NCBI GenBank assembly: GCA_038239115.1
Contig: JBBSFD010000012.1
Location: forward strand, 3,347 to 67,346
Length of the DNA stretch: 64,000 nt
Direction: 5' to 3'
Origin: Candidatus Limnocylindrales bacterium
Lineage (GTDB): Bacteria; Chloroflexota; Limnocylindria; Limnocylindrales; CSP1-4
Shown: positions 1-64,000 of the stretch, in pieces
Layout: each line of letters starts with the position of its first letter
Position numbering within the stretch: position 1 is the stretch's first letter
Translations under genes and position numbers: made by a program
The notes under the pieces: model-generated
What the model saw: the letters and a program-made list of their open reading frames with translations, nothing else
The model's database searches: none
What the model was told of the DNA's origin: nothing

Positions 1-447
1 GGCGTTCGTCGTCGGGTCCGCAATCCGAACGACCCGGAAGAGCTTCTGCTCAACGGGGACGGGCGCATGGCTGTTGTAGATCCGCCACTCGTTGCCATCG
101 GTCAGGGCGACCCACTCGACCCCGGCCATCGTCGCGTAGTTGAGGATCTGGGCGGCCCATTTGCCATCATTGAGATGGTTGCCCAACGACTTCGCCTCGA
201 TGAACAAGCGTGGTGCACGGAGCAGGAAGAGGGCATAGTCAACGGGGTTGTCCGCGGATCGCCGTCGGTACTCGAGCTTGACATCCTCGAGGTCCTCAAC
301 GTCCCAGCCCAAGGCCCGCAGGATCGGGACAATCAGGGCAGCTTTCGTATCCTGTTCGCCGATCGCCTGCCGCTCGTCCTTGGCAATCCGTTCGCGAACC
401 GCTTCGATCGCTCCGGCCAGGTGCGTTTCGTCCGCGCTCACCGCCAC
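1..447 (-). CDS. HsdR N-terminal-like (PD-(D/E)xK nuclease fold) domain protein, partial; C-terminus lies beyond window start
   Basis: Minus-strand translation from GTG at 447 reads VAVSADETHLAGAIEAVRERIAKDERQAIGEQDTKAALIVPILRALGWDVEDLE...LFIEAKSLGNHL...WVALTDGNEWRIY. This reproduces the E-x-DTK / IVP-L-LGW / IEAK / TDG-W-Y pattern of type I restriction R-subunit N-terminal domains (Pfam HSDR_N-like). The frame stays open to position 1, so it is not in the ORF track. Confidence 0.55.
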   Translation of the reverse strand, partial: MAVSADETHLAGAIEAVRERIAKDERQAIGEQDTKAALIVPILRALGWDVEDLEDVKLEYRRRSADNPVDYALFLLRAPRLFIEAKSLGNHLNDGKWAAQILNYATMAGVEWVALTDGNEWRIYNSHAPVPVEQKLFRVVRIADPTTNA

Positions 448-498
448 CCCCGATGCCCAAGGATTCGACTTTCACTGGAGCCTAACCCAAGTTGGGAT

Positions 499-515
499 AA
501 TCCGAACATCGGATT
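499..515. promoter_or_regulatory. 17-bp palindrome AATCCGAACATCGGATT between divergent HsdR_N-like and XRE genes; candidate operator
   Basis: Perfect 6-bp inverted arms (AATCCG/CGGATT) seen directly about 25 bp upstream of the XRE-family gene start at 542. Confidence 0.35.
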
Positions 516-541
516 AGCGTGCCGCCGGTGGCGCGGTACCC

Positions 542-784
542 GTGACGAGATCCCTGTTCAGCCCGGCCTATGGGCGACTTCGCGACTGGCTCATCCGAGC
601 TCGACGCGAGCAGGGACTTAGCCAGGCGGCCCTGACCGCAAAGCTCGGGCGACCCCAATCGTTCGTCTCAAAGTATGAGCGCGGTGAACGACGGCTCGAT
701 TTCGTCGAGGTTCTCGAGATCGCGGGCGCCCTTGACGGGGACGTGCTCGACCTTGTGAAAGCCGTTGGGCCGATTCGGCTCTAG
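542..784 (+). CDS. XRE-family helix-turn-helix transcriptional regulator (80 aa)
   Basis: LSQAALTAKLGRPQSFVSKYERGERRLDFVEVLEIAGAL is a canonical HTH_XRE (Cro/C1-type) motif. Confidence 0.75.
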   Translation: MTRSLFSPAYGRLRDWLIRARREQGLSQAALTAKLGRPQSFVSKYERGERRLDFVEVLEIAGALDGDVLDLVKAVGPIRL

Positions 785-888
785 GTATCTACGGCAAGTC
801 GCCACCAGGTGGTCATCGTGTCCGATCTGCCAACCTCGAAGGCGGAGCGAGTCTGGTCGTCCGGCCTCGACCGGTCCAGACTGCCGAG

Positions 889-1788
889 ATGACCGATCGA
901 CGCGTGATTTCGAGTCTCCTCCTCGCGGTCGTTCTCGTCGGCGGCTGCGGCATGATCGGGCAGATATCGTCCGCCGATATTGCCGGGCGCCGTACACAAG
1001 CGGCGGCCGTCCTTGCCCAATGGACGGCGGCACTCCCCCCGGTCGGTACATCGCCAGCGTTCGTTCCCGTGGGCGAACTCACCAGCCAGGTCGGCGACTG
1101 GGAGCTCTCCACCGGGGACAACAACAAGGTCGCCCTGATGGCCGGGGCGATCGAGGCCGCGGTCACATTGTCGGCCCAGACACCCCCTACTGCCGAGGTC
1201 CACTGGGACGACGGCACGACCCGGCCCGTGCCGACGATCTCGGCGGATCAAGCACTCGCCGCGATCCAGGGCGGCAACGGTGCTGCGACGTGCCCGGGCT
1301 GCACATCGATCCAGGTGATCGGCGCACAGTTCTCGACGGTGCGGATCGCCACCAGTCACGGGAGGGCAAGTGCCCCAGCGTGGGAGTTCGCCCTGGCCGG
1401 CACCGCGGTCCGGGTGACCCGGATCGCAGTCGCTCCTGCGGGGATGACCACCGTCGATCCTATGTCATTGGCGTCGAGCGGTGGGTGGCTCGGACCATCG
1501 ATCCAATCCGCGACAACGAAGACCGCAGGGCTGGCGCTGACCGTCACGTTCGTTGGCGCGCCCGACCCCGGCGACAAACCCTGTGGTGCCGACTACAGCG
1601 CGGAGGCCGCCGAGTCGTCGACGGCAGTTGCCGTGTTCGTGATCGAGCATCAGAGCCTCACCGTCGGGGCTTGCTCAGCCGTCGGGGCCCTTCGCACGGC
1701 GTCAGTCGGGCTCGCTGCACCGCTGGCAGGCCGCGTCGTTCTCGATGTCAACCAAGACATCCCGGTTCCCGTCGAGCTGATCCCCTGA
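889..1788 (+). CDS. hypothetical secreted lipoprotein
   Basis: N-terminal signal peptide with lipobox LLLAVVLVGGCG, followed by a Thr/Ala/Gly-rich extracytoplasmic domain. The overlapping 765..1982 ORF is Arg-rich and judged spurious. Confidence 0.5.
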   Translation: MTDRRVISSLLLAVVLVGGCGMIGQISSADIAGRRTQAAAVLAQWTAALPPVGTSPAFVPVGELTSQVGDWELSTGDNNKVALMAGAIEAAVTLSAQTPPTAEVHWDDGTTRPVPTISADQALAAIQGGNGAATCPGCTSIQVIGAQFSTVRIATSHGRASAPAWEFALAGTAVRVTRIAVAPAGMTTVDPMSLASSGGWLGPSIQSATTKTAGLALTVTFVGAPDPGDKPCGADYSAEAAESSTAVAVFVIEHQSLTVGACSAVGALRTASVGLAAPLAGRVVLDVNQDIPVPVELIP

Positions 1789-1914
1789 CGGGTCGGCTGC
1801 GCATGATCTCCGAATGGTGTGGCCGCCGCGGCGGGTTCCGGCGGCGGTTGCAACGATGGGGTGCAACAGTGGAGCCACCTCGGGTGTTAGACCTTGTGAA
1901 GGAGGACATCCCGA

Positions 1915-2412
1915 TTGGCAGAGGTCGCTCTGGGATCAGGTCGTGCCGCAACCTCGCTCGAGGCGGCGTTCCGTGCCCATGAGCCGTGGCTCGTGCGTCG
2001 CCTTGCCCTCGTGGTTGGCGATGCCGAGGAAGCCCGCGACCTCGCCCAACAGGTATTTGTTCGTGCGACTGAGCACTGGCCGCTGGCCCCCGAACAAGAC
2101 GTGGCGCGATGGCTTGCCGTCGTGGGTCTCCGCCTTGCCCTGAATGAGCGTCGGCGACGCAAGCGTTGGGGCTTTCTGGCGATCCGGGAAAGCGACGCCA
2201 CCTGGGCGCTCGAGGTGGACCCGGATCTATGGACGGCCCTTCGAGGCCTCGACGCCCGAACTCGAGTTGCTCTGGTGCTCACGGTCCTGGATGGATATAC
2301 GCAGGAGGAGGTCGCGACCGTGCTCGGAGTTCCGCGCGGCACTGTAGCGAGCTGGCTGTCGCGAGCCCGAGACCGCCTTCGGGTCGTGTTTGAGGAGCAG
2401 CCCGGTGACTGA
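1915..2412 (+). CDS. ECF-type RNA polymerase sigma-70 factor
   Basis: Region 2 (DAEEARDLAQQVFVRATEHW) and region 4 (LDARTRVALVLTVLDGYTQEEVATVLGVPRGTVASWLSRARDRLR) motifs typical of sigma-24/ECF factors. Confidence 0.8.
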   Translation: MAEVALGSGRAATSLEAAFRAHEPWLVRRLALVVGDAEEARDLAQQVFVRATEHWPLAPEQDVARWLAVVGLRLALNERRRRKRWGFLAIRESDATWALEVDPDLWTALRGLDARTRVALVLTVLDGYTQEEVATVLGVPRGTVASWLSRARDRLRVVFEEQPGD

Positions 2413-3508
2413 TCGATTCGACGCTTGGCTGGAGAAGGGCCTGCGTGACCTGGAGCGGGCCGTGCCAGTCGGTCAGTCGGTCGCCGGCAGGCTTGATCCT
2501 GCCACGCTGGTTCGCGTGTCTGGCAGGGGCACACGCTCGCTGCGCCCAGTAGGCTCCCTGATTGTTGCGGCCGTGGCAATCGTGATCCTGGCGATCCTCC
2601 TTCCCAGGTTCAATGCTGCGGTCCCGGGAGCCTCGCAAACGACCGCGCCGAGCCTCAGTCCGACCACAACAAGCCCCACGCCCGCGCCTTCATTCTCAGG
2701 CGAAGTCACCCACCAGCTGGGATCCCTCGCGATCGTGACCCCAACCAGCTGGCAGCTGATCGCCCCGTACAAGTGGAACGATCGGACGGGGCCCTTCCTG
2801 TTCGTCAGCAGTGCGGCTATTGCCGACCCGTGCCCGACCTCGAACCTCGGGCCGAAATGCATGACGCCTCTCGCCCAGCTCCCACCAGATGGAATCGTGG
2901 TCACGTTCTCCGGATTGTCCGCCACGAGTGGGCCGAATCCGTCCCCAATTCCGGTCGACGAGCCAGTAAATGGCGCATGCGCCACGATGCGCGGCGATCG
3001 CGAGCTCGGTGTCCGCATCCAGGGGTTTGACGTAGTCGCGTGCCTGCGTGGACCTGACTTCACCGCGAATGAAACCGCATTCGATCGGCTTGTTGCCTCG
3101 ATCCCGGGCCTGCCTCCGCCCCATGGAACAAGCGTCACGACGGCGTTCACCATTCCAGGGACTGGCATCACTCTGTCGCCGCCGGGCAACGTGGTCCCGG
3201 CAACTTCGAGCGACGCGGCCTACGGGCTTTGCCTGACCCCTGGCGGGGCCGCCTGCCAGCCGGGTCCGCCGACGAGCATCGTGCTTGCCCGCATCACCGA
3301 CACGGGATCCACGCTCGTCAAGCCCGGCATCCTGGTCTGGGCGATGGGCTGGATCGGGGTCACCACCTGCGTCTTCTCGGGCGGTGGACCACCCGGTCCC
3401 GGCAGTTCGCCTGTCGTGGCGACGAGTCAACCTCTGTGCGACGCGTACGACTTCATCGATGCCACTTCCGGAAAGTTCATCTTTGAGTCCGCGGGTCCGC
3501 ACAACTAG
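2390..3508 (+). CDS. putative anti-sigma factor / membrane-anchored Pro/Thr-rich extracytoplasmic protein
   Basis: Start (TTG 2390 or GTG about 2405) overlaps the sigma stop codon. Short cytoplasmic N-terminus, single TM helix (LIVAAVAIVILAILL), then a P/T/S-rich linker and Cys-containing exported domain. This is the usual position and topology for an ECF anti-sigma. Confidence 0.5.
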   Translation: MRSSPVTDRFDAWLEKGLRDLERAVPVGQSVAGRLDPATLVRVSGRGTRSLRPVGSLIVAAVAIVILAILLPRFNAAVPGASQTTAPSLSPTTTSPTPAPSFSGEVTHQLGSLAIVTPTSWQLIAPYKWNDRTGPFLFVSSAAIADPCPTSNLGPKCMTPLAQLPPDGIVVTFSGLSATSGPNPSPIPVDEPVNGACATMRGDRELGVRIQGFDVVACLRGPDFTANETAFDRLVASIPGLPPPHGTSVTTAFTIPGTGITLSPPGNVVPATSSDAAYGLCLTPGGAACQPGPPTSIVLARITDTGSTLVKPGILVWAMGWIGVTTCVFSGGGPPGPGSSPVVATSQPLCDAYDFIDATSGKFIFESAGPHN

Positions 3509-3662
3509 AGTCGGTGCTGCGGTCCCCGATCTCAGTCGCCGAGCCTAAGCATCAGGCGCAGAGCCCCACAGACGATTTGGCCATCGTGGGGGGTGCCGGG
3601 CCATTGCCGTATCGGTAACTTCCGAAGCCGGGATTTACATGAGAGGCTCGATTCTGTAAGTT

Positions 3663-4844
3663 GTGCGTATGAGCATCTCGCGGTCGACAACCCACCGAAA
3701 TGCCCCGGGAACGTTCGTCCGGGCGAGCCAGGACGGAGTCAAATATCGGGCATGGGTGCCCGCCCCCTTGCCCCCCACGTTGCTCTTCGACTCTGCGATG
3801 GTGACGGCCGTTGCAGATGCGTCGGCGGCTCTCGGCGAGCTGGCTGGTGTCGGACGGAATCTGCCGAACCCGCACCTGCTCCTTGGTCCGTTCATGCGCA
3901 AGGAGGCCGTGCTCTCGTCGCGGATTGAAGGGACACGGGCCACGATCACTGATCTCTACGCGTATGAAGCTGGTCAGTTGCCGCTGCCGGGAATGGAGGG
4001 AGATGATCGGGACGCGAGGGAGGTTCTCAACTACGTCGAGGCTCTCGAACATGGCTTGGCGCAAATCAAGGCCTACCCATTCTCCCTGTCACTTGTGGAA
4101 GACCTGCACAGATCCCTCATGCGAGCCGTCCGGGGTAGGGAGAAAACGCCTGGGGTCTTTCGCGTCCGACAGAACCTGATTGGGCAGCCAAACGCATCGC
4201 TCGAGACCGCGACGTACGTGCCGCCACCGACCATCCAAATGCAGGACTCGCTCCGCCAACTCGAGGCCTATGTCAAGGATCCCTCCGACGGGTATCCCAA
4301 GCTCGTGCGATTGGCCTTGATCCACTATCAGTTCGAAGCGATCCACCCATTCAACGATGGGAACGGACGAGTCGGGCGCCTACTCATGTCGCTGTTGACC
4401 ACGCATTGGAATTTGCTGCCCCTGCCGCTGCTTTACCTCTCGGCGTACTTTGAGGAGAACCGCGACCAGTATTACGACCTGCTCCAGGCCGTGACTGAGA
4501 GGGCGGCCTGGCAGGAATGGACAATGTTCTTTCTCCAGGGGGTGGCCGAGCAGTCGGCGGACGCGACGCTCCGCGCGAAGCGTCTCCAGGACCTGCGCGA
4601 AAGAATGCAGGAGGAGTTCGCAAAGGAGCGTGCATCAGCTTTGGCGGCACGCCTTCTCACCCTGCTCTTCGAGCGCCCCGTGCTAACTATCGCCAACGCC
4701 GCGGCGATGCTTGGCGTCAACTACCACAATGCCCGCCGACAGGTCCATCGCCTCGTGGAAGCTGGGATCTTGAGTCCGATACCCGGAAGGGGCCATCAGG
4801 ATCTTTATGCGGCTGCGGAGATCGTCGCGACGGTGCAGGACTGA
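3663..4844 (+). CDS. Fic family protein (AMPylase/adenylyltransferase-type), class II with internal inhibitory motif
   Basis: Canonical Fic motif HPFNDGNGRVGR (HPFx[D/E]GNGR). An upstream in-protein SRIEG matches the (S/T)xxxE(G/N) inhibitory helix motif. C-terminal winged-helix-like tail. Confidence 0.85.
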   Translation: MRMSISRSTTHRNAPGTFVRASQDGVKYRAWVPAPLPPTLLFDSAMVTAVADASAALGELAGVGRNLPNPHLLLGPFMRKEAVLSSRIEGTRATITDLYAYEAGQLPLPGMEGDDRDAREVLNYVEALEHGLAQIKAYPFSLSLVEDLHRSLMRAVRGREKTPGVFRVRQNLIGQPNASLETATYVPPPTIQMQDSLRQLEAYVKDPSDGYPKLVRLALIHYQFEAIHPFNDGNGRVGRLLMSLLTTHWNLLPLPLLYLSAYFEENRDQYYDLLQAVTERAAWQEWTMFFLQGVAEQSADATLRAKRLQDLRERMQEEFAKERASALAARLLTLLFERPVLTIANAAAMLGVNYHNARRQVHRLVEAGILSPIPGRGHQDLYAAAEIVATVQD

Positions 4845-5001
4845 CGGCATCCCGGTCTGCGCTGCGTGCGCCATAGCCTCTGGGCTAGAGACTCAACGAG
4901 AGACGCCACGCCACCGCACGGCAGGGCCCACACGATGTTGCTTTCGTGCTCGATCTGATCAATTGGTGTGAGCGTCCACTCCCGCTTAGGAGACCAGGTC
5001 C

Positions 5002-5934
5002 ATGTCCACTCCCCTCCTGCCTGCCCTCGCACCGGAAGACGCCCCAGCCTGGCAGAGCTCAGTCATGGCGTTCCTCGCGGAGAAGGAACGACGCTCAGGT
5101 TCGCGACGGACGGTCGAGGGCTACGCCCGGATGCTCTGGCCGTTCCTGAACCGGATCGGCTCGCCTACGCTGGTGACCCCGGCTCATGTCCTGGCCTGGG
5201 CTCACGGCATCGGGCTGTCGGGTCGGGAACCCTCCTCGGCAACGGTCGGCGCACGGATCGCCTGCCTCTCGAGCTATTTCCGGTTCTTGATCCGAATGGA
5301 GCTCGCCCGCTCCAATCCCTGTGACGCCCTCGAGCGCCCGAAGACGGTCCAGGCAACCGCTCGGGGACTTTCGGCTGATGAGGTTCGCCGGCTCCTGGCG
5401 GTCGTGCCGGACACCGTTGCGGGCCGGCGGGACCGAGCGATCTTGCTCGTCCTGATTCTCACCGGTCGCCGACGGGCCGAGGTGATCGGACTCAGCGCTG
5501 GAGACCTCAGCCTCAACGATGGGGTGCCCTTCTACAGCTACCGCGGCAAGGGCGGCAAGCGAGGTCGCCGCGAGCTGCCCCAACCGGCCTTCGAGGCGCT
5601 GTGCGCCACCGTCGGCGACACTGGACTGGAGCTCGGGTCGATGGAGCCGTCTGCGTCGCTCTGGCAGGCGGGCGCGGGATCTCGGGGCGTGACGAGCTCG
5701 ACGTTCTACTCGCGCTTCCGGACCTACCTTCGGCTCGCGGGCTTGCCGCCCTCAGGGATTCACCTACTTCGGCACTCCGCCGCGAAACTGCGGCGCGATG
5801 CCGGTGCCTCGATCGAGGAGGTCAGCTCGTTCCTCGACCATTCGAGCCTCGCGGTGACGAGCGTCTATCTTCGGCGGCTCGAAGGGGAGACCGATCGGAC
5901 ATGGGCTGACGTTGCGGCGGCGATCGGCCTGTAG
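5002..5934 (+). CDS. tyrosine-type site-specific recombinase/integrase (XerC/D / phage integrase family)
   Basis: N-terminal SAM-like core-binding domain. Catalytic region with RDRAILLVLILTGRRRAEVIGL (Arg I box), HLLRHSAAKLRR (HxxR) and terminal VTSVYL (Tyr nucleophile). Confidence 0.85.
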   Translation: MSTPLLPALAPEDAPAWQSSVMAFLAEKERRSGSRRTVEGYARMLWPFLNRIGSPTLVTPAHVLAWAHGIGLSGREPSSATVGARIACLSSYFRFLIRMELARSNPCDALERPKTVQATARGLSADEVRRLLAVVPDTVAGRRDRAILLVLILTGRRRAEVIGLSAGDLSLNDGVPFYSYRGKGGKRGRRELPQPAFEALCATVGDTGLELGSMEPSASLWQAGAGSRGVTSSTFYSRFRTYLRLAGLPPSGIHLLRHSAAKLRRDAGASIEEVSSFLDHSSLAVTSVYLRRLEGETDRTWADVAAAIGL

Positions 5935-5984
5935 GACCATCGGGGATCTTCTGACGAGGAAGCCCTGCCGCTACGCTCGGAGCG

Positions 5985-6763
5985 ATGGACTTGGACCGCC
6001 CAGACCCAACCAGCCTTGTCAGCCAAGACACCGACTCGGTGGCCGAGCCCGAGTCCGGCGCTGCTATCGATTCCGGGACGGCTGGCGGATCGGCTCGACG
6101 CGAGTACGAGCGGAGAGCCAACCAGCGCGACGAACGCACGAAGGCCCGCTGGGGCGGACGACTCGGTGGTGTCGTCCTCGCCTTGACCAACGAGCCCCTG
6201 TCGACGGCCGCGTGGGCCCGCGGAGCGGAGGGCGAAGAGAAGCTCGCCCGCGAACTAGCCGACCTCGAAGATGTCGTCGTCCTCCACGATCGCCGGATGC
6301 CCGGGACCAAGGCGAACATCGATCATCTTGTCGTCGCGCCTGGAGGAGTGTTCGTCGTTGATGCTAAGTACTACCACGGCCGGATCGCGATCCACGACAA
6401 GGGCGGCCTGTTCCGAAGAGATCCGCGCCTCTTCGTCGGCCGGCGCGACTGCTCGGGCCTGGCCGACGGAGCGCTGTGGCAAACGCAAATGGTGCCTCTG
6501 CGCTCGCGTCGATCGGCCGCGCGACTCCCCCGCCAGTCCCGGTCCTGTGCTTCCTCGATGGCGACTGGCCGATGATCCGGCCGCCAACTGCGTATCGAGG
6601 GGTTCGGCTCGAGAGCCCACGGTCGCTGAAATCGCTGCTCGTGAGGGCCTCCGCGATCGAGCGGTCTGAAGTTGATCCACTCGCCCGGCGGCTTGCTGCC
6701 GCCTTCCCCGCGAAGCAGCCGGGCGGTATCGTTGGATATGTGCCCCGGCGGCGGAACGGGTAG
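5985..6763 (+). pseudogene. NERD (nuclease-related domain) protein, apparently frameshifted
   Basis: VVLHDRRMPGTKANIDHLVVAPGGVFVVDAKYYHGRI is a NERD domain. The expected C-terminal continuation (ALASIGRATPPPVPVLCFLDGDWPMIRP...GVRLESPRSLKSLL) is present but in the +1 frame (ORF 6476..6763). The frame switch falls about 6485..6505. Confidence 0.55.
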
Positions 6764-6936
6764 GCGCGGCCGCGCGGCGCAGCTGGCGTGGGTCGCCGCG
6801 ACCCTTCCTGTCGAGGTTCAACTCCCGGCCCGATCACACTGCTCTGGCGAGGGCGGCAGACCGGACCAGATCGCACCCAGGGTTACCGGCCCCTTACCGT
6901 GCCTTCGGGCCCCCGGCTCTGTGATGCTACTTCGCC

Positions 6937-7338
6937 TTACCCCGGACTTGACGACTGCCCGGACTGACGACTGCCCGGACCCGCGTAAAGGTGATATCTC
7001 GGCAGCTCGAGGGATTCCCGCGCTCGCACATACGAAGAGCGCATGTGGCGATAGCCCGAATAGGTGGCGTCGGGGTGCGCATTATTCCAAGCTTCAAGAC
7101 GTTTCTCCCACGACCCGAGAGGGTTCCGAAGCACGAAGTTGACGAGCTCGATCGACCGACTGCCGATTGGCCGGTTGTGCCCGGGCAGGAGTTGCCGCTG
7201 TACCTGGCGGTATGCCTGAGTCACCGCCGCGACCGGCACCCAGGCGTCAACCTCCATGACGATTCGTACCCTGCGCCGGTCATCCTGGACACTGGTCTGC
7301 GGCACGCTGAGCATGAACGGCGTCGCCTGCGGGATCAA
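6937..7338 (-). CDS. hypothetical protein (133 aa), second gene of a two-gene operon
   Basis: Protein-like composition (WEKRLEAWNNAHPDATYSGYRHMRSSYVRARESLELPRYHLY). ATGA start/stop overlap with the upstream gene. The antisense ORF is less protein-like. No family recognised. Confidence 0.4.
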   Translation of the reverse strand: MIPQATPFMLSVPQTSVQDDRRRVRIVMEVDAWVPVAAVTQAYRQVQRQLLPGHNRPIGSRSIELVNFVLRNPLGSWEKRLEAWNNAHPDATYSGYRHMRSSYVRARESLELPRYHLYAGPGSRQSGQSSSPG

Positions 7339-7943
7339 GCTTCGAGCACGAACGAAGCCGCCTGCTCGGGCTGCCAGGGATAGACCAGGGCGAGCTGCTC
7401 AGCGAGCTGCCGGAGCTCATCGAGTGGCGAGCCGGCCCAGACGTGTAGGTCGTACGCGATATGGCCGTTCTGGTATTTGAGTAGCTCCAGCGTCTCCTTC
7501 GCCTTGCCGTGATGTGGTGCTCGCGCCTCGTCGGTGTCGAGATACGCCTCTGCCTCATCCCGGCTCATCGGGGACTCTCGCTCGAGAACCCGTCGCCGAA
7601 AGTCGAGGACTTCGGAACGACCTCCGGCACTCTCCGCAGCTAATCGACTTACGGCCTCGATCCGGGGAGCGAGTGCCGCTGGCTCCACCGTTCCTTGCGC
7701 CGGCGCCGAGTGGATCTGGCCGACTAAGCGAAGGAGCTGCTCGAGGCGGCCGAATAGGCGGTCCTCAGAGTCGGGATACTCCCGACTCAAGGCCTCAGCC
7801 ACGTAGTGGTCCTCGACCAGGAAGTCCCAGGCGGCGTCGGGGATGCCGCGCCCGAGACGCTTTGCCATTCGCCGACGCAAGGAAATGTGCGCGTTATTGG
7901 TTTGCACAACTCGCACTCTAGTCTCCGGGCGTCTAGCCAACAA
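7335..7943 (-). CDS. hypothetical protein (about 180-202 aa), first gene of a two-gene operon
   Basis: Non-repetitive acidic/helical sequence (AWDFLVEDHYVAEALSREYPDSEDRLFGRLEQLLRLVG...LELLKYQNGHIAYDLHVWAGSPLDELRQLAEQLALVYPW). No family recognised. Start uncertain (alternative M at residue 26). Confidence 0.4.
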   Translation of the reverse strand: MLARRPETRVRVVQTNNAHISLRRRMAKRLGRGIPDAAWDFLVEDHYVAEALSREYPDSEDRLFGRLEQLLRLVGQIHSAPAQGTVEPAALAPRIEAVSRLAAESAGGRSEVLDFRRRVLERESPMSRDEAEAYLDTDEARAPHHGKAKETLELLKYQNGHIAYDLHVWAGSPLDELRQLAEQLALVYPWQPEQAASFVLEA

Positions 7944-8014
7944 GAGCTGACGATCGGACGGACCTCGGCGATATGCGAGACCTCACATCGCTTCAACCTT
8001 GCTACGCGCACACG

Positions 8015-8066
8015 CATAGCAACGAGCTCTCTCTAGCAACCCTCCTCCAAGAAAGAGGTTGCTAGT
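8015..8066. promoter_or_regulatory. TAGCAAC repeat cluster: two direct copies plus a 9-bp inverted repeat CTAGCAACC(N15)GGTTGCTAG in a divergent promoter region
   Basis: Seen directly: catAGCAACgag, ctcTAGCAACcc, then GGTTGCTAG overlapping the TTG start of the 8059 gene. The region is locally lower in GC and sits between divergent operons 7943<- and ->8059. Confidence 0.35.
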
Positions 8067-8550
8067 GCTACGAGCAGCACCAAGGCGTCTGTCTAGGTCG
8101 GAGGTCCAGGCGCGGGTCGAGGCGGCGCCGGACTTCGTCGCGGGCTGGATCGCCGGACCGGAGCTCGACCAGCTCGTGGCGGGCTACGAGGCGATCACCG
8201 GCGTCAGAGTCCGGTCGTTCCGGAAGCGCGACCTCATCGCCGCGACCTCCCGCACGTGGGGCCCGCTCTTCCTCGACGCTCTTCAGCGGCGACTCGCCGA
8301 GAGCGGCACCGAGACGAACCTCCTGGCCGACTTGCGTTCAGGACCGCCGCGATCAGCGGTCTCCGTGCGCCACATCCATCCCGAAGCGCACTGGTCCTGC
8401 CCGTGCGCCGAGGAGAGTCTGCTTACAGACGTGATCTACTGCGCGGCTCATCGCCCACTGTTCGATCCGACCTCGAAGCGACGCTACGATCGCCATCCTT
8501 CGAACCCGGCGGCCGCCCGATTCTTCCCCGGTGCAGGTGGCTCGGGATGA
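8059..8550 (+). CDS. hypothetical protein, first gene of the recombinase operon
   Basis: ORF with His/Cys cluster HPEAHWSCPCAEESLLTDVIYCAAH. Its stop overlaps the start of the next ORF (ATGA at 8547-8550). Confidence 0.4.
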   Translation: MLVLRAAPRRLSRSEVQARVEAAPDFVAGWIAGPELDQLVAGYEAITGVRVRSFRKRDLIAATSRTWGPLFLDALQRRLAESGTETNLLADLRSGPPRSAVSVRHIHPEAHWSCPCAEESLLTDVIYCAAHRPLFDPTSKRRYDRHPSNPAAARFFPGAGGSG

Positions 8551-8708
8551 CCGTCGCGACCGAACCTCTGCCAATCCACCGGCCGGCGACCGTGGCTGAG
8601 TCTGCCTCCGACGCGCTCGAGGCGCGGCTTGCCGACTGGCTCGCGGCTGTTGCCCAGGAGGCGATCGCGCCACCGCTGCCGCCCGATGGATTCGAAGAGC
8701 CCATATGA
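8547..8708 (+). CDS. small hypothetical protein (53 aa); possible recombination directionality factor or accessory protein
   Basis: MTVATEPLPIHRPATVAESASDALEARLADWLAAVAQEAIAPPLPPDGFEEPI. ATGA overlaps at both ends (with 8059..8550 and with the serine recombinase at 8705). Below the 60-aa cutoff of the ORF track as an independent ORF. Confidence 0.3.
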   Translation: MTVATEPLPIHRPATVAESASDALEARLADWLAAVAQEAIAPPLPPDGFEEPI

Positions 8709-10198
8709 CCGTTGCAATCGCGGCCGAACCACGCATTCATGGACGGGTGAGCCAGCACCTGATCTACGTCCGCCGCTCGTACAAGGAGGCGACGGCCGCC
8801 GACGTGAGCGACGAGATGCAAGAAGCTGCCTGTCGAGCGCTCCTGCCAGCGGGCGTCACTGCCCGGGTGATCAGCGACTCCGGCGGCCACCCGTCGGGCT
8901 CGACCGCCGCCCGGGACGGCTACCAGGCGCTCCTGCGGGCAATCGCCGACGGCGAGGCCAGCGCGATCGTGGTCTACGACCTCTCGCGTCTGGCCCGTAA
9001 TGCCCGGCTGATGCTCGATCTCCACAGCCAGCTCGAACGCCAGCAGATCCCGCTGCTCGTGGCCAACATGCCCGGGGCGAGCTTCGATGGGGCCACCGGG
9101 CGCTACATGTTCGGGCAGCTCTGCCTCGCCGCGCAGCTCCAGCGCGACCTCGATTCCGAGCGGATGACCCGGATGCAGCACGGGCTGTTCGAGGATGGCC
9201 GCCATCGCGGGCATGATCCCTTCGGCTATCGGAGCCGACGCGATCAGTCGGGAAACCTGTGCCATCCCCGTGACCTCCTCGTCGTGGCCGAGGAGGCCGG
9301 GGTCGTCCGGCGGATCTGGGATGAGCTCACGGGCCGCTCCCTGGCCGAGATCGCCGAGCTGCTCAACCGCGAAGGGATTAGCCATCGCGTCGAGCGAGCC
9401 TGGACGCGGGAGGCGGTCAAGGACATCGTCCGGCGGGGCCGGATGTACCTCGGCTACGCGGTCGAGAAGCGCGGTCGAGACGAACGACGGGGCCGCCACG
9501 AGCCGATCCTGACCGAGGTCCAGTACGCCAGCGGGGTCGAGGCGATCGAGCGGCGACGACGCGTTGGCAACAAGCCCAAGCCGTTCCGCCATTACCTGCT
9601 GCGTGGCCTCCTGGTCTGCGCTTGTGGAACGAAGATGCGAGGGGAGGCCCACCTCCAGCGCGGGACGGAGCGCCGCTACTATCGCTGCCCGACCCTAGGC
9701 TGCCGGGCTCCCCGCTCGTTTGCCGGCGATCTCGAGGCCGAAGTCCTCGCCTCGATCGCCGAAGCCGTCCTGCCCGCCGCGGTGGTCGAGGCGGCGCGGT
9801 GCGAGCTGCGGCGGAGGCTTGAGACGCCCGAGCTCGTCACGGCCGGTCGTCAGCGCGAGCGCCTGCTCACCCGGCTTGAGCAGCTCAAGAAGCAGCACGG
9901 ATGGGGTGATCTCACCGACGCCGACTACCAAGCCCAACGCGACGCGGCCCGGACGACGCTCGCGGGGCTACCCGATGAGGACAGAGTCCGTTCGTTCGAT
10001 GCCTACCGGGCTCGGCTGTTGGCCCTACCCGAGGCGATCGCACTGGCGTCGCCTGCCCGCCAGGAAGAGCTCTGCCGGCTGCTCGTCGAACGGGTTCTCG
10101 TACGGGACCGCAGGGTCGAATCGATCGACTGGGTGCCCGCAGCACGGCCATTCTTCGAAAAACAGCGGGAGTGCCCCCAAGGGGATTCGAACCCCTGA
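8705..10198 (+). CDS. large serine recombinase (resolvase N-terminal catalytic domain + recombinase domain + zinc ribbon/coiled-coil)
   Basis: N-terminal IYVRRSYKE (catalytic Ser context) with resolvase-fold motifs (AIVVYDLSRLARN). Central recombinase domain. C-terminal Cys-rich LLVCACGTKMRG...YYRCPTLGCR zinc-ribbon. The last 27 nt overlap the 3' end of tRNA-Glu. Confidence 0.85.
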   Translation: MTVAIAAEPRIHGRVSQHLIYVRRSYKEATAADVSDEMQEAACRALLPAGVTARVISDSGGHPSGSTAARDGYQALLRAIADGEASAIVVYDLSRLARNARLMLDLHSQLERQQIPLLVANMPGASFDGATGRYMFGQLCLAAQLQRDLDSERMTRMQHGLFEDGRHRGHDPFGYRSRRDQSGNLCHPRDLLVVAEEAGVVRRIWDELTGRSLAEIAELLNREGISHRVERAWTREAVKDIVRRGRMYLGYAVEKRGRDERRGRHEPILTEVQYASGVEAIERRRRVGNKPKPFRHYLLRGLLVCACGTKMRGEAHLQRGTERRYYRCPTLGCRAPRSFAGDLEAEVLASIAEAVLPAAVVEAARCELRRRLETPELVTAGRQRERLLTRLEQLKKQHGWGDLTDADYQAQRDAARTTLAGLPDEDRVRSFDAYRARLLALPEAIALASPARQEELCRLLVERVLVRDRRVESIDWVPAARPFFEKQRECPQGDSNP

Positions 10199-10245
10199 TC
10201 TCCACCTTGAAAGGGTGGCGTCCTAGGCCTCTAGACGATGGGGGC
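10172..10245 (-). tRNA. tRNA-Glu (anticodon TTC)
   Basis: Minus-strand sequence GCCCCCATCGTCTAGAGGCCTAGGACGCCACCCTTTCAAGGTGGAGATCAGGGGTTCGAATCCCCTTGGGGGCA folds as a cloverleaf: 7-bp acceptor stem, D-arm, anticodon stem CCACC/GGTGG with loop CTTTCAA (anticodon TTC), T-arm AGGGG-TTCGAAT-CCCCT. CCA is not encoded. Confidence 0.85.
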
Positions 10246-10262
10246 CGGGCCGGCCGAGTGTA

Positions 10263-10982
10263 TCAGGGCCTCGTGGCCGAGCCGCTCGTCCGACTCGCCC
10301 GCGCCGCCGGGATCCAGAGGATCCCATCGCCCGGCCAGACAAGATCGACTTCCTTCAGCGCGGCTTCGATGAGCGCCGACGCGACCGGGAATGCGGACGC
10401 AATCGTCTCGGGATGCTTGGCCACGATCTCCCGATGATGCCTCGTGGCCGGCAAGGCCAGGACAACGTGGATCGTCCGATCCGCAAGGGCACCTGACGCG
10501 AAGGCGTCACGCTTCACGTGCAGCTCGCGAATGATCTCCTCGAGGCTGCCGACCCGGGACTCGACCTCGATGAGGACGGTGCGTCCTGGCTGGTCGAGGC
10601 GCAGGTCGACCGACATGCGGGCGTTACCCGGGACAGACGCCTCCACGGTGCGCCGCCATCTCCGGTCCGTCATGGCCAGGATCGATTCGCCGATCGCGGC
10701 CTGGGCCGCGTCGCGGATCAGCGGCCCGCTTTGAGCGTAGGCGCTCACGCGCAGCTCGGCTCCCAGAAGCGCTGCCGCGCGAAAGCGGATCGGCAAGCTC
10801 ACCTGTGGGTCGCCACGCTCGAGTCGGGAGATCACCGTGCGGTCGATGGCGAGGGCGCGGCCGACTGCCGCCTGCGAGATGCCTGCTCGGAGCCTGAGCG
10901 CGGCGAGCTCGATTCCGAGGCGGTGGGCCTGAGCGCGGGCCTGCCGATCGCCTTCGCGCATTGCCGTCCGATTCGCGACCAT
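10263..10982 (-). CDS. XRE-family HTH transcriptional regulator with C-terminal domain of unknown function
   Basis: AGISQAAVGRALAIDRTVISRLERGD HTH_XRE motif near the N-terminus, then about 170 aa of non-repetitive sequence. Confidence 0.7.
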   Translation of the reverse strand: MVANRTAMREGDRQARAQAHRLGIELAALRLRAGISQAAVGRALAIDRTVISRLERGDPQVSLPIRFRAAALLGAELRVSAYAQSGPLIRDAAQAAIGESILAMTDRRWRRTVEASVPGNARMSVDLRLDQPGRTVLIEVESRVGSLEEIIRELHVKRDAFASGALADRTIHVVLALPATRHHREIVAKHPETIASAFPVASALIEAALKEVDLVWPGDGILWIPAARASRTSGSATRP

Positions 10983-11280
10983 TCGGCCTCTGCTCCGATC
11001 TGGTGCCCGCCATGTGTGTGCTCAGTACATCAAACGGGCATAGACGAGGGCTTACCGGCCCTTGAACCGGCGATTTCGGGTCCCGCCAGGAGGTTGAAGG
11101 TGAAGGATGAGCACGGCCGAGGGCGCCGTGAGCGTGGGACGATGCCGAATCGATCGGCTCAAGGGACGGAGACGCACCAAAACGGATCTGAACCGTCAGT
11201 TTGAGGTTCTGAGCACACACCCCGGCGGCGCCGGAAACCACGCCAAGGCAGCCCGGGACGAGGACTCGGGAGCAGGAGGC

Positions 11281-11607
11281 TCAGCCTGGGTGGTAGAGCA
11301 GGCCCAGGATCATGGCCACGGCCAGCGTGCCGGCGGCTGCGATCGCGGCCACGCCGCCGGCAATCGCCATGAGCACGGCCCGGCCGGCCTGGCCGTCGCG
11401 GGCGGCCCGGTAGGTCGCGCTCGCGCCGCTGACGGCGATGATGATCAGGACGATGCCCAGGATCGTGGCCGACGTGGTCAGGAGGGGGATCTGGCTGTTG
11501 TCGCGAGTGACGAATGCGTAGATCGCCAGGGCGAGCGAACCAGCCAGGGCGATCGCGATGCAGACCCGGATCGGGGTGATCCTGGGCGGCCGGATTGCTG
11601 GGGTCAT
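11281..11607 (-). CDS. small integral membrane protein (3 predicted TM helices)
   Basis: Hydrophobic segments CIAIALAGSLALAIYAF, ILGIVLIIIAVSGA, LMAIAGGVAAIAAAGTLAVAMILGLL. 4-bp overlap with the upstream gene. Confidence 0.4.
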   Translation of the reverse strand: MTPAIRPPRITPIRVCIAIALAGSLALAIYAFVTRDNSQIPLLTTSATILGIVLIIIAVSGASATYRAARDGQAGRAVLMAIAGGVAAIAAAGTLAVAMILGLLYHPG

Positions 11608-12269
11608 GCGCCGCCTTTGATGCGGTGATAGACGGCCACGTTGTAGGTCAGCCGGGGCCGCGTCAGGGAAGCCACGATCGCCGAGCCAACGCTACCGAAG
11701 GCCTCGTCCACAAAGGCCCTGATGTCATCCATCGTGTCAAAGGTCCAGAAGGTGTGCACGACGCGGATCCTGAAGCCGGTCTTGAGGAACCAGCCATCAC
11801 GACGACTCCACGTCCGGTATTCGGGCAGGTCGCCGCGTAGGCCGGACACGTCATCCCGGCCGTAGTCATGGACGATCAGCAGCCGGCCCGCGTGGCGCAG
11901 GAGGCGCTCGGCCTGCTGGAGCTCGTCCAGCCGAGGATCCGCCGGTCCGGCCGGGCCGCTCGCGTTTTCGCCAGCCGGGCCGCCGGCACCGACGCCGCCG
12001 CGGAAGCCCGACCAGTAGGCCACGATCACGTCGGCGCTGGCATCGGGCAGGGCCGCGCTGCCCGCCCACGAGTCAACGACCGTGACCCGGGCGCCCAGCT
12101 CCTGGAGCTGCCGGGCGCGCGCGGATCCGCCGCCGAGAAGGACCACATCGCGACCCCCCACCGGGCCGAGTGCCTCGAGTGCGCGTGGGATCTTGCCTTC
12201 GACGTCGAGACTGCGGAGCAGTCGCCCGGCCAGCTCGGTGTTGGCCGGATCGAACGGGAGATCAGCCAC
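11604..12269 (-). CDS. class I SAM-dependent methyltransferase-like protein
   Basis: Gly-rich nucleotide-binding motif VVLLGGGSARARQLQELGARVTVVD followed by acidic-loop residues typical of the Rossmann-fold MTase. Confidence 0.5.
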   Translation of the reverse strand: MADLPFDPANTELAGRLLRSLDVEGKIPRALEALGPVGGRDVVLLGGGSARARQLQELGARVTVVDSWAGSAALPDASADVIVAYWSGFRGGVGAGGPAGENASGPAGPADPRLDELQQAERLLRHAGRLLIVHDYGRDDVSGLRGDLPEYRTWSRRDGWFLKTGFRIRVVHTFWTFDTMDDIRAFVDEAFGSVGSAIVASLTRPRLTYNVAVYHRIKGGA

Positions 12270-12310
12270 AGGCCGGGGAGTATAGACGCGAGTCGTGCGC
12301 GGTGGCAGCC

Positions 12311-13879
12311 TCAGCCCGGCAGGAGCACCACGCCGTATCGGGCGGGCACGACCAGGTCCAGATGACCATCGGCGCCCACGGTCGAGCCGGCCAGCCGGGC
12401 CTCCGGCTCATCGCGCGTCGCCACGACCGGGGCGAGCCGCTGCCCGGCCAGCTCGACGGCCTGGATCGTCAGCTCCGCGGCACCCTCACCGGCGTTGACG
12501 ATGACCAGGGCGGGCGGCGTTCCGGGCGGCAGATCGCTCAGCTCGTCCCATGCACCGGAGCGCAGGATCCCGATCGAATCGCCGGACGTGCCCGCGATCC
12601 GCAGGCCCCCATTGCGCAGGACCGGCTGCTCGTGGCGCAGGGCCAGGAGGGCCCGCATGTACGCCAGCGTCGGCTGGTCCCAGGCCGCATCGTCCCACGG
12701 GTAGGCCCGCCGGCAGTCCGGATCGTTGGCCCCTTCCATGCCGATTTCGTCGCCGTAGTAGATGCAGGGTGCACCGGGCAAGGTGGTCTGGAGCATGAAC
12801 GCCAGCCGGATCCCCGCTTCGTCCCGGCTGAGCAGGGTTCGGACCCGGGGGGTGTCGTGGCTGTCGAGGAGGTTGAGCTGGACCGCGTCCGTCTCGGGCG
12901 CATAGGCCGCCAGGACCGACACGATCCGGCCGGCCATCTCCGCGCCGCTCAGACGCACGATCCGCGAATACTCGGCGTGGCTGTGGACGATCTCGTTGTC
13001 CAGGTGGTGGGCCCCGGCATAGCCCAGGATCGCCTCGGCCAGCGGGTAGTTCATCGTGGCATCGAAGCGGTCGCCGGCCGTCCAGTCCGGCGCGACGTGC
13101 CAGATCTCGCCGACCAGGTAGGCCTCCGGGTTGACCGCCCGGACGCGCGCCCGGAAGGCCTGCCAGAAGGCTGGATCGGCGATCTCCTCGGGCACGTCCA
13201 GCCGCCAGCCGTCGATGCCGAACCTGACCCAGTGCTCGGCCACGGTCAACAGATAATCCCGGACCGGCTGGAAGTCGGTGTTGAGCTTGGGCAGGGCGGG
13301 CAGGCCCCACCACGCCTCGTAGCCGAGGCGGTCGATCGAGCTCGCCCCTTCGCCCGCCTGGCCGGGGGCCGGAATCGTGCGGCCGGTGTCCGGATAGGCC
13401 AGCAGCTGGACCCCGCCATCAAGCGCCGGGCGGTCCTCGCGGAACCAGTCAAGGTAGGGCGACGAGGCGCCGTTCTCGAGGACGTGGTGGAACGCCCAGA
13501 AGCCCCGTCCGGTGTGGTTGAACACGCCGTCGAGGACGACCCGTATGCCCCAGGCATGGGCCGCGTCGAGCAGCTCGCGCAGGGCCGCGTCGCCACCGAG
13601 CAGGGGGTCCACTCTGAGGTAGTCATAGGTGTGGTAGCGGTGGTTCGAGGCCGAGGCAAAGATCGGAGTGAGGTAGAGCGCCGTGATCCCCAGATCGGCG
13701 AGCATCGGCAGGTGCTCGGCGATTCCGAGCAGGTCGCCGCCCTTGAAGCCGTGGGTCGTGGGCGGGTCCGACCAGGGCTGGAGGTGACCCGGCTTGGGCA
13801 CCCGGTCACTGGCGGCGAAACGGTCCGGAAAGATCTGGTAGAAGACGGCATCGCGGACCCAGCGCGGCGTGTCGATCAC
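12311..13879 (-). CDS. glycoside hydrolase family 13 (alpha-amylase family) enzyme
   Basis: GH13 conserved regions: DGVFNH (region I), GWRLDV (region II, catalytic Asp), GEIWH (region III, Glu), LLDSHDT (region IV). Confidence 0.85.
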   Translation of the reverse strand: MIDTPRWVRDAVFYQIFPDRFAASDRVPKPGHLQPWSDPPTTHGFKGGDLLGIAEHLPMLADLGITALYLTPIFASASNHRYHTYDYLRVDPLLGGDAALRELLDAAHAWGIRVVLDGVFNHTGRGFWAFHHVLENGASSPYLDWFREDRPALDGGVQLLAYPDTGRTIPAPGQAGEGASSIDRLGYEAWWGLPALPKLNTDFQPVRDYLLTVAEHWVRFGIDGWRLDVPEEIADPAFWQAFRARVRAVNPEAYLVGEIWHVAPDWTAGDRFDATMNYPLAEAILGYAGAHHLDNEIVHSHAEYSRIVRLSGAEMAGRIVSVLAAYAPETDAVQLNLLDSHDTPRVRTLLSRDEAGIRLAFMLQTTLPGAPCIYYGDEIGMEGANDPDCRRAYPWDDAAWDQPTLAYMRALLALRHEQPVLRNGGLRIAGTSGDSIGILRSGAWDELSDLPPGTPPALVIVNAGEGAAELTIQAVELAGQRLAPVVATRDEPEARLAGSTVGADGHLDLVVPARYGVVLLPG

Positions 13880-13935
13880 ACCGTCAGCCTAACGGGCCGT
13901 CCGGGACGGAGTCGGCCCGGCTCGCGACGTGCTCC

Positions 13936-14301
13936 TTAGACCTCGTTCAACCAGGCCCGCACGCCAGGGGCCAGCAGGCCCCGGAAGAGGAGCACGGCAA
14001 GGGCGGCGAAGAACAGGGTGGCCGCAATCCGGGGCCCGGTCACGTTGAACGACAGCCAGGCCAGGGGGATCGCCGGCAGGGTCAGGGTGGCCAGGCCCAG
14101 GGCCAGGGTCCGGGCGGCTTCCTTGCGCTGGATCACCAGGGTCATCGTGAAGATGGTGTAGGCCAGCAGGATCATCACGATCACCCCGATTGGGCTGACC
14201 GGGGCCGAGATGGCCTGGTCGATCACGAAGCGCAGCGAGAGCCCGATGATCATGAGGATGAGCGAGCCGTAGACCAGGAAGATTCGAATGCCGTTGGGCA
14301 T
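13936..14301 (-). CDS. small integral membrane protein (4 TM)
   Basis: Start placed at the internal MPNGIRIFLVYGSLILMIIGL. The upstream part of the 258-aa ORF is Arg/Pro-rich and overlaps the divergent DUF3105 gene. Confidence 0.4.
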   Translation of the reverse strand: MPNGIRIFLVYGSLILMIIGLSLRFVIDQAISAPVSPIGVIVMILLAYTIFTMTLVIQRKEAARTLALGLATLTLPAIPLAWLSFNVTGPRIAATLFFAALAVLLFRGLLAPGVRAWLNEV

Positions 14302-14486
14302 GTCCCGCAGGGTCGGCTTAGCCGGCGGCTGCGCCCGCCCCCCGGACCTGGCTCGCTGTTTGCTCACCGCCTGATAATGCCATGACCCGCGCACGAGTCG
14401 GCCGGGGACGGTACCCTTGGCCGCCGAGGCCGCTAGATTGGCTTCATCGAGCCCTGTCGCCCCGTCGATCTGACCCTGAGGAAACC

Positions 14487-15575
14487 TTGAGCAAAGCATC
14501 CCGCCGCAGCTCACGGACCACCCGTGGAGTTCCGGCCAACCCGAATCGCAATCCGAATGGCCCGGCCGCGTCCAGCCCGCCGCCGCCCAGCGCGGCCGCC
14601 CCCGGCAGCGCCACGCCGACCGGTCAGGGCGCGAGCTCCGTCGTCCCGCCGATGGTCGTCTCGGTGCCGGCCTCGGGCGCCAAACCGGCCGCGGGCGCCA
14701 AGCCCGGCTCAACCAGGCCGGGCTCGACCAGGCCGCCGGCCAGCCGATCGTCGAGTCGCTCGGGCAGCTCGGGACGGCCCCGTCGGACGCTCTATCAGCC
14801 CTCGTTCTACCAGCGCCATCGAACAGTCCTGCTGAGCCTCGTTGTGGTGGCGATCGTGGCGGTCGTGGGCGCCTTCTTCTTCTTCAGCGCAACGGCCAGC
14901 GCCTATACCTGCACGACCATCACTCAGCCCCAGCCGTCCGGGACGCCCCTGCCCAACGGCTCGCCGGCCCTCGTCGGCCAGGCCCAGCCGGACATGGGCA
15001 ACCTGCACATCGCGGTGGGCTCGAATCAGCGCTACTCGTACTGCCCGCCGGCCTCCGGCCCGCACTACAACAACCCGGGCGTAGATGGCCCGATCCCGGC
15101 CAAGTTCTACGGCCCGGACGCCGGCACCCGGCCGGAAGGCTGGATCCACAACCTCGAGCACGGCGCGGTGGTGATCCTCTACAACTGCAACATGGGCGCC
15201 TGTACCGCGGAGAACCAGACCGCCTTGCAGGCGCTGACCGTGAACTTCCCGGATAGCCCGGTGTGCAAGGTCAAGGCTGGCGTGCTCGCGCCCGTCATCG
15301 CCCGCTTTGACAACATGCCCGAGCCCTATGCCGCCCTGGTCTGGGATCGCGTGCTGTATCTGACGAGTGTCGACCGCGACCAGATCCTCCAGTTCTACGC
15401 GACCGAGGCCGAGACCACGAACCCGGAGATGCAGTGCACCCGGCCGTCGCCCGGCCTGGCGCCGAGTGCGGCACCGAGCGGAGCCTCGCCCGCCGCCAGC
15501 CCGGTGGCAAGTCCGACAGCCAGCCCGACGCCCAGCCCGACGCCCAGCCCAACGCCCTCGGCCAGCCCGAGCTGA
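14487..15575 (+). CDS. DUF3105-family membrane-anchored protein with Pro/Ser/Thr-rich tails
   Basis: Conserved CPPASGPHY...WIHNLEHGAVVILYNC core typical of DUF3105. One TM helix (LLSLVVVAIVAVVGAFFFF). Start chosen at TTG 14487 preceded by GAGGAAA. C-terminal (SPTP)n low-complexity tail. Confidence 0.6.
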   Translation: MSKASRRSSRTTRGVPANPNRNPNGPAASSPPPPSAAAPGSATPTGQGASSVVPPMVVSVPASGAKPAAGAKPGSTRPGSTRPPASRSSSRSGSSGRPRRTLYQPSFYQRHRTVLLSLVVVAIVAVVGAFFFFSATASAYTCTTITQPQPSGTPLPNGSPALVGQAQPDMGNLHIAVGSNQRYSYCPPASGPHYNNPGVDGPIPAKFYGPDAGTRPEGWIHNLEHGAVVILYNCNMGACTAENQTALQALTVNFPDSPVCKVKAGVLAPVIARFDNMPEPYAALVWDRVLYLTSVDRDQILQFYATEAETTNPEMQCTRPSPGLAPSAAPSGASPAASPVASPTASPTPSPTPSPTPSASPS

Positions 15576-15577
15576 GG

Positions 15578-16480
<903 letters not shown>

Positions 16481-16484
16481 CAAC

Positions 16485-17558
16485 ATGGCCGAGGGGCAGA
16501 TCCCGGACACGATGCGGGCGCTGGTCAAGGCCAGTCCGTCGGCCGGGGCCGAGCTGCGCGACGTGCCCGTGCCCGTGCCCGGCGACGGCGAGCTCCTCAT
16601 CCGGGTCGAGGCGGCCAGCCTGTGTGGAACGGACCTGCACATCTATCGCTGGGACGACTGGGCGATGAACCGGCTGGGCGGCGGCCTGCCCCGGATCTTC
16701 GGCCATGAGATGGCCGGCCGGGTGGTTGCCCACGGACCCAATGTCCGCGGCCGGGGCGAGATTCCGCTGGGCACGCTGGTCGCCGCCGAGACCCACCTGG
16801 TCGACCAGAGCTGCTACCAGTGCCGGACCGGCCGCGAGCACGTCTGCGCCAACCTGCGCATCCTGGGCGTGGACACGAATGGGGCGTTCGCCCAGTACGT
16901 CGCTCTGCCGGCCCACAACGCCTGGCCGTCGGAGGGCTTGAGCGCCGAGATCGCGGCCATCCAGGAGCCCATGGGCAACGCCGTCCACGCCGCTTTCGTC
17001 GAAGAGCTCGCCGGCCAGACGGTCGTGGTCACCGGCTGCGGCCCGATCGGCCTCATGACCGTCGCGATTGCCAACCTCGCCGGGGCGGCCAAGGTCTTCG
17101 CCACCGACATCAACCCCGAGCGACTCGAGATCGCCCGCCGGCTGGGTGCCGATGTCGTGATCAACGGCAACGAGGAGGACGTGGTCGCCCGGTTGCGCCA
17201 GCTGACCGGCGGGGTGGGCGTCGACGTGGTCCTCGAGATGAGCGGCGCCGAGATCGCCATCCGCCAGGGCTTCGAAGCGGTCACGAACGGCGGCCGGGTC
17301 TCGCTGCTGGGGATCCCGGAGCGGCCGATCACGCTGGACCTGGCCAGCGACGTCATCTTCAAGGGACTGCGGGTCTACGGGATCACCGGCCGCAAGATGT
17401 TCGAGACCTGGTATCGGACCCAGGCCCTCCTGGCCCAGGGCCTCGACCTGACCCCGATCGTGACCCACCGGATCCCGTTGCGCGACTACCACCAGGCGTT
17501 CGAGCTGCTGGCCGGTGGCCACGCCGGCAAAGTCGTGCTCCTGCCGCAGGAGGCCTGA
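16485..17558 (+). CDS. tdh: L-threonine 3-dehydrogenase
   Basis: Zn-dependent MDR fold (CGTDLHIY, GHEMAG, GCGPIGL Rossmann) and the TDH-specific C-terminus GRKMFETWYRTQALL...GKVVL. Closely collinear with characterised Tdh. Confidence 0.85.
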   Translation: MAEGQIPDTMRALVKASPSAGAELRDVPVPVPGDGELLIRVEAASLCGTDLHIYRWDDWAMNRLGGGLPRIFGHEMAGRVVAHGPNVRGRGEIPLGTLVAAETHLVDQSCYQCRTGREHVCANLRILGVDTNGAFAQYVALPAHNAWPSEGLSAEIAAIQEPMGNAVHAAFVEELAGQTVVVTGCGPIGLMTVAIANLAGAAKVFATDINPERLEIARRLGADVVINGNEEDVVARLRQLTGGVGVDVVLEMSGAEIAIRQGFEAVTNGGRVSLLGIPERPITLDLASDVIFKGLRVYGITGRKMFETWYRTQALLAQGLDLTPIVTHRIPLRDYHQAFELLAGGHAGKVVLLPQEA

Positions 17559-17559
17559 G

Positions 17560-18783
17560 GTGACTGCTTCTCGATCCGATCCGCTCGAGTTCATCGCCGA
17601 GGAGTTGGCCGACCTGCGCGCCAAGCACCTCTATCGTGCCCTGCGGGTGATGAGCTCGGCCCAGGGTCCGGAGGTGGTGGTCGATGGCCGGCCGTGTGTC
17701 AGCTTCAGCTCGAACGACTACCTGGGCCTGACCCATCATCCCCGGCTGCGGGCGGCAGCCCTTGGGGCGGTCCAGTCCTACGGGGCTGGCTCGGGCGCCG
17801 TCCGGACGATCGCCGGGACCATGTCCCTGCACGAGGAGCTCGAGGCGACCCTCGCGAAGTTCAAGCACACCGAGGCGGTCCTGACCTTCCCGTCGGGATT
17901 CAGCGCCAACACCGGGGTGATCCCGACGATCGCCGGCGAGGGAGACCTGATCGTCAGCGACAGCCTCAACCACGCCTCGATCATCGACGGGATGCGCCTG
18001 TCGAAGGCACCCCGGGTCATCTACCAGCACGCGGACGTGGTTGCCCTCCGGGAGCAGCTGGCGGCGGCCCGGACGGCCGGCCGGAGCGACGGCGGCGGCC
18101 CACATCGGCTCATCCTGGTCGTCACCGACGGCGTGTTCAGCATGGACGGCGACATCGCCCCGCTACCGGGTATCGTGGACGCGGCCGAGGAGTTCGGGGC
18201 GGCGGTGATGGTCGACGATGCTCACGCCTCTGGCGTCCTCGGGGATGCCGGCCGGGGCACGGTCGATCACTTCGGGTTGCACGGCCGGGTGGCCATCCAG
18301 GTGGGCACCCTGAGCAAGGCCGTCGGCGTCCTGGGGGGCTACGTGGCGGGCTCGCAGGACCTCCGCGACCTCCTCGTCCAGCGGGCCCGGCCGATCCTCT
18401 TCTCGACGTCGGCTCCGCCGGCCGTTGCCGCGGCCTGCCTCGAGGCGATCCACGTGCTCGAAGAGGAGCCGCAGCTCCACGAGCGCCTGTGGGCCAATAC
18501 CCGCCGGTTCAAGGCGGAGCTGAGCCGGCTGGGCCTCGACACCGGCGTCTCGGAGACCCCGATCACGCCGGTGATGATGGGCGACTCGGCAACCGCCGGC
18601 CAGTTCTCCGACCTGCTCTTCGAGGCCGGCGTCTTCGCCCAGCCGATCGTCTACCCGACCGTCGCCCTGGACAAGGCCCGGATCCGGACGATCGTCACCG
18701 CGGCCCACACCGACGACCATATCGATCGAGCCCTCGAGGCGTTTGGCCGGATCGGCCGGCAGCTGGGCCTGATCGGCGGGTGA
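17560..18783 (+). CDS. kbl: 2-amino-3-ketobutyrate CoA ligase (glycine C-acetyltransferase)
   Basis: PLP-dependent alpha-oxoamine synthase motifs (NDYLGL, SGFSAN, DDAHASGVLG, GTLSKA with the Lys). GTG start follows GGAGG. Immediately downstream of tdh (classic tdh-kbl pair). Confidence 0.85.
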   Translation: MTASRSDPLEFIAEELADLRAKHLYRALRVMSSAQGPEVVVDGRPCVSFSSNDYLGLTHHPRLRAAALGAVQSYGAGSGAVRTIAGTMSLHEELEATLAKFKHTEAVLTFPSGFSANTGVIPTIAGEGDLIVSDSLNHASIIDGMRLSKAPRVIYQHADVVALREQLAAARTAGRSDGGGPHRLILVVTDGVFSMDGDIAPLPGIVDAAEEFGAAVMVDDAHASGVLGDAGRGTVDHFGLHGRVAIQVGTLSKAVGVLGGYVAGSQDLRDLLVQRARPILFSTSAPPAVAAACLEAIHVLEEEPQLHERLWANTRRFKAELSRLGLDTGVSETPITPVMMGDSATAGQFSDLLFEAGVFAQPIVYPTVALDKARIRTIVTAAHTDDHIDRALEAFGRIGRQLGLIGG

Positions 18784-19697
18784 CCGACGCCACCACCGCC
18801 CCGATCACCGTTACCGATCGGCAGGCCCGCGATCTGCCGCTCGATAGCCACGTCCATACCAACCTGTCGCCCGACAGCTCCGTCGCGATCGACGTTTATG
18901 CCGCGATCGCCGTCGAGCTGGGGATCAGCGAGTTCGCCGTCACTGACCACATCGATTTCGACTCTCGTGACCCGGCTTACAACTACAGCACCTATGCCGA
19001 TCGAGAACGGACGGTGCGGGCCGCGGCCGAGCGCTGGGCGGCCCACGGGCTGGCGATCCGGTTCGGGGCCGAGCTGACCTACAACACGGCCTGGGACGCC
19101 GCCCTGCGAGACCACCTGGCCGGCCATGGCTACGACTTCACGATCGGTTCGGTCCACGATTGGCCCGATTCCCCATACATCCCGAGCCGGGTCAGGACGT
19201 TTGCCAGCGGACGATCCCTCGATGAGGTGGTCGCGCCCTATTTCGCCCAGGTCACGGCTGCTGCGCGGACCGGCCTGTTCGACACGATTGGCCACCTGGA
19301 CGTGGTCAAGCGTTACCTCTATCCGGTGATCCCGCCGGCCGTCCTCGGGGAACGATCCGATCTCTTCGAGCCCGCCCTGAGAGCGCTCATCGACAGCGGG
19401 ACCGCCCTTGAGGTGAACACCAGCGGGCTGCGTCACGCGGTCGGCGAGACATATCCGGCGCCATCGGTGGTGGCCCGGTTCAGGGAGCTCGGCGGCGAAC
19501 GCGTCAGCGTCGGCTCGGACGCCCACCAACCGGACTGGTTCGCCTATGGCCTCGACCGGGCCTACCGGATCGCGGCCGATTCCGGCTTCGACCAGGTGTC
19601 CTTCCGACGCGAGCCGCGGGATGCCGCCAGCTCGAGCGAAGGCCGGGTCGCCATCGAGATCCCGGAACGGTTCCGAGCTGCGGCGGCCAGTCGATGA
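18780..19697 (+). CDS. PHP-domain phosphoesterase (histidinol-phosphatase HisK family-like)
   Basis: N-terminal LDSHVHTNLSPDS (PHP HxH metal site) and later GHLD / SDAH motifs. GTGA overlap with the kbl stop. Real gene is the 3' part of the 17694..19697 track ORF. Confidence 0.65.
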   Translation: MTDATTAPITVTDRQARDLPLDSHVHTNLSPDSSVAIDVYAAIAVELGISEFAVTDHIDFDSRDPAYNYSTYADRERTVRAAAERWAAHGLAIRFGAELTYNTAWDAALRDHLAGHGYDFTIGSVHDWPDSPYIPSRVRTFASGRSLDEVVAPYFAQVTAAARTGLFDTIGHLDVVKRYLYPVIPPAVLGERSDLFEPALRALIDSGTALEVNTSGLRHAVGETYPAPSVVARFRELGGERVSVGSDAHQPDWFAYGLDRAYRIAADSGFDQVSFRREPRDAASSSEGRVAIEIPERFRAAAASR

Positions 19698-20554
19698 AGC
19701 TCGACGTGATCGGGGCCGGGCCGGCCTACACCGACCGACCGGGGGCCGTGGGCTCCAGCTACCTCGTGTCGCTCCAGGGCGATGGCCGCAGCGGTGGAGA
19801 CGGCAGCGGCGACCAAGGCGCGACCCACCTGCTGCTCGACCTTGGCCACGGCGCCTTCGCCAATCTGGCCGGCGCGATCGAGCCGTCGAGCCTGACCGGG
19901 ATTGCGATCAGCCACCTCCATCCCGACCATTTCATCGACCTCGTCCCGCTGCGCCACTACCTGCGCTACGAGTTCGAGCCACCCCGCCGGCTGCCGGTGC
20001 TGGCCCCCAGCGCCCTGACTCACCGCCTCGATGCCCTCCTCGGCGAGCCTGGCTTCACGGCGGCGTCGTTCGACGTCGAGGCGTTGGGCGACCGGATGGT
20101 TCGCCAGGTCGGCGGCTTCGTGCTCGAGGCCAGGCGGGTCACCCACACCGACGACTCCTATGCGTTCCGGGTCAGCCCGGCCTCGTTTGCCGATTACGAG
20201 GTGCTCCAGCTCAACATCCGGCACGGTTCTGGGGGCGTGACCGGGTACGGAGCGGCGACGGGGCTGGTCTATTCGGGCGACTGCGGGCGGGCGGCGGACC
20301 TCAAGCCGCTCATCCGGCCCGGCGACAGCCTGCTGACCGAGGTGTCGTTCGGCCTCGGGCCGGTCCAGCCCGGAGCCCAGCACCTGGACGCGGGCGACGT
20401 GGCCGAGATCGCCCGGGACGCCGGGGTCAGCCGGATCCTGCTGACCCACCTTCTGGCCGGTCGCGACCGGGCCGCCACCGTGGCCGAGGTAACCCGGCTG
20501 AGCGGTGGCATCCCGACCGCGCTGGTTGACCCGGGAGACACCTTCGACCTCTGA
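19694..20554 (+). CDS. MBL-fold metallo-hydrolase
   Basis: ISHLHPDHF (HxHxDH) metallo-beta-lactamase motif. ATGA overlap with the upstream gene. Confidence 0.7.
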   Translation: MKLDVIGAGPAYTDRPGAVGSSYLVSLQGDGRSGGDGSGDQGATHLLLDLGHGAFANLAGAIEPSSLTGIAISHLHPDHFIDLVPLRHYLRYEFEPPRRLPVLAPSALTHRLDALLGEPGFTAASFDVEALGDRMVRQVGGFVLEARRVTHTDDSYAFRVSPASFADYEVLQLNIRHGSGGVTGYGAATGLVYSGDCGRAADLKPLIRPGDSLLTEVSFGLGPVQPGAQHLDAGDVAEIARDAGVSRILLTHLLAGRDRAATVAEVTRLSGGIPTALVDPGDTFDL

Positions 20555-20609
20555 GGCTTGGACCCGTGGGCTGGACGTCTGGGCCGAGAGCTCGGCTACC
20601 ATTCCGGGC

Positions 20610-22310
20610 GTGACGATCAGCCCGGCCATTGAGCCGACCCTGCGCAGCGCAGCCATCCACGCCGTCGAGCGTGCCCTGGCCGCCGCGATCGCCGCCGGGA
20701 CGTTGCCCCAGGCCCCGACCGAGGGTCCGGCGGTTTCGGTCGACGTCGGCCGACCGGCGAATGCCGAGCACGGCGACCTGGCCACGAACCTGGCCCTCAA
20801 GCTGGCCAGGCCGCTTCGCCGCGCGCCGCTCGAGATTGCCGCGGCGATCGCGGCCGAGCTCAACCGCGAGTCGGCCACGAGCTCGTCGAGCAGCCCGATC
20901 GCGTCGGCCGAGCTCGCCCCACCCGGCTTCGTCAACCTGCACCTGGCGGACCCCGCCCTCGATCGGGTCCTGGCCGGGATCCTGGCCAACCCGACCGACT
21001 GGGGCCGGGTCGCGGCGGCGATGCCGCGCCGGATCAATGTCGAGTTCGTGTCGGCCAACCCGACCGGGCCGCTCACGATCGGCAACGCCCGGGGTGCCTT
21101 CGTTGGCGACGTCCTGTGCCGAGTGCTCGAGGCCGGCGGGCATACCGTCGAGCGCGAGTACTACTTCAACGACTCGGGCGCCCAGATCCAGAAGCTTGGT
21201 GCCACCGTGTTCGCCCTCCGGACGGGCCAGCCGGTACCCGAGGACGGCTACCACGGCGACTACACCCAGACCCTGGCCGACGCCCTGCCGGCCGGGCGCC
21301 TCGCCGACGCCCAGGCACCCGGGGCCGATCCGGCCGACCTGGTCGGACGCTGGGCGGCCGGCGAGGTCCGCAAGGGGATCGAGGCGAGCCTGGACCACCT
21401 CGGCGTCCACTTCGACGTATGGAAGAGCGAGGGCTCGCTCCACACCGAAGGCTGGGTCGAGCGGGCGATCGAGCGACTCCGAGCCGGCAATTTCGTGTAC
21501 GTCCAGGACGGCGCCACCTGGTTTCGGTCGACCAGCTTCGGCGACGACAAGGATCGAGTGATCCTGCGCTCCAACGGCGAGCCGACCTACTTCGCCTCCG
21601 ACATCGGCTACGTCACCGAGAAGTTCAGCCGCGGCTTCGAGGAGCTGATCTACATCTGGGGCGCGGACCATCACGGCACCGTGGCCCGGGTGCGCAACGC
21701 GGCCGAGGCGATGGGCTACGACAAGGAAGCCGTACGCATGCTCCTGATCGCCTGGGTGCGCTTCATCGTCGACGGCGTCGAGGTCTCGATGAGCAAGCGC
21801 GCGGGCACGTTCATCACCCTCGACCAGCTCCTGGACGAGGTCGGGGTCGATGCCGCCCGCTGGTTCTTCGCGTCACGCGGCCCGACCTCAGGGATCGACT
21901 TCGACATCGAGCTGGCCAAGAAGCAATCGAGCGAGAACCCGGTCTACTACGTCCAGTACGCCCACGCCCGGATCGCTTCGCTCCTGCGCCGGGCCGGCGA
22001 GGCCGGCCTCCAACCTGCATCGGCTGTAGGCGACGCGCTGGCCGGGCCGGCCGAGGCCGTCCTGGCCCGCCACATCGTCCGGTTTCCGGAGGTGGTCGAG
22101 GACGCTGCAGCACTCGAGGAGGCCCAGGGGATCACGGCCTATGCGACCGAGCTGGCCACGGCCTTCCACGCCTTCTACCGGGACGCCAAGGTCGTCGACC
22201 CGGCCGAGCCGGACCGATCTGCCGCGCGCCTCGCCCTCGTCGCGGCCGCCCAGCGGACCCTGGCCAACGCCCTGGCCCTGCTCGGAATCTCCGCGCCGGA
22301 GTCCATGTAG
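20610..22310 (+). CDS. argS: arginine--tRNA ligase
   Basis: Class I aaRS with N-terminal Arg-anticodon-binding add-on, GADHHGT (HIGH-like) and C-terminal DALR domain (YYVQYAHARIASLLRRA). Start at GTG about 20610 is inferred; the track ORF begins at 20505. Confidence 0.85.
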   Translation: MTISPAIEPTLRSAAIHAVERALAAAIAAGTLPQAPTEGPAVSVDVGRPANAEHGDLATNLALKLARPLRRAPLEIAAAIAAELNRESATSSSSSPIASAELAPPGFVNLHLADPALDRVLAGILANPTDWGRVAAAMPRRINVEFVSANPTGPLTIGNARGAFVGDVLCRVLEAGGHTVEREYYFNDSGAQIQKLGATVFALRTGQPVPEDGYHGDYTQTLADALPAGRLADAQAPGADPADLVGRWAAGEVRKGIEASLDHLGVHFDVWKSEGSLHTEGWVERAIERLRAGNFVYVQDGATWFRSTSFGDDKDRVILRSNGEPTYFASDIGYVTEKFSRGFEELIYIWGADHHGTVARVRNAAEAMGYDKEAVRMLLIAWVRFIVDGVEVSMSKRAGTFITLDQLLDEVGVDAARWFFASRGPTSGIDFDIELAKKQSSENPVYYVQYAHARIASLLRRAGEAGLQPASAVGDALAGPAEAVLARHIVRFPEVVEDAAALEEAQGITAYATELATAFHAFYRDAKVVDPAEPDRSAARLALVAAAQRTLANALALLGISAPESM

Positions 22311-22857
22311 CCTCGGCCCGGCCCCCAGCCGCGGGACTCCGCCGCCTCAGCCCGCCCACTCTTGTCGTTTAGCAATCGGCGTGCTGTTAGGCGGGGACGC
22401 GCCCCGGTTCTGACCCGAATCGAGCGACCGGGCGAGCTACCCAAGCACGATGGAAGGGTGGCGAGACGTGCCGGAGGGCCAGAATGCCGCTCAGTCTCCG
22501 CCCAAGACCACGTCCATTGCTAAACGACAGGTTTGGGCCGCGGCTCGGGGCGCTGGCCCGAGGCGTCGGCTCGGTGATCTGACACACGGCACCCGACCCA
22601 ACGTTTCGCCGGATGGGACAAATTGGGCATCTCGCCGATCGAGCCGCCCTTTGCGGTCGTCTGTTCGGCCCGATTCATCCCGAGCCACGCTCGTCGCGGT
22701 ACGAATTACAGCTCCGGCCATCGCCACGCCAGCTCGACCGAGCCGAAACCGCGGTTTTGTCTCACCACGATCAACAACGTCCTATCGCGGGAACGTCACG
22801 CGGGTCTCCGGCTGAGGAATGCCACGCCGGAGCTCCGGCACGGACGATGAGGAACCT

Positions 22858-24183
22858 TTAGCCGGCCAGCCCCAGCGCCGCGGCCAGGGCGTTGATCGTG
22901 ACCTGATCGGAGGCCACGAACAGGACCACCTGGTTGGTGCTGCCCGGGTCGATCATCGCCGTGGCCCCGGCTGTGGAGGTGGGCAGCAGCTTGAGCGTCG
23001 GACCGGCGGCAGCGGCGAACTCGGCGGCGTCCGCGGGAGTGTCCCAGTTGGTGATGAGCGCGATCCCGAACGTCGACCCGTGCTCGACCAGAGCCAGGCG
23101 ATCACCGCCCCAGCCGGCCGCCGCCGCTTCCGCCTGGCCCACCGGCAGCTTGCCAACCTGCTCGAGCCAGATCCGGACCTGCAGCTCGCCGAAGGTGTCG
23201 GTGAGGGGCATCGTCCAGCCCTTACCCAGCTTGGCGGCCAGCGTCGTCGGGATGGTCACCTGGATCGGCGGCTCGTGGCTGGCCCACTTGTCCGGGTGGA
23301 GGATCTGCTCGGTCGAATCGGGCGGCTTTGCGTAGGCGGCATTGACGGCGGCCCAACCGCCGCTGGTCTGCAACCCGTTGACCCAGCTGAGGCCCTGCTG
23401 GTACGGGAAGAGGAGTGTCTCCTTGAGGTCATCGGGCATGGCCGCGAGGATCGCCGTCTGGCTTGGGTCGTTCGCCTCCGAGGCGAGCTCAAGGAGCTGG
23501 CCGGTGGTCATGTGCGCCTCGGCCCACTGGGTCATCAGGAGGGTGGCGTCGCCCTCGGGCAGCGACAGGCGGGCGAGCCCCCGATCCGAGTTGCTGGTGT
23601 CGTCCAGGCCAAGCTTGGCCAGGCCGAAGTTCTGGTCCTGGAGGGCGTGATCGAACTCATGGGCGTACGTGATCTGCTCGATCGGGCCGAGCTGGCCGCT
23701 CTTCGATACGACGTCCATCGTCTTGGTGTCCGGGTCGTACAGTCCGGCGACCTGGCTCGACAGGAGCTTGACATCGAGGTCCTTGAGCGAGGCATCCGCT
23801 GGTAGCAGCCCGAGCGCCTTGAGCAGCTGCTCGTTGGCGGCGATGAGGGCCCGCGGGTTGCTCTTGTCGAACGAGGCCGCGATCTGGGCGGCGAGCTGGC
23901 CCTCGTCCAGGATCCGGCGAGCGACGTCGGAAGTCTTGGACAGCTGCCGGATCTGCTGGACCTGGCCTTCGATCGAATTGAAGATCGCGTCGTTGCTGAG
24001 CGAGGCGATCGGGCTGGGGGCCCGCGCCGAGGGCGAGGCCGGCAGCGTGGTCGGGCTCAAGCTCGGCTGGGCCGAGCTGGCCGAGGGCGGTCCGCTGGAG
24101 CCGCACGCGCCGGCAAGGATTGCGACGATGCCAAGCGCGATGCCCATCTCCGCCAGGCGCCGCGATCCGGTCAGGTTGGCCAT
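22858..24183 (-). CDS. secreted lipoprotein with HExxH motif (putative zinc metallopeptidase)
   Basis: Signal peptide plus lipobox (IVAILAGACGSS) from the internal MANLTG start. YAHEFDHALQDQNF contains HEFDH (HExxH). No further family assignment possible by eye. Confidence 0.5.
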   Translation of the reverse strand: MANLTGSRRLAEMGIALGIVAILAGACGSSGPPSASSAQPSLSPTTLPASPSARAPSPIASLSNDAIFNSIEGQVQQIRQLSKTSDVARRILDEGQLAAQIAASFDKSNPRALIAANEQLLKALGLLPADASLKDLDVKLLSSQVAGLYDPDTKTMDVVSKSGQLGPIEQITYAHEFDHALQDQNFGLAKLGLDDTSNSDRGLARLSLPEGDATLLMTQWAEAHMTTGQLLELASEANDPSQTAILAAMPDDLKETLLFPYQQGLSWVNGLQTSGGWAAVNAAYAKPPDSTEQILHPDKWASHEPPIQVTIPTTLAAKLGKGWTMPLTDTFGELQVRIWLEQVGKLPVGQAEAAAAGWGGDRLALVEHGSTFGIALITNWDTPADAAEFAAAAGPTLKLLPTSTAGATAMIDPGSTNQVVLFVASDQVTINALAAALGLAG

Positions 24184-24505
24184 CGATCGATTGTGGCAGT
24201 TCCACTCGACCGGGCCGTCCCCCGGTCGTCCCATGACCCGGACCGTGCCTCGAGCCTGACGGCCCCCTGACCGAGCCCAGGGCAGCGTGTCCCTTTCTTA
24301 ATCAAACGGCGCGTTGTGCCTGAATCAGCACGACCTAACGTTGTCCCCGGAACCGTACGACGAGTTCCACCTCCCTCCCTCCGACCGGGAGTGCCGATTG
24401 GGCAGGCGCTCCCGGTCCTTCCTTGTCCGGACCGCCGTTCTGGCCGAAGCGCGAGCCAACCGCCAGCTACGGCGCGGGTGATCGCCATCTGTCAGAATCC
24501 GGCCA

Positions 24506-25180
24506 ATGGAACTCACCTGGTACGGTCGGACGTGCGTCCGCCTCAAGGGTCGCGACGCCGTCGTGGTGGCCGACCCATTCCCATCCATCGTCGGACCCAC
24601 CGGTCGGGGGATCACGGCCGAGATCGTGACCTACAGCCATCCCGACGACGCACCCCCGTCGCGGGCCAAGGGCAAGACCGCGCGTGACGGCAAGACGATC
24701 ATCCCGAGCAGCCTGGAAGAGGCGTTCGTCCTGGACGGGCCGGGCGAGTACGAGATCCGGCACGTCCTGCTCACGGGCGTGCGCACCTATCGGGACGACA
24801 AGCGGGGTGAGGATCGGGGTCGCCAGACCGCCTTCGTGGTCGAGCTCGACCAGATGCAGACCATCCACCTGGGCGACATCGGCCACCTGCTGACCGAGGA
24901 GAAGCTCGGCGATATCGGCTCGGTCGACATCGCCTGCGTCCCGATCGGCGGCAACCTGAGCGCCACCCGGGCCGCCGAGCTGATCGCCCAGCTCGACCCC
25001 AGGATCGTGGTCCCGATGCCCGTCTGCGAGAACGAGGCCGACTGCGACGAGGCGATGGCCAAGTTCTTCCACGAGATGGGCGGCGCCCCCGGGCCCGCCC
25101 AGCCCAAGCTCCAGATCGCGATGTCCGCCCTACCCGACGAAACGACCGTCGTCCTCCTGGAGTCTCGCGGCAAGCAGTAG
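24506..25180 (+). CDS. MBL-fold metal-dependent hydrolase (UPF0173-like)
   Basis: WYGRTCVRLKG...TYSHPDD...HLGDIGH pattern of the small Zn-dependent hydrolase family. Confidence 0.65.
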   Translation: MELTWYGRTCVRLKGRDAVVVADPFPSIVGPTGRGITAEIVTYSHPDDAPPSRAKGKTARDGKTIIPSSLEEAFVLDGPGEYEIRHVLLTGVRTYRDDKRGEDRGRQTAFVVELDQMQTIHLGDIGHLLTEEKLGDIGSVDIACVPIGGNLSATRAAELIAQLDPRIVVPMPVCENEADCDEAMAKFFHEMGGAPGPAQPKLQIAMSALPDETTVVLLESRGKQ

Positions 25181-25225
25181 ACCCGCGGCAGGCAGGAGGC
25201 CTGCGGCAGGCAGGAGCGCCGAGCC

Positions 25226-26584
25226 ATGCTCTTCGCCATCGATCCGGTGCCGGCGATCAATCTTCTCGCTGCCCGGGACCAGATGGCCTTCACCCTGGGC
25301 TTCCACATCATCCTGGCCTGCCTCGGGGTGGCCCTGCCCACCTTCCTCCTGATCGCCAACTGGCGGGCAATTCGCAGCGACGATGCGGACGCGCTGCGCC
25401 TCGCCCGGCGCTGGACCCGGATCATCGCCGTGACCTTTGCCGTGGGCGCCGTGTCGGGCACGATCCTGTCATTCGAGATGGGCCTGCTCTGGCCGGGCCT
25501 GATGGGCCGCTTCGGGGCGGCCTATGGCATCCCGTTCGCGATCGAAGGGATCTTTTTCTTCCTCGAGGCGATCTTCATCGCGATCTACATCTACGGCTGG
25601 GACCGCCTCTCGCCGTGGGCCCACCTCCTGAGCGGCGTGCCGATCGTGATTGCCGGCTTCGGGGGCACGTTCTCGGTCGTGTCGGCCAACGCCTGGCTCA
25701 ACCAGCCCGCCGGATTCACGCTCGATGCTGCGGGCAATGTGACGGCGGTGAACGTGGTCGGGGTCATCTTCAACAACGCCACCTGGTACGAGGCGGCGCA
25801 CATGTTCCTGGCGGCCTACATGGTCAGCGGCTTCCTGCTCGCCTCGGTCTATGCCCTCGGCCGGCTGCGCGGGCGGCTCGATCGCTACACCCGCCTCGGC
25901 TTCGTGATCCCATTCGCCGTGGCGGCCATCGCCACGCCGCTCCAGATCGGGGTCGGCGATATCGCCGCCCGGGCCGTATTCACCGACCAGCCGATCAAGT
26001 TCGCCGCCATGGAGCTCGTCCAGAAGACCGGCCCGGACACACCGGTCGTCATCGGCGGCGTGCTGGTCGACGGCAAGGTCGTAGGCGGCCTGGTCATCCC
26101 GTCGCTCGACTCACTGCTGGCCGGCTTCAACACGAATACCGTCGTCCAGGGCCTGGACGCCGTGCCGATCGACCAGCAGCCACCCGTCAACGTGGTCCAC
26201 CTGGCCTGGGACACGATGCTCACGATGGGCTTTTCCCTGCTGGCCCTGGCCGCCTGGTTCGGCCTGGCCTGGCTGCGCCGTCGGGACCTGCCCACGAGTC
26301 GCTGGTTCTATCGCTTTGCCACGGTGGCGGGCGTGGCGGCCGTGGTCGCCCTCGAGGCTGGCTGGGTGGTGACCGAGGTCGGGCGCCAGCCCTGGGTGGT
26401 GTACGGCCTGCTGCGGACATCCGACGCGGTCAGCCGGGCGCCGGGCATCGTGATCTCCTTCGTGGTGCTCCTCGGGATCTACATCGTCCTAGGCGCGGCG
26501 ACGTTCATCGTGCTGCGCTCGATGAGCCGCCAGGGAGCCGCTGAGGCGCGGGCCGCCGACACGCCCTACGGGCCGAGCCAATGA
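25226..26584 (+). CDS. cydA: cytochrome bd ubiquinol oxidase subunit I
   Basis: Nine-TM protein with Q-loop and the GRQPW signature (VTEVGRQPWVVYG). Confidence 0.9.
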   Translation: MLFAIDPVPAINLLAARDQMAFTLGFHIILACLGVALPTFLLIANWRAIRSDDADALRLARRWTRIIAVTFAVGAVSGTILSFEMGLLWPGLMGRFGAAYGIPFAIEGIFFFLEAIFIAIYIYGWDRLSPWAHLLSGVPIVIAGFGGTFSVVSANAWLNQPAGFTLDAAGNVTAVNVVGVIFNNATWYEAAHMFLAAYMVSGFLLASVYALGRLRGRLDRYTRLGFVIPFAVAAIATPLQIGVGDIAARAVFTDQPIKFAAMELVQKTGPDTPVVIGGVLVDGKVVGGLVIPSLDSLLAGFNTNTVVQGLDAVPIDQQPPVNVVHLAWDTMLTMGFSLLALAAWFGLAWLRRRDLPTSRWFYRFATVAGVAAVVALEAGWVVTEVGRQPWVVYGLLRTSDAVSRAPGIVISFVVLLGIYIVLGAATFIVLRSMSRQGAAEARAADTPYGPSQ

Positions 26585-26597
26585 ACGGCAACCGGCC

Positions 26598-27605
26598 GTG
26601 ACCAGCGCCGATGTCGTCGCCCTCGTCCTGTGGCTGGGCGTGTCGACCTATGCCGTCTTCGGCGGGGCCGACTTCGGGGCCGGGCTATGGGACCTGCTCG
26701 CCGGTCCTACCGACCAGGGCGAGCAGCCCCGTGGCTTGATCGACGCCTCGATCGGGCCGGTCTGGGAGGCCAACCACACCTGGCTGATCTTCGACGTGGT
26801 GATCCTGTGGAGCGCCTTTCCGCTGGCCTTCTCGTCGCTCATGTCGACCCTGTACATCCCGCTCACTCTGGCGGCCTTCGGGATCATCCTGCGCGGGGCC
26901 GGCTTCGCGTTCCGCAAGTACACCAGCAAGCTGGCCGGCCGCCGGGCGTTCGGCGCCACCTTCGCCCTGTCGTCGGTCATCACCCCGTTCTTCCTGGGCT
27001 CCGCCCTCGGCGGGATCGCGTCGGGCCGGGTGCCGGCGGGCAATGCCGCCGGGGACCCGTGGACGAGCTGGCTCAACCCGACCTCCGTCCTGGTCGGTAG
27101 CCTGGCCGTGGCTGCCGGCGCCTACCTGGCCGCCGTCTTCCTGGTGGCGGCCGCTCGCCGGCGTGACGAGCCGAGCCTCGAGGCTTACTTCCGGCGACGC
27201 GCCCTGGCCATGGGCATCGTCGCCGGCGGGTTGGCGGTCGGCGGACTGGGCGTGATCGGGGCCGATGCGCCCGACCTGGCGGCCGGCCTGGCCGGGCGAG
27301 CCCTGCCACTGGTTGGCCTGTCGGTGGTCCTGGGCAGTGCCAGCCTGGTCCTCCTGGCTCGCGGCGCGACCCGCGGAATCCGGGCCGTGGCGGCCGGGGC
27401 GGTCACGGCCATCGTGTGGGGCTGGGGCCTGGCCCAGTACCCCTCGATCCTGCCCGGCTCCCTGAGCATCACCGCGGCGGCGGCTCCGGCTGGAACACTC
27501 GATGCCCTGCTCGTCATCTCGATTGCGGCGGCCCTCACGATCGGCCCGTCCCTGGCCCTGCTGTTCGTCCTCGACGGTCGCAGCCGGCTCGAGGCCGGCC
27601 ACTAG
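26598..27605 (+). CDS. cydB: cytochrome bd ubiquinol oxidase subunit II
   Basis: Polytopic membrane protein immediately downstream of cydA. N-terminal WLGVSTYAVFGGADFGAGLWDL is typical of CydB. Confidence 0.85.
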   Translation: MTSADVVALVLWLGVSTYAVFGGADFGAGLWDLLAGPTDQGEQPRGLIDASIGPVWEANHTWLIFDVVILWSAFPLAFSSLMSTLYIPLTLAAFGIILRGAGFAFRKYTSKLAGRRAFGATFALSSVITPFFLGSALGGIASGRVPAGNAAGDPWTSWLNPTSVLVGSLAVAAGAYLAAVFLVAAARRRDEPSLEAYFRRRALAMGIVAGGLAVGGLGVIGADAPDLAAGLAGRALPLVGLSVVLGSASLVLLARGATRGIRAVAAGAVTAIVWGWGLAQYPSILPGSLSITAAAAPAGTLDALLVISIAAALTIGPSLALLFVLDGRSRLEAGH

Positions 27606-27648
27606 CCCGAAGCCGGGCGACCTGGGCGTCCTGAGCCACCCGGTCGGC

Positions 27649-28995
27649 TCAGCGCTGGAAGACGGTTCGGCCGCGCTTGATGACGGTCCGGACGAGGTTG
27701 GCGCCCGGCCAGTACGGGATCTGGCTGTGGCTGGGCACCCGCCAGATGACGAGGTCGGCCTGCTTGCCCAACTCGATCGAGCCGATGTCGTCACCGAGGC
27801 CGAGGGCGTGAGCCGGGTTGATCGTGACCGCCGCCAGGACCTCGGCCGGCGTGAGCTTCAGCTCCAGGCAGGCCACGGTCATCGCCAGGGGCAGGCTGGC
27901 CGTGGGCGAGGTGCCGGGATTGAAGTCGGTGGCGATCGCCACTGGCACACCGCGCTCGATGAGCGTGCGTGCCGGAGCGTAGTGGTCGGCCATCAGGAAC
28001 CAGGTCGTGGCCGGCAGCAGAGTCGCGACCACCGGATGCTCGGTTCCCGCCGCGGCCGCCAGGGCCGCGATGCCCGCCTCCGATGGAGCCGCCAGGTGAT
28101 CGGCCGACAGTGCCCCGATCTCCGCCGCCAGCTCGGCCCCACCCGATGGCGCCAGCTCGTCGGCGTGGAGCCGCGGCCGCATCCCGAAGGCCTCTGCCGC
28201 CATCAGGATCCGGCGGGACTGATCCGGGTTGAACACGCCCGACTCGCAGAAGACGTCGGCGAAGCGCGCCCGGCCCTGGGCGGCGATCCCCGGCAGCTGC
28301 TCCTCGAGCAGGTAGCGGGTGAAGGCCTCGGCCGGATCGCGCCGGCTGCGGTACTCGGCAGGCACGGCGTGGGCCCCCAGCCAGGTCGGCCAGATCTCGA
28401 TCGGTCCCACGCGGCCGAGCAGGTAGGCCGCCTCGAGGAGGCGCAGCTCGGTGGCCAGGTCCAGGCCGTAGCCGGACTTCGCCTCGATCGTGGTCACGCC
28501 GTGGCTCAGCATCTCCTCGAGCCAGCGCCGGCCGTGGACCATCAGCTCCTCGGTCGAGGCTGCCCTGGTGGCTTCGACGGTCGACAGGATGCCCCCACCA
28601 GCGGCCAGGATCTCGAGGTAGCCGGCGCCCTGCTGGCGGAGACGGAGCTCGGCCTCGCGACTGCCGCCGAACAGGAGATGGGTGTGTGCGTCGACCAGGC
28701 CGGGCGTGATCGTGCCGCCGGCCGCGTCGATCCGGGCGAAACGAGCGATCGGCAGGCCCTGGCCTTCGAGCGAGCGCTCAACCGCCGCCCGCGGTCCGAC
28801 CGCCACGATCCGGTCCTCCCAGGTCGCCACGATCGGCGCGTCGACCTCGCCCTCGGCACGCAGGACGGCAGGGTCGTCCTGGGCCGATCCGATCCGCAGG
28901 CCGCCGGCCAGGGTGGCGATCTCACTCGCGCCCAGGATCAGCATGCCGGCCGAGCGGCCGTCGGTCAGTCCCCCCTCGATCACCCGAAAGGTCAT
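27649..28995 (-). CDS. hutI: imidazolonepropionase
   Basis: Amidohydrolase fold with GLVDAHTHL, SGYGLD, LHADE, DFNPGTSP motifs. Start taken at the internal MTFRVIEGG; the track ORF extends to 29139 through an Arg-rich artefact. Confidence 0.85.
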   Translation of the reverse strand: MTFRVIEGGLTDGRSAGMLILGASEIATLAGGLRIGSAQDDPAVLRAEGEVDAPIVATWEDRIVAVGPRAAVERSLEGQGLPIARFARIDAAGGTITPGLVDAHTHLLFGGSREAELRLRQQGAGYLEILAAGGGILSTVEATRAASTEELMVHGRRWLEEMLSHGVTTIEAKSGYGLDLATELRLLEAAYLLGRVGPIEIWPTWLGAHAVPAEYRSRRDPAEAFTRYLLEEQLPGIAAQGRARFADVFCESGVFNPDQSRRILMAAEAFGMRPRLHADELAPSGGAELAAEIGALSADHLAAPSEAGIAALAAAAGTEHPVVATLLPATTWFLMADHYAPARTLIERGVPVAIATDFNPGTSPTASLPLAMTVACLELKLTPAEVLAAVTINPAHALGLGDDIGSIELGKQADLVIWRVPSHSQIPYWPGANLVRTVIKRGRTVFQR

Positions 28996-29005
28996 GGCCG
29001 GCGGA

Positions 29006-29986
29006 TCAGCCGTCGCCGCGCTGGGCCGAGGCCAGGCGCAGCTCCAGGATCTGCATCGGGCTGAAGTCGGGCAGCCGGAGATAACCGGCCGCCGAGGTAC
29101 AACGGTCTTCGACCGACGCCGAGGGATCGAACCCGGCATGGTCGGCCACGGCCAGGAAGGCGGCCAGCGGGCACAGGCCGATCAGCTCGGACTCGCGCAG
29201 GTCCAGCCCGTCGGCGGCAGCCTCCGCTCGAACGGTGTCCCAGACCAGCCACAGCGGGGTCACGGCAAAGTCGAGCAGGTTCATCGAGACCTGGGCGCAG
29301 GCCGGCCGATCCCGGGTCTCGGCCAGCTCGACACCCATCGCCTGGACCCGGGGCAGGCCGCCACCCGACTCGCGCACCCGGCGGGCGGTCCGCTTGGCCA
29401 GCTCGAGGTCATCCGAGGCCAGGTTGATGTTGTAGGCGATCAGGAACGGCCGCGCTCCGACGGCGACGGCGCCGGCCGACGGATGCATCCGGGCCGGTCC
29501 GAAGTCGGGCCCCCGGCCCTCCTGGCCGATCTCGACCTTCAGGCCTTCGTACTGGCCGCGCCGGACATCGGCCAGCTTGACCCGATCGGAACGGCTCGCC
29601 GCGGCAGCGTAGAGGTAGACCGGCAGGTCGAAGCGGCGGGCGATCCGGGCCCCGAAGTCGCGGGCAAGCTCGACGCACTCGTCCAGGGTCGTTTCGCCCA
29701 GGGGCACGAACGGAATCACATCGATCGCGCCAATCCGCGGGTGCTCGCCGGCCTGGCGCTCCATGTCGATCTCGCCGATCGCCACCTCGACCACCCGGTC
29801 CATGGCCAGGACCACGGCGTCGGCCTCGCCGGCCAGGGTCAGCACGCTCCGGTTGTGGCTGGGGTCGCTGGTCCGGTCGAGCAGGAGCGCACCGGGTGTC
29901 CGAACGACGGCCTCGGCCAGGCGATCCACGACCTCCGTTCGGCGGCCCTCGGAGAAGTTGGGAACGCACTCAACGAGCCTGACCAC
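29006..29986 (-). CDS. ftcD: glutamate formimidoyltransferase (formiminotransferase domain protein)
   Basis: N-terminus MVRLVECVPNFSEGRR matches the formiminotransferase N-subdomain signature (ECVPNFSEGR). Confidence 0.75.
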   Translation of the reverse strand: MVRLVECVPNFSEGRRTEVVDRLAEAVVRTPGALLLDRTSDPSHNRSVLTLAGEADAVVLAMDRVVEVAIGEIDMERQAGEHPRIGAIDVIPFVPLGETTLDECVELARDFGARIARRFDLPVYLYAAAASRSDRVKLADVRRGQYEGLKVEIGQEGRGPDFGPARMHPSAGAVAVGARPFLIAYNINLASDDLELAKRTARRVRESGGGLPRVQAMGVELAETRDRPACAQVSMNLLDFAVTPLWLVWDTVRAEAAADGLDLRESELIGLCPLAAFLAVADHAGFDPSASVEDRCTSAAGYLRLPDFSPMQILELRLASAQRGDG

Positions 29987-30084
29987 CGGTGCATCCTGCC
30001 ACGTCTGCCCGGCACCCGGCGGTCCTCCACGCAGGCCGCCTGTTCGGCCCGTAACTGCCGTACGTTAGATGCTAGGCTAACGCG

Positions 30085-31452
30085 ATGCCCGACCCGGAAC
30101 CGGTGGCCGAGCCTCGTCCCGAGCCCCGCCCTAACCTCTTCCACCACCCGAACTTTCGCAAGCTCTGGGTGGGCGACACGATCAGCCAGTTCGGCACGCA
30201 GGTCAGCCAGCTGGCGATCCCGCTGGTTGCGATCCTGATCCTCGGGGCGACGCCCTTCGAGGTCGCCCTGCTGGGCACTGTCGAGTTCCTGCCGTTCTTG
30301 CTGTTCACCCTGCCGGCCGGGGCCTGGGTTGACCGCCTTCAGCGCCGGCCGATCCTGATCACGGGCGACCTCGGCCGCGCCCTGTGCCTGATCTCGATCC
30401 CGATTGCCTACGAGCTTGGCGTGCTGACGATCGCCCAGCTCTACGTCGTCGGCTTCGCGATGGGCGTGCTGACCGTCTTCTTCGATGTTTCGTACCAGTC
30501 CTACCTGCCCTCGCTGGTCGAGCGCGACCAACTGGTCGAGGGCAATGCCAAGCTGCAGGCCAGCCAGTCGGCGGCCCAGATCCTCGGGCCCGGCTTCGGC
30601 GGCTACCTGATCGGGGTCCTGACCGCCCCGGTCGCGGTGATCGTTGACGCGATCAGCTACCTGGCCTCGGCGCTGTTCGTGTTCAGCATCCACGGCAGCG
30701 AGGCGCCGATCCCGCCCCGGGACGGCCCGCAAGGCAGCCGGGCCGAGCGCCTGCGCGGCTTCGGCGGCGAGATCCGGGAGGGCCTCAAGTTCGTTGTCGG
30801 GCACCCCTACCTGCGGATGATCGCGGGCGCGACGAGCAGCAGCAACCTCTTCTCGAACGTCGCGATGGGGATCTATCTCGTCTACGTCGTGCGCGTCCTT
30901 GGCCTCGACCCGCTGCGGATCGGCCTGGTCTTCTCGCTGGGCAGCATCGGGACGTTCGTGGGCGCCCTGGTGGCCAACAAGATCGCGGCCCGGATTGGGG
31001 TCGGCCGCACGATCGTGCTGTCGATGGCGCTCAACGGCCCGTCGGTACTGCTGATCGCGCTTGCCCCGGTGGGAGCCGCCGAGCCGTTCCTGATCGCCTC
31101 TGCCGCCCTGGGTGGCTTCAGCGCACTGATCTACAACATCAACCAAGTGAGCTTCCGGCAGGCGATCACGCCCGAGCGGATGCAGGGCCGGATGAATGCC
31201 ACGATGCGCTTCCTGGTCTGGGGCACGATCCCGATCGGCTCGGTGATCAGCGGGGTGCTGGCCACGATCTTCGGCCTGTCGGCCACGATCTGGGTCGGCG
31301 CGATCCTGTCGTTCACGCCGGTCCTGTTCCTGATCTTCTCGCCCATCCTGAGCATCAAGAAGATGCCCAGCAGCCCCGAGGACTGGGCGGCCCGCAACGA
31401 AGCGCTCGACGCCGCCGCGGCCGCCGAACCAGGACCGCCGCCGAAGATCTAG
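30085..31452 (+). CDS. MFS transporter (12-TM, EntS/macrolide-efflux-like)
   Basis: Twelve hydrophobic segments and the MFS loop motif near TM2-3 (DRLQRRPILITGDLGRA). Confidence 0.8.
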   Translation: MPDPEPVAEPRPEPRPNLFHHPNFRKLWVGDTISQFGTQVSQLAIPLVAILILGATPFEVALLGTVEFLPFLLFTLPAGAWVDRLQRRPILITGDLGRALCLISIPIAYELGVLTIAQLYVVGFAMGVLTVFFDVSYQSYLPSLVERDQLVEGNAKLQASQSAAQILGPGFGGYLIGVLTAPVAVIVDAISYLASALFVFSIHGSEAPIPPRDGPQGSRAERLRGFGGEIREGLKFVVGHPYLRMIAGATSSSNLFSNVAMGIYLVYVVRVLGLDPLRIGLVFSLGSIGTFVGALVANKIAARIGVGRTIVLSMALNGPSVLLIALAPVGAAEPFLIASAALGGFSALIYNINQVSFRQAITPERMQGRMNATMRFLVWGTIPIGSVISGVLATIFGLSATIWVGAILSFTPVLFLIFSPILSIKKMPSSPEDWAARNEALDAAAAAEPGPPPKI

Positions 31453-31458
31453 GGCGCC

Positions 31459-33141
<1,683 letters not shown>

Positions 33142-33206
33142 GGCCCGATTCTAGCCGCCGGGCGGCTGGTCGGGCCGGCGCGCGAGCCGTCGGGTACGCT
33201 CCCGTC

Positions 33207-34538
33207 ATGGCCATCCTTGCCGTCCGCCGCTGGTCCAGCCTGGATCGGGCCGAGCGCGAGCGCCTGCTGGCGCGCTCGACCGCGGCGATCTTCGATCCGG
33301 CCCTGATGGCCTCGATCGAGGCGATCTTCCGCGACGTAGCCGAGCGCGGAGACGCTGCAGTCCTCGAGGCAACGGCCAGGTTTGACGGGATCCAGTTCGC
33401 TTCCGCCGGCGAGCAACGGCTGCCGCGCGCGGACCTCGTGGCGGCTCATGCCGCGATCGACCCGGGGCTCCTGGCCGGGATTCGCGAGGCGATCGCCAAC
33501 AGCCGCCGGTTCAACGAGGCGCAGGTCGCCCAGACCGGCCGTTCCTGGGCGGACGAGGTCCGTCCAGGCTTCGTGGTCGGGGAGCAGTTCGCGCCGATCC
33601 CCTCAGTCGGCCTGTTCGTGCCCACCGGCAAGGCGTCGTATCCGTCGGTGCTGTGCCAGATCGGGACACCCGCCGTTGTCGCCGGCGTAGACCGGATCGT
33701 CGTGCTCGTGCCGCCCGTCCCGGGCGGCGATGGGAGCGTGGATCCGGCGACCCTGGCCGTCGCCCACGAGCTGGGCATCGACGAGGTCTACCGGGCCAAC
33801 GGTCCGGCCGGGATCGCCGCCCTGACCTTCGGCACGGCCACGATCCCGCGCGTGCGCAAGATCGTCGGGCCGGGCAGCCCGGCCGTGACGGCGGCCCAGG
33901 TCCTGGCCCAGCGCTATGGCGTCGCGACCCAGATGCTGTGCGGGCCATCGGAGAGCCTGATCATCGCCGACGAGACGGCCGACCCGTGGCGGCTGGCGAT
34001 CGATCTGCTCAACGAGGCCGAGCACGGCGTCGACTCGGCAGCAACGCTGGTCACGACCTCGCCGGTCGTGGTCGACGCGGTCGAGCTTGCCCTGGCCGAG
34101 CAGTTGCCCCAACTAAGTGCGGTTCGAGCCGACTCCGCCCGGGCAGTCCTGTCCGATCTCGGTGGCGCGATCCTCGTCGACACCCTCGCCGAAGCGGTCG
34201 CGCTGGCCAACGAGTACGCCGCTGAGCACGTCCAGCTGGCCACCGCCGATCCCGAAGCCACCCTGGCCGGTCTGCGCTACGCCGGGGAGGCGCTGCTCGG
34301 CCAGGACACCCCGATCGGTGCCTCGAGCTACACCCTTGGCATCCCGGCCACCCTGCCGACGGGCGGCTACGCCCAGCTCAACGGCGGGGTCACGGCCCGC
34401 ACGTTCATGACGTCGACGTCCACGGCCCGGCTCTCACCGGAGGCCCTGGCCGAGCTGGCCGAGCCGACCCTGGCCCTGGCCGATCACGAGTGCTTCCCGG
34501 CCCACGCCGCGGCGTTCCGGTTGCGCGGCCTAGGCTAG
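33207..34538 (+). CDS. histidinol dehydrogenase family protein (HisD paralog located in the hut cluster)
   Basis: HisD-like motifs GLFVPTGKASYPS, GPGSPAVTAAQ, NEAEHG. Divergent from hutU. Confidence 0.75.
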   Translation: MAILAVRRWSSLDRAERERLLARSTAAIFDPALMASIEAIFRDVAERGDAAVLEATARFDGIQFASAGEQRLPRADLVAAHAAIDPGLLAGIREAIANSRRFNEAQVAQTGRSWADEVRPGFVVGEQFAPIPSVGLFVPTGKASYPSVLCQIGTPAVVAGVDRIVVLVPPVPGGDGSVDPATLAVAHELGIDEVYRANGPAGIAALTFGTATIPRVRKIVGPGSPAVTAAQVLAQRYGVATQMLCGPSESLIIADETADPWRLAIDLLNEAEHGVDSAATLVTTSPVVVDAVELALAEQLPQLSAVRADSARAVLSDLGGAILVDTLAEAVALANEYAAEHVQLATADPEATLAGLRYAGEALLGQDTPIGASSYTLGIPATLPTGGYAQLNGGVTARTFMTSTSTARLSPEALAELAEPTLALADHECFPAHAAAFRLRGLG

Positions 34539-34611
34539 CCGGCGGTTCTTGCCCCGTACCGCTTGATATTCCGGAAGAACCGACCGGCACGGCGCTCACG
34601 CGGGGCGGTCA

Positions 34612-35079
34612 TCACTGGTCGGGCAGTCCGTCACCGATCGTGTATGTCGCCTGGATCGCGTTGTCGGGCCGATCGACCCACTTCGAGTAGCCATGGCCCT
34701 CGAAGAGCATCGCTTCGTCCTCGTAGTCCTGCTCGCCGTCGGTATCGGAGTTGAACGAGCGATAGACACTGGGCTCAGTCCAGTCGTGAGTCAGGACCCT
34801 GAGGTCGAGCTCGAGCTGCTTGAGATGAGCATCGGCCTCGAGGTCAGCCGCCGATTCGGCTTGGGCAGCCGGGCCACCAGGATGGTCGCGAGTGTCATGT
34901 GGACCCTTGACCAGATCACACCAGCACGGGTGGGACTCGAGGTCAGCGCCGGCGTAAGCGGCCGGAGCATCCCCAACGGGGGAATCAGGCCGCGGGGCTC
35001 CGCAGTTGTAGCAATGCGTCTCCGAGACATTAAGCGTGTGGCACGCCGGGCACTCCCATGCGTCAACGCTCACGCTCAC
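34612..35079 (-). CDS. hypothetical zinc-ribbon protein with acidic C-terminal region
   Basis: N-terminal CPACHTLNVSETHCYNCG (CxxC...CxxC) ribbon, then a D/E-rich tail. No family recognised. Confidence 0.4.
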   Translation of the reverse strand: MSVSVDAWECPACHTLNVSETHCYNCGAPRPDSPVGDAPAAYAGADLESHPCWCDLVKGPHDTRDHPGGPAAQAESAADLEADAHLKQLELDLRVLTHDWTEPSVYRSFNSDTDGEQDYEDEAMLFEGHGYSKWVDRPDNAIQATYTIGDGLPDQ

Positions 35080-35101
35080 TCCCCGGCCACGACAGCCAGG
35101 C

Positions 35102-35770
35102 CTAGCCGGCGGTCGGCTTGCGGCCGGGTCGGCCGGGCATTCCGAGGCGCCACCAGACGAAGGCCACGACGGCGCTGACCACGATCACCAGGATCAGCGT
35201 GTCGAAGGGCTGGAGGGTGTGCCGGATGTCGACCCAGTTCGCGCCCAGGACCGTCCCGGCATAAACCAGACCGACCGACCACAGGAACGCGCCCGCGGCC
35301 GAGTAGGCGATGAACTTGCCCAGGTTCATTCGGGCGACCCCGGCCGGGAAGCTGATGAACGTCCGGACGACCGGCAGGAAGCGGCTGAAGAAAGCGGTCT
35401 GCGAGCCCCACTTGGCAAAGAACCGCTCGGCCGTGTCGATCTCGTGCGGCCGGATGAGCACGTACTTGCCGTAGCGCTCGAGGAGGGGCCGGCCGCCCCA
35501 GGCTCCGATCGCATAGGCGATCAGCGAGCCGATCACGTTGCCGATCGTGGCCGCGATGACGACCAGCCAGAAATTCCAGGGTCCGCCGGTCAACGGCTCG
35601 ACCGCGTGCGGGTCGGACACGAGGAACCCGGCAAAGGGCAGGATCAGCTCGGACGGCAGCGGGATCATGGCCGATTCGATCGCGCTGGCGACCAGGACCC
35701 CGAGATAGCCGATCCACCCGTACAGGTTGGTCAGGAACGGGATGACGAACTGGTCGAGGAAGGCGAGCAT
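35102..35770 (-). CDS. DedA/SNARE-associated (TVP38/TMEM64) family membrane protein
   Basis: MLAFLDQFVIPFLTNLYGWIGYLGVLVASAIESAMIPLPSELILPFAGFLV is a DedA-type start. The upstream part of the track ORF overlaps divergent hutH and is judged non-coding. Confidence 0.65.
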   Translation of the reverse strand: MLAFLDQFVIPFLTNLYGWIGYLGVLVASAIESAMIPLPSELILPFAGFLVSDPHAVEPLTGGPWNFWLVVIAATIGNVIGSLIAYAIGAWGGRPLLERYGKYVLIRPHEIDTAERFFAKWGSQTAFFSRFLPVVRTFISFPAGVARMNLGKFIAYSAAGAFLWSVGLVYAGTVLGANWVDIRHTLQPFDTLILVIVVSAVVAFVWWRLGMPGRPGRKPTAG

Positions 35771-35828
35771 CAGGCCGCGCCAGGGGGCTGGGTCACGCCG
35801 GGCAGGATAGCCGACTACCATCGACGCC

Positions 35829-37400
35829 GTGACCGACCCAATCGTCCTCACCGGCGCCACGCTGACGATCGCCGACGTCGAGGCGGTGGCTCGCCAGGGC
35901 GTCACGGCCAGCCTTGATCCCGACGCCCGGGCCCGGGTCCAGGAGTCGCGCGAGGTGATCGAGCGCCTGGTCAACACCGGGCAGGTCGTCTACGGGGTGA
36001 CCACAGGGTTCGGCGACCTGGCCACCACGTTCATCGCCCCGGCGGATGCCGCCCGCCTCCAGCAGAACCTGCTGATGAGCCATGCCGCGGGCGTCGGATC
36101 GGCGTTCCCGGGCGAGGTCGTCCGGGCGATGCTCCTGCTCCGGGCCAACACCCTGGCCCTCGGCCACAGCGGCTGCCGGCCGCTGATCATCGATCGGCTG
36201 CTGGAGATGCTCGAGCTGGGCATCCACCCGGTCGTGCCCGAGCAGGGCTCGCTGGGCGCGTCGGGCGATCTCGCCCCACTGGCCCACCTGGCCCTGCCCC
36301 TGATCGGGCGGGGCGAGGTCGAGTTCCACGGCCAGCACGTGCCCGCCCTGATCGCGCTGCGTGAGGCCGGTCTCGAACCGATCGTCCTCGAGGCGAAGGA
36401 AGGCCTGGCCCTCCTCAACGGAACCCAGATGATGTCGGCCGTGGGTGCCCTCGCCCTGGCCGATGCCGATCGCCTGGCCCGGACGGCCAGTGTCGCGGCG
36501 GCCCTATCGGTCGAAGCCCTGCTGGGCACGGACGTTGCCTTCGCTGCCGAGTACCAGCTCGCCCGACCCCACCCTGGACAGATCACCGTGGCCGCCGAGC
36601 TGCGCCACCTCCTGCGCGACTCGACCCTCCAGACGAGCCACCACGGCCACGCCCACAAGGTCCAGGACCCCTACTCGCTGCGCTGTGTGCCGCAGGTCCA
36701 TGGCGCGGTGCGCGATGCGCTCGACTACCTCCGCCGGGTGCTCGTGATTGAGCTCAACAGCGCCACTGATAACCCGCTCGTCTTTCCCGGTGGAGGTAGC
36801 GCCGACCCCAGCGCGATCGCGACCGGCGGCGGCCTCGTGATCAGCGGCGGCAACTTCCACGGCGAGCCGATCGGCCTGGCCCTCGACTTCGCCAAGTTGG
36901 CCGTGGCCGAGCTCGGCTCGATCAGCGAGCGACGCACGGCGCTCCTCGTGGACGCCCGGCTCAACGGCGGGCTGCCACCGTTCCTGGCCGCCTCGTCGGG
37001 GGTGGATTCGGGCCTGATGATCCTGCAGTACACGGCGGCGGCCCTGGTGTCCGAGAACAAGGTCCTGGTTCATCCGGCGACGGCCGATTCGATCCCGACC
37101 AGCGCCAACCAGGAAGACCACGTGTCGATGGGCTCAATCGCCGCTCGCCACGCCCGGACGGTGGTCGAGCACGTCGAGCTGGTGATCTCGATCGAGCTGA
37201 TCGTGGCCGCCCAGGCGCTCGACCTGCGCCTCGAGCTGCTGCCCGGCACCGAGGCCGGAGTCGGCGTGCGCGAGGCCCACGCCGCGATCCGGGCCGTCGT
37301 CCCGCACCTGGACGCCGATCGGGAGCCGGGGCCCGACCTGGCCGCCGCCCTGCGCCTGGTTCGGAGCGGTCAGCTGGCGGGCCTGGCCGGGCAGCCATGA
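35829..37400 (+). CDS. hutH: histidine ammonia-lyase
   Basis: GSLGASGDLAPL contains the Ala-Ser-Gly triad that forms the MIO cofactor. Full-length HAL/PAL collinearity. Confidence 0.9.
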   Translation: MTDPIVLTGATLTIADVEAVARQGVTASLDPDARARVQESREVIERLVNTGQVVYGVTTGFGDLATTFIAPADAARLQQNLLMSHAAGVGSAFPGEVVRAMLLLRANTLALGHSGCRPLIIDRLLEMLELGIHPVVPEQGSLGASGDLAPLAHLALPLIGRGEVEFHGQHVPALIALREAGLEPIVLEAKEGLALLNGTQMMSAVGALALADADRLARTASVAAALSVEALLGTDVAFAAEYQLARPHPGQITVAAELRHLLRDSTLQTSHHGHAHKVQDPYSLRCVPQVHGAVRDALDYLRRVLVIELNSATDNPLVFPGGGSADPSAIATGGGLVISGGNFHGEPIGLALDFAKLAVAELGSISERRTALLVDARLNGGLPPFLAASSGVDSGLMILQYTAAALVSENKVLVHPATADSIPTSANQEDHVSMGSIAARHARTVVEHVELVISIELIVAAQALDLRLELLPGTEAGVGVREAHAAIRAVVPHLDADREPGPDLAAALRLVRSGQLAGLAGQP

Positions 37401-38167
37401 TCCGGATCGTCGACGTGGTCGACGCCGAGGGATTCGGCCTGGTCCCGCCCTGCGCCGACCCGGGCTTCGATCACCGCTCGTGCGACTACTGGGAAGACGC
37501 CGACCGAGGCTCGAAGGCCGCTCGGCTGGGCTGGCTCGAACCGGCCGCCGCAGCCTCGGCCTCGAAGCGCCCGAACCCGTTCGGCGACGACGATGACGTT
37601 CCACTCGGCGCCCCGGCCAGCAACCCGTTCGCTTTCACCGGGAGCGGCCTGTCGCCGGCGGCCAACCCGCTCCTGGAGGAGCGCACCGTCATCGCCGACA
37701 ATCCGTTCGCTCCGAGGCCCAAGGCGCAGTCGGGGGTCGGCCGCGATGGACCACGCAAGCTCGGCCTGCTGACCCGCGGCCTGGCCGTCTTCGGGAGCTA
37801 CGCCAAGGTCCTCCTGGTCGGCGATCGGCCGGCGTGCTATGCCCAGTTCGGACCCTTGTCGGCCTACCCCCGGGCGCTCCGACTGCGCGAGCTCTACCCG
37901 CAGCTGCCCGATGCTCCCCTGCCGGCCGTCATCACCTGCATCGCGACGAGCTCCTCGGAGCGCAGACGCGGCTATGCCCAGGTGCTCGTGGCCGCCGTCT
38001 GCGATGACCTGGCCGAGCGCGGCTTCGCGGCGGTGGAGGCGTATCCGCAGGCCGGTGTCCAGCCCGATTCGACCAGCGCGGCCACGCCCGGCTTCTGGCT
38101 CGGGTGCGGGTTCGGGCTGGCCGTCGATGACGAGCGGTTCCCCGTCCTGCGCCGGGAGCTCGATTGA
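37397..38167 (+). CDS. hypothetical protein with C-terminal GNAT-like acetyltransferase fold
   Basis: ATGA overlap with the hutH stop (co-transcribed). C-terminal RRGYAQVLVAAVCDDLAERGFAAVEAYPQ resembles the GNAT acetyl-CoA binding core. The N-terminal half is low complexity. Confidence 0.45.
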   Translation: MIRIVDVVDAEGFGLVPPCADPGFDHRSCDYWEDADRGSKAARLGWLEPAAAASASKRPNPFGDDDDVPLGAPASNPFAFTGSGLSPAANPLLEERTVIADNPFAPRPKAQSGVGRDGPRKLGLLTRGLAVFGSYAKVLLVGDRPACYAQFGPLSAYPRALRLRELYPQLPDAPLPAVITCIATSSSERRRGYAQVLVAAVCDDLAERGFAAVEAYPQAGVQPDSTSAATPGFWLGCGFGLAVDDERFPVLRRELD

Positions 38168-38829
38168 TCACGGCTCGGCGGTGGTCGGCCGGCCTGCTCG
38201 TCGTGGGCCTGCTCGTCGGCGGGTGCAGCGCCAATCTCAGTCCGGCGCCGGCCGTCTCGGCCGCGGCGGCAACGGCCTTTGCGCCTTCGCCGGCTGCAAC
38301 CCCCAGCGTGGCAGCGCCGTCGGCTTCCCCAGTTGCCTCGGCGGGTTCCTCACCGTCGGCCTCGGGCAGCGCCGGCCCCGCGATCCCGATCGATCCGCTC
38401 CTGCTGGCGATCCTGCCGGTCACGGTCGGCGGCCAGCCGATCAGCGAGATGCCCGACATCGAAACCAACCTGATGACCGACCCGGACCTCCAGACCAACG
38501 CCGCGTCGCTGGCAGTGGCCCTCGGGATCAACTCGGCCACCGGCGACTTCGCGTACGTGGCGATCATCCAGCTCAAGCCGCTGGTCTTCAGCGACGCCTG
38601 GTACACATCCTGGCGGCAGAGCTACGACGAGGGCGCCTGCTCCCAGTCGAGCGGGCTGAAGAGCACGAGCAGCACGACGATCGCCGGCCGCCGGGTCTTC
38701 GTCGGCCATTGCGCCGGCGGGGCGCTGACCTATCACGTCCACCTGACCGGGCCCGACCGGGTGGTCTCGATCACCTCGGTCGGCAGCGCGGGCTTCGGGG
38801 CGCTGGTCGTCGGCGCGCTCAAGCCGTAG
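38164..38829 (+). CDS. hypothetical lipoprotein
   Basis: Signal peptide/lipobox LLVVGLLVGGCS. Ala/Ser/Pro-rich linker, then a globular domain with two Cys. ATGA overlap with the upstream gene. Confidence 0.45.
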   Translation: MITARRWSAGLLVVGLLVGGCSANLSPAPAVSAAAATAFAPSPAATPSVAAPSASPVASAGSSPSASGSAGPAIPIDPLLLAILPVTVGGQPISEMPDIETNLMTDPDLQTNAASLAVALGINSATGDFAYVAIIQLKPLVFSDAWYTSWRQSYDEGACSQSSGLKSTSSTTIAGRRVFVGHCAGGALTYHVHLTGPDRVVSITSVGSAGFGALVVGALKP

Positions 38830-38838
38830 GCAGGCCGG

Positions 38839-39519
38839 CTACTCCCAGGGTGTCTTGGGCGGCCGCCGAAGATGGGCCAGGTCGTTGAGCAGGATCAGGC
38901 GGGCATCGCCCGGCCCGGACCCGTGCTCGAACCGGAGCGCCGTCAGGTTGGCCTGTGACTGCTGGAGGCGGAGCCTGAACTCGCGGACCGCGATGCCCAG
39001 GGCGACGCATACGAGGATCCGATTGAGCGAGCTGTGGGCGACGACGAGGATCGGCCGTTCGGCCAGCCGGGCATCGCCGCTGAGGCGCTCGTGGGCGGTC
39101 AGCTGGTCGGCCAGGAACGAGGTCACCCGACGGGCCACGTCGTCGCCCGATTCGCCGCCCGGGCAGGCAATCGTGGCTGGATCGAGCTCCCAGGCGAGGC
39201 GCTCGACGGGGTCACGCTCCTCGATCTGGGCGTAGGTCAGGCCTTCCCAGTGGCCGTAATCCATCTCGCGCAGGCGCGGGTCGGCCTCGACCGGTGGGGC
39301 CTGGGGACTCCGGCCGGCGATGATCGCGGCCGTCTCACGGGCTCGAACGAGGGGGCTGCACAGGATCCGTTCGAAGCGGACCTTGTCCAGGCGGACCGCC
39401 AGGGCCATCGCCTGGGCCTGGCCGGCAGGCGACAGCTCCACGTCGATTCGCTGTCCGAGGTGCTGCTCTGGATCCGAGCGGGGGGTCAGGCCGTGGCGCG
39501 TCAGGACCAGGGTGAGCAC
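38839..39519 (-). CDS. histidine phosphatase superfamily (phosphoglycerate mutase-like) protein
   Basis: LVLTRHG catalytic RHG motif at the N-terminus and a downstream HSSLNR-type His. Confidence 0.7.
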   Translation of the reverse strand: MLTLVLTRHGLTPRSDPEQHLGQRIDVELSPAGQAQAMALAVRLDKVRFERILCSPLVRARETAAIIAGRSPQAPPVEADPRLREMDYGHWEGLTYAQIEERDPVERLAWELDPATIACPGGESGDDVARRVTSFLADQLTAHERLSGDARLAERPILVVAHSSLNRILVCVALGIAVREFRLRLQQSQANLTALRFEHGSGPGDARLILLNDLAHLRRPPKTPWE

Positions 39520-39568
39520 GGCAGGAGTCTACGGGATGCGAGAATAGGTCCGGAGGTAGCGCATCTCG

Positions 39569-39733
39569 ATGACTGACCCACACGACGGAGGCCACGGCGG
39601 CCACGATGCGGCTGGCGGCCACGACGAGGCCCTCGGTCCGGTCGACCTGGCGATGTGGGGCGTGGGCGTGCTGGGCGTGGCGGTTGGCCTGCTCGTGTGC
39701 CTGTGCTTCGCCTTCGCCACGGGAGTGCTCTAG
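39569..39733 (+). CDS. small His-rich single-TM membrane peptide (54 aa)
   Basis: ATG preceded by GGAGG. MTDPHDGGHGGHDAAGGHDEALGPVDLAMWGVGVLGVAVGLLVCLCFAFATGVL. Tightly wedged between two genes (49-bp gap upstream; stop codon abuts the fhs stop). Below the track cutoff. Confidence 0.3.
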   Translation: MTDPHDGGHGGHDAAGGHDEALGPVDLAMWGVGVLGVAVGLLVCLCFAFATGVL

Positions 39734-41440
39734 CTAGAACAGGCCGACGATGTTCCCGCTGGCGTCGATGTCGATGCGCTCGCCACCCGGAATCGAGGGC
39801 AGCCCGGGCATCGTCCGCATCTCGCCGATGAGCGGCGTCACGAAGCCTGCCCCGGCCGAGAGGCGGACATCGCGGATCGGGATGGTGAAGCCGCTGGGTC
39901 GACCCTTCAGGTTCGGATCGTGGCTGATCGAGTACTGGGTCTTGGCCATGTTCACCGCGAGATGGCCGTAACCGAGCTCCTCGTACAGCTTGAGCGCCCG
40001 GCTGGCCGCCGGCAGGTATTCGACCCCGGCCGCCCCGTAGACCTCGGTCGCGATGGTTTCGATCTTCATGCGCAGTGAGGCTTCGTCGAGGTACAGAAAA
40101 TGGAAGTCAGGCGAGCCGATCTGGGCCGTGTCCCAGACGGCCCGGGCCAGCGCCTCGGCCCCCGCCCCACCGTCGGTGAAATGGGTCGATACGAGCGCGT
40201 CGCGGGCGCCGGCTGCCAGGGCCACCTCCTGGATCGCGGCCACTTCGGCGGGCGTATCGGTGGGGAAGGCGTTGATCGCAACGACCACCTCCACGCCATA
40301 GCTCCGGACGATCTCGATCTGCTTAGCCAGGTTCTGGGCGCCCAGCCGAACCGCCTCGACGTTCTCCTCGAGCAGGGCCGGGTCGAGCGGCTTGCCGGCC
40401 ACGATCCGACCCACGCCGCCGTGCATCTTGAGCGCGCGGATCGTGCCCACGATGACCGCCGCATCCGGGCGCAGGCCTGACTGGCGGCACTTGATGTCGA
40501 AGAACTTCTGGGCGCCCATGTCGGCACCGAAGCCGGCCTCGGTGCACACGATGTCGTTGGTCACCAAGGCCAGCCGGTCGGCCAGGACCGAGTTGTTGCC
40601 ATGGGCGATGTTGGCGAACGGCCCGCAATGGACGAAGGCTGGTCCACCCTCGAGCGTCTGGAGCAGGTTCGGCTTGATCGCGTCGACGAGCAGCACGGTC
40701 ATCGCTCCGGCAACCTTGAGATCCTCGAGGGTGACCGGCTTGGCATCGCGGGTATAGGCCACGACGACCCGGCTGAGCCGGTTGCGCAGGTCGTGGATGT
40801 CGGAGGCGAGGGCCAGGATCGCCATCACCTCGGAGGCGACCGTGATCATCGTCTCGGTTTCGCGCGGGATCCCGCCATCGCGGCCACCCAGGCCGATGAC
40901 CACCTTGCGCAGAGCGCGATCGCTGATGTCCACGACCCGTGGCCAGGTGATCGTGAGGGGGTCGATGCCGAGTGGATTCTTGTGATAGAGGCTGTTGTCG
41001 AGGAAGGCGGCCGCCAGGTTGTGGGCCGCGCCGATGGCATGGACATCGCCCGTCAGGTGCAGGTTGAAATCCTCCATCGGGATGACCTGGCTGTAGCCGC
41101 CGCCGGCCGCTCCACCCTTGATCCCGAACACCGGCCCGAGCGACGGCTGGCGGATCGTGACCGCGGCCCGCTTGCCGATCCGGTTCAAGCCCTGGACGAG
41201 GCCCACGACCGTGGTGGATTTGCCCTCGCCCAGGGGCGTCGGGGTGATGCCGGTGACGAGGATGTACTTGCCCTTTGGGTTAGAAGCCTCCAGGCGCTCG
41301 ATCGCGGCCAGCGGGACCTTGGCCTTGCGCGGGCCGTACTGCTCGATCTCGTCGTCGCGCAGGCCCAGCTCGCGGGCGATATCGATGATCGGCCGGGGCG
41401 TGACGGATCGGGCGATCTCGAGGTCGGTGGGAAAGGTCAT
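39734..41440 (-). CDS. fhs: formate--tetrahydrofolate ligase
   Basis: Full-length FTHFS collinearity (TPLGEGKSTT P-loop, GGAAGGGY, FANIAHGNNS). Start MTFPTDLEI. The upstream part of the 1080-aa track ORF is artefact. Confidence 0.9.
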   Translation of the reverse strand: MTFPTDLEIARSVTPRPIIDIARELGLRDDEIEQYGPRKAKVPLAAIERLEASNPKGKYILVTGITPTPLGEGKSTTVVGLVQGLNRIGKRAAVTIRQPSLGPVFGIKGGAAGGGYSQVIPMEDFNLHLTGDVHAIGAAHNLAAAFLDNSLYHKNPLGIDPLTITWPRVVDISDRALRKVVIGLGGRDGGIPRETETMITVASEVMAILALASDIHDLRNRLSRVVVAYTRDAKPVTLEDLKVAGAMTVLLVDAIKPNLLQTLEGGPAFVHCGPFANIAHGNNSVLADRLALVTNDIVCTEAGFGADMGAQKFFDIKCRQSGLRPDAAVIVGTIRALKMHGGVGRIVAGKPLDPALLEENVEAVRLGAQNLAKQIEIVRSYGVEVVVAINAFPTDTPAEVAAIQEVALAAGARDALVSTHFTDGGAGAEALARAVWDTAQIGSPDFHFLYLDEASLRMKIETIATEVYGAAGVEYLPAASRALKLYEELGYGHLAVNMAKTQYSISHDPNLKGRPSGFTIPIRDVRLSAGAGFVTPLIGEMRTMPGLPSIPGGERIDIDASGNIVGLF

Positions 41441-42360
41441 GGACCGTTGACTCCAGCTTTGAGGGCCGATGTTGAGCGCGCCGCGCCGGCCTGGGCGCGG
41501 GCGGCCTGCAGGACGTGGGTCATGAGCAGGGCGTTGGTGACCGGGCCAACGCCGCCGGGAACCGGCGTGATTGCCCCAGCGACCAGGCGGGCCGAGTCGA
41601 AGTCGACGTCGCCCACCAGGACCTGACCGGCCGGGCCCCGATCGACCATGTTGATGCCCACGTCGACGACCGTCGCCCCCGGTTTGATCATCGCGCCGGT
41701 GACCAGCCCGGGCCTGCCCGCTGCAACCACCACGACGTCGGCCGTCGCCAGCATGACGGCGAGGTTGGGCGTGCGCGAGTGGCAGATCGTGACGGTTGCG
41801 TCCTCCCGGGTCAGGAGGATGGCCGCCGGCCAGCCGACCACGTTGGACCGGCCGATGACCACGACCTGCTTGCCCCTCAGCTCGATCCCCGAGCGCTTGA
41901 GGAGCTCCACCGCGGCCTGCGCCGTCGTCGGCACGAAACCCGGGTGGCCGAGCAGGAGCCGGCCGGCATTGAGGGGATGAATGCCATCGACGTCCTTGGT
42001 CGGGTCGATTGTGTCGGTCACGGTCGACAGTGGGATCGACTTGGGCAGCGGCATCTGGACGATGATCCCGCTGACCAGCGGGTCGCGGTTCAGCTCGATC
42101 AGGTGGTGTCGGAGCTGCATGGCCGATGCCTGACCCGGAATCTCGACGAGGCGACCGTCGATGCCGGCCGAGCGACAGCCGCGCAGGATCTGCTGGAGGT
42201 AGACCGCCGACGGCGCATCGGCGCCGACGATCACCACGCCCAGGGCCGGAGGGTAGCCGTGATCCACCTTGAACTGGGCGACCTCGGCCTGGACCGAGGC
42301 GCGAATATCCGCCGCGATCGGGCTGCCCAGGAGGAGTCGAGCCTCGCTCGGGTGGGTCAC
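41437..42360 (-). CDS. folD: bifunctional methylenetetrahydrofolate dehydrogenase/methenyl-THF cyclohydrolase
   Basis: GIIVQMPLP, VVVIGRSNVVGWP, VDVGIN and PVPGGVGPVT motifs of FolD. GTG start inferred at 42360. ATGA overlap with fhs. Confidence 0.85.
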   Translation of the reverse strand: MTHPSEARLLLGSPIAADIRASVQAEVAQFKVDHGYPPALGVVIVGADAPSAVYLQQILRGCRSAGIDGRLVEIPGQASAMQLRHHLIELNRDPLVSGIIVQMPLPKSIPLSTVTDTIDPTKDVDGIHPLNAGRLLLGHPGFVPTTAQAAVELLKRSGIELRGKQVVVIGRSNVVGWPAAILLTREDATVTICHSRTPNLAVMLATADVVVVAAGRPGLVTGAMIKPGATVVDVGINMVDRGPAGQVLVGDVDFDSARLVAGAITPVPGGVGPVTNALLMTHVLQAARAQAGAARSTSALKAGVNGP

Positions 42361-42365
42361 TCCGA

Positions 42366-43049
42366 TCAGGCGCCCTCGGCCAGCGCCGCGCGGAGCTCGC
42401 TCGAGGCCACCACCTCGCGGGTCGCCAGCGATAGCTCGTCGATCTCGCCGAGCAGCTCGCCGACCCGGGCCGACATCGCGCTGCTGAAGTCCGGATCGCC
42501 CACGGCAGGCAGGTTGACCAGCACGTTGGCCCCGGCCCCATGCGCAGCCGCCGTTGCGAGCAGGCAAGCCACGGCGAGATCGCTCGATGCGTTCTGGTTG
42601 CTCCGGCCGGCCAGGGCCTGGGCTGCCTCGACCACCTCGCGGCAGGCCTCGACGCAGGCCAACGGCACGTTCGAGGCAGCTCGGGCGGCGGAGCGCAGGG
42701 CCATCTTCCGAGCAGCCTGCTCGTCGTCCGTTTCCTTGGGCTGGCGCAGCGCGGCGGCGAAGACAGCGTACGCGGCCGCGTCGTCGTCGGCCAGGCGCAA
42801 GAGGCGCTGGGCAAGCTCCCGGCCGGCGGCCCCTGCTGAGGCGTGAGTAGCGGCATGGTCGGCGTACTTCGGCCGACCCTCCGACAGGGTCGCCACCATG
42901 GCCACCAGGCTCGCGGCCAAGGATGCTGCGACGGCAGAGGCGCTGCCTCCGCCCGGAACCGGCTCGGACGACGCAAGGGCCTCGACGAACCCGGCGACGG
43001 TCACGTCCGCGAAGCGCGCCGGCTCGGCCGATACAGGTCCGCTGGGCAT
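42366..43049 (-). CDS. formiminotetrahydrofolate cyclodeaminase / methenyl-THF cyclohydrolase family (FTCD C-terminal-like) protein
   Basis: All-helical protein. VAGFVEALASSEPVPGGGSASAVAASLAASLVAMV matches the cyclodeaminase domain signature. First gene of the cyclodeaminase-folD-fhs operon. Confidence 0.7.
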   Translation of the reverse strand: MPSGPVSAEPARFADVTVAGFVEALASSEPVPGGGSASAVAASLAASLVAMVATLSEGRPKYADHAATHASAGAAGRELAQRLLRLADDDAAAYAVFAAALRQPKETDDEQAARKMALRSAARAASNVPLACVEACREVVEAAQALAGRSNQNASSDLAVACLLATAAAHGAGANVLVNLPAVGDPDFSSAMSARVGELLGEIDELSLATREVVASSELRAALAEGA

Positions 43050-43199
43050 GACCGAATTGTAGGCGCGCCGGTTGCCGAGGCAGAGGAGATGTCTCGCAGG
43101 GCAGGCACGGTACCGGCGTGCCGCCCCGCGAGACTTTATGCCCGTCGACGACCGGGGGAGGGCCCGGTGCGCAGGCTCAGATGTTGGACCGAGCGCCGG

Positions 43200-43529
43200 T
43201 CAGGCGGCGATCCGGGACTCGGCCAGTCCTCGCGATTCGATCCGGTCGGCGGCCTCCACGACCCAACGCCTCGGCCGGTGCTGGTAGGTCACCTGGAAAC
43301 GCGCACGCGCCGTCTGGACCTCGAAGAACGAGCGCGGCCCGGTCTCGACCGGATAGGCCGATCGCTCCTCGCGGACGAGATTGTGCGACGTGATTGGCAG
43401 GCGCTCGTCGGCCCAGGTGATCTCGCGCGGCCGGCCATCGAACCAGTCGGTCTTGACGTGGACGTGCGTCGGCTCGACTCGGAGCATTGCCATTGGTCCA
43501 CTCCTTCCCAGACCCTTGGGCGGGCCCAA
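43200..43529 (-). CDS. small hypothetical protein preceded by two SOS (Cheo-type) boxes
   Basis: ORF ...MAMLRVEPTHVHVKTDWFDGRPREITWADERLPITSHNLVREERSAYPVETGPRSFFEVQTARARFQVTYQHRPRRWVVEAADR. Globular-looking, no recognised family. Operator pair sits immediately upstream. Confidence 0.45.
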   Translation of the reverse strand: MGPPKGLGRSGPMAMLRVEPTHVHVKTDWFDGRPREITWADERLPITSHNLVREERSAYPVETGPRSFFEVQTARARFQVTYQHRPRRWVVEAADRIESRGLAESRIAA

Positions 43530-43545
43530 ACCTGCAGCTTTGTGA

Positions 43546-43591
43546 CAGAACGTGTGTTCGGTATGCCTGACACTAGATCGAACATCCGTTC
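43546..43591. promoter_or_regulatory. two tandem LexA (Cheo-type, GAAC-N4-GTTC) boxes
   Basis: AGAACGTGTGTTCG and CGAACATCCGTTCG seen directly, about 18 bp apart. They lie between the dinB stop and the start of the small gene at 43529. Confidence 0.55.
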
Positions 43592-43651
43592 GGTGTCAAG
43601 AGCTCAAGCGCAGGATCATCGGCCGCCGCGTCAGCTTGCCTGTCACAGCGA

Positions 43652-44926
43652 TCAGGAGTCCCGGCGTGGCCTTGGCGGCGAGGGCGGATCGGCGTCCGAC
43701 ATGCCGGTGCGCCGCTCGAGCGGCTTCATCGGGTCGCGCTCGAAGGGTGCCGGGAGGCCTGAACCGAGCAAGCGCGCCCGGGTCACGGCCTGGTCGCCGA
43801 ACCTGCGCCGGACAGCGTCGGCGGCCTCGGTTGCCCGGCGCCTGCGGCCATCCGGTCCGGCCGACTCATCGCCGAACATCGTCAGCTGCTCGCGTTCGGC
43901 AAAACCGGAGGTGCCTACACCCAGCAGACGCACCCGGATCCCCTTGATCTCCGGCTGGGCCAGCTCGAGGGCCGTTCGCCAGATCGGCTCGGCCAGGTCG
44001 GTCGGCTCGGGCAGGGTCTTCTGGCGGGTAATCGTCCGAAACGACGAGTCCCGGATCTTGACCTGGACGGTGGCTGCCCGCAGACCGGCCGAGCGCAGCC
44101 GGCTGGCCACCCCGTCGGCCATGGCCAGGAGCGTCTTGTCGATCAGGGCCCGGTCGTTGGTGTCCACGTCGAAGGTGTGCTCGTGCGAGATCGACTTGGC
44201 CGGTCCCCCGTCGCTCACCGGATCGTCGTCGATGCCCTGGGCGCGCAGGGCGAGGGTCGCGCCGTGCTTGCCAAACCGACGGACGAGCAGGTCGGAGGGC
44301 AGGACGGCCAGGTCACCCATCGTGGACACGCCGAGCTCGCCCAGGCCGGCGGCGGTTCGCTCGCCGACGCCCGACAGGCGCCGGATCGGCAGGGGCGCCA
44401 GGAAGGCGGCCTCGGTGCCCGGCTCCACAACCACCAGCGCGTCGGGCTTGCGCAGGTCGGAGGCGATCTTGGCCACGAGCTTGGTGGTCGCGACACCGAC
44501 CGAGGCAGTCAGCCGGACCTCCTCGAGGATCGCAGCCCGGATCGTCCGGCCGATCTCGGGACCGTCGCCAAACAGGGCGTGCGAGGCCGTCACGTCCAGG
44601 AAGGCCTCGTCAATCGAGATCGGTTCGACCAGCGGCGTGAACCGCCGCAGGATCGCCATCACCTCGCGGCTGACAGCCTGGTATCTGCGCCCGTCGACCG
44701 GCAGGAAGACGGCGTCCGGGCAGAGCGCGCCGGCCGTCCGGAGGGGCATGGCCGAGTGAATCCCGAAGCGCCGAGCCTCATAGCTGGCCGCCGAGACCAC
44801 CCCGCGCTGATCCGGTCCGCCGCCGCCGACCACGACGGGCCGGCCGCGCAGCTCCGGCCGGTCGCGCTGCTCGACGGCAGCAAAGAACGCGTCGAGATCG
44901 ACGTGCAGGATCGTCCGGCTGGTCAC
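43652..44926 (-). CDS. dinB: DNA polymerase IV (Y-family)
   Basis: ILHVDLDAFFAAVEQ...GRPVVVGG and SIDEAFLD catalytic motifs (both Asp and the Glu present, so an active polymerase rather than an ImuB-like pseudo-polymerase). Confidence 0.85.
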   Translation of the reverse strand: MTSRTILHVDLDAFFAAVEQRDRPELRGRPVVVGGGGPDQRGVVSAASYEARRFGIHSAMPLRTAGALCPDAVFLPVDGRRYQAVSREVMAILRRFTPLVEPISIDEAFLDVTASHALFGDGPEIGRTIRAAILEEVRLTASVGVATTKLVAKIASDLRKPDALVVVEPGTEAAFLAPLPIRRLSGVGERTAAGLGELGVSTMGDLAVLPSDLLVRRFGKHGATLALRAQGIDDDPVSDGGPAKSISHEHTFDVDTNDRALIDKTLLAMADGVASRLRSAGLRAATVQVKIRDSSFRTITRQKTLPEPTDLAEPIWRTALELAQPEIKGIRVRLLGVGTSGFAEREQLTMFGDESAGPDGRRRRATEAADAVRRRFGDQAVTRARLLGSGLPAPFERDPMKPLERRTGMSDADPPSPPRPRRDS

Positions 44927-44964
44927 CGGTCCATGATGCGCCCGGCCGTCAGCCGGGCCGGGGC

Positions 44965-45411
44965 TCAGCCCTTGGGCTCGACCACCACGGTGACCTCGGG
45001 GGTCATCCCGGCCAGGACCCGGATTGCGACCTTGTAGGTGCCCAGGGACTTGAGCGGCTCGTCCAGGTCGATCTTGTGGCGATCGACGTCGATTCCGCGC
45101 CGGGCGAGGGCGTCGGCGATGTCCTTGGCCGTGATCGAGCCGTACAGCTTGCCGCCGTCGCCGACCTTCACGCCCATCGTCAGGGTTGTCCCGCCGATCC
45201 GGTTGGCGTTGATCTCGGCCTCGTCGCGTTCGCGCTTGCGCTTGTCCTCGCGGCTGGCGATGTCGTGCTGCCAGGCGCGATAGGCGCCGCCAGCGGCCGG
45301 TACGGCCACCTTCTGGGGGATCAGGAAGTTGAGCGCATAGCCGTCGGCCACCACTTTCATCTCGCCACTCTTACCGAGCGCGGCGACATCAGCCGTCAGG
45401 ATGACCTTCAC
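44965..45411 (-). CDS. rplI: 50S ribosomal protein L9
   Basis: MKVILTADVAALGKSGEMKVVADGYALNFLIPQ N-domain and C-domain collinear with bacterial L9. Confidence 0.9.
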   Translation of the reverse strand: MKVILTADVAALGKSGEMKVVADGYALNFLIPQKVAVPAAGGAYRAWQHDIASREDKRKRERDEAEINANRIGGTTLTMGVKVGDGGKLYGSITAKDIADALARRGIDVDRHKIDLDEPLKSLGTYKVAIRVLAGMTPEVTVVVEPKG

Positions 45412-45917
45412 GCGAGCGAACCCTCCTTGTTGATCCAGCTCCGGACCCGCGGTCCGATCCTGGTCGAGCGCAGCGCCCCTGCACCCAGGTCAATTGCCTG
45501 GGGGACCCGGCGGATGGCGCGCCGGATCGGGCCCGGCATGAGGCGTCGAATTTGGGCGACATCGCGGTCGAACTCCGAGCGCTCGATCCCGAGCACGTCG
45601 AGCTTCTCGACCAGGACCTCGTGCGGCACGCCGTCCAGGAACACGTCGACCGCCAGGACCATCACGACCAGGTCATCGAGCCCGCCGATCACCGGGATGC
45701 GATCGGGAATGAGGTCGGCCGGCAGGATCAGGTAGCCGAGCGCGCCGGCAAGGAGCACCTTGCGGCTCATCGGCGTGCGCTCGTCCATGACCAGCGCCCA
45801 CATCAGCCGAGCGTAGATCGGGGCGCGGCTGGCAACCGGCAAGAAGGCACTCATGGTCATGACCCGGCCGAATGCCCGGCCCGAGCCCCCGTGTGCTTTC
45901 GACTTCGAGCTTGCCAT
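45408..45917 (-). CDS. DUF1232 (YkvA-like) membrane protein
   Basis: LLAGALGYLILPADLIPDRIPVIGGLDDLVV is the DUF1232 core. Start uncertain (track ORF extends to 46124; internal MASSKSKAHG start preferred). Confidence 0.5.
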   Translation of the reverse strand: MASSKSKAHGGSGRAFGRVMTMSAFLPVASRAPIYARLMWALVMDERTPMSRKVLLAGALGYLILPADLIPDRIPVIGGLDDLVVMVLAVDVFLDGVPHEVLVEKLDVLGIERSEFDRDVAQIRRLMPGPIRRAIRRVPQAIDLGAGALRSTRIGPRVRSWINKEGSLA

Positions 45918-46044
45918 CTGTGGTCCTACTCCAGGAACTGCGTCCACCCGGCTTCGTCGATCCGGGACAGCGCAGTCTACCAGCGGCGTGCGACGAGGCA
46001 ACCAGCGGCAGTCAGGGGATGACACCAGGTGCCTCCCGGGAGCC

Positions 46045-46073
46045 TTGACAATCGAACGGACGTTCTGTACCGT
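46045..46073. promoter_or_regulatory. lexA promoter with embedded SOS box: TTGACA - at CGAACGGACGTTCT g - TACCGT
   Basis: Seen directly: -35 TTGACA, 17-bp spacer containing a Cheo-type box CGAACGGACGTTC (fits CGAACRNRYGTTYC), -10-like TACCGT, then AGGAGG RBS and the lexA ATG at 46093. Confidence 0.65.
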
Positions 46074-46092
46074 GCTCGTGACAGGAGGTCGG

Positions 46093-46743
46093 ATGACCAA
46101 GCACGACGCAGATCGCAAGCTCAAGATCGTCGACTACATCGCCGCCACGCTGCGCACCCGCGGGGTTCCGCCGTCGGTCCGCGAGATCGCGCTTGCCGTG
46201 AACCTGGCCTCCACATCTGCGGTCCACCATCACCTCCAGATCCTCGAGCGCGAGGGCTACCTCGAGCGTGGTGCGGGCCAGGCGCGGTCGATCCGGCTGA
46301 CGCCAACAGCCGCCCTCCAGCTGGGCCTGTCGAGCGAGCTCACGCCCCAGACCGCGGCGACCGAATCGCACCTCCTGCCGATCATCGGCGAGATTGCCGC
46401 CGGCGGTCCGATCGAGGCCTACCAGCGGGCCGACGAGACGATGGCAGTGCCCGAGATGCTGGCCCCCAGCGGCGACGCCTACGTGCTGCGCGTTCGGGGT
46501 GACTCGATGATCGACGCCCACATCGCCGACGGCGACTTCGTAGTGATCCGGCCGCAGTCCACCGCCCGCAACGGCGACATCGTGGTCGCCCAGGTCGAGG
46601 AGAACGCGGTCACCCTGAAACGCTTTTTCAAGGAGTCCGGCCGCATCCGGCTGCAGCCGGCGAACACCGAGTACGCCCCGATGTTCTACGACGACGTGTT
46701 GATCCAGGGCAAGCTCATCGGGGTGATCCGCCGCCTCGACTAG
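46093..46743 (+). CDS. lexA: LexA repressor
   Basis: N-terminal winged-helix (SVREIALAVNLASTSAVHHHLQILEREGYLER). AGGP cleavage site (IAAGGPIEA). S24 peptidase Ser (GDSMIDA) and Lys (TLKRF). Confidence 0.9.
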   Translation: MTKHDADRKLKIVDYIAATLRTRGVPPSVREIALAVNLASTSAVHHHLQILEREGYLERGAGQARSIRLTPTAALQLGLSSELTPQTAATESHLLPIIGEIAAGGPIEAYQRADETMAVPEMLAPSGDAYVLRVRGDSMIDAHIADGDFVVIRPQSTARNGDIVVAQVEENAVTLKRFFKESGRIRLQPANTEYAPMFYDDVLIQGKLIGVIRRLD

Positions 46744-46835
46744 GGCGCGGACCCGGGTGACCGGGCGATCTCCACAACCCTATCCACATCCGGTCAACTT
46801 CGGGCCGGGATTGGTGGACGGCACGCCATCGCCCG

Positions 46836-48296
46836 GTGCGGCTTGTTGATCGATCGGGCGGTCGAGCGACGACCATAGAAGCTTCCTCGCCGACCCGCCA
46901 TGACAGCCTGGTTGTCACGGCCGGCCCGCAGCCTGGGTGTGCCTTGATCGACCGACTTCCGCCCCAAAGCCTCGAAGCGGAGCAATCCGTCCTGGGCTCG
47001 ATCCTGATCGATCGCGATGCGATCGTCGAGATCGCCGAGTTCCTGCGGGCGGAAGATTTCTATCGCCAGGCGAACGGCTCGATCTACGCCGTGATGCTCG
47101 ATCTGTTCGAGCGACGCGAGCCGGTCGACATCGTGACCGTGGCCGAGGCGCTCGAGCGGAACGACCAGCTCGACGCGATTGGTGGCCGCTCGTACCTGGC
47201 CAGCTTGTCCAACCAGACCCCGACCGCGGTTCACGCTGTGCAGTACGGCCGGATCGTCGAACGCAAGGCGGTCCTGCGCAACCTGATCGCCGCGGCAGGC
47301 AAGATCGCCGGGATCGGCTACGAGGATCCGGCCGAGATCCAGGAGGCGATCGACCGGGCCGAAAGCGAGCTGTTCAGCGTCAGCCAGCGCCGGATCGAGA
47401 CGGGCTTCAGCAAGCTCAACTCGCTGCTCCACGACGCCTACGACCGGCTCGACTACCTGCATGCCCATCGGGGCGAGATCAGCGGCGTCCGGACCGGCTT
47501 CACCGACCTGGACACCCTCACGACAGGCCTCCAGAAGAGCGACCTGGTCGTGCTCGCCGCCCGGCCCAGCGTGGGCAAGACGAGCTTTGCCCTGAACATC
47601 GCCGAGCACGCCGCGGTCAAGGACGGCCGCAGTGTGGGTGTATTCAGCCTCGAGATGAGCAAGGAGCAGCTCGTTCTGCGGCTCCTTTCGAGCGTCGCCA
47701 ACATCGACTCGCAGCGGCTCCGGAGCGGCTTCCTCGAGGAGATGGACTTCGCCCGGATCGCGCCGGCCATGAACTCGCTGTCGGCGGCCCCGATCTACAT
47801 CGACGACACGCCCAATATCAGTGCGATGGAGCTGCGGACCAAAGCGCGCCGACTGCAGGCCGAAGCCGGCCTCGACCTGATCATCGTGGACTACCTCCAG
47901 CTTATGCAGGCCACCACCCAGAACCGCGACTCGAACCGGGTCCAGGAAGTGTCTGAGATCTCGCGCGGGCTCAAGGCCCTCGCCCGCGAGCTGTCGGTGC
48001 CCGTGATCGCCCTGTCGCAGCTATCCCGCCAGCCGGAGATGCGCGAGTCGCGCGAGCCGCGCCTGTCGGACCTGCGCGAGTCCGGGGCAATCGAGCAGGA
48101 TGCCGACCTGGTCATGTTCCTGTGGCGGGAGAAGGAGCGGGCCGGCGAGGAGCAGGAGTCCGACGGCGAGGTCATCAACCTGAAGCTGGCCAAGCACCGC
48201 AACGGGCCCACGGGCGAGATCAAGCTGTGGTTCAAGAAGACCCAGACCCGCTTCGTCAGCTATGCCGGCGAGCGCTACGCAGACGTCGCCAACTAG
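46836..48296 (+). CDS. dnaB: replicative DNA helicase
   Basis: N-terminal PPQSLEAEQSVLGSIL, Walker A ARPSVGKTSFALN, Walker B LIIVDYLQLM, arginine finger region. 486 aa, no intein. True start may be TTG about 46944. Confidence 0.85.
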   Translation: MRLVDRSGGRATTIEASSPTRHDSLVVTAGPQPGCALIDRLPPQSLEAEQSVLGSILIDRDAIVEIAEFLRAEDFYRQANGSIYAVMLDLFERREPVDIVTVAEALERNDQLDAIGGRSYLASLSNQTPTAVHAVQYGRIVERKAVLRNLIAAAGKIAGIGYEDPAEIQEAIDRAESELFSVSQRRIETGFSKLNSLLHDAYDRLDYLHAHRGEISGVRTGFTDLDTLTTGLQKSDLVVLAARPSVGKTSFALNIAEHAAVKDGRSVGVFSLEMSKEQLVLRLLSSVANIDSQRLRSGFLEEMDFARIAPAMNSLSAAPIYIDDTPNISAMELRTKARRLQAEAGLDLIIVDYLQLMQATTQNRDSNRVQEVSEISRGLKALARELSVPVIALSQLSRQPEMRESREPRLSDLRESGAIEQDADLVMFLWREKERAGEEQESDGEVINLKLAKHRNGPTGEIKLWFKKTQTRFVSYAGERYADVAN

Positions 48297-48371
48297 CGCT
48301 GGGCGGTCCCCTTGCGGTGCTCTGGCGCACCACTTTGGTCGGCTAGGTGGAGAGCGGTGCACTCGCTCCGT

Positions 48372-48391
48372 GCGATTCGTGCACGAATCGC
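48372..48391. repeat. perfect 20-bp palindrome GCGATTCGTGCACGAATCGC
   Basis: Self-complementary, seen directly, followed by a partial third half-site CGAATCGCC. In the dnaB / zinc-ribbon intergenic region. Confidence 0.5.
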
Positions 48392-48573
48392 CCCTCCGGT
48401 TCGAATCGCCACTCTATGCGCATCTTGACGAGGCGGGTATCGTCCCGCTTCTAGAGTCCGACCAAACCGCCGGCCGATCGCGAACCGGGCACGCGACACG
48501 CTCGACTCCGTCGTCCGTCCCCCAGGGCGGGCTCCGATTCATCCTCGCTCAGGGCGCAGGAGGCCGGATCAGG

Positions 48574-48882
48574 GTGCATCAGGATCGAACGCTCGTCTGC
48601 CGCGACTGTGCCGAGGAGTTCGTCTTCTCGGCCGGCGAGCAGGCTTTCTTCGAGAGCAAGGGTCTGCAGAACGACCCGCAGCGCTGCCTGTCGTGTCGGG
48701 CGGCGGCGAAACGAGCCCGGTCGATTGGGGGGCCGCGCGAGTTCCATGCCGCGATCTGCGGAACCTGCGGCGGTCAGGCGATCGTGCCGTTTGCTCCGCG
48801 CAACGACCGGCCGATCTACTGCAGCTCTTGCTACGACCATGTCCAGGCCGCTCGCGAGGTCCAGTCCGCCTCCCCAGCCTGA
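48574..48882 (+). CDS. zinc-ribbon protein (zf-trcl-like, CxxC-x17-CxxC ...CxxC-x16-CxxC)
   Basis: GTG preceded by AGGAGG. LVCRDCAEEFVFSAGEQAFFESKGLQNDPQRCLSCR and ICGTCGGQAIVPFAPRNDRPIYCSSC are two ribbon knuckle pairs. Confidence 0.5.
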   Translation: MHQDRTLVCRDCAEEFVFSAGEQAFFESKGLQNDPQRCLSCRAAAKRARSIGGPREFHAAICGTCGGQAIVPFAPRNDRPIYCSSCYDHVQAAREVQSASPA

Positions 48883-49203
48883 GCGTTCCTCAGGGGAACT
48901 GGCGCCGGCTCACGGAACGGCCCCGCGGCCAGGTCCTGACAAACTCGCGCTGGAGCGGTTCTTATGGTCGTTGGCGACCGCCGCCGCGGGACAACCACGT
49001 CCGGACGTCGCCGTTTTCGACGAATTCGTGCGCTGCGGCCTCGCGCCACGCCCCGGAACCGGCACGCGGGTGCTGCTGATCCACCCGAGTCGCCGTAAGC
49101 GTCGCTGCAGCGCGAATTGTCACAGACGATGTTCGAGGCAACGGACTGGGCAGGATCCGCGGCTATCCTGAAGGGGTTCGGCACGATTGGAGGAGAGGTA
49201 CCC

Positions 49204-49407
49204 GTGGGCGTCATCATCATTCGGGAGATGGTCGGGACCAGCCCGCGCTCATGGAGCGACGCGGCTCGCCAGGCCGTTGCGACCGCTTCGAAAACCGTCC
49301 GGAATATCCAGACGGTGGATGTCGTGAAGTCGAGCGCGGTCGTAGAGAACGGCGAGATCGTCGAATACCGGGTCGAGGTCAAGATCGGCTTCGAGTACGA
49401 GGACTGA
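49204..49407 (+). CDS. dodecin-family flavin-binding protein
   Basis: VGVIIIREMVGTSPRSWSDAARQAVATASKTVRNIQTVDVVKSSAVVENGEIVEYRVEVKIGFEYED is collinear with bacterial dodecins (VGTSP...W..A...A......V.VKIGF..ED). GTG start after GGAGAGG. Confidence 0.6.
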   Translation: MGVIIIREMVGTSPRSWSDAARQAVATASKTVRNIQTVDVVKSSAVVENGEIVEYRVEVKIGFEYED

Positions 49408-49479
49408 TCGAGGATTGATCGCCTGGATTGAGCGGCGCAGACCGCGCAGCTAATCGGTTGGTGAGCGCCGCCGAGGAAG

Positions 49480-52400
49480 ATGCCCGGCATGGCACTCCCT
49501 CGCAGCGAAAGCGACCGCCGCCAGCCGGATGAGTCGGAACGCTCGTCCGTTGACAGGCGCGCGACGGCGTCCGTATCGTTCCCCATCCACCGGACAGCCC
49601 AGCCGCCTCCCGGCGGTCATATCCCGGTGGCAGTCGGTCCGGGGCGGACACAACCCGGTGCGTCCCCGAATCGCGAGTCGGGGGAGCGCGTGTCTGAGTT
49701 CCCGCTCCAGACAGCCAAGGTCCAGCGTCCCGCCCTGCGGGTGGAGACGTTGCAGCGCGACCGGTTGCTTGACTGGCTGACCGCCCAGGAGCAGTCGCGG
49801 GTGATCCTGATCAGCGCCGAAGCGGGCTACGGCAAGACCACCCTGCTCGCGGACTTCTCCCGGCGGACCCGCCGTCGCGTGCTCTGGTTCCGGATCGACG
49901 AAGGCGATCGGAGCTGGGTCAGCCTGGTCCGCTACCTGCTCGCAGCCGGCCAGGAACTGGATCCGGAGTTCGGTCTCGAGACTGGCCGCCTGATCGAACG
50001 CCTCGGCTCACCCGAATCTCCCATACGTGACGAGATCGTGGCCAGTCTGATCCGCGACTTCAGCGTGCTCGGACTCGGCGGCGGTGCTCTGCTGATCCTG
50101 GACGACTATCACCAAATCGACGATGTCGCGGAGATCCGCGAGATCCTCAATGAGTTCGTGGCCCGTGCTCCGGAGCGACTGACCATCGTGATCGCGGGAC
50201 GGCGTCCGCCGAGCCTGGCGCTAGCCCGGCTGCGCTCGATCGGCGCCGTGGCTGAGCTGCGCACCGACGACCTGCGCTTTGACGTGACCGAGTCGGAACG
50301 GCTGTTTCGGGTTACATACGGACGCGCCCTGGACCAGGACGTGCTGGCCGATCTGACCCGCCGAATCGATGGCTGGGCAGCCTGCCTGCAACTCGTTCAG
50401 GCCGCTCTCCGAGACCGATCCACCGCCGAGATCCGGGAGTTTGTCGCTGACCTCAGCGGCGCAACCGGCGACCTCCACGACTACCTCGCCGAGGAGGTGG
50501 TCGGCGACCTCGATCCGCCGATCCAGCGATTTCTGATGCGGGCCTCCCTGCTCCAATCGATCTATCCCAAGCTGGCCGCCGTGGTCGGCGAGGTCAACGA
50601 CCTTGACGCGGGCAGGCTCGTCGCCGAAACCGAGCGGATTGGCCTCCTCAGCCGCCGAAGCGACGCGCCGGCAGGCGGACGGCGTTTCCACCCCTTGGTG
50701 AAGGAGTTCCTCGAGGCTCGTTTGCGGCGGGAGGCGGGCGAGGACGAAATCATCCGCCTACATCGGCTGATCGCCATCCACGCCCGCGCCACCGACTGGC
50801 GGCTGGCGGCCCACCACTTTGCCGCCGCCGGTGACATCGACGACCTCCATGCACTCGTCGAGGCCTCGTTGCCGTCGATCATGGCGGCGGGCGACTTCGC
50901 CATCGCCGAATCGTTCATCGATCGCATGCCGGACGGCCGGACCTGGCCGATCTTCGACATCGTGCTGTCGCGCATGGAGCTCCATCGCGGCCGACCAACC
51001 GATGCTGTTCGCCTGGCCGAGACGGCGGTCGCGGGCCTGGGATCAAGTCCTGGTAGCCCAATCCTCGACCAAGCCCTCGCGAACCTGACCTCGGTCTATT
51101 ACCAGGCCGGCCTCTTGAAGAAAGCGCGCGAGACCGCAACAAACCTCTATCGGGATGGCCCAAATGGCCAATTCGCGAACATCGCGAAAGCCACCGCCGA
51201 CGTCATCGATTCGTCGATCGATGGTTCGCTTACCGCTCCAGTCGATGTCCTCTACTCGATGGCGACACAGCAGCAAGCCGGCGGGGATCTCCATTACTTC
51301 GGGATCACCCAACTCAATATCGGCGAATTCGAGCGCGCACGAGGCAACCCAAATGCCGCACTCGTGGCGGCGAACGAGGCCGTGGGCGCACTCAGTGCAA
51401 GCTCGGCTAGCCACGAGGTGCCCGCGGCTCGCCTGATCAAAGCTTGGGCCCAGGCGCATCTCAATGAGATGGAGGGTGCACTCTCTGAGGTCGAGACTGC
51501 GCTCAACTCCGAATTCCGGCTGGTCCGTGACGAAGTCCGGATCGAAGCGGCGTCAATTCTGCTCACGTATGCGGACGCCGCCAAGGCCAGAGCTGTTCTT
51601 GCACGCGTGGGCAACCTCGAAGCCCTCGCACCCGATGTTCTGGATCAATACGCCGTTTCCATGGCGGAGCTGGACATCACAGACGGGCTGTACGAGAACG
51701 CTCGTAGTCGACTCGATAGGCTCGCGATCGACGAGCCCCATCGGGAGCCGGGGTTCAAGGCTCGGGTAATGACACTACGTGCAATCTCGGCAGCTCTATG
51801 CGCTGATCCCAGGGCGACCGATCTTCTCGAGGCGGCGCTCCATCAGGCGATGCTACAGGGTGCGGGCAGGTGGGGAACTGAGGCTGCGATAGCGCTGCGT
51901 CTAGTTCGTCCCGAAGGTGACCTCGAGGAGTTGGTTCTGACCCGAGACGACGCGATTGAGCCGTGGTTGAGCGCCATTGCCGAGCTCGTCCTCACGCGTA
52001 ATGAGAGCGCATCTCCTGCTGTAGACCGTCTGGTCGCGGAATCTGCGCTTTCGAGGCCCAGTCGATGGCGGCCTGCCCTGCGACGGTCCATGGGCGCGGG
52101 CAGTCGGGCATCTCGAACAATCGCAGCGAACCTCCTCGAGTTGGTTGGCGAAGCCCAGGACGTACCGCTCCTCATTGCGTTTGCGCATGAGGCAAGGCTC
52201 GGTCAAGGCGCCAGGTTTGGGCGTGACTTGGCGCGCCGGGTGGCAAGTCCAATCCATGTCGCCGACCTGGGCCGCGTAGGCATTCAGATTGGTGACCGCG
52301 TCGTCGAAGGCGAGTCAGTCCGCCGCAAGGTGCTCGCATTGCTGTGCTTCCTGATCACGCGTCCGAACATGTCGGCGGCCCGAGACCAGGTCGTCGATGC

Positions 52401-52961
52401 ACTTTGGCCGGATCAAGACCCAGCGGCCGCTTCGAACTCCCTGAATCAAACCGTGTACTTCCTGAGGCGGTCTTCGAGCCCAAATACGCCGAGGATCAAT
52501 CGCCCGGGTACCTGAGACACGAAACCGACTTGCTTTGGGTCGATGCCCGGCTCGTGACAGCACAGTCGCTGGCGTGCCGGCAGTGGATCGACGAAGCTCG
52601 TGGTTCGTCCTCCTGGGCAATCGTCGAGTCACTAAGTCGAGGCTACAAAGGTCGCTTCGCCCTCGACTTTGAGTACGAAGAATGGTGCGCGACCTACCGC
52701 GACAATCTCCATGCCTCGTACCTCGAAGTCATTGAGAAGGCGATCGACGACGAGATACAGGCCGCGCGATTCGGCCGAGCCATCGAGCTTTGCAGGCGGG
52801 CGTTGGATGTGGACCCGACCTGTGAGCCCATTGAGCGCCAACTTCTTCGGACCTACCGAACGACAGGTGCACATGCTGCGGCTGAGGAGCAGTACCGCCA
52901 CTACGCCGCGACCATGTCGGAGGAGCTCGGGATTACCCCGCCTCCGCTGGCAGATCTCTAG
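49480..52961 (+). CDS. large STAND/AAA ATPase - helical repeat - OmpR-type winged helix - BTAD regulator; apparent frameshift near 52466-52472
   Basis: P-loop VILISAEAGYGKTTLLADF and hhhhDD Walker B LLILDDYHQ (MalT/AfsR-like NTPase). Long helical/TPR-like middle. C-terminal wHTH (RRKVLALLCFLITRPNMSAARDQVVDALWPD...LNQTVYFLRR). The BTAD continuation (EPKYAEDQSPGYLRHETDLLWVDARLV...LGITPPPLADL) is in the +1 frame (ORF 52344..52961). Confidence 0.6.
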
Positions 52962-53429
52962 GCTCCCACGCGGGGCGTCGACCTTTATAGCCGCCTTACT
53001 CTCCCGGAGCGGATAGGTAAGGTGCCGTATTGACCGGTCTAGAGCGTCCTCCCTATAGTCCGGTCGACTTTCCAGTACGGAAGTACTAGAAAGCAATGTC
53101 AAGTTCGGACGCGCTGACGCACCACCTGAAATGGGCACTTGGGGTGGGGCCGAGCGACTGGTGCAACCGGCGAACACATCAAGTCTGGGCCGGCTCCCGC
53201 TCGGAGCCGGAGGAGGAGTCCTATGAAGGCCGAAGCCGCAATCAAGGGCTGGTAGTCGAGCACGATTGTGCTTACTCGACTGATTCGTGGGGTCCTTCTG
53301 ATCAGCACCGTCCTGGGGACCCTGCTGGCCGGAGGGGCCTCACTGAGGGTGTTTTAGGACGTTGGTCCTATTCCGGGGAGGACCCGGAGGGGTTAGATTC
53401 TCTGCGCCGACTGAATAAGCGGAACTGAG

Positions 53430-54944
53430 ATGACTAGATCCCTAGCCCTTTTCATCGCTGGGCTCGTGGCAGTCAGCGCAATCGCGCTGGTAGCCGCGAG
53501 CCTTCTATATGGATTCGACGCGCGGATCGCGATCGTCGTAGATAGCCGCGCGTCCGAGGGCGTAGGCATCGCCTTTGGCCTCGCGTTCTGGACCGGCATC
53601 ACCCTTGTAGCGTCTGCCCTTCCGGTTCGCTTCTCTGGCGGCGCCATCGTCGCCGTGTCGACGGCGCCAATTCTCGCGGCAATGAACCTCGGTGGCCCAG
53701 CTGCGGCTGGGTGGGTCGCTCTGATCGGTTCTACGGAGCTCCGAGAGCTGCGCGGCGATATTCCCTGGTTCGGAAGTCTTTCGAACCATGCGGGGATTGC
53801 CTTGCCGGCGGTGATCGCTGGCTTCGTTCTCCGAGCCCTCGTGCCAACCTCTGGCGACCCGTTCGCCGACCTATTAGGAACAGGGGTGGCAGCCGGTGTG
53901 TTCTTTGCGATGAACTTCGTCTTTGCCTCGGCGGTGCTTGCCCTTCGGACGCGGGTCCCGATTTGGACGGTAATCCGGGGGAGCGATCGAGGTCTTGCGC
54001 TGAGTTTCATGGCCTTGGCGCCTCTCGCCTGGCTCATGACCCAGACATACGAGAAGGTCGGCTGGTGGACGACAGCCCTGTACGCGTTGCCGCTGTATAC
54101 GATCCGGCTGGCCAACGAGCGCCTGGTCGAGATGCGCGAGATGTTCACCCAGACGATCGGCGCCCTGGCCGAGGCCGTGGACAAGCGCGACCCGATGACC
54201 GCCAAGCACAGCCACCGGGTCAAGGAGATCGCCTCGGACATCGGCCGGGTGATGCACCTGAGCTCACGCGACATGGAGGCGCTCGAGTGGGGCGGCCTGC
54301 TCCACGACGTAGGCAAGATTGGCGTCCCGGACCACGTCCTGCTCAAGGAAGACCGGCTGACCCGCGATGAGCGCCAGGTCATGAACTCGCATCCGGTCCT
54401 GGGCGCCCAGATCATTGCCCCTGTGGTCAAGCTGGCCCCCGAGCTGCCGATCATTCGCCACCACCACGAGTGGTACAACGGCTCGGGCTACCCCGATCGG
54501 CTCCTGGGCGAGGAGATTCCGCGGCTGGCCCGGGTCCTCCACGTCGCCGATGCCTTCGAGGCCATGACCGCCGCCCGGCCGTACCGCAAGAAGCCCCTCA
54601 CGGTGGAGCAGGCGCTCGGCGAGCTGCGCAAGTTCGCCGGGATCCAGTTCGACCCCGAGGTCGTTGACGCGTTCGTCAAGACCGACTGGGTGGAGGGCGT
54701 CCCGGATCCGGGCCGCTCGATCGAGCCCCGGCCGGTCCCGATGCTCGCGGCGGCGGCGGGCCGGATGGCGGCCAGTAGCAGCGCCCCGGCCGCCATCGCC
54801 CCGGCCACCCTGACCCCGGCCACGATCACGACGGGCACGATCACGACACACACCCTCGCCGATGGCGGCATCGAGACTCCGGCAGCCCCGATCCCGTTCG
54901 CGGCGCAGCCAGAGGCTGGGCCCCGGGCCATCGACGCCGGCTAG
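53430..54944 (+). CDS. HD-GYP domain c-di-GMP phosphodiesterase with N-terminal polytopic membrane domain
   Basis: About 230 aa of TM helices, then HD-GYP: HSHRV, LLHDVGKIGVPD, HHEWYNGSGYP. Confidence 0.85.
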   Translation: MTRSLALFIAGLVAVSAIALVAASLLYGFDARIAIVVDSRASEGVGIAFGLAFWTGITLVASALPVRFSGGAIVAVSTAPILAAMNLGGPAAAGWVALIGSTELRELRGDIPWFGSLSNHAGIALPAVIAGFVLRALVPTSGDPFADLLGTGVAAGVFFAMNFVFASAVLALRTRVPIWTVIRGSDRGLALSFMALAPLAWLMTQTYEKVGWWTTALYALPLYTIRLANERLVEMREMFTQTIGALAEAVDKRDPMTAKHSHRVKEIASDIGRVMHLSSRDMEALEWGGLLHDVGKIGVPDHVLLKEDRLTRDERQVMNSHPVLGAQIIAPVVKLAPELPIIRHHHEWYNGSGYPDRLLGEEIPRLARVLHVADAFEAMTAARPYRKKPLTVEQALGELRKFAGIQFDPEVVDAFVKTDWVEGVPDPGRSIEPRPVPMLAAAAGRMAASSSAPAAIAPATLTPATITTGTITTHTLADGGIETPAAPIPFAAQPEAGPRAIDAG

Positions 54945-54956
54945 GCCGGCGAGCGC

Positions 54957-56996
54957 GTGCTTTTCGGCGGGATCGCCCTCGGTCTCGTCCTTGGGCTGCT
55001 GAACGGCGGCCGCATCACCAATGTTTCCACGGTCCGCCTGAAATGGGCCGCCCTGATCTTCCTGGCGGTGGTCGTCCGCTACGGCTCGGAAGCCCTGATC
55101 GTGCGCGGCTTCGACCCCGCGATCGCCCTGCAGGTGCCGCTACTCGTGGGCGCCTCGGTCATCCTCATGGCCGGCCTGTGGGCCAACCGGCGCATGCCGG
55201 GCATGGCCATCGTCTTTGTCGGCGTCCTCTCGAACGCGATTGTCCTGGCCGCCAACGAGGGCCGGATGCCGGTCTGGCTGCCAAGCCTGACGGCAGCCGG
55301 GTTCCGGCCCGAGGACGTCTCGCCCGCCCTCCACACGATCCTGCCGGCGACGATCGATCTCAACTTCCTGGTCCATCTCGGCCCGTTTGCGGACATCCTG
55401 CCGATCCCGCTTCCGGTCATCGCCAACGTCGACTCGATCGGCGACGTGCTCATCGCCTTCGGACTGGCGTTCTTCCTGTTCGCGATCGTCCAGCGCCAGC
55501 CAGGGCCGCCCGAGGACGAGGCGGAGCTCGAGGCCGAGCCCCAGCTCCAGCCCAAGCTGGGCCTGGCCGGAGCAGCCCGCCTGTCGAGCGTTGGGCCTGG
55601 ATCTCCGACCCTGCCGGCCGGTACCGGGCTGATCCCGGGCCTGAGCGAGGCCTCGCGTCTCGACCGGCCGATCCTGCTCGGCAGCTCCGGCCTGGCGATG
55701 GGCTCGCCCGCCAGCGCGGCGTTGCCGGAGCAAGCCCGGCCAGGCCGCCTGCCGGTCGCAGTCGCAGCTCGAGCGCGGCGCAACCCATACGGCCGGCTGG
55801 CCCTGAACCAGCCCTTCGCGACGCTCTGGACGGGTGGCCTGTTCAGCCTCTTCGGCGACCGGGTCAACCAGGTCGTGCTCGGGTTCTTCATGCTCCAGCA
55901 GACCGGCTCGTTCATCGCCGTGAGCTTCGTGTTCTTCGTGGCGACCGTGCCCAACCTGATCTTCGGGTCGCTGGCCGGAACATTCGTGGACCGAGCGAAC
56001 CAGAAGCGAATCATGGTGGCCAGCGACTTCCTGCGGGCCGGCCTCGTCTTCATGCTGCCCGTGGCCGCGGCAGCCAACACCGTGCTGGTCTACCCGCTGG
56101 TCTTCGCGGTCACGTCCGTGTCGATTTTCTTCCGGCCGGCCCGCGAGTCGGTCATCCCCCGGATCGTGCCCTCGGACGAGCTGATGGCCGCCAACTCGGC
56201 CACCTGGATGTCCGAGACCCTGGCCGACATCGTGGGCTACGGCCTGGCCGGCCTGCTGCTCATCGTCCTGGGCAGCGCCTTCACCCTGGCCTTCTGGTTC
56301 GATGCGGTCACCTACATTGTGTCGGGCACCCTGATCGCCACGATCGCCATTCCGGTCGTGGCCTATCGGACGCAGCTGTCGGAGCGGACGTTCCGCTCGG
56401 ACTTCCTGGAGGGTTGGCGGTTCCTCCGTCACGATGCGGTCCTGTTCGCCAACACGCTCCAGGGGATTGCCGGCCAGGCGGCCGTCGGCGCACTGCTCCC
56501 GCTCTCGGTGTTCTATGCCAACGACGTGATCAAAGGTGGCTCGTTACCCGGTACGAGCGTCTACGCCTTCCTGGAAGGCGCGATCGGCATCGGCAACCTG
56601 ATCGGCGGGATCGCGGTCGGCCTGATCGCGGCGCGGATCGGCAAGGGCCGGCTGGTCATCGCCGGCTACGCCGTGATGGGCGCCTGCATCAGCCTGTACA
56701 GCCGGACCGACCTGCTGCCGTTGGCAATTGGCCTGATGGTCGGCGTCGGCATCTCGAACCTGTTCTTCGTGATCCCGAGCCAGACCCTCTTCCAGCAACG
56801 CGTGCCGCGAGACATGATGGCCCGGGTCGTATCGATCCGGTTCTCGCTCGTCCTGGGCACGATGACCCTGGCCACCGGGGTCAGCGGCATCCTGGCCCAG
56901 GTCTTCGGTGTCGCCAACGTGATCGGCGCGTTCGGCCTGCTGGCCTTGCTGGCTGGCATCGCCGGCCTGTTCAAGCCGGCTGTCCGCGACGCGTGA
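54957..56996 (+). CDS. membrane protein: N-terminal 5-6 TM domain of unknown function fused (or adjacent with no intervening stop) to an MFS transporter
   Basis: Residues 1-190 are hydrophobic with no MFS signature. Then a Pro/Glu/Ala-rich linker. From LWTGGLFSLFGDRVNQVVLGFFML onward, a 12-TM MFS fold. 13 bp after the HD-GYP gene. Confidence 0.65.
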   Translation: MLFGGIALGLVLGLLNGGRITNVSTVRLKWAALIFLAVVVRYGSEALIVRGFDPAIALQVPLLVGASVILMAGLWANRRMPGMAIVFVGVLSNAIVLAANEGRMPVWLPSLTAAGFRPEDVSPALHTILPATIDLNFLVHLGPFADILPIPLPVIANVDSIGDVLIAFGLAFFLFAIVQRQPGPPEDEAELEAEPQLQPKLGLAGAARLSSVGPGSPTLPAGTGLIPGLSEASRLDRPILLGSSGLAMGSPASAALPEQARPGRLPVAVAARARRNPYGRLALNQPFATLWTGGLFSLFGDRVNQVVLGFFMLQQTGSFIAVSFVFFVATVPNLIFGSLAGTFVDRANQKRIMVASDFLRAGLVFMLPVAAAANTVLVYPLVFAVTSVSIFFRPARESVIPRIVPSDELMAANSATWMSETLADIVGYGLAGLLLIVLGSAFTLAFWFDAVTYIVSGTLIATIAIPVVAYRTQLSERTFRSDFLEGWRFLRHDAVLFANTLQGIAGQAAVGALLPLSVFYANDVIKGGSLPGTSVYAFLEGAIGIGNLIGGIAVGLIAARIGKGRLVIAGYAVMGACISLYSRTDLLPLAIGLMVGVGISNLFFVIPSQTLFQQRVPRDMMARVVSIRFSLVLGTMTLATGVSGILAQVFGVANVIGAFGLLALLAGIAGLFKPAVRDA

Positions 56997-57057
56997 GGTT
57001 CACTTCGGTACACTGGCGCCCGCGCCGAGCCTGCGCCCAGAGGAGCACGACTTCCGA

Positions 57058-57768
57058 ATGACGGCCCCAGAAGACGGCGATCCAACCTTGCCTTCGTCGT
57101 ATCCCGAACCGTCCCTGGGCGGCGGACTCGACCCGGCCGAGCAGCTCCGCGACGAGGAGCACGCCACCGAGGAGACCGACACGCTCAACCCGGTCTCCGA
57201 GGAGCAGGGCGAAGGGCTCGTCTACCACTTCGACGACGCCCCAGCCGCCGAAGAGGACGAGGCGGCCCAAGAGGACGAGGCGGCCGAAGAGGACGACGAA
57301 GAGGAAGGCGAGGACGAGGAAGTCGCCCCGGCGGTTGCAGCCGGAGCGGGCGCGGCCGTGGCGGCGAGCGGCGTGCGAGATCGGACCACCAGGCGCGGGT
57401 CCTCCTCGACGGCAGCGCCAACGCCGTCCGAGATGGCCGTCCATGTCACCGACCGTGTGTCGTCCGCGTTCGTGATCGGCGTGGTCGTGGTCTTCGTGGC
57501 GATCTTCGCCTACGCCGCGCTGTTTGGCGCGGGCGGCACCCTGAGCCCGACGCCCACCGCGGCGCCCGTCCCGAGCTTGGCGCCATCGAGCGGCCCGTCG
57601 GTCGCACCATCGAGCGGGCCCAGCTCCGCGCCATCGCCGTCGGCCGCACCGAGCCAGTCCGCACCACCGAGTGCCCCGGCATCGGCCGGTCCCAGCTCGG
57701 CCGCCAGTCCGTCCGCAGTTCCGAGCGCCAGCCCAGTCGCCAGCCCTGCCGCCAGTCCGTCGAGCTAG
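57058..57768 (+). CDS. hypothetical membrane-anchored protein with acidic N-terminus and Pro/Ser/Ala-rich C-terminus
   Basis: D/E-rich N-terminal 100 aa, single TM (AFVIGVVVVFVAIFAYAALF), then (SPS/APS)n low complexity. Coding likely but function unknown. Confidence 0.4.
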   Translation: MTAPEDGDPTLPSSYPEPSLGGGLDPAEQLRDEEHATEETDTLNPVSEEQGEGLVYHFDDAPAAEEDEAAQEDEAAEEDDEEEGEDEEVAPAVAAGAGAAVAASGVRDRTTRRGSSSTAAPTPSEMAVHVTDRVSSAFVIGVVVVFVAIFAYAALFGAGGTLSPTPTAAPVPSLAPSSGPSVAPSSGPSSAPSPSAAPSQSAPPSAPASAGPSSAASPSAVPSASPVASPAASPSS

Positions 57769-57789
57769 GCCAACCCCGGCCCGTCTGGC

Positions 57790-58497
57790 ATGCGCTGGTC
57801 GCCGCGTCGCACCGGGCCCTCGACCGAGGATCGGCTCGCGGCCGCCCGCCGGACCATGGTCGAGCGCCAGCTGCGCGGACGCGGGATCCGGGACGAGCGC
57901 GTCCTGGCGGCGATGGGCAGCCTGCCCCGCGAGCGATTCCTGCCCGACGAGCTCCGGGCCCGGGCCTACGACGACGATGCCCTGCCGACCGCTGGCGGCC
58001 AATCGATCAGCCAGCCCTACATCGTGGCCTGGATGACCGAGCTGCTCGAGCTGCAACCGGGCCAGCGCGTCCTCGAGATTGGCACTGGGACGGGCTACCA
58101 GGCCGCCGTGCTGGCGACAATGGGCGCCAACGTCCGCTCGATCGAACGGTTGCCCGAGCTGGCGGCGGCCGCGTCCGCCCGCCTGGCGGACCTGGGCCTG
58201 TTGCGATCGGCGGGACCGGCCGGGTCGGTTGAGGTCATCGTCGGCGACGGCAGCCTGGGCGATCCCGGCCGCGCTCCATATGCTCGGATCGTGGTCACCG
58301 CAGGCGCACCGCGCGTGCCCGCCCCGCTCGTCGAGCAGCTCGCCGACGGCGGGCGCCTCGTCCTTCCAGTTGGCCCAGCCGGCGACCAGCAGATGGTGGT
58401 CGTGGTCCGCCATGGCGCCGCGGTCACGGAGTCACCGGTCGGCCGGGTGATGTTCGTGCCCCTGATCGGGGCGGCCGGCTTCCAGGCCGACGGCTAG
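57790..58497 (+). CDS. pcm: protein-L-isoaspartate O-methyltransferase
   Basis: SISQPYIVAWMTELLEL and VLEIGTGTGYQAAVLA (SAM motif I) are PIMT signatures. Start may be slightly downstream. Confidence 0.8.
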   Translation: MRWSPRRTGPSTEDRLAAARRTMVERQLRGRGIRDERVLAAMGSLPRERFLPDELRARAYDDDALPTAGGQSISQPYIVAWMTELLELQPGQRVLEIGTGTGYQAAVLATMGANVRSIERLPELAAAASARLADLGLLRSAGPAGSVEVIVGDGSLGDPGRAPYARIVVTAGAPRVPAPLVEQLADGGRLVLPVGPAGDQQMVVVVRHGAAVTESPVGRVMFVPLIGAAGFQADG

Positions 58498-58536
58498 CCC
58501 CGGCGGCGGGGAACGGGCCGGTATAATCCGGGCGCC

Positions 58537-59610
58537 ATGACCCACGTGTTCGTTGCGCCCCACCCGGACGATGTCGCGCTCTCGTGCGGCGGCCTGATCG
58601 CCTCCCTGCGCGAGCTCGGCCAGAACGTGGCGATCATCACCGTGTTCTCGGGCAATGGCGGCGCCGATCACCTGACGGCCTACCAGCGCGAGGCCCTCGG
58701 CTTCGGGTCAAAGGCGCTCTGGCCGGTGACCGAGGCATTCAACCGGGCCAACATCCCCAACGACGTCAGCCTCGGCTCGGAGGCTTCGCCAGCCTGGGCG
58801 GCCACGGCCGACCGACTCGACGCCACCCAGGCTGACGCGGATGCCGCCGCCAAGCGCTTCTGGCAGCGCTCGTCGTGGTATCGCCGGGCCTCGATCCACA
58901 ACGAGTCCCTGGCCGGCCAGCCGGTCATCGACGATCTGCCCACCCAGGGGGCCGTCCTGACCACGGTCCTGACCGATGCCGAAGCCGCGTCGGACGTTCA
59001 GGCCACCCGGCGCCTCGAGGACGAGCGCTACGCCTATTTCGCCGAGGCGTCACTGATCCTGCTGGACCTGCCCGACGCGGTCTTCCGCGGCTATACGGGT
59101 GACGACCAGCTGCTGGGCAGCCCGCGCGAGGACGACCAGGCGCCGGCCGCCCTGCTCCGACGCGAGATCACCCGGCTCGAGCCTCAGAAGGTCTATTTCC
59201 CGCTGGGCGTCGGTGGCCACGTGGACCATCAGCTCGTCCGGAACGTGGGCCTGGCAATGATCGGCGACGCCCGGCGCTGGGTGATGCCCGGTCCCGAGTG
59301 GGCCGGGATCGTGTCGTTCTACGAGGACTTCCCGTACGCCTGGTGGAACGATTTTCGTTCGATCGATGAGCTCGGCGACGGCTTCCGCGAGATGCCTTAC
59401 GACGTCTCGATCGTGCCCGCTTATGCCGACATCAGCGACCAGCTCGAGCGCAAGATCAACGGCCTGACCATCTACGAGAGCCAGCTGCCGCGCCTGTTCG
59501 GGGGACCGCGCGAGATGGCCGCCGCGGTCCGGGGCTACGGCCGGAAGATCGGCGCGCTGGGCGGGCTGCCCGGCCACGCCGAGCGCTACTGGTCCTCGGT
59601 CACCCTCTAG
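58537..59610 (+). CDS. PIG-L / LmbE family N-acetylglucosaminyl deacetylase-like protein
   Basis: VFVAPHPDDVALSCGG matches the PIG-L HPDDE zinc-binding signature. Longer than MshB/BshB-type enzymes (extra C-terminal region). Confidence 0.7.
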   Translation: MTHVFVAPHPDDVALSCGGLIASLRELGQNVAIITVFSGNGGADHLTAYQREALGFGSKALWPVTEAFNRANIPNDVSLGSEASPAWAATADRLDATQADADAAAKRFWQRSSWYRRASIHNESLAGQPVIDDLPTQGAVLTTVLTDAEAASDVQATRRLEDERYAYFAEASLILLDLPDAVFRGYTGDDQLLGSPREDDQAPAALLRREITRLEPQKVYFPLGVGGHVDHQLVRNVGLAMIGDARRWVMPGPEWAGIVSFYEDFPYAWWNDFRSIDELGDGFREMPYDVSIVPAYADISDQLERKINGLTIYESQLPRLFGGPREMAAAVRGYGRKIGALGGLPGHAERYWSSVTL

Positions 59611-59623
59611 TGCGCTCCCGGCG

Positions 59624-61093
59624 TCAACGCCGGACGAACACCACGCCGTCGGCGTCCTGGTAGAGGACGGACCAGGCCGGCGAGGCCTCCATCAGGGGGA
59701 TGAGCGCGGCCTGCTCGTTCTTGCTCGCCACGACCACCGTCACTTGCCAGCGATCCAGGATCGCCTGCCAGTCCGAAGCTCCGCCCGAGAGCGCGATGTG
59801 GTCGTCCCAGGCCATGGTCGGGATGACCTCGATCCGGGAATCGACCGCCACAGGCACGCCCGGGGTGGCGAATTCGAGCCACGACCCCCAGGCCTGAGCA
59901 TTCCAGATGCGATCCGAGGGACCGACCTTTCCGACCAGGGCAACAGTGATGCCCGGTGGCGCATCGGCGAGCAGCCCGGCTGGCCCGAGCAGGGTAGTCC
60001 CGCCGCGCCAGATTGGCAGCAGGATGACACCAGCCAGCAACAGGACGATGACAATCGCGCCGTTCAACGCAGAGGCGCGCTCCGCTCGAACCGGCTTGGC
60101 CTCGGCGTCCGATTCCGCGCTCGAAGGTCGCACCGCGCCGGCCCGGCCGAGAATCCCGGCGACCGCAACCGGAGCACCCAGCGCCCACCAGGCGATGCCC
60201 CGCTCGGCCTGGATGGCCACCAAGCCGAGAAACACCAGCCACAGCAGAGTGGGCCCGATGTCGCGCCACGAGTGCCCGCGCCGGTTCACCAGGATGACCG
60301 CTCCGAAGACGACCATCGAGCCGTACAGGAGGAGGCCGCTGGCCGACAAGGGCGCGGTCGGCTGCCATTCGGTGATGAGCCGCCGGATCGTGGGATTGGC
60401 CGTCAGGCCGATGGCGTACGACCAGACCCCGAATCCGAACGGGTTGAGGAGACTGGCGGCTGCGGTGGCGATCGTCACCAGGAGCAGCCGCCGGGCACCC
60501 GGGCGGGCGGCCAGGAGGTCCTCCAGCCAGGCCACGCCAAGGGCCGCCGGGGCAAAGATGAAGCTGCCGTGGAGGCTGGCCCAGGGGATTACGAGGAGGG
60601 GGATCAACCAGACCAGCCGCGGTCGGCGGTCCCGGCTGGCCAGGAGGGCCAGGGTGGCCGCAAAGAGGGTCATCCCGAACAACTGGGGTCGGAGACCCAA
60701 CGCCGCAGCCGCCAGGATGAACGAGCCGAGGGTCAGCCAGGCGGCGACCCGCAGGCCGACGCCCTGGCGCCGGCAGGCCACCAAGACCAGGCCGACCGTG
60801 ATCGCGACGAGGGCGGCGCGCAGGATCGCCAGCCCGGACCATCCGCCCAGCCAGTAGCCCAGGGCCAGGAGTAGCTGGGCGCCCCACTGCTGGTCGAGCC
60901 AGGGAGCCCCGCCGGTCGTGAACGCGAAGGGATCAGTGCGCAGAATGGCGCCCTGCTGGAACATCAGCTGGCCGGCCCGGACGTGGTAGGCCAGGTCCAC
61001 CGTTGACATCGTCGCGATCAACGCGGCGAGCACGGGCAGGAGGATGGCGAGCGCGACCCACAGGCGTGGGAAGGTCAGGCGAGGGAAGGTCAT
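59624..61093 (-). CDS. polytopic membrane protein, GT-C-type glycosyltransferase-like (mannosyl/arabinosyltransferase-like)
   Basis: About 11 TM helices in the N-terminal two-thirds with loop motifs (DPF...W) typical of GT-C enzymes, then a C-terminal soluble domain. Confidence 0.5.
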   Translation of the reverse strand: MTFPRLTFPRLWVALAILLPVLAALIATMSTVDLAYHVRAGQLMFQQGAILRTDPFAFTTGGAPWLDQQWGAQLLLALGYWLGGWSGLAILRAALVAITVGLVLVACRRQGVGLRVAAWLTLGSFILAAAALGLRPQLFGMTLFAATLALLASRDRRPRLVWLIPLLVIPWASLHGSFIFAPAALGVAWLEDLLAARPGARRLLLVTIATAAASLLNPFGFGVWSYAIGLTANPTIRRLITEWQPTAPLSASGLLLYGSMVVFGAVILVNRRGHSWRDIGPTLLWLVFLGLVAIQAERGIAWWALGAPVAVAGILGRAGAVRPSSAESDAEAKPVRAERASALNGAIVIVLLLAGVILLPIWRGGTTLLGPAGLLADAPPGITVALVGKVGPSDRIWNAQAWGSWLEFATPGVPVAVDSRIEVIPTMAWDDHIALSGGASDWQAILDRWQVTVVVASKNEQAALIPLMEASPAWSVLYQDADGVVFVRR

Positions 61094-61159
61094 CGCGGCG
61101 ATCGTACCCGCCGGGCCTCAGCCGCCGATCCCCCCGATCGTCCTGGACGGCGGGATCGG

Positions 61160-62359
61160 CTACGAGGCGATCGCCCCGCTGATTCGGACGGCGCGGGCGC
61201 CGGTGTCGTAGATCTGCTCGACCGCCTTGACCATCAGACCGATGCAGAAACGCTGGTGGACCACGTCGTGGCCGGCTCGTCCGATCATGTCCGCCAGGGG
61301 ATGGTTGGTCAGCAGCCGGATGATCGCTCCGGCCAGGGCGTCCGGATCACGGGGTGGCACGAGCAAGCCCGAGACACCATCCTCGATCACCTCGGGAATG
61401 CCCCCGACCCGGCTGGCCACGACTGGCCGGCTGAGGGCCATTGCCTCGAGGATCGACAGGCCCTGGGCTTCGCGATACGAAGGCAGCACGGCCACGTCGA
61501 GGGCGGCCGTCACCTCCGGCACGTCGTCGCGCCGGCCGGTGAACGTGACCCGATGGGCAATCCGGAGCGAGGCGGCCTGGCGCTCGAGCTCATCTCGTCG
61601 GCTGCCTTCACCCACGATCAGCAGGGAGGCGTTAGGGACGGCCCGCACGACGGCCGGCCACGCCTCGAGCAGGGTGGGGTGGCCCTTCTCCGGCTCGAGG
61701 CGGGCGACCACGCCAACCACGACGGCATCCGGCTCAATCCCGTACTGCTCCCGGAACGTGCAGCAGGGCTCGGTGTGGTCGTAGCGCTCCAGGTCCACCC
61801 CGTTGTAGATGAGCTGGACGGGCGCGCCCACCCGGTCTTCGTCGGCAATCTTGGCTTCTATCGCCCGGGACACGGCGATGAGCTGGTCGATCTCGGGCGT
61901 CAGGATGCGCAGCTCGCGCCGGTCTTCGTCCGAGCGGACCCGGCTCGAATGGACCGTCGACACGATGTACGGGCGGCGATGGCCGGCCTCGCCCAGGGCG
62001 ATTGCGGCCCGGGTGCCCACCAGCTCGGCTCGATACATGTGGTTGTGGATCACGTCCGGGTTGATGTCGGCCAGCAGGGTCGCCACCGCGCCGGTCGAGA
62101 TCGCATCGTCGGCGTCGTCCAGGACGGTCACCGGAAAGCCGGCGCGCTGGAGCTTGCGCACGGCGCTGCCACCGGACAACGAGATCACGCTGGCGTCGTA
62201 GCGCGTCTGGTCGAGCCGGCTGAGGAGCCCGAACAGGTGCTCCTGGGCGCCGCCGTTCGAGCCCGTCGCCAGGATCTCCACGATCCGGACCCGGCCGCCC
62301 GGAACGGCCGGCCAACTGACCGGCTCGAGGCAGGGATCGCCTGGCGCGGGCCGACCCAT
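61160..62359 (-). CDS. glycosyltransferase family 4 (retaining GT-B)
   Basis: GT4 C-terminal domain with EX7E motif (EAQGLSILEAMALSRP) and GGIPEVIEDGVSGLLV. Start at the internal MGRPAPG (computed 62359); the upstream part of the track ORF is Arg-rich artefact. Confidence 0.8.
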   Translation of the reverse strand: MGRPAPGDPCLEPVSWPAVPGGRVRIVEILATGSNGGAQEHLFGLLSRLDQTRYDASVISLSGGSAVRKLQRAGFPVTVLDDADDAISTGAVATLLADINPDVIHNHMYRAELVGTRAAIALGEAGHRRPYIVSTVHSSRVRSDEDRRELRILTPEIDQLIAVSRAIEAKIADEDRVGAPVQLIYNGVDLERYDHTEPCCTFREQYGIEPDAVVVGVVARLEPEKGHPTLLEAWPAVVRAVPNASLLIVGEGSRRDELERQAASLRIAHRVTFTGRRDDVPEVTAALDVAVLPSYREAQGLSILEAMALSRPVVASRVGGIPEVIEDGVSGLLVPPRDPDALAGAIIRLLTNHPLADMIGRAGHDVVHQRFCIGLMVKAVEQIYDTGARAVRISGAIAS

Positions 62360-63603
62360 CAGCCCACGCTCCGGCGGACGAGCAGACGCTGGATCGGTTC
62401 GTCCTCGGCGCCCCACTCGTACTTGTAGGGCTCGTTGCCGCGCAGGAAGTCCATCCGCTCGAAGCGGCCAGCCAGGGCAGCCTGGACGTAGGCGGCCGCC
62501 ATCAGCACGCCTGGGCTGAGCTCGCGCGCGTCGGGATCCATGCCCGCGTTGTAGTAGAGCAATGAGCGCCCGTCCTCGAGGTGGACGCCGGCCCCGATCC
62601 GGCGGTCGCCCACCGACAGGAACGACAGGACGAGCGGGCCGCTCGGACCGAGCAGCTCGAACAGGCGCTGGAAGAACGTCTGGCTGGCGGTGCCACCCGG
62701 AGTGCCGGGAAACAGGCCCTCGTCGCCCCAGCGCTTCTGGTGGAGCTCGATGAACGCCGGCAGGTCGGCCAGCGGATCGAGCGAGCGAGTGAGGCTGATC
62801 GGCCCCACGGCCTCGGCCCGCCGGATCTTGCGCCGGATCTCGTGGCGCTCCTTCCCGCCGAGGGTCGCGAGGTAGCCGTCGAAATCCGCGTCGACCGGCA
62901 GCGTGACGACCGGGCAGACCTCCTCCCGCTCGAGGTTGAGGGTCCAGCCATCGGCGCCCTCGCGCCGCCCGAAGGCGGCGGCCAGGGCCTCGGCGGCCGG
63001 ATCGCCGCAGCGCAGGCGGCGCAGGTCGATCGCGTCCCACTCCGGGCCGGCCGGGCTGGCCAGGTGGGCGGCCACCGCCTCGGCCACGTCGTCGAAGTCA
63101 GCCGGCGCAGCCAGGAGGCTGGCGTAGTCGGCGTGATACGAGGCTCCGAAGAAGATCGCGGTGGCCGTGCCGGGCACGGCGGTCATCTCCATCGCTGCGG
63201 AGTGGCGCATTCGGCTGCTCTCGCCCAGGTCGCTTGGTTCGACCTCGTGGCGATGCATCAAGGGCACGATCCCGATCGGGTCAGCGCCGGGCAGGCCCGC
63301 GCCATCGGGGCCGGTTGGGACCACCACCAGGGTCTCGTCGTGGGCGCTCGCGCCGTAGGCGTCCCACCAGGCTCGCTGGAAGGCCCAGCTCGAGAACGGG
63401 GTGGCCCAGGGATTCCGGGCTAGCAGGCCATCCCAGGTGACGTGGTCGATCGAGTCGAATGGCCGGCGGGTCGCGACGAAGCGCGCGTGCGGGTTCGCTT
63501 CGGAGTTCGCTTGGGGGATCGGGGCGCTCGCCGTTGCGGTCCGTCCGGAGCCGTCAACGGCGCTGGGACAGACAAGCTCCGCCGTCAATGTGGGGGTGGT
63601 CAC
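62359..63603 (-). CDS. FemAB/CelD-like (Acetyltransf_6, GNAT-related) acyl/aminoacyl transferase family protein
   Basis: W-rich N-region (SWAFQRAWWDAYGASAHDETLVVV), central helical region and C-terminal LSFLSVGDRRIGAGVHLEDGRSLLYYNAGMDPDARELSPG typical of the BioF2-like acetyltransferase domain. GTG start inferred. 1-nt TGATG overlap with the GT4 start. Confidence 0.45.
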   Translation of the reverse strand: MTTPTLTAELVCPSAVDGSGRTATASAPIPQANSEANPHARFVATRRPFDSIDHVTWDGLLARNPWATPFSSWAFQRAWWDAYGASAHDETLVVVPTGPDGAGLPGADPIGIVPLMHRHEVEPSDLGESSRMRHSAAMEMTAVPGTATAIFFGASYHADYASLLAAPADFDDVAEAVAAHLASPAGPEWDAIDLRRLRCGDPAAEALAAAFGRREGADGWTLNLEREEVCPVVTLPVDADFDGYLATLGGKERHEIRRKIRRAEAVGPISLTRSLDPLADLPAFIELHQKRWGDEGLFPGTPGGTASQTFFQRLFELLGPSGPLVLSFLSVGDRRIGAGVHLEDGRSLLYYNAGMDPDARELSPGVLMAAAYVQAALAGRFERMDFLRGNEPYKYEWGAEDEPIQRLLVRRSVG

Positions 63604-63677
63604 ACGGCCGAGAATAGCACTAGATCGAGGTAGGTCATTGCGCGGGCAACCGACGCCGTCCGCCGCCTCGATCCGGC

Positions 63678-64000
63678 CTAGAGGTGATAGGCCCAGTACA
63701 CGCCGCCGGCCCCGACGACCACGCCGAATCCGATGGCCAGGCGCCAGATCCAGCCGACCCCGTGACGCGCGGCGGCAAGGCAGCACAGGGCCATGGCGAA
63801 GGGGATCGCGTCGAGCGCGTAGCGATAGCCGTACTGGAGCCAGCCGCCGCCGTAGTAGAGCAGGTTCGGGATCAGGGTCAGGAGCAGGGCGGCCAGCAAC
63901 AGCCACGATGGGCGGTTAGTCCAGCCGGCCCGGACGGCAAAGAACAGGCCCGGGCTGGTGATCAGGATCGACATGCCCAGGCCATCAGGCTTGAAGAACG
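63678..64000 (-). CDS. integral membrane protein, partial (runs off window end)
   Basis: Hydrophobic ORF (LLLAALLLTLIPNLLYYGGGWLQYGYRYALDAIPFAMALCCLAA). Upstream limit not visible within the window. Confidence 0.3.
   Translation of the reverse strand, partial: FFKPDGLGMSILITSPGLFFAVRAGWTNRPSWLLLAALLLTLIPNLLYYGGGWLQYGYRYALDAIPFAMALCCLAAARHGVGWIWRLAIGFGVVVGAGGVYWAYHL

Follow-up and report, generated by a model that had tools for sequence, protein, structure and literature searches.

What placed foreign DNA at the 3' end of a tRNA-Glu gene in a Limnocylindria (Chloroflexota) bacterium, and how far does this DNA extend? We analysed a 64-kb stretch of the genome (hereinafter the window). In our reading, to which we assign a probability of about three in four, window positions 1 to ~10,184 belong to a larger mobile element in decay, of which they form the end nearest the tRNA, and which was integrated at tRNA-Glu(UUC) by a large serine recombinase (LSR).

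Foreign DNA at the 3' end of tRNA-Glu

The tRNA-Glu(UUC) gene is located on the minus strand at 10171/10172-10245, in agreement with an earlier note on this DNA (tRNA-Glu(TTC), 10172-10245), and is recognised by ARAGORN and Rfam (65.9 bits). The element supplies the last ~13-14 nt of the gene, which no longer encodes CCA. Amylase-tRNA-Glu synteny is retained in ~45 of 50 relatives scanned. Approximately 20 of the 50 keep this pair, have a tRNA ending in ...GGGGGCA-CCA followed by variable flank, and have no recombinase. Because these relatives share the neighbourhood and the CCA-ending tRNA and have no recombinase, they represent the empty sites for which the earlier note had proposed to look. 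In occupied relatives, the tRNA end reads ...GGGGGCAC|TCCCGCTGT, the latter being the LSR 3' end.

The composition of the region deviates from that of the host, as had been expected. Specifically, GC content is 0.61-0.68 in the element region versus ~0.70 in the core, and the tetranucleotide distance reaches z values of 9-12 over 1-10 kb versus ~0 over 12-45 kb. The deviation is strongest in 1-5000; host values are never regained leftward, and the DNA is foreign down to base 1. Together, the empty-site relatives and the deviant composition bear out horizontal acquisition at the tRNA-Glu 3' end. Of the XRE regulators previously assigned to the island, the one at 542-784 is in the element. The second (10263-10982), located 5' of the tRNA, also occurs in the closest empty-site relative (L002) and is therefore outside the element.

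A large serine recombinase overlaps the tRNA gene

The LSR (497 aa; 8705-10198, plus strand) has the Pfam domains Resolvase, Recombinase, and Zn_ribbon_recom, and matches a PHROG integrase family (1.3e-63). It had been described as abutting the tRNA; the recombinase is present, but the final 28 nt of its ORF sit within the tRNA-Glu gene, in antisense orientation. LSR homologues form 371 clusters. Homologues with 62-80% identity adjoin the tRNA in five genome loci. Among 34 metagenome loci containing the LSR C-terminus, 27 overlap tRNA-Glu and one overlaps tRNA-Arg, with six left out of the count as their contigs stop too early; the tRNA overlaps the LSR end in 28 of 28 judgeable loci, and tRNA-less loci number zero. 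In a sister clade of the LSR, the overlapped gene is tRNA-Arg rather than tRNA-Glu. The C-terminal PQGDSNP of the LSR is invariant, and tRNA-antisense tails (xPQGDSNP or PQADSNR) close 96 of the best 120 LSR clusters, while ~17 of these 120 share ...CPQG and then continue with ALGTRPLSDDASLAWYVA.

The element also contains the tyrosine recombinase that the earlier note had listed, an Xer-like protein (Yrec; 310 aa; 5002-5934, plus strand) that matches Pfam Phage_integrase and scores under the XerC/XerD cut-offs. Yrec homologues are found in 21 fetched loci, and gene maps place Yrec in 14 of ~19 loci with sufficient upstream sequence; most long relatives have it 2-6 kb away from the LSR. tRNA targeting is overwhelmingly carried out by tyrosine integrases (PMC4383910; PMC7192596) and most relatives have Yrec, so Yrec could act as integrase in the manner of classical tRNA islands, with the serine recombinase as a passenger resolvase or invertase. 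We give this explanation hardly any credence. Yrec is 4.2 kb off the junction, is absent in ~5 of 19 long loci, and has the opposite orientation in L097, whereas the LSR always overlaps the tRNA. Moreover, the LSR has integrase-type Recombinase and Zn-ribbon domains, the symmetric attP is located at its 3' end, and the switch of target to tRNA-Arg is found in a clade of the LSR. We take the LSR, rather than the tyrosine recombinase, to be the element's integrase; the conserved Yrec could in principle contribute to integration.

Attachment sites and a proposed integration mechanism

In silico alignment of attL, attP, and attB, together with the attP arms and the occupied and empty tRNA ends, places attL at 10150-10210. 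attL joins the left half of attP to the right half of attB, and the core common to both is 14 nt long. The P' arm is the LSR 3' end (...ACAGCGGGA), the core is GTGCCCCCAAGGGG (10171-10184), and the B arm is the tRNA T-loop and beyond. In un-recombined relatives, a GG lies at the centre of attP, flanked by two imperfect inverted arms of ~21 nt, and attP shares the 14-nt core with the tRNA-Glu 3' end; the symmetric attP DNA of LSR clusters with the alternative tail reads ACAGCGGGAGTGCCCCCAAGG-GG-CCTCGGGCACCCGCCCGCTGT. The crossover dinucleotide is predicted to be the GG at 10183-10184, a placement within the core deduced solely from attP symmetry.

These sites suggest a mechanism in which the window LSR would recombine the element attP with attB inside tRNA-Glu(UUC). 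The P' arm of attP, which doubles as the LSR ORF's 3' end, holds a 14-nt copy of the tRNA 3' end, namely the 3' strands of T-stem and acceptor plus the discriminator and one C, and the crossover point would fall at the T-stem/T-loop border. Because the P' arm carries this copy, crossover would (i) restore a full-length tRNA gene, albeit without a genomically encoded CCA, (ii) shift the native tRNA 3' end across to attR, the far junction, and (iii) exchange the last ~16 LSR codons for four others plus a stop, antisense to the T-arm (...CPQG|DSNP*). The LSR tails are ...CPQG-DSNP* in the integrated state and ...CPQG-ALGTRPLSDDASLAWYVA* in the un-recombined state. The LSR C-terminus thus depends on the integration state, because its ORF extends past the crossover point.

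Neither an attR core nor a P-arm motif was found anywhere in the 64-kb window, and no attR was found within 10-22 kb for any integrated copy; therefore, the full element size and the displaced tRNA fragment were never observed. LSRs in the attP form lie mid-contig on contigs of 66-111 kb, and the LSR upstream regions of two such contigs from one sample are unlike, so a free replicon is not established.

Backbone genes and decay

The backbone beside the integrase comprises a 53-aa coupled ORF, a 163-aa protein, a divergent 320-aa HTH-like protein, and Yrec. The first three are conserved and travel with the LSR. The 53-aa ORF (8547-8708, plus strand; gene call on L001) is coupled to the LSR via an ATGA overlap, matches a small ORF of L023 (BLASTP E = 3e-4), and contains the conserved motif (R)LA-WLA-(D)V(S)-EA. 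A small ORF upstream of the LSR and the start/stop overlap are kept across loci, and the 53-aa ORF is a candidate accessory or directionality factor. The 163-aa protein (8059-8550, plus strand) belongs to a family of 160-220 aa, found immediately upstream of the small ORF and LSR in other elements; its identification as an AAA_25 fragment was ruled out. The gene at 6937-7943 (minus strand) belongs to an orphan family of ~320 aa and is oriented divergently to the LSR operon; its product is helical and gives weak matches to HTH-like folds. In the window the gene is split into 202-aa and 133-aa ORFs, with the break at ...VLEA*/MIPQ....

The five uncharacterised ORFs of the earlier note do exist, but two of them (6937-7338 and 7335-7943) are the halves of this one split gene. 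Its suggestion of the unannotated genes as candidates for an undescribed defence module is not supported, as they are mostly LSR-linked backbone, and PADLOC gives no match for the 53-aa ORF, the 163-aa protein, or the split 320-aa protein. The frameshift reported in the NERD-domain gene (5985-6763, plus strand) is genuine. Specifically, the Pfam match in the first frame (5985-6575) spans profile positions 1-70 of 111, and the domain resumes in another frame at 6476-6763. This pseudogene and the split 320-aa gene support the decay that had been considered possible, and the element may or may not still be able to excise.

Cargo genes and their palindromes

Past the backbone are the cargo operons: the Fic gene; the genes for the ECF sigma factor, the anti-sigma factor, and a lipoprotein; and those for a RAMA nuclease and an XRE regulator. 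The Fic protein, a class II (SoFic-type) Fic AMP-transferase (3663-4844, plus strand), has Pfam Fic_N and Fic domains, and its translation retains an intact HPFNDGNGR motif and N-terminal inhibitory S-x-x-x-E-G. Class 2 Fic 'Sofic' is an abortive-infection defence (PMC12249575). The window Fic probably resembles this single-gene anti-phage defence, as it matches the PADLOC SoFic model over its full length (E = 8.7e-112), but it is under the NCBIfam SoFic equivalog cut-off (186 versus 550 bits). Of the defence cargo claimed before, the class II Fic is confirmed and, as judged from its sequence, appears to be the sole clear defence gene.

The ECF sigma factor (1915-2412, plus strand), also named previously, has regions 2 and 4 (Pfam Sigma70_r2, r4_2; TIGR02937, 61 bits, above cut-off). 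Its gene is overlapped by that of a membrane-anchored 372-aa protein, a putative anti-sigma factor (2390-3508, plus strand), which has no match in Pfam and belongs to a rare two-module family (109 matches among 1.84 billion representatives) whose modules are also found apart. The predicted lipoprotein (299 aa; 889-1788, plus strand) has a signal peptide with ...LVGGC and no match in Pfam, NCBIfam, PADLOC, or PHROG. The XRE/Cro-type HTH regulator at 542-784 (XRE80; 80 aa, plus strand; Pfam HTH_3 2.4e-9, PADLOC Control_protein 5.5e-7) resembles the control (C) proteins of restriction-modification (R-M) systems and is divergent from the nuclease gene. The latter (1-471, minus strand) encodes the N-terminal part of a PD-(D/E)xK-type HSDR_N+RAMA nuclease (Pfam HSDR_N; PHROG endonuclease, 9.6e-18) of 375 aa, and runs ~0.7 kb left of the window; a full gene with the RAMA domain is present on Logan contig L162. 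It is neither a type I HsdR nor a housekeeping gene.

As the earlier note stated, the window copy has no recognisable replication gene, but this is not a family trait, since relatives have AAA_25, PrimPol-D5 or DUF3987 proteins beside the LSR. The description of the island as non-phage is unproven: attP-form relatives have TerS/TerL-like genes just past attP, and the corresponding far end of this element is outside the window, so a phage or satellite ancestry is possible.

Four copies of an 18-bp palindrome are located 71-113 nt upstream of plus-strand genes. The copy at 803-820 (CACGAT-N6-ATCGTG type, 2 mismatches) is 86 nt upstream of the lipoprotein gene, a degenerate copy at 1802-1819 (2 mismatches) is 113 nt upstream of the sigma gene, and the copy at 3571-3588 (GACGAT-N6-ATCGTG, 1 mismatch) is 92 nt upstream of the Fic gene. 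A palindrome-derived site, CACGATG|TTGCTTTC (4931-4948), lies at the head of the conserved promoter block of Yrec. No copy with one mismatch or fewer occurs in the window from 10.3 to 64 kb, and the density per 10 kb is 1.13 on the element side of LSR loci versus 0.06 in LSR-free host loci (~19-fold). The palindrome ahead of each cargo operon is probably the operator of an element-encoded regulator.

Homology with other elements starts abruptly at the 4931-4948 site, and the cargo from Yrec to XRE80 and the RAMA nuclease varies between elements. The tRNA-Glu 3' flank is moreover a hotspot with several generations of insertion, as LSR 3' stubs without the gene are found there in L045, L019, L028, and L042. 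The locus could thus be a composite, in which a compact LSR-Yrec backbone module (~4.9-10.2 kb) entered next to the tRNA and now separates it from an older island of unrelated origin, comprising the Fic, sigma/anti-sigma, XRE, and RAMA nuclease genes, that had already reached this hotspot. We consider this unlikely. attL is a B/P' hybrid and no attB is left at the tRNA after one LSR integration, so simple tandem accretion by the LSR is unexpected; the stretch from the Fic gene to Yrec contains no internal att remnant; and the element-enriched palindrome is present on both sides of the Yrec boundary. In addition, the order LSR-Yrec-Fic-RAMA recurs in independent elements (the window, L093, and L173), and the attP-form L171 has Yrec and upstream cargo-like genes in one piece. 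These observations favour a single element.

The left boundary

The earlier note placed the left end of the island at ~455. An intergenic partial match to the tRNA, CCCAAGG-ATTCGA (455-470), is oriented like the tRNA 3' end, and could be the degenerate repeat that closes a self-contained island of ~9.7 kb. However, its alignment score is below that of the top chance matches elsewhere in the window, and L093 lacks it in the homologous intergenic region, although both flanking genes are present there. The family attP shares only the 14-nt core, which ends at the T-loop; therefore, a displaced fragment would not have ATTCGA beside element DNA in that arrangement. The lack of a core or P-arm copy in the window and the non-host composition to the left also argue against this boundary, as do the left-edge genes themselves. 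RAMA nuclease homologues adjoin LSR/Yrec elements in L093/L169 and L173/L174, XRE80 has a 75% identical copy in L093, and the nuclease and XRE80 are 75-78% identical between L093 and the window, with only 55% for the host amylase. A boundary at ~455 is very unlikely, and the size of 9.7 kb is consequently unsupported; the element is larger.

Relation to known systems

Close parallels exist with the ssrA-specific genomic islands of Dehalococcoides that have the serine recombinase DsiB (McMurdie et al. 2011, PMC3146451), also in Chloroflexota. In both, a CcrB-like LSR sits at the edge of the island, a small structured RNA gene is targeted at its 3' end, insertion is mapped to the T-loop region, a target-derived repeat lies inside the integrase gene, and the cargo varies. 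The target is tRNA-Glu here (tRNA-Arg in the sister clade) versus tmRNA in DsiB islands, and the shared core is 14 nt versus 20. Unlike DsiB islands, the window has neither a second small serine recombinase (DsiA) nor a ParB/Mom module, the backbone contains an Xer-like tyrosine recombinase, and no tandem arrays with repeated direct repeats were seen.

Phage-type LSRs (phiC31, Bxb1, A118/LI, TP901-1) have the same Resolvase, Recombinase, and Zn-ribbon architecture, and attP arms imperfectly inverted around a non-palindromic central dinucleotide; the terminase-like genes beyond attP in attP-form relatives are a further likeness. The window LSR is nevertheless very remote from them (PDB gives only the gamma-delta resolvase catalytic domain, 1e-5), and differs in having a tRNA gene as target, an attP with a 14-nt target-repairing copy, and an ORF that spans the crossover point. 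It is distantly related to CcrB (NCBIfam 3.2e-11), and SCCmec/CcrAB likewise integrates at the very 3' terminus of a conserved gene, with a gene-preserving direct repeat of ~15 nt, but the window element has a single recombinase, an RNA-gene target, and another phylum and cargo.

In classical tRNA islands (Islander/TIGER definition), as here, the integrase lies beside an intact tRNA gene with an element-supplied 3' end, relatives have empty sites, and the cargo is accessory. Classical islands have a displaced tRNA fragment, which was not found in the 64-kb window, and use a tyrosine integrase, whereas this element uses a serine recombinase. The use of serine recombinases for tRNA-integrated islands was stated to be 'not known' (PMC4383910), and a serine recombinase was found at a tRNA in 14 of 297 computed cases, with proof awaited (PMC7192596). 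tRNA genes are rarely documented as targets of serine recombinases, and it is at such a target that the LSR of this Limnocylindria element would act.

Results

Genes in the left 10 kb of the window were called by GC3 and frame analysis, because the window has a high GC content (about 0.70), and the calls were then confirmed by profile searches. The region contains, from left to right, the N-terminus of a nuclease (HSDR_N, from a profile search; 1–471, minus strand), an 80-aa XRE helix-turn-helix protein (XRE80; 542–784, plus), a 299-aa lipoprotein of no family (889–1788, plus), an ECF sigma factor (1915–2412, plus), a 372-aa membrane protein of no family (2390–3508, plus), a protein with Fic_N and Fic domains (3663–4844, plus), an Xer-like tyrosine recombinase (Yrec; 5002–5934, plus), a frameshifted NERD protein (5985–6575, plus), two orphan ORFs (6937–7338 and 7335–7943, minus), a 163-aa orphan (8059–8550, plus), a 53-aa ORF (8547–8708, plus), a large serine recombinase with Resolvase, Recombinase and Zn_ribbon_recom domains (LSR; 8705–10198, plus), and a tRNA-Glu(TTC) gene (10171–10245, minus). 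Calls and profile searches agree, and the gene inventory of the earlier note, which had proposed a non-phage defence island at this tRNA, is right. The composition is also clearly foreign, with GC of 0.61–0.68 in the island against the value for the window, and tetranucleotide distance z of 9–12 inside 1–10 kb against about 0 for 12–45 kb. The deviation is largest at the extreme left edge of the window.

A second atypical stretch is present at 45000–57000 of the window (tetranucleotide z about 10; GC 0.62 at 51–54 kb). It encodes LexA, DnaB, a treble-clef zinc-finger protein, dodecin, a 181-aa orphan, an HD-GYP/MASE9 protein, a DUF5317-MFS fusion, and a 1011-aa AAA_16/STAND-like NTPase with a C-terminal Trans_reg_C domain (49480–52515).

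The right flank of the tRNA defines the host side. Relatives of the alpha-amylase-family gene at 12311–13888 occur solely in Chloroflexota MAGs, mostly "Candidatus Limnocylindrales" (best identity 78%), and tRNA-Glu(TTC) is found 1–2.4 kb past this gene in roughly 45 of 50 scanned loci; the right flank is therefore conserved chromosome. The empty tRNA-Glu site that the earlier note had suggested looking for exists in about 20 relatives, which have a CCA-ending tRNA-Glu and no LSR; the closest is the locus L002, with 78% amylase identity (L-numbers denote loci or contigs of relatives, from genomes or metagenomes). When 3' ends are sorted across loci, empty tRNA genes end in ...CCCCTTGGGGGCA-CCA and continue into a lineage-specific flank, and occupied tRNA genes end in ...CCCCTTGGGGGCAC-TCCCGCTGTYTTTCGAAGAA, the reverse complement of the last codons of the LSR. 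The tRNA-Glu is intact in the window; occupied copies carry the end of the un-recombined element site (attP), ...GCAC-TCC, in contrast to ...GCA-CCA. LSR homologues of 62–74% identity adjoin the tRNA in L023, L080, L055, L047 and L036.

On the 5' side of the tRNA, the window encodes a 239-aa XRE-family protein with an uncharacterised C-terminal domain (10263–10982, minus), common only to the closest relative, L002 (65% identity), an empty-site locus. Because this gene lies beyond the tRNA and is present at an empty site, it is outside the element; it may be a separate small insertion, the amylase–tRNA interval being shorter in most relatives. Scars of earlier insertions, namely 11–50 nt of LSR 3' end straight after tRNA-Glu and no LSR gene, are seen in L045, L019, L028, L042 and L021. 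Host flank genes known from the empty sites were also sought in occupied loci, on the side of the tRNA that holds the island; this bracketed the remnant L045 alone, with a 4.8-kb insert of ordinary genes between the tRNA and a flank conserved in empty sites.

The LSR matches Pfam Resolvase at residues 20–158 (1e-17), PF07508 (2.6e-8) and the zinc beta-ribbon PF13408 (6.9e-7), the latter two both over cut-offs, and is only remotely similar to solved recombinases and to the XisF and CcrB models. In the family alignment, every member has the motif YVRRS25, with S25 as the putative serine nucleophile. The stop codon of the LSR lies 28 nt within the tRNA gene, which is read antisense (...E K Q R E C P Q G D S N P *). 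A metagenome scan yielded 108 LSR relatives. Among the 34 metagenome loci with an LSR C-terminus, tRNA-Glu(TTC) overlaps it in 27 and tRNA-Arg(CCT) in one, with an LSR of 49% identity; six stop too early to judge, and an LSR C-terminus with no adjoining tRNA is found in 0 of the 34. A protein search yielded 371 LSR clusters (90% identity; E ≤ 1e-30), and the clade is essentially all from Limnocylindria-type metagenomes. In the best 120 of the 371 clusters, the C-terminus is xPQGDSNP in 87 and PQADSNR, the same reading on a tRNA-Glu variant, in nine; about 17 have ...CPQG followed by ALGTRPLSDDASLAWYVA and a total length of 509–512 aa.

A sister LSR clade (about 49–51% identity) ends antisense within tRNA-Arg(CCT) (L133, 11473–11546; also L139, L135 and L140), indicating that LSRs of this family have switched from one tRNA target to another. 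A different serine recombinase, of 498 aa, adjoins a Yrec and a homologue of the 320-aa family, to which the two minus-strand orphan ORFs of the window belong. At its end is a 22-nt fragment resembling a tRNA 3' end (TGGTCGGGGCGAGAGGACTTGA; L163, 7178–7215; also L164–L167); no tRNA is joined to this fragment, and none is found in 17 kb.

The long-form LSRs (L170, L171 and L172) are located in DNA without a tRNA and define attP, which reads ACAGCGGGAGTGCCCCCAAGG-GG-CCTCGGGCACCCGCCCGCTGT and has the layout typical of serine integrases. Intact attP sites are present at 7640–7720 of L170 and 11440–11500 of L171, and also in L172. The symmetry of attP was read in these un-recombined relatives rather than in the window: L171 has 21-nt inverted arms, 76% complementary, separated by 2 nt (GG), and L170 has 10-nt arms 28 nt apart. 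We aligned the element–tRNA junction attL (window and L023) with attP (L170 and L171) and the empty site attB (L002 and L020). In this alignment, attL consists of the left half of attP and the right half of attB. A 14-nt core, GTGCCCCCAAGGGG (CCCCTTGGGGGCAC on the tRNA strand), is common to all three and comprises the 3' strands of both T-stem and acceptor, together with the discriminator and one C.

These sequences suggest how the element integrates. The LSR would join attP to attB in tRNA-Glu, and the 14-nt mimic carried by the element would rebuild the 3' end of the tRNA. Crossover is predicted at the GG, window 10183–10184 and tRNA positions 61–62, at the border of T-stem and T-loop, from the symmetry centre of attP. 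The model accounts for the loss of the encoded CCA from occupied tRNA genes, the copy in the element reading ...GCAC-TCC, and for the two alternative C-termini of the LSR. This integration-dependent swap of the C-terminus (4 versus about 16 residues) is a possible switch on recombinase activity or directionality.

Another crossover point, at the extreme 3' end of the tRNA (A73/C74) with a 2-nt repeat, was considered from two TTCGAA motifs symmetric around 10172/10173. It was dropped in favour of the GG, because the attP forms have the 14-nt core, and the centre of their 21-nt arms is the GG that borders the T-stem. A TTCGAA-containing tRNA-like stretch at 8691, just upstream of the LSR start, was also rejected as an internal att site, being unique to the window copy.

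The native tRNA 3' end would be displaced to the far junction, attR, which is expected to run from host flank through TGG-TGCCCCCAAGG-GG into a P arm with ...CCCGCTGT. Within the 64-kb window there is no second copy of the core TGCCCCCAAGGGG at up to 2 mismatches and no P-arm motif elsewhere, and neither attR nor a displaced tRNA fragment is found within 10–22 kb of any integrated relative. The far end of the element is probably outside the window.

The left limit at about 455 and the size of 9.7 kb in the earlier note are not borne out, since the tRNA-like match there is at chance level and the composition stays deviant up to the left edge. Specifically, the direct repeat at 455–470, rejected as attR, scores below several chance matches in the window. 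The relative L093 has both genes that flank this intergenic region, yet the repeat is absent between them. The Logan contig L162 (2 kb, same sample) adds 736 nt left of the window and completes the leftmost gene as a 375-aa nuclease with HSDR_N and RAMA domains. Type I HsdR proteins have nuclease and SF2 helicase/translocase domains, a length of about 800–1100 aa and HsdM/HsdS partners; the 375-aa protein, with HSDR_N and RAMA only and an EcoAI-family score of 15.7 against a cut-off of 550, was rejected as a type I HsdR. Between window and L093, identity is 78% for the RAMA nuclease, 75% for XRE80, 71% for the LSR and 68% for Yrec, compared with only 55% for the host amylase; in L093, the nuclease and XRE80 are about 9.5 kb from the LSR. 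An independent element, L173/L174, has the order tRNA, LSR, Yrec, Fic and RAMA nuclease as in the window. Because the repeat at 455 is unsupported, the nuclease and XRE80 are more alike than the host gene, and L173/L174 has the same gene order, we conclude from sequence comparison that the element runs beyond the left edge of the window and that 9.7 kb is a minimum, not its size. A composite, with a backbone module inserted beside an older island, is less likely than one element extending past the left edge.

Past the RAMA nuclease, the L093 contig (L169, 12545–21140) encodes a complete MmeI-family type IIL restriction-modification enzyme (933 aa), a Kelch-repeat protein and a 2941-aa RHS/YD-shell toxin. 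L171 has an RHS toxin as well, 7 kb past attP.

Several genes recur beside the LSR. A Yrec homologue is near the LSR in 21 fetched loci; among the roughly 19 loci whose gene maps extend far enough upstream, 14 carry it, in most cases with the same orientation, and it is also present in the attP-form L171. Replication-type proteins (AAA_25, PrimPol-D5 or DUF3987) adjoin the LSR in relatives, L171 having a primase/helicase-like protein, and the window copy has none. The position next to the LSR is filled in the window by the 163-aa protein and in L093, L098 and L113 by other members of the same 160–220-aa family. The 163-aa protein was tried as a truncated AAA_25 replication protein or helicase and rejected, because single-linkage clustering had created the link artificially. 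The 53-aa ORF, which is coupled to the LSR in translation, has a motif conserved across the family and is a candidate accessory or directionality factor.

Upstream of Yrec, homology between elements starts abruptly at an 18-bp palindrome, CACGAT-N6-ATCGTG, which there abuts a −35-like TTGCTT. With up to 1 mismatch allowed, LSR loci have 1.13 copies per 10 kb on their element side and 0.21 on their host side, and LSR-free relatives, over 1.19 Mb, have 0.06 per 10 kb; element DNA is about 19-fold enriched over these LSR-free loci. At the same threshold, there are zero copies in window 10.3–64 kb. The window copies, with 1–2 mismatches, are at 803–820, 1802–1819, 3571–3588 and 4931–4948, located 71–113 nt upstream of plus-strand genes or operons for the lipoprotein, sigma factor, Fic and Yrec, respectively. 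L173 has palindromes at 7131, 10634, 11094, 12264 and 18550, and over the window and L173 together the distance to the cargo genes downstream is 70–190 nt. The simplest reading of these positions is that the palindrome may be an operator of an element-encoded regulator, with the cargo operons in one regulon. It is improbable that Yrec and the palindromes form a cassette-exchange platform nested in the LSR-integrated element, like integrons or pdif modules. If true, this would explain both the cargo varying between conserved backbone blocks and the start of homology at the Yrec palindrome; it is weakened because homology between window and L093 does not break at a palindrome.

The cargo is partly of defence type, as the earlier note had supposed. 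Class II Fic proteins have the hallmarks HPFx[D/E]GNGR and an N-terminal inhibitory (S/T)xxxE(G/N) helix. In translation, the window Fic (3663–4844) has intact HPFNDGNGR and inhibitory SSRIEG motifs, and it is a full-length SoFic-type class II Fic in PADLOC (8.7e-112; profile positions 5–358 of 361); its score for the NCBIfam SoFic equivalog is 186 bits, under the cut-off of 550. SoFic is a described abortive-infection defence (PMC12249575). XRE80 resembles restriction-modification control proteins. The RAMA nuclease is a partial match to the candidate defence model PDC-S14, and its family is very abundant (more than 1200 clusters). The defence assignment does not extend to the sigma factor, the 372-aa protein or the lipoprotein, for which no defence signature is found. 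By profiles, the ECF sigma factor has regions 2 and 4; the 372-aa gene overlaps it, belongs to a rare family and has no anti-sigma domain match. As a defence island, the window copy is ordinary, with one SoFic-type gene, one RAMA nuclease and pseudogenes.

In window 1–10.2 kb, no capsid, portal, terminase or other virion or packaging gene is found with Pfam or PHROGs, and IMG/VR has no contig carrying a relative. The description of the island as non-phage is nevertheless unproven, because the attP-form relatives carry terminase-like genes that would lie by attR, beyond the window. Specifically, genes just past attP are conserved among attP-form relatives and include an N6/N4 DNA methyltransferase, a TerS-like gene (phrog_4044, 4.2e-21) and a TerL-like gene (phrog_2, 5.5e-24; borderline, at threshold, for Pfam Terminase_6N), with no capsid gene within 10 kb. 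After integration, their place would be beside attR; they were sought in the window and all loci, and none was found. The attP-form LSRs are in the middle of 66–111 kb contigs. L171 and L172, from the same sample, have an identical LSR and all genes 3' of attP in common, but not the genes on the 5' side of the LSR. The element may have a satellite-like or defective-prophage ancestry.

Discussion

The earlier interpretation stands in that the locus is an integrated element, decaying because its NERD gene is frameshifted. It has to be corrected as to how the element integrates, how far it extends, whether it is of phage origin and what the orphan genes are.

Integration at tRNA genes is classically a trait of tyrosine integrases. 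In the literature of 2015, the use of tRNA genes by serine integrases was "not known" (PMC4383910), and the TIGER paper of 2020 listed 14 serine integrases, out of 297, that use a t(m)RNA gene, and described such use as unreported before and in need of experimental proof (PMC7192596). The closest described system is the ssrA islands of Dehalococcoides, which have a CcrB-like recombinase, DsiB, a tmRNA repeat inside its gene and insertion at the T-loop (PMC3146451). The likeness is one of features. As in the DsiB islands, the target repeat is embedded in the LSR gene, here as the 28-nt overlap with the tRNA, and the predicted crossover is close to the T-loop position mapped in the tmRNA islands. 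Unlike the ssrA islands, with their tmRNA target and 20-bp repeat, the element described here targets tRNA-Glu and has a 14-nt core. The ssrA islands also have a second, small serine recombinase, DsiA, and RecF-, ParB- and Mom-like genes; no second Resolvase-domain protein, ParB or Mom is found in window 1–10.2 kb. The locus is thus a serine-integrase island at a small RNA gene, a variant of such islands rather than a system of a categorically new kind.

The cargo is ordinary; what makes the island interesting is its clade of tRNA-targeting LSRs, with att sites that can be fully reconstructed. Islander-type searches, which look for a tyrosine integrase and a long tRNA repeat, would miss such islands. 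The clade offers candidate recombinases with a short, defined and highly conserved target, which are possible tools. Sequences represent all three states, integrated (attL), empty (attB) and un-recombined (attP), so that each att site can be rebuilt at nucleotide resolution, and the clade is a natural system for the recognition of a tRNA gene by an LSR and its repair with a 14-nt mimic, and an example of an integrase whose own C-terminus would be rewritten by integration.

Follow-up and report, generated by a model that had tools for sequence, protein, structure and literature searches.

The window, meaning the whole 64-kb stretch of DNA that was analyzed, came from a member of the Chloroflexota and contained a gene for a large serine recombinase (LSR) whose end ran into an oppositely oriented tRNA-Glu gene. 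The features considered here were as follows.

1 to 10184: right part of what was apparently an integrated element, with cargo that included XRE-like, Fic, and NERD genes; its attL lay outside the window
5002 to 5934, plus strand: Xer-like tyrosine recombinase of 310 amino acids (Pfam Phage_integrase)
8547 to 8708, plus strand: small ORF with the conserved motif RLAxWLAxVxxEA, the stop codon of which overlapped the LSR start codon
8705 to 10198, plus strand: LSR gene in its attR form (497 amino acids), with the native C-terminal 18 residues replaced by DSNP
10163 to 10204: putative attR, consisting of the P arm CAGCGGGAGTGCCCCCAAGG (10163-10182), GG (10183-10184), and the B' arm ATTCGAACCCCTGATCTCCA (10185-10204)
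10172 to 10184: 13-bp block TGCCCCCAAGGGG, shared without differences by attP and attB
10172 to 10245, minus strand: tRNA-Glu(UUC), probably a hybrid gene (ARAGORN; Rfam, full length, 65.9 bits)
10183 to 10184: putative crossover dinucleotide GG, equivalent to CC at tRNA positions 61-62
10184 to 10198, plus strand: codons D-S-N-P-stop, read from the T-loop and T-stem of the host tRNA
11246 to 20245: conserved host chromosomal DNA flanking the tRNA on its 5' side, for which tblastx showed synteny in up to 20 loci

The LSR ORF began with ATG and ended with TGA at 10196-10198. ARAGORN called a tRNA-Glu with a ttc anticodon at 10171-10245 on the minus strand, and the full-length match to the Rfam tRNA model on that strand scored far above the gathering score of 29. 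[quoted passage not shown] At 23 loci from species-representative genomes, the LSR ORF likewise ended within a tRNA-Glu(ttc) gene, with the register unchanged. Furthermore, 99 of the 120 closest LSR homologues had a tRNA-derived C-terminus (87 ended in ...PQGDSNP, and 12 ended in variant or frameshifted versions of that tRNA sequence). Because so many homologues ended in the same tRNA-derived peptide, the results confirmed that the overlap was real and far beyond chance.

The LSR had the domain organization of its class. Specifically, Pfam identified a resolvase-type catalytic domain at residues 20-158 (Resolvase, PF00239; E 1e-17), a Recombinase domain at 196-272 (PF07508), and a Zn_ribbon_recom domain at 298-351 (PF13408). 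The Y-x-R-x-S motif corresponded to Y21-V22-R23-R24-S25, and these residues were invariant or at least 90% conserved in the family alignments. In PHROG, the LSR matched the integrase phrog_95 (E 1e-63). A PDB search with the single LSR sequence yielded no match, and a family profile was required; the profile matched the RD and ZD of the A118 integrase over positions 187-378 (E 3e-6), as well as the catalytic domains of the gamma-delta and Tn3 resolvases. An AF2 model placed long helices at 356-370, 373-397, and 403-419, C-terminal to the zinc ribbon, and the embedded coiled-coil was provisionally assigned to these helices from their position alone. In total, 373 LSR homologues were found at E<=1e-20.

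The 120 closest homologues shared ...RPFFEKQRECPQG before their tails diverged, and 18 of them carried a longer native tail, ...PQG-ALGTRPLSDDASLAWYVA followed by a stop codon. In the window, DSNP-stop stood in place of this native tail, A/G-L-G/R-T-R-P-L-S-D-D-x-x-L-A-W-Y-V/A-A-stop. The 18 residues after ...PQG were lost, and the integrated form was 497 amino acids long versus about 509 for the attP form. Loci L002, L003, L010, L011, L015, and L025 carried the attP form with the native tail and without the tRNA; their DNA was the same as that of the window through the 13-bp block and diverged afterward. Codons 1-8 past the att center, which formed the P' arm, were invariant at the DNA level. 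Codons 14-19 of the native tail (LAWYxA) were conserved as protein, with synonymous variation, and the LAWYxA motif is thus under protein-level selection. In the predicted structure, the att-encoded segment was a low-confidence C-terminal tail (pLDDT<50 at residues 481-509) that lay beyond the last folded beta-hairpin and ended in a short predicted helix.

Other genomes and metagenomes supplied 38-42 attP, 18-24 attR, and 25-26 attL junctions and 1 attB, the last being the single empty site, on contig L073; the attP and attL sites came from scanning metagenomes with the right half of attP. Consensus sequences were built from unique sites only (18 attR, 32 attP, and 23 attL, plus the 1 attB). 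The four sites were recovered as reciprocal hybrids, as is characteristic of the LSR class. LSR att sites are typically ~40-50 bp long and imperfectly palindromic about a non-palindromic central dinucleotide, and they need no flanking identity between attP and attB. The attP consensus was CAGCGGGAGTGCCCCCAAGG-GG-CCTTGGGGACCCGCCCGCTG, an imperfect palindrome of this type, and it lay within the last ~20 codons of the 509-amino-acid form of the LSR. A dyad-symmetry scan of the 32 unique attP sites with 20-bp arms peaked at GG (complementarity of 0.753, compared to 0.20-0.42 at every other center), and the P and P' arms read from the consensus matched at 17/20 positions. On the consensus, attB was weakly symmetric, and its B' arm bore little likeness to the P arms. 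The left side of attL terminated in TGG-T-GCCCCCAAGG, corresponding to the CCA-bearing 3' end of the native tRNA, and this displaced end was fused to a remnant of the native LSR tail; most of these remnants retained an intact tail-coding sequence. Locus L057 carried a complete 5.1-kb element on one contig, with attL, the LSR gene, attR, and tRNA-Glu, and the element was bounded by the direct repeat GTACCCCCAAGGGG. The ...PQGC... tails in L019 and L040 were considered as evidence of an alternative attB and rejected; they were the product of a 1.3-kb insertion sequence (IS) with an rve-family transposase inserted in attR.

The overlap is therefore very probably the attR of an element that was inserted into the 3' part of tRNA-Glu(UUC) by its own LSR. 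That the overlap marks the attachment core of the serine enzyme was one of two options in the sequence-only reading, and it was borne out by the finding of all four att forms and by the coincidence of the attP dyad center with the edge of the tRNA identity. The four junction types, the dyad center, the integrity of the tRNA, the tail swap, and the selection on the tail were established directly, and the LSR would be the catalyst of the attP x attB reaction.

The identity between attP and attB reached its right limit at GG 10183-10184, and there was no identity to the right of the center. To our knowledge, all characterized LSR sites are cleaved at the two central base pairs of their dyad. Because the attP dyad was centered on GG and LSRs are established to cut there, we placed the putative strand exchange at this dinucleotide; its position at the right edge of the identity fits a serine recombinase crossover and not a tyrosine recombinase crossover. 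We considered whether the LSR is the integrase but the exchange takes place elsewhere in the 13-bp block, such as at the AA in CCCC-AA-GGGG or close to the discriminator, so that less or none of the tRNA 3' end comes from the element. The block, which comprised the tRNA discriminator, acceptor 3' strand, and T-stem 3' strand and also encoded C-P-Q-G of the LSR, was identical throughout in attP and attB, and junctions within it cannot place the cut. The two sites also co-varied across the block, and polymorphisms at U72, C71/G2, and the T-stem cannot place the crossover either. In addition, CCCC-AA-GGGG formed a small palindrome in attB, and perfect acceptor pairing in the hybrid tRNAs would follow trivially if the acceptor strand were host derived. 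However, the attP dyad center was unambiguous, its matching arms and the general cleavage rule for LSRs both pointed to GG, and the most satisfactory explanation for an exact copy of the tRNA 3' end being conserved in frame within the LSR gene is that it becomes part of the tRNA. We thus regard an exchange elsewhere in the block as unlikely.

With the crossover at GG, integration would probably proceed as follows. In the unintegrated element, attP occupies the final ~20 codons of the LSR gene, and an LSR dimer would cut it at the central GG. To the left of this center, the element carries an exact copy of the last 11 tRNA nucleotides (63-73), the other strand of which encodes ...C-P-Q-G. Recombination with attB would replace the host tRNA 3' end with the copy from the element, leaving an intact tRNA gene that no longer encodes CCA. 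The host 3' end thus displaced, together with its CCA, would move to the far junction, attL, and be linked there to the final 18 LSR codons. The LSR gene would then read into the host tRNA, and ...TRPLSDD..LAWYVA-stop would become DSNP-stop, shortening the protein from ~509 to 497 amino acids.

According to this scheme, nucleotides 1-60 of the tRNA-Glu would be of host origin, 61-62 would be the shared crossover pair, and 63-73 would come from the element. The tRNA-Glu in the window had no encoded CCA and was followed by the trailer CUCCCG, and CCA was present in native tRNA copies and in the displaced 3' ends elsewhere. All 28 tRNAs examined, including that of the window, had 7/7 acceptor pairs. 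A compensatory change was also seen, in which a host 5' GGCCCCA paired with a 3' TGGGGCC and the LSR Cys codon was changed to Trp. A "tRNA-Pro" that ARAGORN called at 40085-40169 lacked Rfam support and was therefore disregarded in assessing whether CCA is encoded by the host.

The flanks of the junction differed in character. On the right, synteny extended to up to 20 loci in tblastx comparisons, and the empty-site contig L073 was among them. The left flank was variable cargo, apart from the genes for the tyrosine recombinase and the LSR, which alone were widely shared with other loci. The GC content was 0.61-0.69 in the element part, compared to 0.68-0.73 to the right of the junction.

A partial direct repeat of the tRNA that would represent attL had been anticipated, and it was not found within the 64-kb window: probes of 36, 20, 17, and 13 nucleotides from the tRNA 3' end and att core detected none with mismatches allowed, and neither tblastn nor a regular expression detected a displaced native tail. 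A weak match at 240-275 was, on direct reading, ordinary coding-like sequence. Because the element evidently extends past the left end of the window, the missing attL does not refute the attR interpretation. Comparison with L060 put the predicted attL ~6.8 kb to the left of position 1, and its predicted pattern is TGGTGCCCCCAAGGGG[C/G]CTTG[G/A]GGACCCGCC, or TGG-T-GCCCCCAAGGGG[C/G]CTTG[G/A]GGACCCGCC followed by ...LAWYxA-stop. The source contig measured 71.7 kb, of which ~7.7 kb lay outside the window, and an identical contig was present in run SRR24807096. There was also no attL within 10 kb upstream of any integrated genome locus. None of the contigs examined was a terminally overlapping (circular) attP-form contig, and some attP-form LSR genes were on contigs of about 100 kb, which suggests that, when "free," the element may be a large replicon and not a small circle.

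These observations bear on whether the junction was made by the LSR but the copy in the window is an immobilized relic, with attL lost or decayed, the LSR permanently truncated, and the junction a frozen scar. With no attL in the window, this copy may be incomplete or immobile, and decayed copies did occur elsewhere (LSRs with frameshifts in L018, L020, and L028, the IS in the attR of L040, and an attL tail remnant interrupted by a stop codon in L057). Nevertheless, the LSR ORF in the window was full length and had the family-invariant residues at their listed positions, the P arm at 10163-10182 agreed with the attR consensus, and the attL remnants elsewhere mostly kept the tail-coding sequence. 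Moreover, an attL ~6.8 kb beyond the window is a simple reason for its absence. A relic was accordingly judged improbable.

In the case of accessory functions, an ORF with the motif found at 8547-8708 abutted the LSR start in 14/14 elements in which the ORF was detected, with pairwise BLASTP E values down to 1e-15; a gene called in L001 mapped to the window coordinates of the ORF. The ORF had no Pfam or PHROG match, and it is a candidate accessory or directionality factor; beyond this candidate, no recombination directionality factor was identified. Pfam revealed no Tra or Rep genes in the 10 kb of the element in the window, and AAA_25 was seen in L002 only. A phage origin was considered and rejected: the attP motif had 0 matches and the LSR profile 0 relatives in IMG/VR, and the PHROG matches were to the two recombinases only. 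The element is apparently integrative and non-phage.

The second option in the sequence-only reading was that integration into the tRNA is really the work of the tyrosine recombinase, in which case the Xer-like enzyme at 5002-5934 would integrate the element into tRNA-Glu and the LSR would be a passenger that holds an att site by happenstance. The enzyme was a real and conserved companion: among the 34 loci with at least 6 kb of upstream DNA, 15 had a homologue that was 52-81% identical, on the same strand, and 1.7-9.6 kb upstream of the LSR. The 13-14 bp of identity over the tRNA 3' end also resembled the att cores of tyrosine integrases, for which tRNA targeting is typical (PMC4383910; PMC13626063). 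However, the remaining 19/34 loci, including every locus of the tRNA-Arg clade, had no such homologue within 6-10 kb upstream, although in a tyrosine integrase island the integrase would be expected always to accompany the att site. Likewise, the complete 5.1-kb element in L057 had an LSR match and no tyrosine recombinase match. The enzyme was short, its XerC/XerD-like matches were all below curated cut-offs, and it had no recognizable separate arm-binding domain at its N-terminus. A tyrosine recombinase requires 6-8 bp of identical overlap straddling the center of the core site, and the attP/attB identity stopped at the dyad center instead of straddling it. Finally, the targeted tRNA varied with the LSR phylogeny. 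The tyrosine recombinase was thus a frequent but dispensable companion and not the tRNA integrase, and we consider the passenger scenario very improbable. A coincidental overlap, or one created by faulty ORF calling, with the true LSR stop upstream of the tRNA, is scarcely conceivable; nothing was found in its favor, since the ORF had no in-frame stop before 10196 and the frame across the junction was kept in 99/120 homologues.

As noted above, the targeted tRNA was not the same in all LSR relatives. The ends of relatives at 41-50% identity ran into tRNA-Arg, and those of relatives at 23-27% identity ran into tRNA-Lys (Saccharibacteria) or tRNA-Leu (Solirubrobacteraceae); in the distant relatives from the Solirubrobacteraceae (Actinomycetota), the gene was tRNA-Leu(GAG). 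The target tRNA tracked the LSR phylogeny, and this change of target (Glu, Arg, Lys, Leu) supports the assignment of the LSR as the integrase. The LSRs formed a large, coherent clade at tRNA 3' ends, with hundreds of members, mainly in uncultured Chloroflexota, and the tRNA-Glu arrangement defines a large undescribed family in that phylum.

The tail swap may have a functional consequence, such as the control of directionality. A more speculative proposal, which we think doubtful, is that the swap is a directionality or commitment switch in a clade that has repeatedly retargeted tRNA genes by rewriting its last codons. If the switch exists, the 509-amino-acid form with its acidic-LAWYxA tail would be the integration-competent enzyme. 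Integration would strip the tail and yield a 497-amino-acid form with altered activity, one that, for instance, cannot re-integrate or excises only with the small upstream factor, and excision would restore the gene. If retargeting occurred, the clade would have moved among the Glu, Arg, Lys, and Leu tRNA genes, and some members might regenerate an attB-like site after insertion, which would permit cassette-like tandem arrays at tRNA-Glu such as those seen in L073, L074, and L080.

Genes for tRNAs are usually regarded as the territory of tyrosine integrases, and an LSR clade at tRNA 3' ends is an exception to this textbook generalization. Large surveys of serine integrases stress protein-coding targets (Durrant et al. 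2022 contains 0 instances of the word "tRNA"), and the ProBord study found RNA loci to be preferentially targeted by tyrosine integrases. Here, one DNA segment serves as an att half-site, a tRNA 3' end, and LSR C-terminal codons, which is an unusual case of dual coding. The Glu, Arg, Lys, and Leu series could show how the site specificity of serine integrases evolves, the attP/attB pairs defined here, with their highly conserved target, are ready-made reagents, and the tail swap and the lost encoded CCA provide testable hypotheses on directionality control and host cost.

Precedents exist separately for a serine recombinase that targets a tRNA gene and for an att site inside an integrase gene. 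The first kind includes the Mycobacterium AICEs, in which a single tRNA-Leu gene is the target of the serine integrases (Ghinet et al. 2011, PMC3218068; Bordeleau et al. 2012, PMC3429521). The passages on these AICEs call such targeting rare, in line with the earlier remark that it is uncommon for LSRs. As described there, an LSR-type integrase of an integrative element is tied to one specific tRNA gene, as in the window, but the host belongs to the Actinomycetota instead of the Chloroflexota and the target is tRNA-Leu instead of tRNA-Glu. The same passages describe no attP within the integrase ORF, tail swap, or CCA loss. Also unlike the AICEs, which are characterized by conjugation (FtsK/SpoIIIE) and replication modules, the element in the window showed no conjugation genes, and the likeness drawn here is one of description. 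The filamentous Ralstonia phage phiRSM1 (Askora et al. 2011, as cited in PMC3218068) is likewise described as integrating at a tRNA 3' end, that of tRNA-Ser, with a serine-family recombinase. According to that description, its enzyme is small and resolvase-like and the element is a filamentous phage, whereas the enzyme in the window is an LSR with recombinase and zinc-ribbon domains.

The second kind is represented by the streptococcal rumA ICEs, in which att lies inside a single serine integrase gene and integration swaps 3' ends reciprocally, so that the excised and integrated forms of the integrase differ in length and C-terminus (Ambroset et al. 2016, PMC4701971). The LSR in the window shares both properties, with attP inside its ORF and a C-terminus that is changed on integration. 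The rumA target, however, is a protein-coding gene that is itself altered, whereas the tRNA in the window is precisely restored, and the LSR codons are consequently constrained to encode the tRNA 3' end on the opposite strand. The intP/intX system of myxophage Mx8 is reportedly based on a tyrosine integrase with attP within int and attB at the 3' end of tRNA-Asp, and integration is said to alter the integrase C-terminus by a much larger replacement than that in the window LSR. The two systems are alike in holding attP in the coding sequence, targeting a tRNA 3' end, and changing the C-terminus, but the enzyme families are unrelated and the mechanisms differ. Mx8 is also cited in PMC4701971.

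Islands with tRNA-targeting tyrosine integrases are the classical case (Williams 2002; Islander, PMC4383910). As in those islands, the interrupted tRNA is made whole by a 3' copy that the element brings along, the far end can be recognized by the displaced fragment, and the integrase gene abuts the tRNA. Unlike them, the element in the window has a serine enzyme, an identity block on one side of the center, and a tRNA copy that omits the CCA encoded by the native gene. The arrangement as a whole is rare and partly precedented.

Comparison of a large serine recombinase (LSR) gene in the window with tRNA predictions gave the following features:

10171-10245, minus strand: tRNA-Glu, anticodon UUC (ARAGORN)
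10172-10245, minus strand: full-length match to the Rfam tRNA model (65.9 bits; gathering score 29)
8705-10198, plus strand: LSR open reading frame of 497 aa, ATG at 8705 to TGA at 10196-10198 (ORF call)

The sequence-only reading had described a 27-bp overlap between the LSR end and the tRNA-Glu 3' end. The overlap was exact in coordinates and codons (10172-10198; C-P-Q-G-D-S-N-P-stop), and the Rfam match independently agreed with the ARAGORN call. The protein carried all three Pfam domains of an LSR (Resolvase, residues 20-158; Recombinase, 196-272; Zn_ribbon_recom, 298-351) and matched the PHROG serine-integrase family phrog_95 (E 1e-63). Its family profile matched the recombinase and zinc-ribbon domains of A118 integrase, as well as the catalytic domains of gamma-delta and Tn3 resolvases.

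A protein-collection search returned 373 LSR relatives (E<=1e-20), and C-termini were compared in the best 120 of these. The 120 proteins were 66-100% identical to the query (66-80% when the identical P0001 was set aside), and almost all were 495-510 aa long. They shared the stretch ...RPFFE(K/R)QRECPQG, after which the endings diverged:

DSNP-stop after ...PQG, identical to the window: 87 of 120
ADSNR-stop (...PQADSNR-stop), a T-stem variant of the same tRNA-Glu: 9 of 120
read-through variants at the tRNA-Glu junction: 2 of 120
frameshifted reading of the same tRNA, at the tRNA-Glu junction: 1 of 120
(A/G)L(G/R)TRPLSDDxxLAWY(V/A)A-stop, a conserved native tail: 18 of 120
...PQGC..., an IS-type junction: 2 of 120
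truncated protein: 1 of 120

Thus, among the best 120 of the 373 relatives, 99 ran into tRNA-Glu and 18 retained the apparent native gene end. These endings showed that the overlap is not a product of chance.

In the native-tail loci L002 and L003, more element genes lay beyond the LSR gene, and there was no tRNA. Their DNA, ...CAGCGGGAGTGCCCCCAAGGGG/CCTTGGGGACCCGCCCGCTG..., matched the window exactly up to the end of TGCCCCCAAGGGG and then differed. A scan of one genome per species found 50 LSR loci, nearly all in Chloroflexota MAGs labeled 'Candidatus Limnocylindrales' or 'Chloroflexia'. The LSR ended within a convergent tRNA-Glu(ttc), in the window register, in 23 of the 50 and had the native tail without a tRNA in 6 more. 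Some LSR genes of the native-tail (attP) form were on very long contigs (L003, 101,651 bp; P0118, 111 kb; P0114, 64 kb), along with genes for ParB-methylase, HNH, CHAT, and SLH proteins. Large plasmid-like replicons, instead of small circles, may therefore be where the unintegrated form resides, and the attP-form contigs of about 100 kb may be such replicons. No circular form was detected among the contigs examined for overlapping ends.

If the window contains the right-hand junction (attR), the opposite end of the element is expected to carry, side by side, the 3' end displaced from the host tRNA and the tail displaced from the LSR. Metagenome contigs scanned with the conserved right half of attP yielded 71 loci. 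About half had LSR coding sequence to their left and were attP. In the other half, unrelated DNA on the left ended in ...TGG-T-GCCCCCAAGG, which on the tRNA strand is CCTTGGGGGC-A-CCA. This is the 3' end of a native tRNA-Glu, including an encoded CCA, and it was fused to a remnant of the LSR tail. The junction is attL. An empty site (attB) was present on one contig, L073, as ...CTGGTGCCCCCAAGG-GG-ATTCGAACCCC..., and the single contig L057 held a whole 5.1-kb element, with attL, an LSR 49% identical to that of the window, and attR with tRNA-Glu, flanked by the direct repeat GTACCCCCAAGGGG. The sites attP, attL, attR, and attB were thus all documented, which completes the set for a site-specific recombination system.

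Four loci (L073, L074, L080, and L120) also showed tandem arrays of 2-4 attL-like units, CTGGTGCCCCCAAGGGG-GCTTGGGGACCCGCCCACCAACGGATT, spaced 0.5-3.4 kb apart:

L073, 2515, 4257, and 6611, reverse strand: attL-like array units
L074, 1293, 1845, and 3543: attL-like array units
L080, 1181, 4555, 5661, and 6563: attL-like array units
L120, 6478: attL-like array unit

These units formed a separate subtype of P', the attP half to the right of the central GG, that was linked to an LSR in L059. The L073 array terminated at an intact native tRNA-Glu with CCA. Arrays of this kind leave no attR-type tRNA behind. One possibility is that the arrays are LSR-less cassettes whose left arm mimics attB.

The ...PQGC... 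tails (P0053 and P0059) were considered as an alternative junction and rejected, as they were explained by an insertion sequence with an rve transposase in attR. This 1.3-kb IS lay between the LSR end and tRNA-Glu in L040 (10341-11660) and was also found in L019 (11483-11506). Its transposase, of 400 aa, had rve, rve_3, and HTH domains; the IS ends were TGTCTGACTCC... and ...GACTCAAGACA, and GGTGTGCCCCCAAGGG was duplicated on both flanks. In L109 (~2250-2300), the same IS end adjoined an att core that continued into a P' arm, which suggests that the IS prefers the palindromic core.

The other candidate for the tRNA integrase was a second recombinase in the window:

5002-5934, plus strand: Xer-like tyrosine recombinase, scoring under every curated cut-off

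Serine recombinases require a match at the central dinucleotide only, and tyrosine recombinases require an identical 6-8 bp overlap straddling the center. The complementarity of 20-bp arms, computed over 32 distinct attP sequences, was 0.753 with the center on the final two G of AAGGGG, compared with 0.20-0.42 at every other center. By eye, 17 of 20 positions agreed between the consensus P (left) arm (CAGCGGGAGTGCCCCCAAGG) and the reverse complement of the P' arm (CAGCGGGCGGGTCCCCAAGG); attB was only weakly symmetric. The central GG was also the right limit of attP/attB identity, with 11 bp identical leftward (TGCCCCCAAGG) and none rightward. Identity that ends at the dyad center suits the LSR and not the tyrosine enzyme. 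The latter was a genuine companion gene: of the 34 loci whose upstream DNA reached at least 6 kb, 15 had it on the same strand. In the rest it was missing within 10 kb, and neither the complete L057 element nor any locus of a related clade that targets tRNA-Arg contained it. Moreover, the target tRNA followed the LSR tree. Relatives at 41-50% identity, in Chloroflexota MAGs, entered tRNA-Arg (CCU or UCG). At 23-27% identity, the tRNA entered was tRNA-Lys(UUU) for relatives from Saccharibacteria MAGs and tRNA-Leu(GAG) for L051, from a Solirubrobacteraceae MAG. In every such case the tRNA was convergent with the LSR ORF, which read into or through it (L049/L050, ~10001-11731; L051, ~10001-11668; L031, L034, L038, L041, and L047). 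The proposal that the tyrosine recombinase is the true tRNA integrase is disfavored by both site geometry and distribution, and the reading of the overlap as attR of the serine enzyme is supported by the four site types, the dyad center, and the tracking of target with LSR. Judged from these sequences, the LSR is very probably the integrase of the element. The crossover probably falls at 10183-10184, a position that rests on the dyad center: attP and attB do not differ within the block, so the cut cannot be located from polymorphisms.

Where the tyrosine recombinase accompanied the LSR, in ~44% of elements, it invariably lay 1.7-9.6 kb upstream in the same orientation; multimer resolution and a second integration route are possible roles. 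Locus L035 resembled an attP form of the tRNA-Arg clade, with the tail ...DDDPLEWYA-stop.

A cut at GG (CC at tRNA positions 61-62) would leave the element to supply positions 63-73, which comprise the discriminator, the 3' side of the acceptor stem, and the part of the T-stem 3' strand beyond the cut. Across the junction, 28 of 28 tRNAs examined kept all seven acceptor pairs. When the host 5' strand was GGCCCCA, the 3' strand was TGGGGCC and the LSR had Trp for Cys (EWPQG); when the LSR had Tyr (TAC), the tRNA had a G1.U72 pair. Thus, the last residues of the LSR are dictated by the tRNA stem on the opposite strand. CCA was encoded by the native tRNA-Glu gene and at 26 of 26 attL sites. After the discriminator, most elements gave CUC, CAC, or CGC (A-CUCCCG in the window), and a minority, those with 'RW(C/R)PQG', also gave CCA. 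We infer that the hybrid tRNA relies on the CCA-adding enzyme.

On the protein side, integration puts DSNP in place of the 18 residues that follow ...PQG. Over 38 distinct tail sequences, tail codons 1-8 (GGG GCC TTG GGG ACC CGC CCG CTG), which are the P' arm, were nearly invariant as DNA with zero synonymous change. At codons 14-19 (L-A-W-Y-V/A-A), the amino acids were kept and the codons were free (five Leu codons and three Ala codons), so the tail is a selected peptide motif and more than a shadow of the DNA site. In an AlphaFold2 model of a 509-aa native-tail protein, the last confident element was a beta-hairpin (residues 459-474); residues 481-509 had pLDDT <50, with a short terminal helix spanning LAWYVA. 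According to this model, the tail swap should leave the fold undisturbed but take away the short motif. The tail ORF was intact in most attL remnants, as expected if excision restores the LSR gene.

Synteny of the right flank (11246-20245) extended to as many as 20 loci, among them the empty-site contig L073, and on the left only the LSR and the Xer-like recombinase were widely common to other loci. GC was lower to the left of the junction than to the right. Such a combination is typical of islands located at conserved tRNA genes. The left side also contained:

3663-4844: Fic cargo gene (Pfam)
5985-6575: NERD cargo gene (Pfam)
8547-8708, plus strand: small ORF whose stop overlaps the LSR start codon (ATGA overlap)

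The small ORF had no match in Pfam or PHROG and is a candidate accessory or directionality factor; its motif, RLAxWLAxVxxEA, recurred in the equivalent ORF of 13 of 13 other elements with a detected upstream ORF. No attL was found within the 64-kb window. In L060, a homologue of window 1948-2388 sits 8.7 kb inside the element from its attL, and this spacing predicts that the window's attL lies ~6.8 kb to the left of position 1, with a total element length of ~17 kb. IMG/VR contained zero LSR relatives and zero att motifs, the PHROG search gave no phage structural matches, and the element is probably a non-phage integrative element.

Several further observations concerned the window. The ~1 kb on the host (5') side of the tRNA (10246-11245) contained an HTH_31/XRE-type gene (10263-10982, minus strand) and was shared only with L040, whereas the DNA from 11246 onward had syntenic counterparts at up to 20 loci. 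At the edge of the ~1-kb segment lay an imperfect inverted repeat with arms of 37 nt (10999-11035 and 11199-11235); the segment may be a second small variable insertion. In the variable region of the element, a 16-nt unit was perfectly duplicated in tandem at 6949-6980 (TGACGACTGCCCGGAC x2). An Rfam c-di-GMP-II riboswitch aptamer at 53098-53180 (plus strand) scored 54.3 bits, just over the gathering score of 53.5, and fell in a lower-GC stretch at 51-54 kb (0.62 versus ~0.70). ARAGORN also called an 85-nt tRNA-Pro(GGG) at 40085-40169 (minus strand), which had an atypical sequence and no Rfam tRNA match at the gathering threshold and was probably a false positive.

In our literature search, we found no account of this Chloroflexota LSR family, of DNA that codes for both a tRNA 3' end and an integrase tail, or of target switching between tRNA genes across such a clade. 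Serine recombinases that target tRNA genes are rare, yet documented: Ghinet et al. (2011) described eight serine integrases of Mycobacterium AICEs located at a single tRNA-Leu gene (PMC3218068; PMC3429521) and gave phiRSM1, with a small serine recombinase at tRNA-Ser, as the only earlier case (PMC3218068). [quoted passage not shown] Compared with the element described here, neither the Mycobacterium AICEs nor the rumA ICEs, as described in these sources, unite tRNA targeting with an att site inside the integrase gene.

Follow-up and report, generated by a model that had tools for sequence, protein, structure and literature searches.

The genes found in a 64 kb stretch of DNA from Candidatus Limnocylindrales (the window, meaning the whole of the analysed sequence) probably encode an ordinary THF-dependent (formiminotransferase-type) histidine utilisation system, in which an FTCD_C-family protein would act as the cyclodeaminase. 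The host of the window is a soil or freshwater member of the Chloroflexota. In the proposed pathway, HutH, HutU and HutI would convert histidine to N-formiminoglutamate, after which FtcD would transfer the formimino group to THF, yielding glutamate and 5-formimino-THF. The product of the first gene of an FTCD_C-folD-fhs operon, the only FTCD_C in the neighbourhood, would then form 5,10-methenyl-THF and ammonia, and the one-carbon unit would enter the general folate pool. From there it could pass via 10-formyl-THF to Fhs, with possible release of formate, ATP and free THF, or 5,10-methenyl-THF could be reduced by FolD to methylene-THF. The overall logic of the original prediction was borne out: HutH, HutU, HutI and FtcD were present, and an FTCD_C-family protein and Fhs were available to process the formimino group. 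Genes and associated features in the window, assigned with curated NCBIfam equivalog cut-offs and Pfam cut-offs, were as follows:

27649-28998, minus strand: hutI, imidazolonepropionase (TIGR01224, 439 bits vs cut-off 298)
29006-29986, minus strand: ftcD, glutamate formimidoyltransferase, transferase domain only (TIGR02024, 329 bits vs 221)
30085-31452, plus strand: MFS_3/EntS-like transporter, divergent from ftcD (Pfam MFS_1 and MFS_3)
31459-33141, minus strand: hutU, urocanate hydratase (TIGR01228, 954 bits vs 375)
33207-34538, plus strand: hisD, histidinol dehydrogenase, full-length (TIGR00069, 360 bits vs 244)
34612-35079, minus strand: small Zn-ribbon ORF within the cluster
35102-35770, minus strand: DedA/VTT membrane protein (Pfam VTT_dom)
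35829-37400, plus strand: hutH, histidine ammonia-lyase (TIGR01225, 666 bits vs 539)
37397-38167, plus strand: GNAT-fold protein (weak Acetyltransf_1 match; AF2 model)
38164-38829, plus strand: putative lipoprotein with a VGGC lipobox, no family match
38839-39519, minus strand: His_Phos_1, histidine-phosphatase-fold enzyme (PF00300, 161 bits)
39734-41440, minus strand: fhs, formate--tetrahydrofolate ligase (NF010030, 785 bits vs 652)
41437-42354, minus strand: folD homologue without the catalytic Lys (both Pfam FolD domains)
42366-43049, minus strand: FTCD_C-family gene, predicted formimino-THF cyclodeaminase (PF04961, 172 bits vs 24.5)
43056-43061, minus strand: TACAAT -10-like box, 6 nt upstream of the FTCD_C start codon

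The genes named in the original prediction were recovered at or near their predicted positions with the correct identities, as judged from NCBIfam and Pfam profile matches, and so were the interleaved MFS, DedA, GNAT-like, lipoprotein and histidine-phosphatase-fold genes. Its gene list had overlooked the full-length hisD and the small Zn-ribbon ORF. Translation of hutH showed the sequence GASGDLAPL, which holds the Ala-Ser-Gly (ASG) MIO-forming triad, and HutU scored below the cut-offs of the NCBIfam thiourocanate models. The ftcD product, 100% identical to database protein P0001, consisted of the Pfam domains FTCD_N and FTCD only, with FTCD_C missing. For hutI, a start at 29139 had been proposed; the ATG at that position is in frame but lies further upstream, within ftcD. 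Gene calls on the identical contig placed the start 10 nt downstream of the ftcD stop, and with inspection of the junction the distance is approximately 7-10 nt.

Three groups of genes, ftcD-hutI, hutH-GNAT-lipoprotein and FTCD_C-folD-fhs, form tightly packed or overlapping units. The hutH stop is overlapped by the GNAT start as ATGA, the GNAT and lipoprotein genes overlap as TTGA, and the fhs start codon (ATG) shares an ATGA with the folD stop. A 1080-aa ORF (39734-42976) that could be taken for a triple-fusion protein was rejected as a read-through in a 70% GC genome: a codon-position GC plot showed a frame change and thus three separate genes in two frames. A tRNA-Pro called by ARAGORN within fhs (40085-40169) was unseen by Rfam and was taken as a false positive.

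The gene order FTCD_C-folD-fhs-(HisPhos)-DedA-hutH-GNAT-lipoprotein-hutU is kept in approximately 14 Limnocylindria species, with ftcD-hutI after hutU in L003 and in L011 upstream regions. The predicted split into two blocks, about 12 kb apart, is present in the window and proved to be a local rearrangement specific to a sub-clade; sister species have 2-3 kb between the FTCD_C-folD-fhs operon and hutH-...-hutU-ftcD-hutI. Such within-class linkage is weak evidence of co-function, since the unrelated genes dnaB, lexA, rplI and dinB are equally syntenic within the class. In the Limnocylindria ftcD loci examined, ftcD had no adjacent FTCD_C of its own, which makes the FTCD_C of the folD-fhs operon the obvious partner.

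Evidence for the role of the FTCD_C protein came from its relatives in other lineages. In a census of 60 relatives outside Limnocylindria with usable gene context, 52 adjoined ftcD or other hut genes, which supports a cyclodeaminase role in the window as well. In four of these 52 hut-linked loci, the cluster further includes folD and/or fhs: two have the order hutH-hutU-ftcD-hutI-FTCD_C-folD (L035 and L047) and two include fhs (L068 and L092). A locus from Desulfobacterales (L020) shows the order hutU-ftcD-FTCD_C-hutI. In a neighbour-joining tree (no support values), the Limnocylindria FTCD_C clade joined ftcD/hutI-linked proteins, outside the FchA cluster, and the protein scored 142 bits with the FchA equivalog model NF045657, under its cut-off of 275. 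Its best sequence match in the PDB was FchA (7vg4, E 3e-31), ahead of the C-terminal domain of rat FTCD (1tt9, 3e-20), and its identity was 36% to both FchA and a hut-embedded homologue. Context and tree therefore favour a cyclodeaminase role, while sequence alone would fit a cyclohydrolase too; the protein is possibly also a methenyl-THF cyclohydrolase.

The FolD encoded in the same operon carries Ile where the YxxxK motif has its catalytic Lys (SAVYLQQILR, with YLQQI at the motif position in an alignment with PDB FolDs). This Lys corresponds to human K56 and E. coli K54, and its role has been described (PMC3368264). All Limnocylindria orthologues whose sequence covers the motif share the Ile, and the equivalents of the Gln and Asp are retained in the window protein according to the alignment. 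Among the 150 nearest FolD representatives, 52 had another residue at the Lys position and three were gapped. In other phyla, four of five loci with folD adjoining an FTCD_C gene encoded a Lys-less FolD, and two of these lay within complete hut operons. Two apparent FTCD_C-FolD fusions (P0248 and P0327) were discarded, as their FTCD_C parts are no more than C-terminal fragments and the fusions probably arose from gene calls that read through. From its residues, the window FolD is predicted to be a dehydrogenase only, so that the conversion of methenyl-THF to 10-formyl-THF in the original prediction, if meant as a FolD reaction, is doubtful. This step is probably not catalysed by FolD and would fall to an FchA-like activity of the FTCD_C protein or to spontaneous hydrolysis. 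A tentative extension, held with less confidence than the cyclodeaminase role itself, is that one Limnocylindria FTCD_C enzyme both deaminates 5-formimino-THF and hydrolyses methenyl-THF. The C2 of histidine would then flow from FtcD via FTCD_C to Fhs without FolD, which would connect only to methylene-THF, and FTCD_C would replace the lost cyclohydrolase half of FolD. The recurrence of Lys-less FolD beside FTCD_C hints at a possibly general, undescribed division of labour.

The same features could belong to a purely housekeeping one-carbon module, in which an FchA-type cyclohydrolase and a monofunctional methylene-THF dehydrogenase work alongside an Fhs that assimilates formate, and whose proximity to hut genes is inherited synteny, while formimino-THF is handled elsewhere or decays non-enzymatically. 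A FolD without the cyclohydrolase Lys would need a separate cyclohydrolase, and FchA as the best PDB match, as well as the equal synteny of unrelated neighbour genes, fit this explanation. Moreover, fhs-fchA-folD triads without a histidine link occur in acetogens (PMC3584212) and, as far as the account of Aluri et al. (2016) given in PMC7219735 goes, a triad without hut genes occurs in C. perfringens. The conserved, constitutive-looking TACAAT putative promoter of the operon, which comes without a hut-like operator, also points in this direction. However, the score with the FchA equivalog model is far under its cut-off, the nearest FTCD_C relatives from outside the clade are overwhelmingly ftcD-linked, no other FTCD_C lies beside ftcD in the Limnocylindria loci examined, and recycling of THF with a transferase-only FtcD requires a cyclodeaminase. 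A purely housekeeping function was considered unlikely. Less probable still is that FtcD mainly moonlights as a 5-formyl-THF recycler replacing YgfA/5-FCL, while a HutG or HutF/HutG' from beyond the 64 kb available hydrolyses formiminoglutamate: although an E. coli ygfA mutant is complemented by prokaryotic formiminotransferases of COG3643 and ygfA is generally absent from genomes with FT-type Hut pathways (PMC3223725), ftcD lies directly upstream of hutI and, in relatives, inside hutU-ftcD-hutI, no arginase-fold HutG or HutF-like gene was detected within the window, the arginase-fold gene near the cluster in L004, a relative, encodes an agmatinase and not HutG (TIGR01230, 221 vs 174; HutG model 105 vs 229), and such a role would be compatible with the Hut role.

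Motif searches gave no support to co-regulation of the hut genes and the FTCD_C-folD-fhs operon. In a search for an operator that the FTCD_C promoter would share with those of the hut genes, only -10-like boxes proved conserved. A hutH-specific box, ATAGCCGACTAYC, had a single occurrence (35807-35819), and other matches with at most three mismatches showed no link to other hut promoters or the FTCD_C promoter. A sigma-70 consensus scan found nothing, and no THF, ZTP or other riboswitch was detected before the operon at Rfam gathering thresholds. The TACAAT box, kept in nearly all orthologous loci, is a putative leaderless-type promoter of the operon's own. Two LexA boxes and a small SOS gene lie upstream of FTCD_C; SOS control of the operon was considered improbable, given the conserved strong hairpin and the TACAAT box that lie between the SOS gene and FTCD_C.

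Several neighbours of the hut genes are conserved. In all relatives, the GNAT gene follows hutH and the DedA gene is divergent from it; the lipoprotein gene, whose product had no match in Pfam or NCBIfam profile searches, keeps its position between the GNAT gene and hutU, and the MFS transporter keeps its place in two relatives (L002 and L004). An AF2 model of the GNAT-like protein (pLDDT 69) matched only generic RimI/Ard1-type GNATs. The His_Phos_1 protein scored below every NCBIfam equivalog cut-off. A catabolic paralogue was considered for hisD, which is present in the clusters of L002 and L015; as the protein passes the hisD model, the gene is absent from the clusters of the more distant relatives L003 and L004, and other histidine biosynthesis genes (IGPD and an aminotransferase) lie beside the hut genes of L004, the embedded hisD is probably biosynthetic.

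These results indicated that uncultured, abundant Limnocylindria have genes for conversion of histidine to glutamate by a folate route. In annotating these genomes, the cyclodeaminase that seems to be missing is probably the FTCD_C gene adjacent to folD-fhs, and their FolD should not be called bifunctional by default.

The route had been described as known mainly from clostridia and mammals, and its arrangement as notable. Formiminoglutamate has three routes onward, and the one through formiminotransferase, the textbook third Hut branch (PMC3223725), is widespread in bacteria rather than mainly clostridial or mammalian, with reports from Bacteroidota, Synergistota, Anaerolineaceae and Fusobacterium (PMC8674449, PMC9239216); the pathway is known, and its enzymes and the link to Fhs are textbook knowledge or were reported before. 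The grouping of an FTCD_C-family gene with folD and fhs recalls the FolD-FchA-Fhs module of C. perfringens and acetogens, and the predicted dehydrogenase-only FolD (Lys to Ile) adds to this likeness. In contrast to that module, the FTCD_C protein is under the FchA cut-off and groups with ftcD-linked proteins, and the presence of FtcD requires a cyclodeaminase role; no Wood-Ljungdahl genes are nearby. Mammalian bifunctional FTCD performs the same two steps, formimino transfer and cyclodeamination, with homologous domains, whereas these are encoded here by separate genes 12 kb apart, so that channelling via a fused octamer cannot be assumed. The system resembles the bacterial formiminotransferase Hut branch in having hutH, hutU and hutI, an ftcD limited to the transferase and an FTCD_C-family gene apart from it, but its hut genes occupy three transcription units and its FTCD_C, as throughout Limnocylindria, heads a folD-fhs operon, while most lineages (52/60 loci) encode FTCD_C beside ftcD or hut genes. 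A single table of genes up-regulated in F. nucleatum (PMC9239216) lists hutH, hutU, ftcD, the cyclodeaminase gene and hutI together with fhs, which has a separate location there; the system in the window likewise encodes fhs at a separate place.

Approximately 70% of the window's nucleotides are G or C, and mechanical ORF lists were therefore crowded with spurious frames. Genes were defined by codon-position GC together with Pfam and NCBIfam scans. Gene identities named in the original prediction were borne out: HutI, FtcD (glutamate formimidoyltransferase without an FTCD_C domain), HutU, HutH and Fhs exceeded curated NCBIfam cut-offs, while FolD and FTCD_C (PF04961 family) exceeded Pfam cut-offs. 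Its coordinates required small corrections, and hisD and a Zn-ribbon ORF were missing from its list. FtcD was 100% identical to a protein encoded on a 71.7-kb NCBI contig, and its closest named homologues were from Candidatus Limnocylindrales and Chloroflexota MAGs.

Genes of the hut and C1 region (window coordinates, strand)
25226-27605, plus, cydA and cydB
27649-28998, minus, hutI
29006-29986, minus, ftcD
30085-31452, plus, MFS transporter
31459-33141, minus, hutU
33207-34538, plus, hisD (above curated NCBIfam cut-off)
34612-35079, minus, Zn-ribbon ORF
35102-35770, minus, DedA
35829-37400, plus, hutH
37397-38167, plus, GNAT-like
38164-38829, plus, putative lipoprotein
38839-39519, minus, His_Phos_1
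39734-41440, minus, fhs
41437-42354, minus, folD
42366-43049, minus, FTCD_C
43200-43493, minus, small ORF
43652-44926, minus, dinB

A 1080-aa ORF spanning fhs, folD and FTCD_C was rejected as a single gene and attributed to read-through, because the high-GC3 frame switches around 41.5 kb. Within the fhs coding sequence, ARAGORN called an 85-nt tRNA-Pro(GGG) at 40085-40169 (minus strand); Rfam gave no match there, and the call was therefore a probable false positive.

Spacing between ftcD and hutI was 7-10 nt, 4-nt overlaps joined hutH to the GNAT gene (ATGA) and the latter to the lipoprotein gene (TTGA), folD and fhs overlapped by ATGA, and FTCD_C ended 11 nt ahead of the folD GTG. These distances define three hut units in the window (ftcD-hutI, hutU and hutH-GNAT-lipoprotein) and a single C1 unit, FTCD_C-folD-fhs. 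Histidinol dehydrogenase (HisD) catalyzes the last step of histidine biosynthesis; a full-length hisD lies within this catabolic cluster, divergent from hutU. It was present in the hut clusters of related loci L002 and L015 and absent from L003 and L004, the last of which carried IGPD and aminotransferase genes near hutU. In the GNAT-fold protein, a PPCADPGFDHRSCDYWED motif is conserved in the N-terminal part, three near-invariant NPF motifs lie in a disordered linker, and the GNAT core is C-terminal. The protein's family has more than 4500 members, the best 120 of which were 65-98% identical and, where the source gave a name, all from Limnocylindrales. In the loci examined, the GNAT gene followed hutH.

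When genomes were searched with the FTCD_C protein as query, 14 MAG loci of Limnocylindria/Chloroflexota and a single locus of Desulfobacterales were recovered, and the window's proteins were mapped onto them. The conserved gene order was dnaB-lexA-rplI-dinB-FTCD_C-folD-fhs-(HisPhos)-DedA-hutH-GNAT-lipoprotein-hutU. In L010, L011, L016 and L017 the lipoprotein gene was directly followed by hutU, and in L003 hutU, ftcD and hutI were contiguous. These arrangements together indicate that the ancestral state is a single, nearly continuous C1-plus-hut region. In the sub-clade of the window, which includes L002 and L006, the DedA-hutH-GNAT-lipoprotein segment was inverted and hisD, MFS and cydAB genes were gained between the pieces. 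The proposed division into two blocks thus holds for the window itself, but reflects a sub-clade rearrangement. Since dnaB, lexA, rplI and dinB were equally syntenic, linkage within the class is by itself no proof of co-function.

Context outside Limnocylindria was assessed by searching metagenomes with an alignment of FTCD_C sequences; the 80 loci obtained were annotated by tblastn. Removal of five loci of the Limnocylindria clade and 15 that were too short to judge left 60. FTCD_C adjoined ftcD or other hut genes, without folD or fhs, in 48 of these. Four showed hut genes together with folD and/or fhs (hutH-hutU-ftcD-hutI-FTCD_C-folD in L035 and L047, ftcD-FTCD_C-fhs in L068 and ftcD-FTCD_C...fhs-folD in L092), four had only folD or fhs beside FTCD_C, and four had neither. 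In a neighbor-joining tree of 98 FTCD_C proteins, calculated without support values, the Limnocylindria clade joined ftcD/hutI-linked proteins, and methenyl-THF cyclohydrolase (FchA, 7vg4) fell in another cluster. No adjacent FTCD_C gene was found at the Limnocylindria ftcD loci examined. Because a transferase-only FtcD requires a cyclodeaminase for THF recycling, the obvious candidate for this predicted role is the FTCD_C protein encoded together with FolD and Fhs.

The original prediction assigned conversion of 5,10-methenyl-THF to 10-formyl-THF to FolD. Alignment with solved FolDs placed an isoleucine of the window's protein (SAVYLQQILR) at the catalytic lysine of the YxxxK motif, which solved FolDs keep (e.g., ETYMASK in 8wfc) and which corresponds to K54 in Escherichia coli and K56 in human FolD. 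K56 mutants were reportedly found by Schmidt et al. in 2000 (Biochemistry 39:6325) to lack cyclohydrolase activity and to keep dehydrogenase activity. The substitution occurred in all Limnocylindria orthologues spanning the motif, in which equivalents of the Gln and Asp residues were kept. This lysine is the catalytic, likely proton-transfer residue of the cyclohydrolase step (PMC3368264). The assignment to FolD is therefore probably wrong in the Limnocylindrales host. FolDs without the lysine were common: among the 150 nearest FolD representatives (50% identity), 52 had another residue at this position and three a gap, and such sequences made up most of the top-ranked matches. The lysine was also missing from four of five FolDs adjoining FTCD_C genes in other lineages. 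The routine annotation "bifunctional FolD" is probably wrong for this subfamily. Unusual fusion architectures were found among the closest relatives: proteins P0244 and P0246 joined a Lys-less FolD domain to an enoyl-CoA hydratase-fold domain, with an additional formyltransferase domain in P0246.

With the FolD step in doubt, 10-formyl-THF would be formed by an FTCD_C protein with FchA-like cyclohydrolase activity or by spontaneous hydrolysis; FolD would not be needed for formate production and would link methenyl-THF to methylene-THF. The window's FTCD_C was 36% identical to both FchA and a hut-embedded homologue; its best PDB sequence match was FchA, and it scored below the FchA equivalog cut-off. 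A dual cyclodeaminase/cyclohydrolase that makes up for a monofunctional FolD is a tentative and rather unlikely reading of these data.

Near the hut and C1 blocks, Rfam detected no riboswitch; a sigma-70 consensus scan of the region gave no match, and neither of two reported terminator-like sites was near the C1 operon. Across orthologous loci, a TACAAT box was conserved 6-12 nt ahead of the FTCD_C start codon, a TAGAAT box at hutU and a longer box, GCATAGCCGACTAYCMT, at hutH; no motif common to hut and C1 promoters was found. The small ORF and the FTCD_C promoter are separated by a very stable hairpin of 13-18 bp (43091-43134, minus strand; -30 to -40 kcal/mol). This hairpin was present in 15 of 20 loci, with covarying stems and a 7-nt loop, CCGGUAC in 14 and UCGGUAC in L018. 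It has neither a U tract nor an Rfam match, and may be either a terminator or an RNA element of an undescribed kind.

The small ORF between dinB and FTCD_C (43200-43493, minus strand) encodes 97 aa and has a good SD sequence. It matched neither Pfam nor NCBIfam, and homologues occurred only in Limnocylindrales and metagenome contigs. Two Cheo-type LexA boxes (GAAC-N4-GTTC) lie upstream (43548-43559 and 43580-43591); the only other one in the 64 kb (three observed, 0.68 expected) is just upstream of lexA (46054-46065). ORF and paired boxes were kept in all Limnocylindria loci covering the interval, and the more distant L061 and L024 also carried the ORF, which is probably an uncharacterised SOS gene.

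Elsewhere in the window, a c-di-GMP-II riboswitch match (53098-53180, plus strand) barely exceeded its threshold (54.3 versus 53.5 bits). A MASE9 and HD_5 (HD-GYP-like) gene (53415-54944) follows some 235 nt downstream, and the element may provide feedback control of a c-di-GMP phosphodiesterase. Genes for an FAA-hydrolase-family protein, a Zn-dependent alcohol dehydrogenase and a glycine C-acetyltransferase (Kbl; TIGR01825, 559 bits) stand in a row at 15311-18783 (plus strand); they likely form a unit that degrades threonine to glycine and would also feed one-carbon metabolism. Positions 1-11000 have a lower GC content (0.64-0.66) and look like a mobile element integrated at a tRNA gene.

Features of the lower-GC stretch
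3660-4844, Fic/DOC
4990-5934, tyrosine integrase
5955-6575, NERD nuclease
8600-10198, large serine recombinase
10171-10245, minus strand, tRNA-Glu, at the end of the stretch

The Hut pathway is invariant as far as formiminoglutamate, beyond which three routes exist, one via a COG3643 formiminotransferase, an enzyme type also able to replace 5-formyl-THF cycloligase (PMC3223725). The four-enzyme FtcD route occurs in Synergistota, Bacteroidota, Treponematales, Mesotoga and Anaerolineaceae (PMC8674449). Hence the pathway is not rare, and it extends beyond the clostridia and mammals from which it had been stated to be mainly known; the original interpretation is partly supported. The one precedent cited for co-regulation is F. 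nucleatum, whose list of co-regulated genes includes hutH, hutU, ftcD, a gene for a cyclodeaminase, hutI and an fhs encoded at a distance (PMC9239216). Acetogens have fhs-fchA-folD clusters (PMC3584212), which the FTCD_C-folD-fhs grouping resembles. Particular to this case is the position of FTCD_C inside a folD-fhs operon, combined with a Lys-less FolD. The split system of C. perfringens, reportedly described by Aluri et al. in 2016 (cited in PMC7219735), is said to consist of a monofunctional FolD, an FchA cyclohydrolase and Fhs. The window's Lys-less FolD, beside an FTCD_C-family gene and fhs, is similar to that system.
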